This document shows positions 1 to 35,896 of a stretch of 35,896 nucleotides of DNA, piece after piece. The notes beneath the pieces were generated by a model. It was not told where the DNA came from and made no database searches. It worked only from the letters and a program-made list of their open reading frames with translations. A program made the translations under genes and the position numbers. The number at the start of each line of letters is the position of its first letter. Within the stretch, counting starts at the first letter, position 1. Location of the stretch: the IMG/VR virus record IMGVR_UViG_3300005573_000193, positions 1-35,896 of that record; one strand, 5' to 3'. The stretch comes from a virus. Taxonomy: Duplodnaviria > Caudoviricetes.

Positions 1-168
1 AATATAACCAGTGTAGGCAGAATAGCATTGTTTGACACTGCTATATCTGAGTCTTATGAAGGACTTACTGGAGAACCAGCGCTTGACGCTTACAAACAGG
101 TTCCTGCTTGGACAACTGTTTGGCCTTCTGACCTTTCTGCATCTAACGTGCAGGGAGGCGTTGCATAA
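1..168 (+). CDS. 3' end of a truncated gene, possibly the major capsid protein of a second phage
   Basis: Open frame from base 1 to TAA at 166-168 (NITSVGRIALFD...VQGGVA*), followed by a terminator and by genes typical of the post-capsid region. Product inferred from context only. Confidence 0.4.
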   Translation, partial: NITSVGRIALFDTAISESYEGLTGEPALDAYKQVPAWTTVWPSDLSASNVQGGVA

Positions 169-210
169 CCTTTTGCTAATCGCTTAATCCTCTTCTCCCT
201 TTTGGTGGAT

Positions 211-260
211 GACCCGGTGGCCGGTTACAACAACCAACCCACCGGGTCTTTCCTTTTTTT
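211..260 (+). terminator. Intrinsic terminator
   Basis: GACCCGGTGG (211-220) pairs with CCACCGGGTC (239-248), followed by TTTCCTTTTTT. Confidence 0.8.
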
Positions 261-287
261 ACTAGTTGTTTTCAACAATAACTTGTC

Positions 288-316
288 TTGACAGAATACA
301 AGTTTCTAGTTATCTT
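288..316 (+). promoter_or_regulatory. Sigma70-type promoter
   Basis: TTGACA-17 bp-TATCTT upstream of the ATG at 332. Confidence 0.65.
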
Positions 317-331
317 TAGTTTAGAGATAAC

Positions 332-895
332 ATGGAGGATACCTATATAGTAGTGTTGAAAGACCCAACAAAGAATCCTATTGCTGAATATTGCCCCGCA
401 GTACGGGTTGCTGAGCGATGGCATCAGGTTGATATAGCTGGTCAATGGAGAGACCCTGGATATACATTTAAGGTTAATTCAGAGTCTAAACCAAAGTATT
501 TAAAAGATTTGATTAGACTAGGTCTGGTAGTGAAGACAGATTCGGAGGAAACAATGTCTTGGGTGGTAACTAACAAATCCAGGTTTAATGTCGCTTTCGA
601 AGGTAAGTATCTTAAGCCTAATGAATCTATACACCTAGCAGAGCTTACTGAACCTGTTATGAGGCTTATTAACGCCGGCAAACTTGTTTGTTCTTCTTCC
701 AAAGAGCTAAGCTGTGAATATTTCTTTGAAACTGCACCTTTCACAGTTGAGTTTGTTCCAATACTTGATCTAAAAGAATTAAATCACGATCAATTGACGG
801 CATTTTTGACTGATTATGGTATAGAGTTTGATCCAACTATGTCAATTGAACAGTTGCGAGAGTTGGCACTTTCACATTTAGAGAAGGCGGCTTAA
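332..895 (+). CDS. Hypothetical virion-region protein with C-terminal HeH/Rho-N-like helical motif
   Basis: 187 aa ORF; C-terminal LKELNHDQLTAFLTDYGIEFDPTMSIEQLRELAL resembles the helix-extension-helix domains often encoded after capsid genes. Confidence 0.6.
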   Translation: MEDTYIVVLKDPTKNPIAEYCPAVRVAERWHQVDIAGQWRDPGYTFKVNSESKPKYLKDLIRLGLVVKTDSEETMSWVVTNKSRFNVAFEGKYLKPNESIHLAELTEPVMRLINAGKLVCSSSKELSCEYFFETAPFTVEFVPILDLKELNHDQLTAFLTDYGIEFDPTMSIEQLRELALSHLEKAA

Positions 896-896
896 A

Positions 897-1679
897 ATGA
901 CAAAGACTAGATTCAGACAGGATGAGTTGGCTTATTGGGATCTTTATTTCAAAGATAAAAACGGGAACTACGTTTGGCCTGAGAAATTTTCAGCTGATAT
1001 TTATGACTCTGATGGTAATCTTCAGACCAATGTAGCAGAGAATGGTGATGTGAGTTACTCACAAAAAACCGATTCTAATGGTCACAAATGTATCCACATA
1101 AGTAAAATACCAATTGATAATTACTCTGAGGGAGTTGTTACTATAAAATCCAAAGTAACTATTGATGGTCTTAGCAAAGAGGTAAGTGAGTCTGCGTTTG
1201 AGGTATCGTTTTATACACCTATAAACTCTATAGGTGTGGATTCTATGGTCAGAAAAGTCAGAAGGTTCCTTAGAGATCATAAGGAGCTTAATGAACTTCT
1301 AGGGGACTATGAATCCACAGATGAGTCTATCAAAGAAGCTATCAGAGAAGCTATATCTGATTACAACACTGAGCCACCTTTAATTGAATCGATTTCTCTG
1401 AATAGTTTTCCTTCAGGTGCTGATGGGATATTAGTTTTAGGGGCATCTTATCACATACTTAATTCTGTTTTAAATTGGAGAGCCAGAGAAGGGCTTCCGT
1501 TTTCTGATGGTAAGATGAACATGGACCCAATAGGCGGTCCTGCAAATGCACAAAACAATAGATTACAGACACTCTATCAGATTTACAAGGATCGTCTAAG
1601 AAGATTTAAGATGCTTAGAAATATTGATTCAATGTATGATTCTGTTGAATGGTTATATGATACTTGGTTTTATTTTTAG
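897..1679 (+). CDS. Putative head-tail adaptor/neck protein (second phage)
   Basis: 260 aa; beta-rich N-half plus helical C-half (VRRFLRD..ELNELL..ESTDESI..AI..YN..PP) reminiscent of phage connector proteins; position after the putative capsid gene. Confidence 0.45.
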   Translation: MTKTRFRQDELAYWDLYFKDKNGNYVWPEKFSADIYDSDGNLQTNVAENGDVSYSQKTDSNGHKCIHISKIPIDNYSEGVVTIKSKVTIDGLSKEVSESAFEVSFYTPINSIGVDSMVRKVRRFLRDHKELNELLGDYESTDESIKEAIREAISDYNTEPPLIESISLNSFPSGADGILVLGASYHILNSVLNWRAREGLPFSDGKMNMDPIGGPANAQNNRLQTLYQIYKDRLRRFKMLRNIDSMYDSVEWLYDTWFYF

Positions 1680-1694
1680 TAAAAGGAGGTTAAC

Positions 1695-2018
1695 ATGGGT
1701 AACGAGAATACAATTAATAATGAGAACCAGGAATTGACAGAGACTCAACCGGTAGAACAGACTCCTGAACCTTTGCCAGATTTAAGCATGTTTTCAGGAG
1801 ATCAGGAACGAGAGGCATTAGAAGACGGCATTTTGAAGTATGGCGGATTGCTAGATGCTGCGGACAAGGTGAGTAATATTCTTGCAGGATCAATACTCGG
1901 CCAAATTGATTCCAAAGCAGCTGAAGAACAGACCCTTGAGGATGTGGCTGCCCAACTTGGAGAGATGCTTGCTGTAAGCATTTACACAGATCTACTTTAT
2001 GGCTATCCGCAAGAATGA
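1695..2018 (+). CDS. Acidic hypothetical protein
   Basis: 107 aa, strong RBS AAGGAGGT. Confidence 0.75.
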   Translation: MGNENTINNENQELTETQPVEQTPEPLPDLSMFSGDQEREALEDGILKYGGLLDAADKVSNILAGSILGQIDSKAAEEQTLEDVAAQLGEMLAVSIYTDLLYGYPQE

Positions 2019-2224
2019 AAACAAAAGTGGTTGTAAGTGACGAAAATGGGGACCTGTTAATATTTGAATTTGTGGTTCCTGAGTGTTCTTGTGCGCACAC
2101 AAAAGAACAAGGGCGTAAAGAATTTTTCAGACTGTTCGGCAATGAATATGCAGCTTTCTGTTCTCATTGTGGGAAAGAACTGGTAAGAACTAAACCAATT
2201 GAGACAGCTAGTTCAACATTATAA
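2015..2224 (+). CDS. Small Cys-rich (CxC...CxxC) protein, homolog of 34490..34708
   Basis: ATGA overlap with the upstream stop; aligns by eye with the 72-aa ORF at 34490 (FEF...CxC...K.GxxE...CxxCxxEL). Confidence 0.75.
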   Translation: MKTKVVVSDENGDLLIFEFVVPECSCAHTKEQGRKEFFRLFGNEYAAFCSHCGKELVRTKPIETASSTL

Positions 2225-2251
2225 GAAATGTGATTCTAGGGGCAATTATAG

Positions 2252-4447
2252 ATGACATTAGAAAAACAAATAAGTTATTCTCAAGCAACTCTTAATCCAG
2301 AAACTGAACTGGAAAAGTTTGAGAATAATTCAAAAATAAGGCTCAAACCTTTGAATAATCTTGGTGCTCTTTGGCATTGTGATGATACTGATGGGTATGT
2401 TTATGGTGATTCAATTTATACGATTTCAATTAAAGATACCTGTTATGGTTTAAGACTTCACGCAATAGGTGGATATACTTATACTCAAACAACAACAAAA
2501 AAGCTAGGGACAAGAGCGGTTGTAAGTTATCGTGGTGGGTTAGCTGGTCATCTACCAGCTGATATTTTACAAAATCCCCCTAAATCTTGGACTGTAGAAC
2601 TATTTTTCAGATGGGATGATATATTATATGCAGGCAATTATTTTTTATTCGGTCAATGGGATAATCTCCGTGATCAAGGAAAACTTTGGAGGTTAGTAGC
2701 TACTACTGATGCTACTGCTAATACTATTACTGCTCTTATTTTTGAGATGTATGATAGCACTGACACTTTAAAGAGTTTTACTGTTACTTTAGGAACTCCG
2801 CTTCAACCAAATACTTGGTATCACATATCAGCTAGTTATAATTCAGAGACAGGTATTGCTAATATATTTGTAGATGGAACAAGTATAGGTTCTCAAAATC
2901 TAGGCATAATGAGGTCAAGCCCGAATAAACAGGCATTGACTTTTCATTGTATAGTTCAGAACGGGTCTTTAAATCAAGCATCAGTTTATAATAATAATTT
3001 TTATGATGAAATTTGTATTTGGAATTATGCCCGCTCTGCGAATTTTACTCCGCCTACTTCTCCAATTATCCCATTCAGTATAACTCATCCGACAGCAACT
3101 GTTATATTGGATAGCGGGTATATAGACACTAATTGGAATGTTAATTCTTTGACATTTTTTGATGAAACCTATTGGAATTCAGGTAATCTTAAAATCAGAG
3201 GATCCGCCGGAAATACAGAACCAACATTATCCGGCGACCCAATGACACTAGCTGAGTTCAGGAACTATGGTTTTATGACTGGGCGGTATCTCAAACTAGA
3301 ATTCACTTTTATCTCTGATGGAAATCAGCAGGTAGAATTAACAGCGGGAGATATAGAGTTTAGTATTGCAGGTCCGTCCAAACCGGTAATCAGCAATTTT
3401 TCAAGGAATGGAGATACAGGGTCTTGCGAGGTATCAGGTGTAGACGATGATACCATAGTTTATGCTTATTGCCGTAAAGATTTTGATCCGCACTGCCCGA
3501 AGAAACTCATTGGGCAACGCATTGGAAACGGGACAATTACTCTTGATTATTCTCAGTTTAAGATCAATCTTGGAAGTGGTTTGGGCAATATAGAGCTATA
3601 TTATCCGGGCAAGACTTATCTTGTTGCATATAAGAACGGGCTCTGGAGCGCAGACTCTGATTATGCAGAGCCGACATTTTTTACCTTTGACGCTCCGACA
3701 ATTTCAAACTACAAACGCACTGCATCCACCGCTACATTCACGGTATCTGGTATGACTACAGGAATGAGGATGCTTGTGATGTGGACTGATGTCAACAACG
3801 AAATACAATCTCTGATGATCACTGAAGATGGGAATTATGAGATAACCGGGCTGAGACAGGACTGGAATTATACTTTTATTCCTATCCTTAATCCTGTCTC
3901 TGGTCAAATAGGTTTCGCTTTACCATTCGGGGATACTCCAACGACTCCACCGACAACCGGACCGATTAAAGAGAGGATAGTTCAAAATATCGTTGACACC
4001 CTCGCCGGGATAAAGCCGGCTTATGGATATTATACAGATGTCAAGGAAGTTGAGAGGATTAAGCGGTCTATGAGTGCAGGTGCGGTTGGGGATCGGCTTG
4101 GCAAGTCTTTATTTCCGCATCTATTTGTGATTATCCAAGAAGAGTCTACGCTTGCGCAAATTCTCCACGCAGATTTCGGGTATTCTGACCAGCAGTTGAA
4201 TATACTAATTTGCGGATGGCTGGATGATGACGAGATAGAGGAGGCTTGCACCAAACTGATAAGCGATATTGAAAAAGCCTTATTAGCGGACATCACACGC
4301 GGAGGTTTAGCGTGGCTGACTGAAATAAAATCCAAGAATTGGGAGGTAGACGAGAGCAAGGTTATTAAGCAACAACCGATGGGCTTGATTTATATCTCGG
4401 TTGTGGTAAAATATAGACATAAGTATGGAGACCCAAATACTCAATAA
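2252..4447 (+). CDS. LamG/ConA-like domain + Ig/FN3-like domains + C-terminal tail terminator-like domain (possibly chimeric as assembled)
   Basis: LamG-3 motifs SWTVELFF, NTWYHISASY, IFVDG, YDEICIWNYARS. C-terminal ~160 aa (KERIVQNIVDTLAGI...GYYTDV...LISDIEKAL...TRGGLA...VKYRH..DP) fits lambda gpU-like terminators and directly precedes the tail tube gene. Confidence 0.7.
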   Translation: MTLEKQISYSQATLNPETELEKFENNSKIRLKPLNNLGALWHCDDTDGYVYGDSIYTISIKDTCYGLRLHAIGGYTYTQTTTKKLGTRAVVSYRGGLAGHLPADILQNPPKSWTVELFFRWDDILYAGNYFLFGQWDNLRDQGKLWRLVATTDATANTITALIFEMYDSTDTLKSFTVTLGTPLQPNTWYHISASYNSETGIANIFVDGTSIGSQNLGIMRSSPNKQALTFHCIVQNGSLNQASVYNNNFYDEICIWNYARSANFTPPTSPIIPFSITHPTATVILDSGYIDTNWNVNSLTFFDETYWNSGNLKIRGSAGNTEPTLSGDPMTLAEFRNYGFMTGRYLKLEFTFISDGNQQVELTAGDIEFSIAGPSKPVISNFSRNGDTGSCEVSGVDDDTIVYAYCRKDFDPHCPKKLIGQRIGNGTITLDYSQFKINLGSGLGNIELYYPGKTYLVAYKNGLWSADSDYAEPTFFTFDAPTISNYKRTASTATFTVSGMTTGMRMLVMWTDVNNEIQSLMITEDGNYEITGLRQDWNYTFIPILNPVSGQIGFALPFGDTPTTPPTTGPIKERIVQNIVDTLAGIKPAYGYYTDVKEVERIKRSMSAGAVGDRLGKSLFPHLFVIIQEESTLAQILHADFGYSDQQLNILICGWLDDDEIEEACTKLISDIEKALLADITRGGLAWLTEIKSKNWEVDESKVIKQQPMGLIYISVVVKYRHKYGDPNTQ
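3380..3534 (+). repeat. Direct repeat, copy 1 (matches the window end)
   Basis: 155 bp identical to 35742-35896 except TG/GA at 3439-3440; more diverged homology extends upstream (about 3160-3360 vs 35516-35716). Confidence 0.95.
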
Positions 4448-4462
4448 AGGAGGAAAAGAAAA

Positions 4463-5419
4463 ATGGCAGTAAATCCTGTAAGATTATCGGCAAAACATCA
4501 GCTGGCTATTGCTCTGGAAACTAGTCCCGGAGTAATGGAAACTCTGGACGAGGGCGATGTGCTCTTCATCCCGAACGAATTATCATTCAAAACAGAACTG
4601 GATCAAAAGGAACGGAAACTGGTCAAGCCTTTTCTTGGGGCAGACCCCCCTACTCCAGGTCTTAAAAAGTGCACCGTGAGCATAAGTCTTGATATGATTG
4701 GCTCTGGAACGCCTACAACGCCACCTCCGTGGGCAATCCTGATGACCTTGCTAGGTTTTAAGGGATCGGCAGGCACTAATAAATATACTTGGACGCTGGA
4801 AAGCACCCCAGCTATAGCTACCGCAACCGTCTGGTCAAACCGGGGCGGACTACGGCGTCGTGGAAGGGGCTTATGTGCGGTTTCTGGGAAAATTTCTGGC
4901 GAAGTTGGGAGACCTGCGGAGTTAAGCGTAGAGCTTCAAGGGGCTTATGATGGGTATGAGGACGCAGAGCCTTTTAGCCAAACCCTCCCTCGTCCAGTTC
5001 CACCTGTAGTCAATGCTGGAGCGTTCACGCTCGGAGGGTCATACTCTCCATTCATCAGCAAATGGGAGCTTACTATTGCAAACACTTTGGCGTGGAGGAT
5101 CAAGCCGGATGCGTCTTCATTGATTTATTTTACGGAGATTACATCCAGAAGATTTTCCGTAACGCTTGCACCAGAAATAGAAGCCCTCTCTACCCGTGAT
5201 TGGCTGGACTCTCTTGAAAGTATGACAGAGGAAGCGTTAGAGATCACGATAGGGTCAGAAGCTGGCAATAAGTTCAGGATTACGGCGCCGAATGCGGTAG
5301 TGGTAAAGGCTGGAGAGGAAAACGATGAAGAGGGCAAGATGACAGATGCAGTGGAGCTTTTGCTTACCCCATCATACGAGACCGGCGGGAATGACGAGAT
5401 TACTATAGAACAATTATAG
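4463..5419 (+). CDS. Major tail (tube) protein
   Basis: 318 aa beta-rich protein, N-terminal LAIALETSPG pattern, strong RBS; lies between terminator-like and chaperone/tape measure genes; no sheath gene seen. Confidence 0.8.
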   Translation: MAVNPVRLSAKHQLAIALETSPGVMETLDEGDVLFIPNELSFKTELDQKERKLVKPFLGADPPTPGLKKCTVSISLDMIGSGTPTTPPPWAILMTLLGFKGSAGTNKYTWTLESTPAIATATVWSNRGGLRRRGRGLCAVSGKISGEVGRPAELSVELQGAYDGYEDAEPFSQTLPRPVPPVVNAGAFTLGGSYSPFISKWELTIANTLAWRIKPDASSLIYFTEITSRRFSVTLAPEIEALSTRDWLDSLESMTEEALEITIGSEAGNKFRITAPNAVVVKAGEENDEEGKMTDAVELLLTPSYETGGNDEITIEQL

Positions 5420-5434
5420 GAAAGGAGAAAGCCG

Positions 5435-5911
5435 ATGGAAAAACCGAATATCATCTTATTACCGGGGCAGAGCAGGAATTATACACCTGAAGAGTATATG
5501 TCTCTGCCAGAAGCGCAACGCCCAGTATTTAGGATCACATCCTTGACTGTATCCCAAGCGATTGAGTGTCGGAAAAGAATGGGTGCGATTATCAAGCCAA
5601 GAGACAAGGACGATCTTGACGCAATTACTCTGGAGTTCTATGTCTGGGTATGCGACAAGGGAGTTCTTGGATGGTCAAACCTTCGGGATGAAGCTGGAAA
5701 CATATCCAAGCTGGAGAAGCGAACCGGTCCCGAAGATATTGACTTGATACCATTTAGCCTAATTCTAGGACTGGCGCACGCCATCCTGATTACATCTGGG
5801 ATCATAGCTGAACCAAAAAAAGAGAATGGCTCTCAGTCGCCCTCGGATACTATCTTGGAAAAATCAACCTCACCTGCGACGGATGCCCCGTCAAGTGGCG
5901 AGAGCGTCTAG
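5435..5911 (+). CDS. Tail assembly chaperone (gpG-like)
   Basis: Between tube and tape measure genes; GVLGWSNLRDEAG motif; slippery A AAA AAA at 5815-5821. Confidence 0.8.
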   Translation: MEKPNIILLPGQSRNYTPEEYMSLPEAQRPVFRITSLTVSQAIECRKRMGAIIKPRDKDDLDAITLEFYVWVCDKGVLGWSNLRDEAGNISKLEKRTGPEDIDLIPFSLILGLAHAILITSGIIAEPKKENGSQSPSDTILEKSTSPATDAPSSGESV

Positions 5912-6168
5912 GGTGCGAGAGGGAGACTGATGAGCCGGTCTATAATTTTGCTCGGCTATTCCCTATCTATCGCTGTCCTGTTCGGTATATGGATGATGGG
6001 ACGATTGAAGATTTTCTCCGTCTTGTGTCCCAAGTTGATAAATATGGAGTCTGGCCAGCAGAAGGCGGTCCCGCCCAACAGACAGCGTGGTTCTGGTATA
6101 ATTATTGGGAGTTGCGATGGATGATAAACCAAGTCCATACACTGGAGGCAAAGGAAGATGGCGGTTAG
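5435..6168 (+). CDS. Tail assembly chaperone, -1 frameshift product (gpGT-like)
   Basis: After A AAA AAA the -1 frame stays open for 115 codons to TAG 6166-6168 (REWLSVALGYYLGKINLTCDGC...GVWPAEGGPAQQ...), overlapping the tape measure start. Confidence 0.8.
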
Positions 6169-8920
6169 CGAAGAGGAACTCAGGTTTATTATTAGCGCAG
6201 TTGATAATTTTAGCGTAACGCTGGAAAAATTCCAGACCAAGCTTAAACAACAAGATGCTGGCGTCAAATCTCTTTTCCCAACCTTCTCTGCTTTTGGAAA
6301 AGGCATTTCCTCTTTGACTTCAGCCATCACCGGCGTAATTAAACCCGCAATGATAGTGAGCGCAACCATTGCAGGATGGGCTTATTCTTTTGAAAAAGTT
6401 GCTGGAGCAGTATTGACAACCGGAGAGCGTTGGCAACGATTCAGAATGAGTCTTATCCAGTCGCTTGGCAGTGCAGAAGCGGCCGAAGAGGGGCTTAAGA
6501 TGGTTCAAAGAGCCGCTGAGAATATGTCCGAAACAGAAGAGACTGTAATTGCGGCTTTTGTCAGAATGGCTCCGATAATGCAAATGAATGAAAAAAGATT
6601 GCAAGGTCTATCTGGCGCGGCCGGTAGTTTCGGAATGAGTATGGAGCTAATGGCTGAACAAATGCACCGCTTTATCGTGGGTGGTATTGGAGCCGCAGAC
6701 TTGCTTCGGGAAAGGGGGGCATTTGTAGTTCTGCAACGCCAAGCGCAACAGCTTGGAATTCAGTGGGAGAAAATGAGTCGCCAGCAGAGGGAATTACTCG
6801 CCACTAAATTCATTGAGGAATATGCCGCCGCTGGAAGAATGGCTCTTTATACTTGGTCTGGGTCTTGGGCGGGGATTATAGATTATGTAGACAAGTTCAA
6901 GAAAATGGTAGCTGATGCTGGTTTCTATGATAAAATGGTCGGATTGACTAATGTTATATACGAAGAACTCAAGAAAGTATTTCAAACCGATAGCGTAAAA
7001 GAGCTTGCTAAAATGGTGTCCACTTTCCTTTGGGATACTGTCAAGATTGTGGGATACACTTGTGCATTCATTAAAGACGCTGTCGTTCTTATAAAGAATT
7101 ATATTTATGCCCATTTGATAAATCCAGTTAAAATAGCGGTGGACGCGTTGCTTCTTTCCATCTCATCTGCTATTGCCGGGGTCCTTACTGTGGCTAACAA
7201 GGTGGTTCAGCATCTTCCAGGCGTCTCTAAAGAATTTAAGAATTCTCTTGCTGGTATAACTCAAGAGTGGCAAGGGAAAATGAAAACAGCGGCAGGGATG
7301 TTAAAAGAAGAAACCGTCAACCAAATGGACCTTTTGCGAGGCGGTTTGCAAAGAGGGATGGGGGCGATGTATGATTTCTACGACATCACTAGTCAAGTGC
7401 CTGGAAAGATTAAAGAAGCCAGCGTGTTTATGGCGCAACAAGCAGATATAATCAAGAAAAACAGAGAAGAGACCGAAAAATTTCTGCGTGCACATGATAA
7501 AATCTACGACAGAGAGATGAAAAAACTGGACGAACTGAAGGCAAAAAAACAGATCACCGATGAAGAGTATGAGGCAGAGCATAGGAGGCTACTTGCTGAA
7601 CACTATAAGAGAGAAGAAGACGCGCGAGATAAAGATGTGAAGTCGCTTAAAGAACATCAAAGAGAGATGCAAGAGGCTTGGGAAAAATACTATAAAGTTG
7701 TTGAAGATTTAAGGACTCCAAAAGAAAAGCTGGAACAGGAATACAATGAGAAAATGATGGCGATTGATAGAGCAGAAGAGGTGGCGAAAGAGGAATTGGA
7801 GAAGGAAAGAGAAAAGGCTGAGAAGAGTGGAAAATTCAATGAAAAAGAGTTTAATGAAAAGCTTATCCAGTTGCAAAACGAATTTAATGAACAGCGCATT
7901 CGTTTAATAGAAAAATATGATAAAGAGAAGGCGGCGCTTTCAGAAAGAGAATATCAGGACGAATACGGGGATTTTCTCAGGCTCCACGATCAGCTTTTAG
8001 ACGAGCAAACGAGATACGAAGAAGAATACAAGAAAAATCTTGCTATTCTTGAGGCGGCTCAAAAGTCTTCTGATGAAACAATAGCTAAACAAGCCACTGA
8101 AGATTTGGTGAAATTAAATGCATTAAGAGAGCAAAAGATGCAGGAATTCTATGAGAAACAGCTTGCCGATATTGAAGCTATTCACGAGGATCTCAAATCG
8201 GAAGAGGAAAGACAACTGGATGAACAAGCGAAAGAACTAAAAAGGCGAATAGATACCTTGCAAGAGGCTCTGAAAGAGCCGACAAAATATCAAGGACTGA
8301 ACATAGAACAGACCAAAGCAGACCTTGATGCTCTTAATAAACAATATATTCTTGCTACCTCTAAAGGAATGAAAATATGGAACAAATATGCCGAGTCTAT
8401 TGATATTGTTTTTACCGCTATTGGCAAAACTTTCGCCAAAATGACGATGCAACTGCTTCGCGGGAAAGAAATAAGTGGAGAGAAATTATTAAAATTCCTT
8501 GTAAAAGAGCTTCGGGCGCAAGCTATAGCCAAAGGTCAAGAGCTGATCATTGACGGTGTCAAGACCGTCCTTATAGGGCTAGCTCAAATGGCGATAACTA
8601 AAGGCGCTGTCGGAGAGGATGCTGTAGCAATAGGTGGTGAAGAGATTGCTACGGGAACAGCGATGGCTGGGGGTGGTGTTCTGTTGGGCAATCTGGCTGG
8701 TCTAAAAGGTGGCAAAGGTGGCAAAGGTGGCGGTGGGGGCGGTGGTGCAGGTGGTTATACCGGTCCGACAGAAGAGGATAAAGGGCATCCACATCGGTCG
8801 GCGCATTATGTTTTCAAGGCGGGTGAAGGGATAGTGCTGAACGAGAGAGAGTTGACCAAGCGCATTCTTCGGCATACCCGCAAGGCATTCAGGTCTAATG
8901 TCACTGTGGAGGTTGTATGA
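6158..8920 (+). CDS. Tail tape measure protein
   Basis: 920 aa, N-terminal ELRFIISAVDNFS motif, long helical/coiled-coil composition, Gly-rich C-terminus, canonical position. Confidence 0.9.
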   Translation: MAVSEEELRFIISAVDNFSVTLEKFQTKLKQQDAGVKSLFPTFSAFGKGISSLTSAITGVIKPAMIVSATIAGWAYSFEKVAGAVLTTGERWQRFRMSLIQSLGSAEAAEEGLKMVQRAAENMSETEETVIAAFVRMAPIMQMNEKRLQGLSGAAGSFGMSMELMAEQMHRFIVGGIGAADLLRERGAFVVLQRQAQQLGIQWEKMSRQQRELLATKFIEEYAAAGRMALYTWSGSWAGIIDYVDKFKKMVADAGFYDKMVGLTNVIYEELKKVFQTDSVKELAKMVSTFLWDTVKIVGYTCAFIKDAVVLIKNYIYAHLINPVKIAVDALLLSISSAIAGVLTVANKVVQHLPGVSKEFKNSLAGITQEWQGKMKTAAGMLKEETVNQMDLLRGGLQRGMGAMYDFYDITSQVPGKIKEASVFMAQQADIIKKNREETEKFLRAHDKIYDREMKKLDELKAKKQITDEEYEAEHRRLLAEHYKREEDARDKDVKSLKEHQREMQEAWEKYYKVVEDLRTPKEKLEQEYNEKMMAIDRAEEVAKEELEKEREKAEKSGKFNEKEFNEKLIQLQNEFNEQRIRLIEKYDKEKAALSEREYQDEYGDFLRLHDQLLDEQTRYEEEYKKNLAILEAAQKSSDETIAKQATEDLVKLNALREQKMQEFYEKQLADIEAIHEDLKSEEERQLDEQAKELKRRIDTLQEALKEPTKYQGLNIEQTKADLDALNKQYILATSKGMKIWNKYAESIDIVFTAIGKTFAKMTMQLLRGKEISGEKLLKFLVKELRAQAIAKGQELIIDGVKTVLIGLAQMAITKGAVGEDAVAIGGEEIATGTAMAGGGVLLGNLAGLKGGKGGKGGGGGGGAGGYTGPTEEDKGHPHRSAHYVFKAGEGIVLNERELTKRILRHTRKAFRSNVTVEVV

Positions 8921-9663
8921 CAAGTCCAGCAAAATTCTGGCTTGAAAATCTTGTCCCGATGGCGACTATAACTGCCACTTCGGAGAATGGGGAGAACCTT
9001 GCGGATAATCTCAAAACTTGGCGCTCATATTTGATTTGGGAGGCAACATCGGGCGACGAGCAGACATTAAAATTTGTCTTCAATGAAAATGTTGCGCCAG
9101 AAGCCTGCCTGATTTACGGGTCAAACCTTAGCGGGAAAACGCTAACAGTTGCCTACTCTGACAACGATTTGGACTGGACAACTGTAGGGACTCTTAATGT
9201 AAATGCGCGTGGCTCTGGCTATCTGAATATCTCCACTGCAGGCGAGCATAAGTATTGGAAAATTATCATTCCGCCAGTTTCAGTTCCAGCGCAGATCGCT
9301 ATCGTTTATCTTGGCTCGGAAATAGAAGCTCCGACTTATTTTGAGGTTGGGAGCTTTGATCCCCTTGCCTATTCGGTGGAAGCCCGTGCTCTATGGAGTT
9401 TGGGCGGGAAACGGTTGGGAACGACTGAGAAAATTCGGAAGCGGAATTGGACATTGAGTTTCACTCAATTCCCTACCGCGTGGGTAGATACTTATTTTGA
9501 GAGATTTATGGACGCCGAAGCTATGCTGTGGTGCTGGGAGCCGGACGAGTATATCTCGGACATCTTTCTGGCATTCATAGTTCCAGACCAAAAGAGAACT
9601 GCTCCATTTTCGGGTCCGGGTAGACGAGATATGGTGATTGAATTGGAGGGAGAGTATGCCTGA
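8917..9663 (+). CDS. Putative distal tail protein with discoidin-like N-domain
   Basis: Immediately after the tape measure gene; VAYSDNDLDW and HKYWKIII motifs typical of F5/8-like folds. Confidence 0.6.
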   Translation: MTSPAKFWLENLVPMATITATSENGENLADNLKTWRSYLIWEATSGDEQTLKFVFNENVAPEACLIYGSNLSGKTLTVAYSDNDLDWTTVGTLNVNARGSGYLNISTAGEHKYWKIIIPPVSVPAQIAIVYLGSEIEAPTYFEVGSFDPLAYSVEARALWSLGGKRLGTTEKIRKRNWTLSFTQFPTAWVDTYFERFMDAEAMLWCWEPDEYISDIFLAFIVPDQKRTAPFSGPGRRDMVIELEGEYA

Positions 9664-12376
9664 TTTGAAATACTCCCCGTGTTGGTTGGTCAAGATTTTC
9701 CTGCCGTATTGCGCAAATACCTTTGGAGTATCCCCCTGCACTGCCACTGGGCAGATATGCTATTATACATACTTTACTTGCACTGATAAGACGCACTTTT
9801 CGCCAACTACCAGAGAGGTTCGGCTTTGCACGCCGAACTGGATTTATGCTGGCGTTGAGGGGTATTTGCCGTTGGTAGGTGAAGTTAATAATAACTCTGC
9901 GGAGTTAAATTATAATGATAATAGGCTTGAGTTCGCAGATTTGGACTTGATTTGCGCAGATGATGCCCCGCTTCCAAAAGCTAACCCTGACAAGAGCGTG
10001 TCCAGATTAGAGAACGCTGGAACTTATCTCCGAAATCTCTTTACCCGGCATAACAACTGGCATAAGGCAGAGATTGAGGTCTATTTTGGGGATGCTACAG
10101 ACCCGATTGAAAAATTTGAGAGGATATTTGTAGGCGTGCTTGAAGAGATTGAGTATCAGTCGGACTATGCGGTTCGGATTTCTGCTAAAGACATCTTTGG
10201 AAAAGAGAACGCCAAGAGCCATAAAAAGACAGACGATAAATGCACGCTTAAGGCAGACTATTCTGGTGGTCAGGTTCTGGAGCTTTATCACGGGCATAAG
10301 TTTGAGGAAGCTGGCATCGTTCTTGCGGACGGGAAATATATCAAATATAAAGGCAGGTCTGATGAAGGCGACCATTGGCATTTATTGAACTGTGCGTATT
10401 GTTTCGGAAGCTCTGGGACAATAACTGCAGGGACTAAAGTCCAGCTGGTTCTGGTTTATGAGCGTGATGGTGGGCATAGTGTAGGGAATGATAATAATAA
10501 GGGCTTCCCAGTTGATTGGTGCATAGTGGATTTGTTGGCGCGGAGTAAAATAAACCTACTTACCAGACTTGAATGGCGGGAAATGGACGCCACACTGGAT
10601 GGGGATATAACAGCCGATGCGACTACTCTGGTATTATCCAGCGCAACCGGCTTCCCGGATCAAGGTATTATTCGGATTGAGGATGAGATTATCATTTATA
10701 CCGCAAAGAGCGGAAACAATCTCTATTGGCCGGATAACCCTTCTGCGGGACAAGATGCCCCTTTATTCCATAAGCGTTTCAGGGGGGCTTGGGGATCAGA
10801 AAAGAAATCTCATTCCAGTGGCGCAAAGATTTATATCCCGCAGATCACTTTTAAGGCAAATCAGGCATTAACATCTTGGGAATTAAAGCGCAAGCTCTGG
10901 GAACAGAAGGAAATCTTGGACTTAATCAATGAAATTCAGGCTTGCACGATGGCGTATGTAGTGCAAAATTCGGCACATAACATTGAACTGAAGCCGTTAG
11001 CGCAACCCGCTCCCGGAGACTCGGTCGGTGAATTTACAGATGATATAGCGATTATGAGTGACCCTGCACCGGAATTGATAAACGACCAAGAAGAGAGAGA
11101 TACTGCGGTAGTATGTTTTTATAAGCCGGTTGCTGGTGAAGACGGGGATGATCCGGGTGAAACCCCGAAAAACTATTTACATCAGTATGTCTACGACGAC
11201 GGCTCTCTGAATAATGATAATTATTTCCCTGAGCGGAAGGAAAAAATTATTTTCGCCCCGTGGTTATGGCGTGAAACCGAAGTCTCTGCGATGGTTCAAC
11301 GATGGCACGCAAGATTTTCATTAGGGACAGAGAAGCTCCGAATAAATGTCCCTGCATTTGCGGCGGAGGGGTGGATAGGTGATTTTGTGCGAGTCACTAG
11401 CGCATACTTGCAAGGGGTAACCGGTGCGCCACTTAATCGGAGGCTATGCCAAATTATTAGTAGAGCGGATAAGGGGGACTCTGTTGAAATGGTAGTTGCT
11501 GATGTTCGCTTGACCAAGCGATATATGTATTGGGCTAAAGAGCATCCGACTCTAGCGCAGAATTTGTCAGAAACTGGAGAAGGCGAAGAGGTTTTAGTGC
11601 CTTTGATAAATCAGCCTAATTATAACTCTGCGATTTATTTTGGTAGCGGAGCTATGCGTGATTGTGAAACTATCGGACAGACTTTTACATTAACCGAAAA
11701 CACTCATCTCGGCAGGATCACAGTCAACATAGAACCATACAACAACCTCGCTACTATCTGGTTAAAGCTATATGATGCCAATATGAATTTATTAGCAACA
11801 GTGCAGTCTAATTCACAATATACTGGAGAATTTGATTTGGATATAGAGCTTAATCCTGGAACCTATCGTATGGAAATTTATCTGACAGGTTTTCCTTATC
11901 CGCCTTCAGATGAAGATGTTTATTTAGCTAATTATTCCAATGAAAATCCTTATACTGGCGGAGTGATGTATAGAGATAATTCCCCTCAAAACTCGGATGA
12001 TTTAGCGTTTTCTATTGAAAAACTTGAGCTTCAAGTGAATGTTCTAGTTCAGCTTAATGCGAATACATATCAAGATAGCGACTTAAATGCATCGGGAGTA
12101 ATCCAGATTGAAAATGAATTAATAAAATATACCGGGAAATCTCTGAATGGGTCAGTGCTTACTTTGACCGGGTGCACAAGAGGATGGAATGGCACTACGC
12201 CTGCATCTCATACCGCTGGACGCATAGTGGCGTTTCTGTATTGCTCGTTCACTGGGGCTTGCCAGAATGCGCACGGTTCTTGGTGTAATGATAAAGAAGG
12301 GTTGCATAGTGCAGGTTTGATCGGTGCAAATGGATGGCTTGACGGAGACCAAGATATGGCTTATTATTGGCAATAG
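9656..12376 (+). CDS. Tail tip/hub (central fibre) protein
   Basis: ~906 aa from ATG 9656 (RBS GGAGG); N-terminal C..TFGVSPC...CYYTYFTC motif; two copies of a G.I.IE.E.I.YT.KS...RG.WG....SH..G repeat domain. Confidence 0.7.
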   Translation: MPDLKYSPCWLVKIFLPYCANTFGVSPCTATGQICYYTYFTCTDKTHFSPTTREVRLCTPNWIYAGVEGYLPLVGEVNNNSAELNYNDNRLEFADLDLICADDAPLPKANPDKSVSRLENAGTYLRNLFTRHNNWHKAEIEVYFGDATDPIEKFERIFVGVLEEIEYQSDYAVRISAKDIFGKENAKSHKKTDDKCTLKADYSGGQVLELYHGHKFEEAGIVLADGKYIKYKGRSDEGDHWHLLNCAYCFGSSGTITAGTKVQLVLVYERDGGHSVGNDNNKGFPVDWCIVDLLARSKINLLTRLEWREMDATLDGDITADATTLVLSSATGFPDQGIIRIEDEIIIYTAKSGNNLYWPDNPSAGQDAPLFHKRFRGAWGSEKKSHSSGAKIYIPQITFKANQALTSWELKRKLWEQKEILDLINEIQACTMAYVVQNSAHNIELKPLAQPAPGDSVGEFTDDIAIMSDPAPELINDQEERDTAVVCFYKPVAGEDGDDPGETPKNYLHQYVYDDGSLNNDNYFPERKEKIIFAPWLWRETEVSAMVQRWHARFSLGTEKLRINVPAFAAEGWIGDFVRVTSAYLQGVTGAPLNRRLCQIISRADKGDSVEMVVADVRLTKRYMYWAKEHPTLAQNLSETGEGEEVLVPLINQPNYNSAIYFGSGAMRDCETIGQTFTLTENTHLGRITVNIEPYNNLATIWLKLYDANMNLLATVQSNSQYTGEFDLDIELNPGTYRMEIYLTGFPYPPSDEDVYLANYSNENPYTGGVMYRDNSPQNSDDLAFSIEKLELQVNVLVQLNANTYQDSDLNASGVIQIENELIKYTGKSLNGSVLTLTGCTRGWNGTTPASHTAGRIVAFLYCSFTGACQNAHGSWCNDKEGLHSAGLIGANGWLDGDQDMAYYWQ

Positions 12377-12387
12377 GGAGGTTTAAG

Positions 12388-12885
12388 ATGGGATGGCAAG
12401 ATATAGAGTTTAGTGAAATCGCGGCGGAAGCGGCCGCTTCCACTACAACGATGAACAAGATTAAAGGCAATCTGGAATACTGCAGAAAGCAATCAAAAGT
12501 CGGCTCTCTATTGTTATCAACTTATGATGAAAAAGCTTGCGCTTCTGGAACAGATTGGCAGAATGTTTATACCGATTATATGATTAGACTTCCCATTGAT
12601 GCGAAAAGTATCTCCGCAAGGATTGATTGTCAAATCACCCCAGAGAACGCGTCAGATCGTCAGATTAGGATTGGGCTTTATTACTCTGGCGGATGGAACA
12701 AAAACTCCAGCGCATACAACTTGGGCGGGGACGGTTGGCGAAAAGTTTTAATTGAGGATTTAGATGTTTCAGATATTCCTGCGGGCAACATCCTGATGCG
12801 CATCCAAATGAAGGCTAGCAATGGAAATCTCTGCTTTGTGCGGGGGGTGAATGTATGGATAAGCGATGCAAAGGAGAGTGGATGA
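12388..12885 (+). CDS. Putative minor tail protein
   Basis: ATG 12388 after GGGAGGT; beta-rich; last gene of the tail cluster. Confidence 0.55.
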   Translation: MGWQDIEFSEIAAEAAASTTTMNKIKGNLEYCRKQSKVGSLLLSTYDEKACASGTDWQNVYTDYMIRLPIDAKSISARIDCQITPENASDRQIRIGLYYSGGWNKNSSAYNLGGDGWRKVLIEDLDVSDIPAGNILMRIQMKASNGNLCFVRGVNVWISDAKESG

Positions 12886-13127
12886 TGATGCTTGAATTTA
12901 TTATTCTAATCGCAACTGCTGGGGTTACCGGTTTGGGCGCATTCCTCTGGTGGAAAATCAACGGTGCTGTGCAAAAAGAGGATTGCGAAAAAATGATGAA
13001 ATGCAATGATGAAAAACTTGACAAGCTCTTTGAGCGAACTTCCAGGTTTCAAGTTGACTTAGCGGAAACCAAAACTAATGTTGTCTGGATCAAGGAATTT
13101 TTAGAGAAGAATGGGAGACCCCATTGA
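12882..13127 (+). CDS. Small membrane protein (N-terminal TM + coiled coil), lysis-associated candidate
   Basis: Hydrophobic LEFIILIATAGVTGLGAFLWW followed by heptad-like region; upstream of the amidase. Confidence 0.6.
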   Translation: MMMLEFIILIATAGVTGLGAFLWWKINGAVQKEDCEKMMKCNDEKLDKLFERTSRFQVDLAETKTNVVWIKEFLEKNGRPH

Positions 13128-13152
13128 AAATTTTGTTCAGATGTGTTATTTT
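13124..13152 (+). promoter_or_regulatory. Possible sigma70 promoter
   Basis: TTGAAA-17 bp-TATTTT with TG extension; shares GATGTGTTAT with the promoter at 16948-16976. Confidence 0.5.
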
Positions 13153-13210
13153 TAAGTATTACCAGTTCTGCTGGATGATTATATTGAACTGAAAGGAGCA
13201 AAAAACCGAA

Positions 13211-13528
13211 ATGTCTCACGGGAAACAATTGTGGCTGGTCGGACAATTTCGTTGGGCAACAAAAACCCTGCCAGATAGGTGGGAGTTTCAGGGAGTATTT
13301 GACTCAAAAGATAAGGCAATCAAAGCCTGCAAAACTGAATTATATTTCATTGCCCCTCTTATTTTGAATAAAGAATATCCAGCGCGTCCGGTAAAGATGA
13401 AAGGGGCTTACTATCCATTATCCAAACATAGATTGACGCGGGGTAGATCAACGGCCGATCACCTGGCTCATACCCAGGGCAAGGTGGGTTCAACTCCCGC
13501 CCCCGCTATCAGAAAGGGGGATCAATGA
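13211..13528 (+). CDS. Hypothetical phage protein whose 3' end runs through the tRNA
   Basis: RBS AAGGAG; 105 aa; stop overlaps the amidase start (ATGA). Confidence 0.75.
   Translation: MSHGKQLWLVGQFRWATKTLPDRWEFQGVFDSKDKAIKACKTELYFIAPLILNKEYPARPVKMKGAYYPLSKHRLTRGRSTADHLAHTQGKVGSTPAPAIRKGDQ
13437..13508 (+). tRNA. tRNA-Met(CAT), initiator-like
   Basis: Cloverleaf: CGCGGGG/CCCCGCT acceptor, GATC/GATC D-stem, CCTGG/CCAGG anticodon stem with CTCATAC loop (CAT at 13469-13471), GTGGG-TTCAACT-CCCGC T-arm; no encoded CCA. Confidence 0.85.
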
Positions 13529-14064
13529 AAATAGTTATTGACCCGGGACACGGCGGAATAGACCCCGGAGCGGTGCATCTAACAATAAGAGAAGCTGATC
13601 TGAATTTGAAGCTTGCGCTTCAATTGCGCCGTGAACTTGATAATCAAGGTATAGAGAGCGTTCTAACAAGAGAGACTGACCGGGATTTGACACTTACTAA
13701 ACGATGCGAGATAGAGAATGAGGTCAAGCCAGATGCTTTTATCAGCATTCATCACAACTCGGCTTCCGACCCGAATGCAAAGGGGTGGGAGATTTTTTAT
13801 TATTCAGATAAGGGGCGAGAGCTTGCTGAATGTATTGCAGAACGATTGAAAATTATCTCTGATTTAACCAGCAGAGGGGTAAAGCACGAGAGTAAATCCC
13901 AGCACCCAAGCTTGTATGTTTTACATCATACAAAAGCTCCAGCTTGTCTAATAGAAGCTGGATTTATCACTAACTTCTTTGAATGCACTTTTCTGCAATC
14001 ACTTGACGGCAGAGAAAAAATGGCGCAAGCTATTGCAAGAGGGATAAGGGATTTTCTGGTATGA
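13525..14064 (+). CDS. N-acetylmuramoyl-L-alanine amidase (Amidase_3) endolysin
   Basis: IVIDPGHGG.DPGA, E at REA, FISIHHNS, PACLIEAGFITN catalytic motifs. Confidence 0.95.
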   Translation: MKIVIDPGHGGIDPGAVHLTIREADLNLKLALQLRRELDNQGIESVLTRETDRDLTLTKRCEIENEVKPDAFISIHHNSASDPNAKGWEIFYYSDKGRELAECIAERLKIISDLTSRGVKHESKSQHPSLYVLHHTKAPACLIEAGFITNFFECTFLQSLDGREKMAQAIARGIRDFLV

Positions 14065-14249
14065 GCAAGAAAAAAATAAGAGAGTGTCTTAAATGCGGGA
14101 AATTATTTATGAGTGAAGGAAACTGGAACCGGCTATGTGAAAGGTGCCGGAAAGAGAATAGTTTAATTTGGGGAGATATGTGCGATGAGAGAACGCTATC
14201 CAAAACGCTACCCCGCGTATTATCCCGTCTGGGACGCCAAATGGGGTAG
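14061..14249 (+). CDS. Small zinc-finger protein
   Basis: RECLKCGKLFMSEGNWNRLCERC; ATGA overlap. Confidence 0.7.
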   Translation: MSKKKIRECLKCGKLFMSEGNWNRLCERCRKENSLIWGDMCDERTLSKTLPRVLSRLGRQMG

Positions 14250-14400
14250 GACTGAAGGGAGGCGCTATATGACCTTCTGGCAACTGCAGTGGTATCGGGT
14301 CAAGAAATTTTTCGCTGATCCGGTTCTGCGTTTGCTAACCTTCATCGTGCTGTTCTTGATTATCATTCTTCTTGTTTTTCTGTATTGCGGAGGTGTTTGA
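14185..14400 (+). CDS. Small membrane protein
   Basis: C-terminal hydrophobic helix; RBS GGGGAG; stop overlaps the next ATG. Confidence 0.55.
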   Translation: MRERYPKRYPAYYPVWDAKWGRTEGRRYMTFWQLQWYRVKKFFADPVLRLLTFIVLFLIIILLVFLYCGGV

Positions 14401-14690
14401 TGGGTCTGCGCAGAGACCTGAATGATCTTGTGCGGGGTATGAATAATCGCTTGAGCATCAGCAGAACGCTTCTGCTGGTAGGTATAGGGCTAGTCTTTAT
14501 CTATACCACTCTTATATTGAGCAGGATTTTGAACCTTAAGCCAGAGTTTTTCGTGCAGGCTTTGACAGGTGCGGTGGCTTTACTTGGCGGGATCGCCGCT
14601 TTACTTGGTGGAATTTATGGATGGGGGAAGTATCTGGACAGAAAAAACGGAGGAACAGATGGGAAAAAAACCGGGAAAAACCGACCTTGA
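14400..14690 (+). CDS. Putative holin
   Basis: Two TM segments, basic C-terminus, RLSISR motif, RBS GGAGGT, near the endolysin. Confidence 0.6.
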   Translation: MGLRRDLNDLVRGMNNRLSISRTLLLVGIGLVFIYTTLILSRILNLKPEFFVQALTGAVALLGGIAALLGGIYGWGKYLDRKNGGTDGKKTGKNRP

Positions 14691-15093
14691 GTATTTGAAG
14701 CGTCATTGTCCGCACTCTCATAAGGATGCCCAGAAGGCAATCAGTGAATATCTTAAACTGCACGGATTTGCCGTGTTTCAGGTGGGTATTCACGGCGGGA
14801 TTACCATTGACCGGTTCGGGCGCAAGAAGAAAAATCAAGACGCTGGCGTCCCTGACCTGTTAGCAATAAACACCCGAGATATAGTTTTGGCGGGGATCGC
14901 ACGCCCGGCATTTACACTTGGCTTGATGATTGAGGTTAAGACGCCGAATGATAAACCATCCCCAGAGCAGAAGGCTTTTCTGGAAAGCTGGCGTTCAGTG
15001 CGAGAGGTCAAGACTGGAGTTGCCCGTTCAGTGGAAGATATAATCGCATTGCTGGAGACGCCACCATTTTGTGCGGAGCCGGAGGTTAAATGA
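14659..15093 (+). CDS. VRR-NUC family nuclease
   Basis: AGVPDLLA...IEVKTP..KPSPEQKAF...VARSVED motifs; ATG 14659 after GGAGG. Confidence 0.85.
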   Translation: MGKKPGKTDLEYLKRHCPHSHKDAQKAISEYLKLHGFAVFQVGIHGGITIDRFGRKKKNQDAGVPDLLAINTRDIVLAGIARPAFTLGLMIEVKTPNDKPSPEQKAFLESWRSVREVKTGVARSVEDIIALLETPPFCAEPEVK

Positions 15094-15630
15094 ATGAAAA
15101 TCCCTCTTCGGTTTAAGATTTATGCCGTCCTTTTTTCCTTCCTCTTTGGAGTCGCGGTCGGGATTTGGCTTGGCTGGAGCGGTTTTTTGCGGTTTTTCCC
15201 GCTACCAGAGCCAGTCCCGGCCGCGAATATAATCTGGAAAACTAAAACGATTACAGAGTTCAAGGATCGCTGGCGAACCAAAATAAAGCAGATACCGGGA
15301 CCCGAAAAGGTGGTGGAGAAGGTAGTGGAGAAAGAGGTGCCGGGACCAATCAGGACAGAGATCATCTATTTGAAGCCGGGAGAGCATCCGACTACCTTTC
15401 GGAGGTGGAGTTTTAATTCATTTGAGCTATTTGGCGGGGTAGGCGGGGCATATCAACCGCAGGGGGCTTCATTGGCATTTGGCGGGGCTTTAGAGGGTAG
15501 GTATAGACCGGTTTGTTTGAATGGCGCCCGTTTTTCAGGGTGTTTAGAGGTTAATGCGGGTGGGATGGCTTTGAATTATGGCATTACAGAGGCAAGAATA
15601 GGCATAGGAGGCGTTCTGGAATGGCGTTAA
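15094..15630 (+). CDS. Membrane-anchored protein, spanin-like candidate
   Basis: N-terminal TM, EKVVEKVVEKEV stalk, Gly/aromatic beta-strand C-terminus; lysis region. Confidence 0.45.
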   Translation: MKIPLRFKIYAVLFSFLFGVAVGIWLGWSGFLRFFPLPEPVPAANIIWKTKTITEFKDRWRTKIKQIPGPEKVVEKVVEKEVPGPIRTEIIYLKPGEHPTTFRRWSFNSFELFGGVGGAYQPQGASLAFGGALEGRYRPVCLNGARFSGCLEVNAGGMALNYGITEARIGIGGVLEWR

Positions 15631-16568
15631 GGTCTTTCCCTTATCCTGGGTCAAAAGCCAAGTTTATTGACCAGATTTTGCCACTTATTCCAAAACACGA
15701 ATACTATTTTGAGCCGTTTGGAGGGTCGGGTGCGGTGCTTTTGAATAAGCCCCAAGTCAGGGTTGAGCTTTTCAATGATTTGAATGGAGCGATTATATGC
15801 TTTTTCAGGGTGATGTCAGACCCGAAAAGATACCCAGAATTTGAGCAGAGGATTTTAAGACTTCCGGGTCCAGACCAAAAGACTTTTGATTGGGCGGTTA
15901 AGACTACAGAGGAAATGTCTGCAGATGAAATGGAAATAGCCGTTGCTTGGTATTATAGAATAACCAAAGCATATGCGCTGAAAGATAAAAAAATCTGTTC
16001 AGTCAGAAACCCCTTTAATATCCTTCCATCTCTACCCTCCCTTCATTTAAGATTGCGGACAGTGAGCTTCTATCAAATGGACGCAATGGAGTTTATTAAA
16101 AAATTCTGCTATAAGCGGAATAAAAGCGAACCAGATAATAACTCTTTCTGGTATATTGACCCACCTTATCCAGAAGAGGTGGTGCCAGAAGTCAAACAGC
16201 TTTATTTGGTTCAATTCACGAATGAAAATCATCGGGAGCTTTTAGAGTTTATCAACAGCAAAATTGATGAGGTTAAATTCTTGATTTCTGGGTTTCATTG
16301 TCCGCTCTATGATGAGATGTTATCGTTTGATAAAGGCTGGAGGCTTAAAGAGGTCAAAACCCCATCCAGGATGTCTTGGCTAAAGAATAATGGCGGTCAG
16401 GCGAAGTTCAATACCGAGTGTCTCTGGTATAATTATCCTGTAGAACCCAACAGAGAGGAAGGTATGTATGGTAGATGTGATTGTGGTGGCGAGTGGATAA
16501 TGAAAATGGGCGAGTGGGTTTGTTCTAACTGCGGGGCTAAACAAGAAGAAATTAGTTATATGGAATAG
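15621..16568 (+). CDS. DNA adenine methyltransferase (Dam/D12 class), orphan
   Basis: FPYPGSK, YFEPFGGSG (SAM binding), NDLN, YIDPPY, TECLWYNY; C-terminal CxC...CxxC extension. Confidence 0.92.
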   Translation: MALRSFPYPGSKAKFIDQILPLIPKHEYYFEPFGGSGAVLLNKPQVRVELFNDLNGAIICFFRVMSDPKRYPEFEQRILRLPGPDQKTFDWAVKTTEEMSADEMEIAVAWYYRITKAYALKDKKICSVRNPFNILPSLPSLHLRLRTVSFYQMDAMEFIKKFCYKRNKSEPDNNSFWYIDPPYPEEVVPEVKQLYLVQFTNENHRELLEFINSKIDEVKFLISGFHCPLYDEMLSFDKGWRLKEVKTPSRMSWLKNNGGQAKFNTECLWYNYPVEPNREEGMYGRCDCGGEWIMKMGEWVCSNCGAKQEEISYME

Positions 16569-16571
16569 AGT

Positions 16572-16648
16572 GCCGATAGTGCGCCTATAATGAGCCGACT
16601 GCGTGCCGATGGTGCGCCGATGGTGCGCCGATGGTGCGCCGAATAAGA
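16572..16648. repeat. Seven in-phase 11-bp units (core GCCGATGGTGC), iteron-like
   Basis: GCC starts at 16572, 16583, 16594, 16605, 16616, 16627, 16638; three exact copies at 16605-16637. Confidence 0.9.
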
Positions 16649-16673
16649 GGGGGGGGCGGATATATAGGGGGGG

Positions 16674-16722
16674 TAATAAATAATAATAATAATAATAATA
16701 TAATATAATAATAATATAATAT
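16674..16722. repeat. Pure A/T tract with (TAA)n
   Basis: About 49 bp without G or C, following two G-runs. Confidence 0.9.
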
Positions 16723-16856
16723 CCCGCATGTATATATAAGCAGGAATGATAATTTTAGCATAAAATTTATATTAGATTTTTTTAATCTTGGTGGGGGTGG
16801 CGGGATAAGGTTTTGACCCCGTATTTACCCCTTGCGTTATGAAAAAATACTAAAAA

Positions 16857-16897
16857 TTTGTAATCTGGATTACAAAAAATAAGCTAAATTATTGATT
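16857..16897. promoter_or_regulatory. Operator-like palindrome and IHF-consensus site
   Basis: TTTGTAATC-TG-GATTACAAA (16857-16876); minus-strand AATCAATAATTTA (16885-16897) fits WATCAANNNNTTR. Confidence 0.5.
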
Positions 16898-16947
16898 TTT
16901 AAGGGAAAAAAATTTTTTCAATTTTAGAAAAAAACGGCTAAAAATTC

Positions 16948-16976
16948 TTGCGGTTGCCTTGCGGATGTGTTATATT
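16948..16976 (+). promoter_or_regulatory. Early sigma70 promoter
   Basis: TTGCGG-17 bp-TATATT with TG extension and upstream A/T tracts. Confidence 0.7.
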
Positions 16977-16994
16977 AAGGGTGTAAAGTAAAAA

Positions 16995-17020
16995 GGGTGC
17001 AACGCCCGGATCTTTAACAA
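16995..17020 (+). promoter_or_regulatory. Hairpin + boxA-like antitermination motif
   Basis: GGGTG-CAA-CGCCC hairpin then GATCTTTAACAA (E. coli rrn boxA TGCTCTTTAACA), about 20-45 nt downstream of the -10 box. Confidence 0.65.
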
Positions 17021-17282
17021 ACGCAAGCGCAAAAAACCGCAACGAACGGCGCAAGCCCGCGGTAATGCTTATGGTCTTTGATATATACGGGAAATGATAA
17101 AGTGGATAAAGCGCAACCGGCAATGAGTGGCTATAAAAACCGCTTGCAAGTCCTTGAACCGAAACCGGGCGCAACGCCTGGCAGGGATCGGATGCCCGAA
17201 AAAAAAGCCGGCCAGAAAATCGGCTTCCCCGGCCGAAAAACCTGGGCGCAAAAGTTGGAAATCAAATCCCGTCAAAAGCAAG

Positions 17283-17626
17283 TTCAATCCCTCCCTGATG
17301 CGCTCAATGAGCGGATCAATCAAACCAAAGAGGGAGGTAAAGAGAGATGAAACTGAAACCGAGAGAGATGAGAGAAAGACAGGTGATCTATCTGCTGGAC
17401 CTGATTGATGAAGCCAGGACCGCACGAATGCAGGACCCGGACAAGTCCTATTTAGTAGAGGACCTTGATCCGGGCTGTTTAATGTTCTGGTGCAAAAATG
17501 CTATTGAGGAATGCGGTCAAACTGGATGCGCGGACTCTCCCGGATGTGGGGGAGTCCCCGAATGTTTTAAGATGATTATATGATCTATCGGACGCACTCT
17601 ATTGAGCGCGTCCGGGAGGGATTGAA
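17283..17626. repeat. Inverted repeat pair 1 enclosing ORF 17347..17583
   Basis: 17283-17308 pairs with 17601-17626: 24 Watson-Crick, 1 G-U, 1 mismatch. Confidence 0.9.
17347..17583 (+). CDS. Early hypothetical protein (Cys-rich C-terminus)
   Basis: RBS AGGGAGGT; 78 aa. Confidence 0.75.
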   Translation: MKLKPREMRERQVIYLLDLIDEARTARMQDPDKSYLVEDLDPGCLMFWCKNAIEECGQTGCADSPGCGGVPECFKMII

Positions 17627-17638
17627 AAAAGACTCCCA

Positions 17639-18079
17639 CCCCCTTATTCAAGCCGCCCGCAAATTCCAAAAGGGAGGAAAAAAATGACGAAAAAAACCGA
17701 GAATGTAAAGAATGTAAAAACCGAGCAAACTCCAAAACCTTATTCTGTTGAGGATGCACTGGCAAAGATGATTGCCAAAGCTCAGCTGGAAAAGGTGAAA
17801 CAAGAGCTGATTTCAAAGGCTCTTGAAGCAATAAACAAAAACAAGGATGCTATTGAGAGCACCTTGAACGAATTGCTCGCACTAGAAAAGCGAGCAATTG
17901 CGTTTGAGACCGAGACGGCGAAAAAAGCAGACCTGCTATTTGAAAAATTAGCAGGTCTAGGGGTGGATAAAAATACCGCTCTTCGGTGGGTTGACGATCA
18001 ACTCGCCGAAGAAGAAGAAGAAGAGACAGAGCAAGAGTAAAGAGGTAAAAAATCTAACCGGGCGGCTTGAATAAGGGGG
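17639..18079. repeat. Inverted repeat pair 2 enclosing ORF 17684..18040
   Basis: CCCCCTTATTCAAGCCGCCCG (17639-17659) is the perfect reverse complement of 18059-18079. Confidence 0.95.
17684..18040 (+). CDS. Early coiled-coil protein with acidic tail
   Basis: RBS AGGGAGG; 118 aa; ends AEEEEEETEQE. Confidence 0.85.
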   Translation: MTKKTENVKNVKTEQTPKPYSVEDALAKMIAKAQLEKVKQELISKALEAINKNKDAIESTLNELLALEKRAIAFETETAKKADLLFEKLAGLGVDKNTALRWVDDQLAEEEEEETEQE

Positions 18080-18080
18080 A

Positions 18081-18356
18081 GCCCTATTCCCTGCGATGGG
18101 GGCAAAAAAACCGAAGGGAGGAAAAAAGATGAAAAAAACAATAAAAAAAGATTTGATAGAGTGGTTCTTGACATTAGATGAATTGGACAGAAACCTGAGC
18201 ATCCTGCAAAGTAAAGGTGCCTCAGCTTCAGAAAAAGACAAAGCGTTTCGGAAATTAAAACGCATTTATAAAAAGCTGTCAGATGCCCCTGCAGATATTG
18301 AACTCTTGGTAGTTAGATAAACAATTATTAACCGCCCCCATCGCAGAGGATAGGGT
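18081..18356. repeat. Inverted repeat pair 3 enclosing ORF 18129..18320
   Basis: 18081-18103 pairs with 18334-18356: 20 Watson-Crick, 2 G-U, 1 mismatch. Confidence 0.9.
18129..18320 (+). CDS. Early hypothetical protein
   Basis: ATG 18129 after AGGGAGG; 63 aa. Confidence 0.75.
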   Translation: MKKTIKKDLIEWFLTLDELDRNLSILQSKGASASEKDKAFRKLKRIYKKLSDAPADIELLVVR

Positions 18357-18402
18357 ATAACCCCTTTTAATGAAAAATGGAAAGAAAGGAAGGAGAAAAA
18401 AG

Positions 18403-18669
18403 ATGAAAGTGGTAAAAGAGCTATTCAATTGCGGGCATGTTATTGACAACTGCCCGTATTGTCAAAGACCGACAGATGGACATACCAAAGTTATGGTCTT
18501 TGACGATGGAACGATGAGCGTCTTCTCGCACTGCCAAGTCTGCGGACTTGGCACGGTTGCAGATCACGAGCCAGCTAATTTCACTACGCTGGCTCGGCAT
18601 TTTCATTATCAAGAAGACGCAATTAAATTAGCCGGCAAACTCGGGTTGCCTATTAGTGGAGAAGGATGA
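18403..18669 (+). CDS. Early zinc-ribbon protein
   Basis: ATG 18403 after AAGGAG; CPYC and CQVC motifs. Confidence 0.75.
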   Translation: MKVVKELFNCGHVIDNCPYCQRPTDGHTKVMVFDDGTMSVFSHCQVCGLGTVADHEPANFTTLARHFHYQEDAIKLAGKLGLPISGEG

Positions 18670-18695
18670 AAAAGCTATCTCTATCCTCTCTTTGG

Positions 18696-18731
18696 GCTGG
18701 GCGGGAGTGCTATTACGCATTCCCGCCCGGT
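18696..18731 (+). other. Intergenic 15-bp hairpin without U-tail
   Basis: GCTGGGCGGGAGTGC / GCATTCCCGCCCGGT with G-U pairs. Confidence 0.7.
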
Positions 18732-18814
18732 AAAGATGATTGGACTGGAAGGGTCAACCTTCCCGGAGAGCCGACCGAAGAGGCAAAGCCGGGAGACCGG
18801 CAAGGAGGACTAAA

Positions 18815-19135
18815 ATGGGCAAGAAACATTTTTTTGTGGAGATCGTGACCTATATGCCAGACGGGTGATACGGAGACCCGCCCTATATAGACCACTGCCA
18901 TCTATCATATATCCCGGCCTCCGCTGCAGAGGCGGGCATATATGTTGGAGAGCCGGTAGGGTTCCATATCGGGCGCGCGCATCGGACGAGCCCAGTCTGG
19001 GATGTTGTCTCGGACTCATCTGGGACTCGGGTTTGGTTTGATACAGATCGGTTTGACTGGGACAGTCCAGAGGTGCTAAAAAATCTACCCACTAGGGCAG
19101 GGAAGGAGGCGCTAAAATGCACTGGACGCAATTAA
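18815..19135 (+). pseudogene. 107-codon frame interrupted by an in-frame TGA
   Basis: RBS AAGGAGG, ATG 18815, TGA at 18866-18868, frame then open to TAA 19133-19135 and overlapping the next gene start. Confidence 0.7.
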
Positions 19136-19623
19136 AAGAGCAATATCGGCGGGAAGCATATCAAAAGTATGAGCAAAGTCAAGCTCTCTTGCGGGAATTA
19201 AAGCCCATCGGGAGAGTCAACGAGTGGGGAGAGATTTTCGGGGTGGAATTGAAGCCGGGCTGGGTATCTGCCCAGATTGCGGGACAGATGTGGATTTTCA
19301 AGAAAAAGGGGTTTGACCAGAAAAAAGCGGAGCTTGCTGATGCTCTCTGGCAAGAGTGCCAGAGGCTTTTGACAGAGGCGGCTAAATACGGCTTTACAAT
19401 ACCAAAGCCAGGATGCACGACTGGGCGAGGGCGCAACTACCTCGCCTCCCTCCAGTGGCACTATGAGCAAGGCTTGCTGAATGAAGAAGAGCAAGCCTAC
19501 TACTGGAAGGAAATGAACTTCTGGGCGGATAACCCCGGCGCAAGCTATGGAGTTATGCAGGAAGATGGGACGCTCAAACCCATCTATTCAAAATTAAATC
19601 CAAGAAGCGGGGAGGTAAAATGA
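19117..19623 (+). CDS. Hypothetical protein
   Basis: 168 aa, RBS AAGGAGG. Confidence 0.8.
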   Translation: MHWTQLKEQYRREAYQKYEQSQALLRELKPIGRVNEWGEIFGVELKPGWVSAQIAGQMWIFKKKGFDQKKAELADALWQECQRLLTEAAKYGFTIPKPGCTTGRGRNYLASLQWHYEQGLLNEEEQAYYWKEMNFWADNPGASYGVMQEDGTLKPIYSKLNPRSGEVK

Positions 19624-19796
19624 GAAGCGATGAGACTACTCTCAAAGAGCTAGCTGATAGTCTTGGGTTCAAGGCTATCTTCTGGCGTCCAGATTTACTG
19701 GAGCTCCAAAAGGGCGAAATAGCCAAGACCTTTAATAGCATAGGTCTGGCTATAATTTATCTTGTAGGCTTCTATGATGGGAGGAATGATGGATAG
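19620..19796 (+). CDS. Hypothetical protein (58 aa, not in ORF track)
   Basis: RBS GGAGGT, ATGA overlap, MRSDETTLKELADSLGFKAIFWRPD... Confidence 0.7.
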   Translation: MRSDETTLKELADSLGFKAIFWRPDLLELQKGEIAKTFNSIGLAIIYLVGFYDGRNDG

Positions 19797-19992
19797 GAAG
19801 GATTTGTTGAGCGTAACGGAGGTCGCCCGGTTTTTCAATACCGGGAGATATACAATCATCAACTGGATACAGCAAGGGAAGCTTTCCGCGGTCAAAGAGG
19901 GAGACAAAATAGTCGGCATTTCTAGGAAAGCTGTTGCCAGATTTGTGATGGTTTATGGAAAAGGGGAGGATGAAAATGGAAATACTGACTGA
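19786..19992 (+). CDS. Excisionase-like/HTH_17 DNA-binding protein
   Basis: LLSVTEVARFFNTGRYTIINWIQQGKLSAVK motif. Confidence 0.85.
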   Translation: MMDRKDLLSVTEVARFFNTGRYTIINWIQQGKLSAVKEGDKIVGISRKAVARFVMVYGKGEDENGNTD

Positions 19993-20095
19993 TTTTATAT
20001 TTATTTGCGTGTTAGCTGTTGCGATGTTGATAACCTTTGCCATCATTGAGGGGATCATTGAGTTTATTTTAGATTGTTTCTGGAGGCAAGAATGA
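19970..20095 (+). CDS. Small membrane peptide (41 aa, not in ORF track)
   Basis: Hydrophobic FIFICVLAVAMLITFAII; stop overlaps nuclease ATG 20092. Confidence 0.55.
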   Translation: MKMEILTDFIFICVLAVAMLITFAIIEGIIEFILDCFWRQE

Positions 20096-21042
20096 CCCGT
20101 AAGGAATTGATTGAACAGTTGCGGGCACGCGGTATTGAAAAAATCTGGGGGCGTGGGCTGTCTACCAGAACAAAAGCAGAACTTCTGGAGTATTTAGCCC
20201 ACATTGAAGCGGGGACTACGATCCGACATCTGAGTTATAGTCAGCTGATAGATTTTCAGATATGTGGTCTCCGCTATTATTTTAAGCGGGTGGACCCGAA
20301 CGCCCCGAAATTCCCTGCGTCAGGTAGGATGATGTTTGGGAAGGCTTATGATTACGGGGTGTCAGTTGGGTTAGAAGATAAACAGCAAACTGGCAATGAT
20401 CCCCCCGTTGATCTAATGCTGGATGCTTTTAAGCAAGCTTGGGACAATCCCGACCAAGATGTGGATTGGACTGGAGAGGATAAGTCTTGGTTAGAGGCTC
20501 AAGGGATAGAGCTAGTTGCGCTCTATCGGGACGGGCTAATACCTGACATTATCCCGTTAGCGGTTCAAGATGAATTCAGTATCACTTTTTCTAACCGGGA
20601 CTATCAACTAATGGTAATCCCTGACTTAGAAGCGGAGCTTTCAAAAGAGGTTCACATCATAGACCATAAGACAGGGATGACCGCTCCGGGTGAATATGAA
20701 GCAGAAGTGTCCGAGCAATTAACCTGCTACGCGCTAGCATATCAAGTCAAGACTGGAGAGCTTCCTGACAAGGTGGCTATACATAAAGCGGTTGCGTTGC
20801 GGAAAGCCCCGCGATCTACACTGCCCCGGTATAAGACGATCAAGGAAACAGACCAGGGCTTTATAGGGATTTCCACTATTGAAAGCAAGCGGACTCCAGA
20901 CAGGATTAAGCGATACCTGAAGACGATGGAGATAACTATCCGATTGATACAAGAGGGTATATTTCCACCCGCTCGGAGTGGAGCGTGGCCGTGCACGCCG
21001 GAAGCGTGCGAATACTGGCAATACTGCCATACAAACTTTTGA
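20092..21042 (+). CDS. PD-(D/E)XK RecB/Cas4-like exonuclease with N-terminal Rho-N-like motif
   Basis: HLSYSQL...C, IPD...IIDHKTG, QLTCYALAY, C....CEYWQYC; adjacent to the recombinase. Confidence 0.88.
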   Translation: MTRKELIEQLRARGIEKIWGRGLSTRTKAELLEYLAHIEAGTTIRHLSYSQLIDFQICGLRYYFKRVDPNAPKFPASGRMMFGKAYDYGVSVGLEDKQQTGNDPPVDLMLDAFKQAWDNPDQDVDWTGEDKSWLEAQGIELVALYRDGLIPDIIPLAVQDEFSITFSNRDYQLMVIPDLEAELSKEVHIIDHKTGMTAPGEYEAEVSEQLTCYALAYQVKTGELPDKVAIHKAVALRKAPRSTLPRYKTIKETDQGFIGISTIESKRTPDRIKRYLKTMEITIRLIQEGIFPPARSGAWPCTPEACEYWQYCHTNF

Positions 21043-21056
21043 GGGAGGAATGAAAA

Positions 21057-22031
21057 ATGAGTGAACCGAGACCAGAAACCAGAAAAGAGCGAGAGGAAAA
21101 AGCTCTCGCAACGCCAACTCCGCAGTTTCTGACTAAACTTGCGGAGAAGCTGGGGGAGACCCCAGAGGACTTGAAGAGGACGATCTTCAAGACCTGTCTC
21201 TACGAAGGGGCTACCGCCGAAGAGTTCAGAACCTTTATGGTGGTAGCCGCAAACTTGGGGCTGAACCCGTTAGCAGGGGAGGTATATGCCTTCCGCAAGC
21301 GGGGTGGGGGCATCCAAGTTATAGTTGGGAAAGAGGGGTTCAATACCCTGAATAACCAGAACCCGGCGTATGATGGACGCCGGTTTTATTACTGGTATCA
21401 GGTTGGAACCGAGGTTAAGCGGTTTGAAAATCCGATGGATGGATACCCGCTGATGATGGTGGAGTGCCATATCTATCGCAAGGATCACGCTCAACCTGAA
21501 ATCGCATTCGCCAAGATGAGTGAATACAACAGACCCGACTTAGAGACTTGGCGGAAATATCCGACAACGATGCTAGAGCATAAGGCTTTTATCAAGGCTA
21601 GCAAGGGGGCTTTTGGGTATGCTGGCGCGGTGGATTTAGATGAAGCGGCGCGGTTTTGTGAACTTCGGAGTGTGCCCCCTGTGGCGGCGGATGAAGTTAG
21701 AGCATACTCTCTACCTTCATCCGAAGGGGCATCGCAAGCTACGCCTGAAACGCCTGAACCGAATTCAACAGCAGAACCCGGAGAAGCTCTGGCAACTAAT
21801 AAGCAAAAAAACTATATCTACGGAATGGCAAAGCTCGGCGGGATCAAGGATACCGAAGAGCTTAAAGCTTTCTTGCGATGGCGTGGAACCCCACCTGAAA
21901 CCTTGAATTTTCGTCAAGCTAATGAATTGATTAGCAAGTTTAAGGCGAAGGATTATTCGGAGATAGAGAGGTTTAAGAGCGAGCAGGAAACTGCTGATGA
22001 ACAAATAGAAGATGAGCCAGAGGAGGGATAA
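21057..22031 (+). CDS. RecT/Red-beta family single-strand annealing protein
   Basis: F..VAANLGLNPLAGEVYAF, IVGKEGF, WRKYPTTMLEHKA...AFG motifs. Confidence 0.9.
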   Translation: MSEPRPETRKEREEKALATPTPQFLTKLAEKLGETPEDLKRTIFKTCLYEGATAEEFRTFMVVAANLGLNPLAGEVYAFRKRGGGIQVIVGKEGFNTLNNQNPAYDGRRFYYWYQVGTEVKRFENPMDGYPLMMVECHIYRKDHAQPEIAFAKMSEYNRPDLETWRKYPTTMLEHKAFIKASKGAFGYAGAVDLDEAARFCELRSVPPVAADEVRAYSLPSSEGASQATPETPEPNSTAEPGEALATNKQKNYIYGMAKLGGIKDTEELKAFLRWRGTPPETLNFRQANELISKFKAKDYSEIERFKSEQETADEQIEDEPEEG

Positions 22032-22033
22032 GA

Positions 22034-22777
22034 ATGCCGTTAGTAAAGATGCCATTCAAAGCGTGCTGGAAAGTGAAAATCTTGCTTATGACTAAGACTG
22101 TCACTATCCGCACTAAAAAATTTGGCGAGGTTGGCGACACCTTTGAAGCGTTTGGGTTTCTCTGGAAGATCGTCAAGGTTGAGTGCCTTGACCATAAGAC
22201 AGCTATTGAAAAATACTTTAAGCAAGAGGGTTTTGATAGTATAGAGCAAGCCCAAGAGTGGGTTCGGGACAATCTTGGGGCTTGGAAGCCAGACCGTCAA
22301 GTATGGGTGCATCATTTTGCACCTGCTGACAAGGAAGTTCAAGAGGTGCGAAAATGTCCTATCTGCGGGTTTAACATCTTCGGAGACCAGAAATGTCCGA
22401 AATGCAATGATAAAAAGCCCAAGCCAAAGGACTCCGAACCTGAACCACCGCAAGCGGTTATTGTGGAAGCTCCGACTTATCGGGTCTATGATAATGGGAT
22501 GGTAGAGCTAAAGTTCGGCAAGTATAAAGGGAAAAGCCTGCGTCAAATTCCAACATACTATCTGGAGCTTATTATTGAGCATTTTGGGGAGATCAGCGAG
22601 TTTCTGGTGGATCACGCTTCCAACGAGTGGAATAGACGGGAGGAAATCATCAAGCCTGGTGATGATGATTTTCTGGTATTCCCAGAAACCGATAAAGGTG
22701 CACCTGACGATGATGAAATAGAAGAGATTTTCTTGAACGATCTTGTGGAACTTAAATCGCAATTGCCGGAGGAATGA
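22034..22777 (+). CDS. Multidomain protein: ASCH-like + zinc ribbon + FGKYKG (DUF3820-like) domain
   Basis: KTVTIRTKKFGEVGDTF...EGF...VWVHHF; CPIC/CPKC; LKFGKYKGKSLRQIPTYYLE. Confidence 0.7.
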   Translation: MPLVKMPFKACWKVKILLMTKTVTIRTKKFGEVGDTFEAFGFLWKIVKVECLDHKTAIEKYFKQEGFDSIEQAQEWVRDNLGAWKPDRQVWVHHFAPADKEVQEVRKCPICGFNIFGDQKCPKCNDKKPKPKDSEPEPPQAVIVEAPTYRVYDNGMVELKFGKYKGKSLRQIPTYYLELIIEHFGEISEFLVDHASNEWNRREEIIKPGDDDFLVFPETDKGAPDDDEIEEIFLNDLVELKSQLPEE

Positions 22778-23487
22778 TAATGTCAAGAGATGGTTGGGTC
22801 CGTATATGGAGAAAAATGTTGGACTCCCTATTATGGAGTATGGAACCAGAGCACTTCAAGGTAGCGATAGCTTGCATCTTGACTGCGGCGGATAAGGAAA
22901 TGGAAATACATCTACCTGAATACTCCAAGACAATCTCTCTGAAGCCTGGAGAGCTATATCTTACTATCCGAACATTTGCAGAACAGAATAAGGTTTCAGA
23001 AAAAAATGTTCGGACAGCTCTGGAAAAGTTAGCTTCAGATGAGTTTCGGTTCTTGGATGTTATACCGTCCCAGTTTGGGACTATCATCCGTATTCTTAAT
23101 TGGGAGCAGTATCAAGGCGGGGATGATAAATCCCCGCCTGAAAACCCTCTGGAAGCCATAGACCGCGTGCCGTTTGAAGAGATAGCTTTGGAATGGAATA
23201 TGCTCGCCAAAAAATATAACCTTCCAGAGGTTAAGACCATATCAGCGGAGAGACAAAGGCATCTAAAAAACCGATGGAAGGATGCTAATTGGCGCAAGAA
23301 CTGGCGGACAGCATTGAATAAAATTCCTGCCAGTCCGTTCCTGTTGGGATCAAAAGGGTGGAGGGCTAATTTTGATTGGTTTATACGCCCTGACTCTGTG
23401 ATCAAGCTAATAGAAGGGCAGTTTGAGACGCAAAAGGGACTGCAAAAAACCGGGTTCAAAGACAAGAAATATACGGAGGGAAAATGA
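22774..23487 (+). CDS. Phage replication initiator (replisome organiser)
   Basis: GWVRIWRKML, HTH region, IRILNWEQYQ, C-terminal SPFLLG..GWRANFDWFIRP...KLIEG; upstream of the DnaC-like gene. Confidence 0.85.
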   Translation: MIMSRDGWVRIWRKMLDSLLWSMEPEHFKVAIACILTAADKEMEIHLPEYSKTISLKPGELYLTIRTFAEQNKVSEKNVRTALEKLASDEFRFLDVIPSQFGTIIRILNWEQYQGGDDKSPPENPLEAIDRVPFEEIALEWNMLAKKYNLPEVKTISAERQRHLKNRWKDANWRKNWRTALNKIPASPFLLGSKGWRANFDWFIRPDSVIKLIEGQFETQKGLQKTGFKDKKYTEGK

Positions 23488-24008
23488 AAATCCCTGAGCG
23501 ATACCGCCAAGCACTCTCTAAATGGCATAACATAGACCAACGACATTCTAACATTCAAGCAGAAGTCAAGGCTTGGGTAGAGAGCACGCCACGCGGATGC
23601 CTGATATTTTACGGACCTCCGGGAACCGGCAAGACTACAATGGCGTTATGGGCTATGCAGAGATTTATAGACCTTTATGATGCTGAAGCCAGATATATCA
23701 CCGCTTTGGAAATCTATCAAAAGCTGAAAACAGATTACTCCAAAGAGGATGCCCTACGATTGGAATTAGCAAAAATACCTCTGCTGATTATTGACGAGAT
23801 AGATTTATTTGGAACATCCGAGAGTGCGTGGCTGTTTATCAATCAAGTCATCTCAAAGCACTACGATGAACTACTCCCGATGATCCTGATTACCAATCTG
23901 GATTTACCAGAACTTGAAGACAAATTGGGAGAGCGTATTTATGACCGGCTGATGGAGTGGGGCAAGGGTATTCTGTTTTCAAATAAATCCTATAGAGAAA
24001 GGGGGTGA
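23484..24008 (+). CDS. DnaC/IstB-like helicase loader ATPase
   Basis: Walker A GPPGTGKT, Walker B LLIIDE, ITNL, GERIYDRL, SYR. Confidence 0.92.
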   Translation: MKIPERYRQALSKWHNIDQRHSNIQAEVKAWVESTPRGCLIFYGPPGTGKTTMALWAMQRFIDLYDAEARYITALEIYQKLKTDYSKEDALRLELAKIPLLIIDEIDLFGTSESAWLFINQVISKHYDELLPMILITNLDLPELEDKLGERIYDRLMEWGKGILFSNKSYRERG

Positions 24009-24214
24009 GGAAAATGATAAAAATCTCTAATCCTGATACATCAGAGATATACGACACTTGGCATCTATGCAAAAGATGCCTCAGCGTATATACGCATAGT
24101 CAGGGGGATTTTGAGGTTATCAAGGGCAGGGAGTGCTGTGTTAATAATTTAATGACCCTGCCCAACTGGGTAAAGGAAATAGCTATAGAGAAGGTAAGAA
24201 AAAATGGGGATTGA
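24005..24214 (+). CDS. Small Cys-containing hypothetical protein
   Basis: Translationally coupled ORF. Confidence 0.55.
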   Translation: MRKMIKISNPDTSEIYDTWHLCKRCLSVYTHSQGDFEVIKGRECCVNNLMTLPNWVKEIAIEKVRKNGD

Positions 24215-24407
24215 AAGAACAAAGAGGTTTTGGAAGATCAGATGCGACAAGTGCAAAAAAGCATATGTAAAAAATTCCTTTCCAAAGATTAGTTTATCTG
24301 ATGTAATGAAAATTCTGGAATATACTGAAATAAACGGAAAGGTCTGCTGCAAGAGTTGCACTCAAGAAGAACGCACTCGGATGCCATTATTTAATGAGAA
24401 GAAATAA
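24204..24407 (+). CDS. Small zinc-finger protein
   Basis: CDKC...CKSC. Confidence 0.65.
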   Translation: MGIERTKRFWKIRCDKCKKAYVKNSFPKISLSDVMKILEYTEINGKVCCKSCTQEERTRMPLFNEKK

Positions 24408-24421
24408 GAAAGGAGAGAAAA

Positions 24422-24679
24422 ATGTTAGAAGAACTGATTGAGAAATTAAAGGAAAGAATTAAACAGCTTGAGCATCAAAAACAGAATGGAGTTTGGGGAA
24501 CATACCATCAAGATAATCTGGATTTTCTGATGTCGTTTCTTGCTGTTCTTGAAGAATGCAAAAGAGAAAGAGAGACGATAGATATGGCTATGTATTGGCT
24601 GGAAAAGAGAAATGAAGAGATCAGTCAAGAGTTACATATATGTGAGAAGAAGCTCTATGAATTGGGCATTAAAAAGTAA
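24422..24679 (+). CDS. Coiled-coil hypothetical protein
   Basis: RBS AAGGAG; 85 aa. Confidence 0.75.
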   Translation: MLEELIEKLKERIKQLEHQKQNGVWGTYHQDNLDFLMSFLAVLEECKRERETIDMAMYWLEKRNEEISQELHICEKKLYELGIKK

Positions 24680-24700
24680 TAAATTAGAAAGGAGAGAAAA

Positions 24701-25063
24701 ATGATAGAGAGAGAAGGACATTGGGTTGTATGTAGAAATTGTGGGAGGGCGGTAGATAAAGACGAAGCATATAAATGGGATGCAAGAGAGAGTATCTATG
24801 CGTCCGGAAATGCTCTCTGCCCCAAATGTGCCAAGAGGTTTTACAAGGCGTGCGACCTATGCGATGGGATTGGGCATATCCAGAAAAAACTTCGCTTTCC
24901 CAGAATACAATTCATCCCGAAGATAGGATGGGACGCTTATCTAATATGGGAGAAGAGAGAGAGATTTCATATCTCGCTTGAGATAGGCGTCCAAATCAGG
25001 GAGACTATCACTTGCCCTATGTGCAATGGGAGCGGTAATCTGAAATGGGGGAAAGAATGGTAA
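24701..25063 (+). CDS. Zinc-finger protein with DnaJ-like CxxCxGxG motifs
   Basis: CDLCDGIG and CPMCNGSG plus CRNC/CPKC. Confidence 0.75.
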   Translation: MIEREGHWVVCRNCGRAVDKDEAYKWDARESIYASGNALCPKCAKRFYKACDLCDGIGHIQKKLRFPRIQFIPKIGWDAYLIWEKRERFHISLEIGVQIRETITCPMCNGSGNLKWGKEW

Positions 25064-25527
25064 AACATATACCTAACGAGACTCAATTTGAGAGATTTGT
25101 GCGGTTAGAGTTGGAGAAGGGAGAGAGACGCTATGGCACTCCCTTTACAGAGCAGAGCGTTTTGAGCAGGGGTGAAACCCCTGAAGACTGCATCAAGAAG
25201 GAATTAGCGGGAGCATATCTTTACGCCACATTGCTTCACGGCTGGAGAGCGTGGATAGCCCGAAAGGGTGCTTATTTATTATTCCAGATCACACGACCGG
25301 AGTTTCTCCGAAACCCGTTCCGACATAGCTGGTTCAATAAGCACGGAATGGAAATAGTTATCTCTCGTCCATTTTGGTATGGCTGGATGATAATCAGTTT
25401 GAAATGGTGGAGAAAAAACAAAGAGAAATCTCCGCTGATCGGAATAGAAATCTGGCGTCCCAGAAATATCCATACCACTATCTTGGAAGTAGTTTTTTTT
25501 AACTTTTCGTTCAAGATAGAGAAATAA
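25057..25527 (+). CDS. Hypothetical protein
   Basis: Coupled ORF; ELEKGERRYG...EDCIKKELAGAYLY helical motif. Confidence 0.65.
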   Translation: MVKHIPNETQFERFVRLELEKGERRYGTPFTEQSVLSRGETPEDCIKKELAGAYLYATLLHGWRAWIARKGAYLLFQITRPEFLRNPFRHSWFNKHGMEIVISRPFWYGWMIISLKWWRKNKEKSPLIGIEIWRPRNIHTTILEVVFFNFSFKIEK

Positions 25528-25538
25528 ATCTCTCGCAC

Positions 25539-25566
25539 TTGACAAACTTTTTTAATCAGGTATAAT
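25539..25566 (+). promoter_or_regulatory. Consensus sigma70 promoter
   Basis: TTGACA-16 bp-TATAAT, 8 nt before ATG 25575. Confidence 0.8.
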
Positions 25567-25574
25567 CCTGATTG

Positions 25575-26150
25575 ATGGAAATTAGAGACATCTCAATTCA
25601 GGATATTATACCTGCACCGTATAATCCGCGTGAGATATCTCCCAAAGCTCTTGAAGGCTTAAGAGCTAGCCTTGAAGAATTCGGTCTCGTTGAACCACTG
25701 ATTTGGAACCAGCGCACAAAGCATCTAGTTGGTGGACATCAACGCTTAAAAGCCTTGCAAATGTCTGGCAAACTCCAAGATACCGTCAAGGTTGTAGTAG
25801 TAGACCTAGATTTAGAACAAGAGATGAAGCTGAATGTGACCCTGAACAATCAGCTGATCTCAGGTCAGTGGAACATTCAAAAACTTGAGCAGGTTATCTC
25901 ATCCATTCCAGTTCCAACAGACATCGCTAAACTCCGAATTGCTGAACTGAAGCAAGTTGCCAAGACTCTTAATAAAGCAGTTATCCCGCAAAATCAAGAG
26001 AACAAAAACTCATCCTTTGATCTCGGAAAATTAGAAGAGATGTGGAGATGCCCGGTTATGTCTTTTGACATTCATCAAGGAGGTATTTGTTATGGCCAAG
26101 AAACCAAAATCAAAGAGAAAGAGAGCTGGTTATGTGAAAAAATACACTAA
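25575..26150 (+). CDS. ParB/Srx N-terminal domain protein
   Basis: PAPYNPR, SLEEFGLVEPLIWN, LVGGHQRLKAL, LNVTLN...SGQW; typical position before terminase. Confidence 0.9.
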   Translation: MEIRDISIQDIIPAPYNPREISPKALEGLRASLEEFGLVEPLIWNQRTKHLVGGHQRLKALQMSGKLQDTVKVVVVDLDLEQEMKLNVTLNNQLISGQWNIQKLEQVISSIPVPTDIAKLRIAELKQVAKTLNKAVIPQNQENKNSSFDLGKLEEMWRCPVMSFDIHQGGICYGQETKIKEKESWLCEKIH

Positions 26151-26205
26151 AAAGAGAAAAGGCTCTCGGAAAAAAAGAGGTGGCCGCGGAAAAGGCTCTT
26201 ATTAG
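26092..26205 (+). CDS. 37-aa highly basic peptide (not in ORF track)
   Basis: RBS AAGGAGGT 7 nt before ATG; MAKKPKSKRKRAGYVKKYTKKRKGSRKKRGGRGKGSY*; followed by a hairpin. Confidence 0.75.
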   Translation: MAKKPKSKRKRAGYVKKYTKKRKGSRKKRGGRGKGSY

Positions 26206-26222
26206 CCACTGGAAATGGATGA

Positions 26223-26248
26223 ATTGGGGGGAGTAAAATCCCCCCAAT
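26223..26248. terminator. GC-rich hairpin, possible terminator
   Basis: ATTGGGGGGA-GTAAAA-TCCCCCCAAT perfect 10-bp stem; weak U-tail. Confidence 0.55.
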
Positions 26249-26285
26249 AATCCTCACTATTGCTATAATACTGTATACTAATACT

Positions 26286-26906
26286 ATGAGTAATAATAGT
26301 TTAACAAAGCATCTGGAAAGGAACATAGCAAAAAACGCTGGCAAGAAGGGCGCAGTCCGCCACAAGAAGGCTCGGCTCTTCCTTATGCTCAAAGTGTTGA
26401 GCGAATTGGACAGCCGAGTGATGATAGACCTTATAAACAAGGGCGAGATAAACCATTATCTCGCTGACAAGCTAGGGGTTGGCATAAGGCAGATAGAGAA
26501 GTATTGGGGAGACAGGTTTTTTAATGAAGCCTTCTTGCAGGCTGGGTATCCTGTTATGCGCAAGTATTTATTCCCAGCCTTGCACGCGCTTGGTATAAAG
26601 GCGGCTAGCGGAGACATCAATGCGCTGACCACTCTGTTCAATTTGACCAAAATATCGGAAGCTTTCGGGGCTTCCCTTTATGAGGTGCCTGAAGTTAAGA
26701 TAGAGATAAACGATTTAACAGGGCAAGAGATATATGATTACGATCAAGTGGAACAGAAAACAAAACCGCTTCCATCAGGGTCAGGTGGCGGTAATGGGGG
26801 ATCGCCATCGGATCCAGGTGATAGCGGCGGGACGCCGTTGGGGGAAGACGACTTTGGGGAGGACTCGGATTATCTTGGAGACATTGAAGGCTTTGAGCCG
26901 AACTAG
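26286..26906 (+). CDS. Putative terminase small subunit
   Basis: HTH-like LADKLGVGIRQIEKYW; KAASGDINA motif; overlaps the terminase large subunit; TGCTATAAT upstream. Confidence 0.7.
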   Translation: MSNNSLTKHLERNIAKNAGKKGAVRHKKARLFLMLKVLSELDSRVMIDLINKGEINHYLADKLGVGIRQIEKYWGDRFFNEAFLQAGYPVMRKYLFPALHALGIKAASGDINALTTLFNLTKISEAFGASLYEVPEVKIEINDLTGQEIYDYDQVEQKTKPLPSGSGGGNGGSPSDPGDSGGTPLGEDDFGEDSDYLGDIEGFEPN

Positions 26907-28020
26907 AAATCCGCTCTCGTGGTGGATTTCCCCGACATACTATCTGGCTCGGAAGCCCTTCCTTAATTGCGTCCACATCTGCAGGAAGCTCGGACTACTT
27001 GCTGGCGAACCGCACGGAAGCCCGCCAGCTTATATTGACTTAAAGTATGGCGGGCGTATAGAGTTCAGGTCAGCCGATTCGCCAGGTCTTTTAGTAGGCG
27101 ACTCGCTGGCTTATGCTGTTATAGACGAGGCTGGCAAAGTAAAGGAAGATGTTTGGTATGAGTCTATCCTGCCGTCGTTGGCAGACTTGAATGGCGGAGC
27201 TATGATCATAGGGACACCGAAGGGCAAGAACTGGTTCTGGAACGAATACCTTAAGGGGCAAAACCCAGAGCAATACCCGGACTATTTTTCTTATACATCG
27301 CCGAGCTATCAGAACACCTTTGTATTCCCGAAAGGCGAGAATGACCCCAAGTTCATCTCTCTTAAAACCAACATGCCCGAATGGCAGTTCCAGCAAGAGA
27401 TTATGGCGCAGTTCTTGGACACTCTAACGACGGTCTTTGAAGGCGTAGACGAGGTTATCGGCGGACAATTTGAACCGCCCAGAGATGGCATAAGATACTT
27501 CGGCGGAGTTGATCTTGGACGCAAGCAAGACCCGTCCAGTGTTTGTATTATGACCGCTGATGGTAGGCTGGTATGGCATCGTAGCTTGCCCTTGAAGATG
27601 AACTGGAAGACGCAGACGCAAATCATTTGCGATGACTTGCGCCGTTATAGAGCTATCGCCTTTGTAGACGCAACAGGCGTGGGAGACCCGGTCTTTGAGG
27701 AAATTTATCGCCGTTATCGCAGAGTCTATCCTTTGGTCTTGACAAACCTCTTGATTGAGGATATTATGATGGCGTTAGCGATGGACATCTCTAGCCAAGA
27801 TATAATGATACCTGCGGATGCACGGGAGCTAATTGCCCAGCTTAAAAACTTTCAGCGAGATGCCACCGGGAAGGTTGCCCACTATTCCGCCCCGCCAGGT
27901 CTTCACGATGATGATGTCTTTAGTCTGGCGATGGCAAACTATGCCCGGCGTGCAAAACGCCCGCTGAGAACCAGCGTCACTTATCAAGAAGTTAGGGAGA
28001 TAAACCTTGAACTTAATTGA
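26734..28020 (+). CDS. terL: Terminase large subunit
   Basis: AGRRWGKT Walker A, AVIDEAG Walker B, IGTPKGKNWF, GVDLGRKQD, HDDDVFSLAMA. Confidence 0.95.
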   Translation: MITIKWNRKQNRFHQGQVAVMGDRHRIQVIAAGRRWGKTTLGRTRIILETLKALSRTRNPLSWWISPTYYLARKPFLNCVHICRKLGLLAGEPHGSPPAYIDLKYGGRIEFRSADSPGLLVGDSLAYAVIDEAGKVKEDVWYESILPSLADLNGGAMIIGTPKGKNWFWNEYLKGQNPEQYPDYFSYTSPSYQNTFVFPKGENDPKFISLKTNMPEWQFQQEIMAQFLDTLTTVFEGVDEVIGGQFEPPRDGIRYFGGVDLGRKQDPSSVCIMTADGRLVWHRSLPLKMNWKTQTQIICDDLRRYRAIAFVDATGVGDPVFEEIYRRYRRVYPLVLTNLLIEDIMMALAMDISSQDIMIPADARELIAQLKNFQRDATGKVAHYSAPPGLHDDDVFSLAMANYARRAKRPLRTSVTYQEVREINLELN

Positions 28021-30061
28021 AAAAGCTCGGCTAAAATTAGGGATGGCGATCGCAGGCTTCCAGACCAAAGGCGTCCCAAAGCTAGGCGAAGAAGGATGGG
28101 CTCCGCTGAATGTTGGATCATACTTGCCGGGCGACCGCCCGTTGACCCCAAGAGAGTTGGCAGTTGCACTTATAGGGTATTCCTACGACTGCATCAACAT
28201 CATCGCCGAAGTTATCGGGATGCTGGACTTCCATCTGGAAGGCACACGCGGAGAAGAAAAGATCACGCTATCATCGCCAACAGAGCATCCGTTCCTGAAG
28301 GCTACTAAATCGCCAACGCCTCCTATGAGCAGGTCAAAGCTATGGTATTTAATAACCGGACATCTGGAATTGTTTGGGCAAGCCTTCTTGCTTAAACAGC
28401 GCGGTCCAGATGGCTTGGTCAACGCCTTCCAAGTCCTATCCCCGCTCAATACCAGATTAGAGCGTGAACGACCGGGATCGGATAACATTGTAGTCAGAGT
28501 GTATGGCAAGGGTATTGAAACCTACCCGCTACGCGAGGTGGTTTATTTTTTTAACCCGCACTTGCTTGGGACTTCTAACTCATATTCAACCGTGCAGGCG
28601 GTCTACCCTCATCTGAACTTGCAACGGGACATCATATTGAGCGAAGCCGAAAAGCTACAGAAGAGAGACTTCCCATCGTTGCTATTTGAGAGTGATGAAG
28701 ACTTGGACGAGGATAGACTATACGACTTTCAGAAATATCTTGAGGAAAAGATTGTTAAGATTATGCGCGGGAAAGTCGCCCCCGTGATCCCAGCCGGGAT
28801 TAAGACGCGCACCATCGGCTTTGAGCGGGACTTGACTAGACCTGTTCTGCTCAAAGAAGTGCGTGATAAAATCCTATCCGCTTGGAGAGTGCCAGAAGCC
28901 TTGCTATCAATGCGTGGTGGGACAGGGTATATCAGCCTTTATGGCGAGTTCTTATCCTTCGTGCACTTTACTATCAAGCCAAAAGCAATAAGGATTGCGC
29001 AAGACCTTAACTCGCAATGCTTGGCAACCGACTATCCTGGCTTGGCATTGCAAGGAATACAACTGAGTATGGTTTGGGACTTCCCGTCATCGGAAGACAG
29101 AGCCGCACTTGTGGCAGAGATAAACGCCACCCGTGATTTCAGAACCGTCAACGAGATTAGGCATTTGTTGGGCGATAAACCGCTAGCTCCGCAAGATGGC
29201 GATGTGATTTTGCGTAGCTCTGGAGTCACGCCGGTCCCGGTCACTATCCAACAACCTGGAATATCAATCATGCCATTCTTGAGCCTCAGAGAAGAGCTTT
29301 CGGAGTCTGAATTGACAATGCTAGAGCGGAAATGGCTCTTTGAAACCGACCATCACGAGAAAAAAATTAAGAGCGCGGCGCAACGCTTCTTTGAGGCGCA
29401 ACGCCAAGAAGTGTTGCATAAGTGGAGAAGCCTCAGCGCCCCGCGTGAAATAAAATTGTTTAACAAGAGAGAGTGGAACGAGAAGTTTTTTAGGTATCTC
29501 CACGACCCTGTGCGTTCTGCTTTCGTGGCATCATATATGAACGGACTGCGCAAGGAAAAAAAGGCGGCGCTGTTTGATGAAAGCTCCGATGAAGTGATCA
29601 AGTTCTACGAAGGATTAGCGATCACGCATCAAGGGGAGCTAGTCAATGAAAATACTATGCAGAAGATAGCAGAGGCGATAAGGAAAGGGCTTGAGAACCG
29701 CGAGAGCGTTTCTGAAATAGCAGAGAGGATTGAAAGGGTGTTTGCTTTGGCGTCTGGGTGGCGTGCGATTACTATCGCAAGAACTAGCGCGGTCGGAGCA
29801 TCTAACGCAGGCTTAATTCAAGCGTGGTCTGAATTTGAAACCCCTGTTCGCCCAGTCTGGTTTGCAATGCTAGACCACCGCACGCGTGATCCGCACCGCT
29901 CTGCGCACCGGCAAGTAGCAAAAGGTGTAAAGGGAGATTGGTATTTTGTGGTCGGTGGAGAGCGACTGAAATATCCGGGCGATCCAGATGGAAGTCCGGG
30001 CAATATAATCAATTGCAGATGCACAATGATTGCAAAACCGAGGCGGTTGACAGAATTATGA
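28007..30061 (+). CDS. Portal protein fused to SPP1 gp7/Mu F-like head morphogenesis domain
   Basis: HK97-like portal motifs (HLELFGQAF, ILSAWRVP, TVNEIRHLLG..PL); C-terminal RAITIART, W....D.RTRDPH...H, LKYPGDP...IINCRC. Confidence 0.9.
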   Translation: MNLIEKARLKLGMAIAGFQTKGVPKLGEEGWAPLNVGSYLPGDRPLTPRELAVALIGYSYDCINIIAEVIGMLDFHLEGTRGEEKITLSSPTEHPFLKATKSPTPPMSRSKLWYLITGHLELFGQAFLLKQRGPDGLVNAFQVLSPLNTRLERERPGSDNIVVRVYGKGIETYPLREVVYFFNPHLLGTSNSYSTVQAVYPHLNLQRDIILSEAEKLQKRDFPSLLFESDEDLDEDRLYDFQKYLEEKIVKIMRGKVAPVIPAGIKTRTIGFERDLTRPVLLKEVRDKILSAWRVPEALLSMRGGTGYISLYGEFLSFVHFTIKPKAIRIAQDLNSQCLATDYPGLALQGIQLSMVWDFPSSEDRAALVAEINATRDFRTVNEIRHLLGDKPLAPQDGDVILRSSGVTPVPVTIQQPGISIMPFLSLREELSESELTMLERKWLFETDHHEKKIKSAAQRFFEAQRQEVLHKWRSLSAPREIKLFNKREWNEKFFRYLHDPVRSAFVASYMNGLRKEKKAALFDESSDEVIKFYEGLAITHQGELVNENTMQKIAEAIRKGLENRESVSEIAERIERVFALASGWRAITIARTSAVGASNAGLIQAWSEFETPVRPVWFAMLDHRTRDPHRSAHRQVAKGVKGDWYFVVGGERLKYPGDPDGSPGNIINCRCTMIAKPRRLTEL

Positions 30062-30183
30062 GCATTCTCGGCATCCAGAATTTATATTCAGCCAAAGAAA
30101 TAAACGCGGTAAAGTCCATAGTTGAGGAAATGCTTGCGGGATGATTAAAGGTATGCTAAAATCCTGAATGGAGGTAGCTAAAA

Positions 30184-31233
30184 ATGGACAATCAATTTGG
30201 CATCCCAAACGATTTGGAGCATAAGGAAGCCGACCTGCTTTTTCTTGACCCTGTCTTGACGCCAGAAGGCAAAGCTAAAAAAGAAAGGGAGCTTTGGCTC
30301 AGAGTGTCTACTGCTTCAAGCGATTTGCGTGGGGATGAGCTTGACCAAGACGGCGCGGACATAAGCTATTTTGAGAAGTTCCGTCCGATATTCTACAACC
30401 ATAACTACTCCGATCCAAAATATCTTATTGCCACTGCCACAGAGATTAAAAAAGACGGCAAAGGCTGGCTGGTCAAGCCGAAGTTTGACGATGACGAGTT
30501 CGCCCAGAGCATCAAGCGCAAGATAGAGAACGGCTTAATCAAGGGTGCGAGTATAGGATGGAAGCCAATGGACTTTAAGTGGAAGCCAGATGGTATCGGG
30601 CGTCAAGTCAAAAAATGGAAGCTCTTTGAAGTCTCTTTTACACCTCTGCCAATGAACCCTGAAACCGAAGCTATCTGGAATAGTCAAGCGAAGCAATCAA
30701 AAGATGCCCTACCAGAAGGGACGATCCCGTTTGAAGCTCTTGGGATGATGCCAGAGGATACCGCGTGGGATGAAAGGGAAATCAGCGGAGTTGATGCTGG
30801 AACAATGAAAAAAATTTGTGCGATAGAGGGGCGTTTCCCGCATCATAACTCTAACTTGAAATCGGTTTGGTTCGCAGTCAAGTCAGCGATGGACTCTCTG
30901 ATGACATTAGAGGATACCTTAAACATCCCAGAACCGTTGCGCAAGTCCGCATATGATCATCTGGCTGGGCATTTCAGGGAGTTTGGAAAAGATGTCCCGG
31001 AATTTAAGACCATAGAAACTCTGCTGGCTGAAAGAGTGATTGCTCAAGAGAAGCGGATTGGAGAACTAGAGTCTCTTATCACTGAAGTGGCAACACAAGA
31101 GCTTTCCGCTAGAAAGTATGCAAGTGAAAGCCAGGAACAAGAAGAAGATACTTTTGACTTGACAAAAGCAAAAGAGGCGTTCAAAATAGCGTTTAAGGAC
31201 GAGCTTGCAAAAAAGCTCGGAGGAATAAAATAA
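30184..31233 (+). CDS. HK97-family prohead protease with C-terminal extension
   Basis: DLRGD, PIFYNH, KGASIGW, LFEVSFTPLPMNP. Confidence 0.9.
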   Translation: MDNQFGIPNDLEHKEADLLFLDPVLTPEGKAKKERELWLRVSTASSDLRGDELDQDGADISYFEKFRPIFYNHNYSDPKYLIATATEIKKDGKGWLVKPKFDDDEFAQSIKRKIENGLIKGASIGWKPMDFKWKPDGIGRQVKKWKLFEVSFTPLPMNPETEAIWNSQAKQSKDALPEGTIPFEALGMMPEDTAWDEREISGVDAGTMKKICAIEGRFPHHNSNLKSVWFAVKSAMDSLMTLEDTLNIPEPLRKSAYDHLAGHFREFGKDVPEFKTIETLLAERVIAQEKRIGELESLITEVATQELSARKYASESQEQEEDTFDLTKAKEAFKIAFKDELAKKLGGIK

Positions 31234-31256
31234 AAATAAAGGGGAGGTATAATCAG

Positions 31257-32429
31257 ATGCCAAACGAGATAGTTGAAAAAGAGAAAATCACGCCTGCTAC
31301 TGAGCTGAACCAGGCGATGATCCAGAACTGGGTGAAGGAAGCAATGAAGGACATTGAACCTACCATCCAGGAAATGCTCACAGTGGAAAGGGATAACGGA
31401 GTTGCCGGAAGCGGTGTGTCTGGCAAATCTGAGGTCGTATGGTATTCCAAGACCATCGGCGGGGTTGAGCAGGATAAAATCCCGCAGTTCAAATCCCTGT
31501 CCCCAGAAGTCAAGGATTTCATTAAGGAAATGAGAGACTTGGTTCTGTTGGGCGAAAAGAAGGCGGCACAGGATGGCACCGATCCGTATGGCGGAATTCT
31601 GATGCCAGAGGAAGTTGAGTCAACGATCATAGAGGCGGTCTATGACAAGTCCGTATTACTCCCGCTCTGCACCCTGCGTCGGACTACACGGGACACATTG
31701 AAGCTCCGTAGATTAAAACAATCGCTTGACCCAGAGACTGCACTTTCATTATTCGGCGGAGTGCAGTTCTCTTATCTGGACGCTGGAGAGGAAATCGGGG
31801 AAACCCGTGCCGAGTGGGAAAACTTGACAATGGTGCTCCATAAAGTCGGAGCTATCGTAGTCTTCCCAAACGAGCTTTTGAGTGATAGCGACATCAATGT
31901 GATGAACTATCTGACCAACTTATTGCGTCGCTCTCACGCATATCTCTTTGATTATAACATCCTGAACGGGAGCGGTATCGGGCGTCCTCTGGGAATACTT
32001 AACGATGACGGCACGCTGTCTGTTTCCCGTGAAACCTCTGGGAAAATCTCTTATAACGACTTCCTTGCACTGGACAAACGGCTTTTGGAAATCTTCGCTA
32101 ACCCGGTCTGGCTATGCCGTAAATCAACTTGGATGGAAGTAGTTTCAAGCCTGATAACCGCTGAACACCCGGAGATATACTTTGACGCAAGAGGGAAGAC
32201 TGCTGGCGGATACCCGGTAATCCAGAACATCTGCTCGGCAAATGCTGGCAGTCTTGGAGACTTGGTATTAGCCACGATGGAAAACTACGAGTTCTTGCTC
32301 AACGATGAGTTCCGCGTGGACACAAGCATCCATTACAAGTTCGCCACTGACCAGCCGGCTCTTCGGGTTATCACTAGGTTCAACGGAATGTTGACTATCC
32401 CGCAATCGGTAGCCGTCCTATCCGCATGA
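31257..32429 (+). CDS. Major capsid protein, HK97 fold
   Basis: GGILMPEEV...II, ELLSDS, ILNGSGIGRPLGIL, F.TDQ.ALRVITRFNG. Confidence 0.93.
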   Translation: MPNEIVEKEKITPATELNQAMIQNWVKEAMKDIEPTIQEMLTVERDNGVAGSGVSGKSEVVWYSKTIGGVEQDKIPQFKSLSPEVKDFIKEMRDLVLLGEKKAAQDGTDPYGGILMPEEVESTIIEAVYDKSVLLPLCTLRRTTRDTLKLRRLKQSLDPETALSLFGGVQFSYLDAGEEIGETRAEWENLTMVLHKVGAIVVFPNELLSDSDINVMNYLTNLLRRSHAYLFDYNILNGSGIGRPLGILNDDGTLSVSRETSGKISYNDFLALDKRLLEIFANPVWLCRKSTWMEVVSSLITAEHPEIYFDARGKTAGGYPVIQNICSANAGSLGDLVLATMENYEFLLNDEFRVDTSIHYKFATDQPALRVITRFNGMLTIPQSVAVLSA

Positions 32430-32440
32430 GGTAAAAACCG

Positions 32441-32680
32441 ATGCCAAGTGAAAATCCGATTGTAGAGGTTGAGATAACCGACCGCGGTTTAATCGGTAAA
32501 ACGATTGAACTCCGACAGGGGCGGTTTACTCTTGATAAAAACGGGAGATTGGTCGGCAAAGTCATCCGCAAGATGAAACTAAACGACGCCAAATGCCTTG
32601 AGCGGGCGAAAAAAGGGATCATTATCAAGAGTTCTGGAGACAAAAAGAACGCCCCTACAGCTCATACAAGGAGGTCTTAA
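32441..32680 (+). CDS. Hypothetical head-region protein
   Basis: RBS GAGGT; basic 79 aa after the capsid gene. Confidence 0.7.
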   Translation: MPSENPIVEVEITDRGLIGKTIELRQGRFTLDKNGRLVGKVIRKMKLNDAKCLERAKKGIIIKSSGDKKNAPTAHTRRS

Positions 32681-32681
32681 G

Positions 32682-32804
32682 ATGGGAAAAATCACAAAAT
32701 ACGGAGCAGGTGCTCGGATCAAATGCGGAGGCAGGACATATAAGTTCAAGAGCAAAAAACAAGCTAGAAAATTCCTCGCCGCCGTGCATATCAATAAACA
32801 CTAA
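32682..32804 (+). CDS. Small basic peptide (40 aa)
   Basis: RBS AAGGAGGT; MGKITKYGAGARIKCGGRTYKFKSKKQARKFLAAVHINKH. Confidence 0.7.
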   Translation: MGKITKYGAGARIKCGGRTYKFKSKKQARKFLAAVHINKH

Positions 32805-32821
32805 AAGGGAGGTATGAAAAA

Positions 32822-33241
32822 ATGGATAGTCTCTTTTATCAGGTGAACGACAAGGTAGCTCTTAAGCCCGATGCGGCGATCACTGAAAGCACTGCAGGAT
32901 CGGCGCTTGACAGGTTAGACCCAGCTTGCGAAGACATCAAGCTGGTCATTAACTGCGGAACAATCTCTGCTGGGACATTCACCGTCAAGCTAACCGAATG
33001 CGATACCGCAAACGGGACCTATACGGATGTTGATGTCTCAAAAGTGCTCTCTGAAAGCGGGACCGGAACAGAAACATTTACATCTACCACTGACGATGTT
33101 GTTAAAGTGCTGGCTATCAAACCCGGAGTATCAACTAAGCGTTTCCTTAAGCCATACATAACCGTCAGTGGGACATCCCCAAGCGGGTATATCGCCGCTA
33201 CTTGGCAGACTGGCAAACATCGGGTTGCGCCGATTAGATAA
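32822..33241 (+). CDS. Putative capsid decoration/cement protein
   Basis: VKLTECDTANGTYTDV and KRFLK..ITVSGT beta-sandwich pattern; after the capsid gene, before a terminator. Confidence 0.65.
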   Translation: MDSLFYQVNDKVALKPDAAITESTAGSALDRLDPACEDIKLVINCGTISAGTFTVKLTECDTANGTYTDVDVSKVLSESGTGTETFTSTTDDVVKVLAIKPGVSTKRFLKPYITVSGTSPSGYIAATWQTGKHRVAPIR

Positions 33242-33254
33242 CCCCTTGCTTCCG

Positions 33255-33312
33255 AATTGGTCGGGGGGAGCCACCAACCACCCTCCGAAAAATCCCCCCG
33301 ACCGAATTTTTT
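33255..33312 (+). terminator. Intrinsic terminator
   Basis: GGTCGGGGGGA (33259-33269) / TCCCCCCGACC (33293-33303) followed by GAATTTTTT. Confidence 0.75.
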
Positions 33313-33324
33313 AAGGGAGAACCA

Positions 33325-33909
33325 ATGGCAGGCGAATGGGTTACGATAGAAGAGCTCAAGACATATCTTGGGTTTAAGAGTCCATCAGAGCCATCGCCCG
33401 ATGACCAAACTCTGGCTGATTGCGAGTCTGCGGCTAGAAACTGGATTTGCCGTGCGCGTCTTGGGAGAACACAAATCGTTCAGCCTGCTAATGATATTGT
33501 TGAGGTTCACGATGGGGATGGAAGCCAAGTGATCTGGACGAAAGAATATCCGATTGCCAGCATAACAAGCATCGTTGTAGATGACGAGATAATCCCAGAA
33601 ATAGACGATGATAATGAATACGGCTGGCATATTCCAACAGGCGCAGAAAAATTTGGGAGGATTGAGTTGAGCGGGTATGTATTCACCGAGGGTATCCATA
33701 ATGTAGTAATCACATACAAGCCCGGCTACGCGACACTCCCTGATGATTTGAAAATAGCTTGCGCACGGATTGCTATTGCTCTATTTAAGCAATTCCCTTA
33801 TCTCGGAGTTCATCAGAGTGCAGGTGAATTAAATATCCAGATTGCGGAAATCTCGGATAAACTTGGGACAGACTTGTTGCTCAAACCATTCGTGAGGTTG
33901 CGAGGGTAA
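33325..33909 (+). CDS. Head-tail adaptor (HK97 gp6/SPP1 gp15-like)
   Basis: VTIEELKTYLG, EVHDG, YPIASITS, VVITYKPGY..LPDDLKIAC, LLKPF. Confidence 0.85.
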   Translation: MAGEWVTIEELKTYLGFKSPSEPSPDDQTLADCESAARNWICRARLGRTQIVQPANDIVEVHDGDGSQVIWTKEYPIASITSIVVDDEIIPEIDDDNEYGWHIPTGAEKFGRIELSGYVFTEGIHNVVITYKPGYATLPDDLKIACARIAIALFKQFPYLGVHQSAGELNIQIAEISDKLGTDLLLKPFVRLRG

Positions 33910-34487
33910 TGAATTACCAAATCAGACCAGCAGACCAGGCAAAAATAAAAGAGATAATGCAGAAGATTGATGCATTGCCGAAAAAAATCAAGAATTATTA
34001 TCTCCCGGGCACCTTTGAGCGCATCTCGCTTGACTACCACAAGGCAATGGTTGAGCGTCTCTCTCGTCCGGGTGGGGGTATCGGAAGATGGGTTTATTTG
34101 AGAGCGCCCGGCACGCCTGCGTTTAGGCGTGTAATGCAGACACGAACCAACAAAAAAACAGGACAGATTATAACACGGAGCGTAATGAAGCGCACTGGAC
34201 AACGCATCTGGCATAGACCGAGTCTGCCTGGACAACCGCCAGCGGTTTTATCAGGACGATTGCGTTCATCTGTGCGTGAGATTAAGAGCAGAAAACCGCT
34301 TGGGCTGATCCTGCAGGTTGGTGGAGAGCCGAAAATCAGGAAAGCTCTTGGGATGGTGAACTATGCTGGCAGGCTGGAGTATAAGCTAAACAGACCATTT
34401 TTTCGCCCAGTTATAAAACTCCGTCTCCCAACTTGGATAAAATGGCTTCGGGAAACACTGGCAAAGGCGACTAGCTTGAAGGAATAA
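33909..34487 (+). CDS. Neck/tail completion protein (HK97 gp10-like)
   Basis: Basic; PSLPGQPPAVLSGRLRSS, YAGRLEY, RPFFRP. Confidence 0.8.
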   Translation: MNYQIRPADQAKIKEIMQKIDALPKKIKNYYLPGTFERISLDYHKAMVERLSRPGGGIGRWVYLRAPGTPAFRRVMQTRTNKKTGQIITRSVMKRTGQRIWHRPSLPGQPPAVLSGRLRSSVREIKSRKPLGLILQVGGEPKIRKALGMVNYAGRLEYKLNRPFFRPVIKLRLPTWIKWLRETLAKATSLKE

Positions 34488-34489
34488 AG

Positions 34490-34708
34490 ATGGCGATTGA
34501 AAATCAAACCGGTAAAACAATAATAACTATTTGCGATGGTGGGAAGCAAATAGATCGCTTTGAGTTTGAATACCACCCTTGCGAATGTGAACAGAGCAAA
34601 AAATCAGGGAAGCGTGAAATCAGGCGGTTTGATCCTGAAGCTCGCACATATACAATCATTTGCGCCTATTGCAAGCGGGAGTTAATCAATGCTAAAGCAG
34701 ATAATTAA
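34490..34708 (+). CDS. Small Cys-rich protein, homolog of 2015..2224
   Basis: FEFEYHPCEC...ICAYCKREL; precedes the LamG gene as in the first copy. Confidence 0.75.
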   Translation: MAIENQTGKTIITICDGGKQIDRFEFEYHPCECEQSKKSGKREIRRFDPEARTYTIICAYCKRELINAKADN

Positions 34709-35896
34709 CCCTTTACTCGCTACTCTGTCAAGCGGACTTGAGCCGGCTGGTGATAATGTCCGGCTCAAGGTTTTGGGTGATCTGCTTATGCTAAATCATT
34801 TTGAGAAGAATGAGCAATCTAATTTTGATTTTGATTATCCAGAGAATTATTTTGGGACTGGAGTAAATTGCGCAATAGTAGACACAGAAGTCCTATTCGG
34901 CAAAAGTTTTGTAGTTGAGTATAACGGTGTTGAAAATCCGAAAGCAGTCCCTTATTATGTTAATTTTCTGAAAGGGAAGGACGAGCTTTCAATCGCATTT
35001 GCGATAAAATTTATGAGCAGCCTAAACGAAACTGATGATGCACTGATCCAGATATGTGTTCAAGAATATGGCGCTATTGCTGTTGTTGAGATAGGGCAAT
35101 TCGGTGCTCAATATAATGAAAATGGAGAATTCTATGCATATGTCTATGACTCACAATCAAATCAAGTCAGAATTGAAACCTCTGGATTGGGGCTTGCTGT
35201 TGACACGACTTATTGGGTAAATCTGGTGATTAGTCAGACTGAACTGAAGCTATATGTGGATAATAATTTGGTAGCTTCTTCTAGTCTGAATGGGCTTGCT
35301 GATCTCAGTCCATATACGCTCGTGCTATATTTTGGACAGGATTGGAGCAATCAGTATGGACGCTATTTTGATGAGTTTCTAATAAAAGCAACTTCTGCAC
35401 CTATAGCGAAACCGGCCGAGCCATTTAAGATTTATAGCACTCAAGAGACAGCAACCTTGTTGATTGATAGCGGGACTGATGATACTACTTGGTCACCTAG
35501 CACGATAGAGTTTCTGGATGAAAATAACTGGACTTCCGGCAACCTTAAAATCAGAGGCTCTGCTGGTAATACCGAACCGACCTTGTCTGGCGACCCGATG
35601 ACTCTAGCTGAATTCAGGGCTTTGAATAATATGACTGGACGCTATCTGAAACTGGAGTTCACTTTTATCTCTGATGGAGATACGCAGATAGAATTAACAG
35701 CTGGAGACATAGAGGCTGTTCTGGCAATAGATGCTCCAGCTAAACCGGTAATCAGCAATTTTTCAAGGAATGGAGATACAGGGTCTTGCGAGGTATCAGG
35801 GATAGACGATGATACCATAGTTTATGCTTATTGCCGTAAAGATTTTGATCCGCACTGCCCGAAGAAACTCATTGGGCAACGCATTGGAAACGGGAC
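34689..35896 (+). CDS. Second, divergent allele of the LamG-domain gene, truncated by the window end (not in ORF track)
   Basis: Open from ATG 34689 to the end (MLKQIINPLLATLSSGLE...KLYVDN...YFDEF...SGNLKIRGSAGNTEPTLSGDPMTLAEFR...KPVISNFSRNGDTGSCEVSG...), converging on the sequence of 2252..4447. Confidence 0.9.
   Translation, partial: MLKQIINPLLATLSSGLEPAGDNVRLKVLGDLLMLNHFEKNEQSNFDFDYPENYFGTGVNCAIVDTEVLFGKSFVVEYNGVENPKAVPYYVNFLKGKDELSIAFAIKFMSSLNETDDALIQICVQEYGAIAVVEIGQFGAQYNENGEFYAYVYDSQSNQVRIETSGLGLAVDTTYWVNLVISQTELKLYVDNNLVASSSLNGLADLSPYTLVLYFGQDWSNQYGRYFDEFLIKATSAPIAKPAEPFKIYSTQETATLLIDSGTDDTTWSPSTIEFLDENNWTSGNLKIRGSAGNTEPTLSGDPMTLAEFRALNNMTGRYLKLEFTFISDGDTQIELTAGDIEAVLAIDAPAKPVISNFSRNGDTGSCEVSGIDDDTIVYAYCRKDFDPHCPKKLIGQRIGNG
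35742..35896 (+). repeat. Direct repeat, copy 2
   Basis: Matches 3380-3534 at offset 32,362; last 94 bp identical. Confidence 0.95.

Follow-up and report, generated by a model that had tools for sequence, protein, structure and literature searches.

In the rrn operons of bacteria, a boxB-boxA element follows the promoter and the leader and trailer of the transcript pair in a helix of more than 17 bp (PMC10250234). The boxB-boxA(-boxC) element confers antitermination, and the leader-trailer helices enclosing 16S and 23S rRNA are cut by RNase III (PMC10250234, PMC11404451, PMC8632103). It has been proposed that the Nus complex delivers the rRNA leader to its distant complement (PMC8632103), and the rRNA stems of Aquifex have been described as unusually stable (PMC3074117).

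In phages, the RNase III sites of T7 are local hairpins lying between genes, which give messages with 3' hairpins rather than a clamp joining the 5' and 3' ends. Five RNase III signals are described in T7 early mRNA (PMC3867540), and RNase III processing has also been recorded for the early mRNA of Bacillus phage SP82 (cited in PMC4838370). Pairing that controls a message is likewise described elsewhere: both untranslated ends of the Bacillus subtilis hbs mRNA pair over 14 bp, affecting nuclease access and modulating RNase Y (PMC5737220), and type I toxin mRNAs such as that of AapA3 have metastable SD-hiding hairpins (PMC6733600). In the literature covered, mostly open-access main texts, no paper was found on gene-enclosing stems in phage mRNA.

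A hot-spring phage and its first early genes

The window analysed here comprises a whole tailed-phage contig of 35,896 bases. The contig is classed as a linear fragment, its completeness estimated at 45%, and both runs in which it occurs are labelled as hot springs metagenome. All recognisable genes lie on the + strand and encode terminase, portal, capsid, tail, an amidase endolysin, a Dam-type methylase, RecT, an exonuclease and a DnaC-like loader. The best terminase relatives are at most 37% identical, the contig has no close kin, and the amidase endolysin points to a bacterial host. Three stem-enclosed genes, here termed cargo genes, head the early block, with an AT-rich gap upstream and recombination and replication genes downstream:

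17347..17583, + strand: cargo gene 1, 78 aa, Cys-rich C-terminus, no family
17684..18040, + strand: cargo gene 2, 118 aa, helical, acidic tail, no relative
18129..18320, + strand: cargo gene 3, 63 aa, predicted two-helix hairpin, no family

Gene 1 gave no match in Pfam, PHROG, NCBIfam or PADLOC and only Atlas matches below 0.9, and the sole match of gene 2 among 1.84 billion representatives was gene 2 itself. A weak profile match of gene 2 to Csn2 (E 3e-4) was rejected as likely coiled-coil noise. The structure model of gene 3 is a plain helical hairpin, and neither profile, Atlas nor structure comparison provided a usable lead on the function of the cargo. To judge by their position, these genes would serve host takeover or anti-defence.

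Several other features of the contig deserve mention. A tRNA with a CAT anticodon (13437-13508, + strand; ARAGORN tRNA-Met, Rfam E 1.7e-7), the sole match in an Rfam scan of 12000-21000, lies just 5' of the endolysin gene. This tRNA has a C.A mismatch as its first acceptor pair and shares positions with the 3' end of the listed ORF 13211-13528. Part of a 731-aa LamG/tail gene (3155-3534) recurs as a diverged second copy (80-97%) at the contig end (35511-35896), and this duplication is not a terminal repeat. The stretch 16585-16725, in the gap 5' of the putative early promoter, contains short tandem repeats, first GCCGATGGTGC-like units and then runs of AAT, and assemblies break there. Beyond the cargo genes, a 106-codon frame with a good ribosome site (18815-19135, + strand) is interrupted by a single TGA at codon 18, present also in an identical copy of the locus (L003), and may be a broken gene or a case of read-through. 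Immediately 5' of that ribosome site stands a GCCGG-GAGA-CCGGC tetraloop hairpin (18788-18801, + strand); the motif recurs in another phage, L002, and 5' of a homolog of ORF 18403 on another contig, and it may mark a point at which co-occurring phages exchange genes.

Gene-enclosing stems

Each cargo gene is bracketed by its own pair of complementary arms:

17283-17308 with 17601-17626, + strand: arms of stem 1, 26 bp, one U.C and one G-U
17639-17659 with 18059-18079, + strand: arms of stem 2, 21 bp, perfect
18081-18103 with 18334-18356, + strand: arms of stem 3, 23 bp, two G-U and one C.A

The coordinates and lengths of these arms (26, 21 and 23 bp), the gaps of 12 and 1 nt between successive stems and the content of the loops, each with one AGGGAGG site and one ORF (17347-17583, 17684-18040 and 18129-18320), are as the first-pass annotation of this DNA had given them. 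The stems enclose 230-399 nt, the arm pairs differ in sequence among the three, the 3' arm of stem 1 contains a GGGAGG copy of the ribosome site, and the 5' arm of stem 3, separated from stem 2 by a single nucleotide, might stack on that stem. In an ungapped inverted-repeat scan of the whole window, with partners within 1000 nt, the arm pairs scored 22, 21 and 18 and were the three best inverted repeats of the contig, the next scoring 14. Shuffled sequence, named in the first-pass annotation as the control for inverted-repeat density, never reached 18, either in 500 dinucleotide shuffles of 16980-18800 or in 30 block shuffles of the whole window (highest score 16), and a chance origin of the arm pairs is rejected on these controls. 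The gene-enclosing arm pairs are a real feature. The intergenic gaps at the cargo genes (100, 88 and 82 nt) are far wider than those of the 19 other neighbouring gene pairs listed (-19 to 33 nt), indicating that the phage spends sequence on the stems.

Repeats of this kind might act in the DNA, as invertible or excisable cassettes or as single-strand DNA structures shuffled by the RecT/exonuclease pair. The arrangement of one gene per module is suggestive of this, as are a RecT-family annealase and a PD-(D/E)XK exonuclease 2-3 kb downstream of the stems and the swapping of early genes among co-occurring phages (L002 shares ORF 19117 only). However, the arm pairs are all different and so offer no shared recombination site, and the arms are without flanking target duplications and without promoter hexamers. 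No integrase or invertase occurs among the 52 proteins scanned, the contig being a fragment. A contig of run X1 spans 16732-18422, including all six arms, without a joint, and a second assembly is 100% identical over 2541 nt. Inversion or excision at the arms, which the first-pass annotation had also considered, is listed in the DNA contigs of neither run, contigs being apt to drop rare variants. The different arms and the absence of joints from these contigs argue against its suggestion of a modular cassette format at the DNA level, and action of the repeats in DNA is very improbable.

The same annotation had taken the G-U pairs as a hint at RNA. Three of the five non-Watson-Crick positions are G-U on the + strand, but the count carries little strand information, because one G-U is terminal and the C.A is a G-U on the - strand, leaving two against one inside the stems. 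Duplex energies for the + and - strands are -45.0 and -41.0 kcal/mol for stem 1, -44.4 and -44.4 for stem 2, and -43.7 and -42.7 for stem 3. Pairing in the transcript, as earlier proposed, is nevertheless predicted by folding up to 75 C. Folding of 16984-18420 predicted that stem 2 stays closed from 37 to 75 C, as do stem 1 in its outer half and stem 3 in its inner half. Pair probabilities at 65 C were 0.8 or more for stem 2 and, except at its first pair, for the outer half of stem 1, while those of the inner half of stem 3 were 0.9. Stem 2 retained values of at least 0.8 up to 75 C. The inner half of stem 1 had 0.4 at 37 C and 0.8-0.9 at 65-75 C. An 11-bp inner clamp is predicted to stay closed at 65 C, with mean pair probabilities of 0.87, 0.97 and 1.0 for stems 1, 2 and 3. 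Three local hairpins were also found:

17296..17320, + strand: local hairpin, alternative to the inner half of stem 1, 5' side (17283-17350: z -2.6, 2 of 200 shuffles)
17589..17614, + strand: local hairpin, alternative to the inner half of stem 1, 3' side (17575-17630: z -4.7, 0 of 200 shuffles)
18696..18731, + strand: local hairpin of 15-20 bp, after gene 18403-18669 (z -6.75, 0 of 200 shuffles)

The first two are similar imperfect palindromes, and it could be argued that the arms or these look-alike hairpins of gene 1 are binding sites of an autoregulating phage protein, for example the Cys-rich gene 1 product, with the long-range pairing as a by-product. However, the two palindromes have spacers of different length (3 and 4 nt), no such pair of hairpins occurs at stems 2 and 3, which also have no sequence in common with stem 1, and no DNA- or RNA-binding family was found for the cargo proteins; the proposal is accordingly regarded as improbable. 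The third hairpin overlaps a short ORF (18666-18848), has no T run and is not terminator-like on the + strand. It probably lies in the same transcript as the stems and is a candidate processing or protective hairpin of the T7 type.

Between the 5' arms and the start codons of genes 1, 2 and 3 lie 38, 24 and 25 nt, and 17, 18 and 13 nt separate the respective stops from the 3' arms. Distances of this order clear the footprints of ribosomes, leaving initiation and termination free. Enclosing stems also bring both ends of a unit together, as would suit excision and ligation into circular mRNAs in the manner of archaeal pre-rRNAs. Against this, none of the stems contains a bulge-helix-bulge, no RNA ligase is present among the 52 proteins scanned, and the host indicated by the amidase endolysin is bacterial; the first two findings speak against the circularisable mRNAs entertained in the earlier annotation, and the circular form can be given hardly any weight.

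Promoter-like site and boxA

Upstream of stem 1, the leader contains three elements in series:

16948..16976, + strand: promoter-like site, -35 TTGCGG, 17-nt spacer, extended -10 (TG-T-TATATT), AT-rich upstream tract
16995..17007, + strand: 5-bp hairpin in a boxB-like position directly 5' of boxA, predicted at 37 and 65 C
17009..17020, + strand: rRNA-type boxA, GATCTTTAACAA, a hybrid of the B. subtilis and E. coli consensus

With its -35 at 16948 and its extended -10 at 16971, the promoter-like site has a predicted start near 16983-16985. It has 8 of 12 consensus matches, where five sites have 9, and the top upstream AT fraction (0.9) among the 15 listed, and we infer that it is the early promoter. 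The boxA lies about 25 nt past this predicted start and right behind the 5-bp hairpin, which alone is not significant (z -0.53).

The boxA, compared with the B. subtilis and E. coli consensus sequences (PMC13753749), is the only GHTCTTTAANA match of the window. A comparable match appeared in 19 of 5000 shuffles of the 299-nt leader; genome-wide, a match of this type is not rare (0.48 expected, 39 of 100 shuffles), and the pattern was widened after the site was seen. The identical 12-mer was found 74-131 nt 5' of the 16S start motif in at least 26 loci of about 22 bacterial genomes, a count made without a scrambled-motif control; the genomes include Gammaproteobacteria, Saccharibacteria, Campylobacterota and two Chloroflexota. 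Since the 12-mer stands before real 16S rRNA, GATCTTTAACAA is a natural rRNA boxA. The spacers of 12 and 1 nt that precede stems 2 and 3 contain no second boxA, even with up to 3 mismatches allowed. Between boxA and stem 1 runs a 260-nt leader (17021-17282, + strand) with several small hairpins and A runs and no Rfam match.

The association of boxA with long-range stems was also examined in viral contigs, with 120 loci per motif, of which 58 and 69 remained when those with less than 1000 nt downstream or with duplicate starts were dropped. A -10 hexamer and boxA were followed by a long-range stem in 2 of the 58 loci, against 1 of the 69 for a scrambled motif. The total matches of the two motifs are alike (about 270 for boxA and 230 for the scrambled motif), suggesting that chance matches dominate and that the motif alone does not predict the stem design. 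One locus of the control set, L289, has within 1.3 kb of the motif a 24-bp inverted repeat that encloses a 360-nt ORF, 13 nt past its stop, and is followed by a second copy of the 3' arm. This may be another gene-enclosing stem or a REP-like repeat.

Comparison with rrn operons and cultured phages

As in an rrn operon, a promoter (putative here), a small hairpin and a boxA precede products that are enclosed singly in helices of more than 17 bp. In contrast to rrn, the window encloses protein-coding genes with strong ribosome sites, its three helices stand back to back and there is one boxA; the loops hold ORFs and gave no Rfam match to rRNA. The locus would work like an rrn operon but is not one.

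As comparators, the first 8-10.5 kb of the GenBank records of SP6, T5 and T7 were scanned. In SP6 (L127, 655-1546), exact E. coli-type boxA sequences at 655 and 925 are each followed by a stem, at 674-920 (18 bp, gene 1) and at 940-1520 (30 bp, genes 2-4); at 1535 there is another boxA-like site, the third, which is of the same type as that in the window. In T5 (L126, 4680-6289), boxA-like sites at 4989 and 5381 stand before stems of 28 and 30 bp that enclose gene 008 and hegG, and annotated gene 009 overlaps one arm. T7 (L128) has a boxA-like site at 812, but its first 8 kb contain no long-range stem with a score of 15. The early or pre-early regions of SP6 and T5 thus resemble the window in having boxA followed by gene-enclosing stems of 18-30 bp, and the clearance of start and stop codons in SP6 (19 and 28 nt before the start, 18 and 13 nt after the stop) matches that of the window. 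They differ from the window in that its stems are G+C-rich and abutting, its stems 2 and 3 lack a boxA of their own and its first stem is predicted to hide the ribosome site of its gene. Stem G-C is 50-67% in the window versus 37-40% in SP6 and T5, as would be expected for hot-spring temperature.

The analogy to pre-rRNA drawn in the first-pass annotation is strengthened both by the boxA near a promoter-like site and by the boxA and enclosing stems of SP6 and T5. That annotation knew of no described phage equivalent; no paper on one was found in the mostly open-access literature, but the scan places the same layout in cultured SP6 and T5.

T7 and SP82 offer another parallel, as in both a polycistronic early transcript is divided by the host double-strand RNase into stabilised messages, as would happen here. 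Unlike the T7 sites, the three stems of the window enclose genes rather than separate them, and 18696-18731 is the only local candidate. The hbs mRNA also resembles the window in the pairing of its two untranslated ends and the effect on nuclease access; it differs as a 14-bp helix of a single host gene that modulates RNase Y, with neither a boxA nor an array (PMC5737220).

Possible RNase III cleavage

RNase III acts on helices of 11 bp at minimum and about 22 bp in full (PMC1540722), and at 21-26 bp the stems are of the size that this rule describes, with at least 11 bp beside the cut and about 22 bp in total. The base-pair pattern of E. coli RNase III in vivo has A-U at D/D' and B/B' and G-C at A/A' in the proximal box (PMC6212723). 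Against this pattern, which is that of E. coli and may not be that of the host, each stem scored at best 4 of 6, compared with 5 and 6 in SP6 and 5 and 5 in T5. A score of 4 of 6 is reached by at least 95% of shuffles, and the share of shuffles that do not exceed 4 is 20%, 44% and 72% for stems 1, 2 and 3 (jointly about 0.06 by multiplication). If anything, the E. coli pattern would appear to be avoided in the stems, in a test of low power, as SP6 and T5 also fail to beat their own shuffles. Long distances between paired cuts are infrequent in E. coli RNase III targets outside rRNA (PMC6212723). Cleavage of the three stems by RNase III would have about even odds.

Ribosome site of gene 1

Folding of the nascent gene 1 RNA predicts that CCCUCCC of the 5' arm (17283-17308) pairs with the ribosome site with a probability of 0.91-0.92, dropping to 0.0 once the final 11 nt of the 3' arm have been transcribed. 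The local hairpin is predicted to bring the 5' arm and the ribosome site together while 7 nt at the 5' end of the arm stay free as a toehold. At 65 C this masking was matched by 14 of 300 shuffled arms and by 1 of 300 genome pieces drawn at random, and at 37 C by 34 and 2 of 300, respectively. For genes 2 and 3, 100 and 51 of 300 arm shuffles mask as well at 65 C, placing the masking at the level of composition, and the gene 3 ribosome site is unmasked at 37 C. All these values come from equilibrium folding, in which competition by ribosomes is ignored. A switch that responds to completion of the message is therefore a predicted lead for gene 1 only. Such a switch would fit the boxA, because untranslated nascent RNA needs antitermination, and Nus complexes can repress translation themselves (PMC5725501). 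As with the SD-hiding hairpins of the type I toxin AapA3 (PMC6733600), translation of gene 1 is predicted to be blocked during transcription; unlike in such toxins, the end-to-end helix of the window would switch translation on, no antisense antitoxin was seen and there is no sign that the cargo is a toxin.

These predictions bear on a reading in which the helices form and are left uncut, serving as clamps or insulators in the intact transcript and gating translation through an SD-hiding 5' arm, which is compatible with use of the boxA. The masking of gene 1 and its loss after the 3' arm speak for it, together with the two local hairpins that leave the toehold, the GGGAGG copy in the 3' arm and the weak RNase III pattern in the stems, and it has precedents in co-transcriptional SD-hiding hairpins (PMC6733600) and in the uncut 5'/3'-UTR helix that controls decay of hbs (PMC5737220). 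However, masking is not specific at genes 2 and 3, masking to 0.36 or less at 65 C also occurs in 5 of 26 phage control genes (26 of the 33 starts tried had the motif), the arms of SP6 and T5 do not mask their ribosome sites, and equilibrium folding leaves the ribosome out of account. An uncut clamp is thus possible, if rather unlikely.

Search for related loci

In viral contigs, none of the candidate stretches reached through RecT (0 of 5), cargo gene 2 (0 of 15), ORF 19117 (0 of 29) or the RecT alignment (0 of 17) was confirmed as related, nor was any of 30 candidate loci in genome contigs. Among 325 candidates in metagenome contigs, three were confirmed, these being the window itself, its identical 2541-nt copy and phage L002, which shares ORF 19117 and is without gene-enclosing stems. 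An arm 15-mer matched 83 viral loci, with the partner arm or any likeness to the window in none of them, the shared junction motif occurred in 13 loci unrelated to the window, and blastn gave no match to the locus in 50,697 annotated phages. No diverged homologous locus was found for leader/trailer covariation, the only other copy being identical. In L002 itself, a co-occurring phage, two early genes begin with the same 30-nt ribosome-site leader (8445-8475 and 9295-9325) in place of stems that enclose them, and a long AGATCC/GGATCT repeat palindrome lies at 7946-8032.

A proposed pre-rRNA mimic among the early genes

The best reading of the locus is that the first operon is a pre-rRNA mimic, with boxA and leader-trailer helices, and the main rival is the uncut clamp or completion switch. 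That it is such a mimic, probably cut by RNase III into end-clamped messages, is judged somewhat better supported than its negation. In the mimic, host RNA polymerase would quite probably start near 16984, with NusB/S10 loaded on the boxA; by analogy with rrn, this would shield the partly untranslated early RNA from termination and help the distant arms to pair. The transcript would fold into three gene-closing helices. Each arm pair would close once its 3' arm is made and, as arms that end 24-38 nt before the start and begin again 13-18 nt after the stop allow, stay closed during translation of the loop, a prediction that is held with high confidence. For gene 1 only, the 5' arm is predicted to hide the ribosome site until displaced by the 3' arm. 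Host RNase III would then release single-gene messages with their ends kept paired. With about even odds, the cut would be staggered and spare some 11 bp of G+C-rich inner helix as a clamp protecting both ends, so that early messages would be stable at hot-spring temperature.

In its most extended form, the proposal has the phage running its first genes on the rRNA transcription machine of the host with translation licensed by completion: boxA would load the Nus complex, the 5' arm would hide the ribosome site, and the 3' arm would displace it through the toehold and clamp the ends, giving heat-stable closed-loop messages as the thermophile version of an undescribed design that spans SP6 and T5. 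As a whole this is unlikely and is put forward as speculation.

Use of boxA with leader-trailer helices for protein-coding genes was not found in print in the mostly open-access literature covered. The presence of the same layout in SP6 and T5 makes the idea testable in E. coli or Salmonella. If true, phages have taken over the full set of pre-rRNA elements, antitermination at boxA as well as leader-trailer helices, for protein-coding early genes, which would explain the fast production and the stability of early messages, here at hot-spring temperature. The layout would also mark the orphan genes that are expressed first as candidate host-takeover or anti-defence factors, and end-clamped, completion-gated messages would offer a compact design for stable expression in thermophiles.
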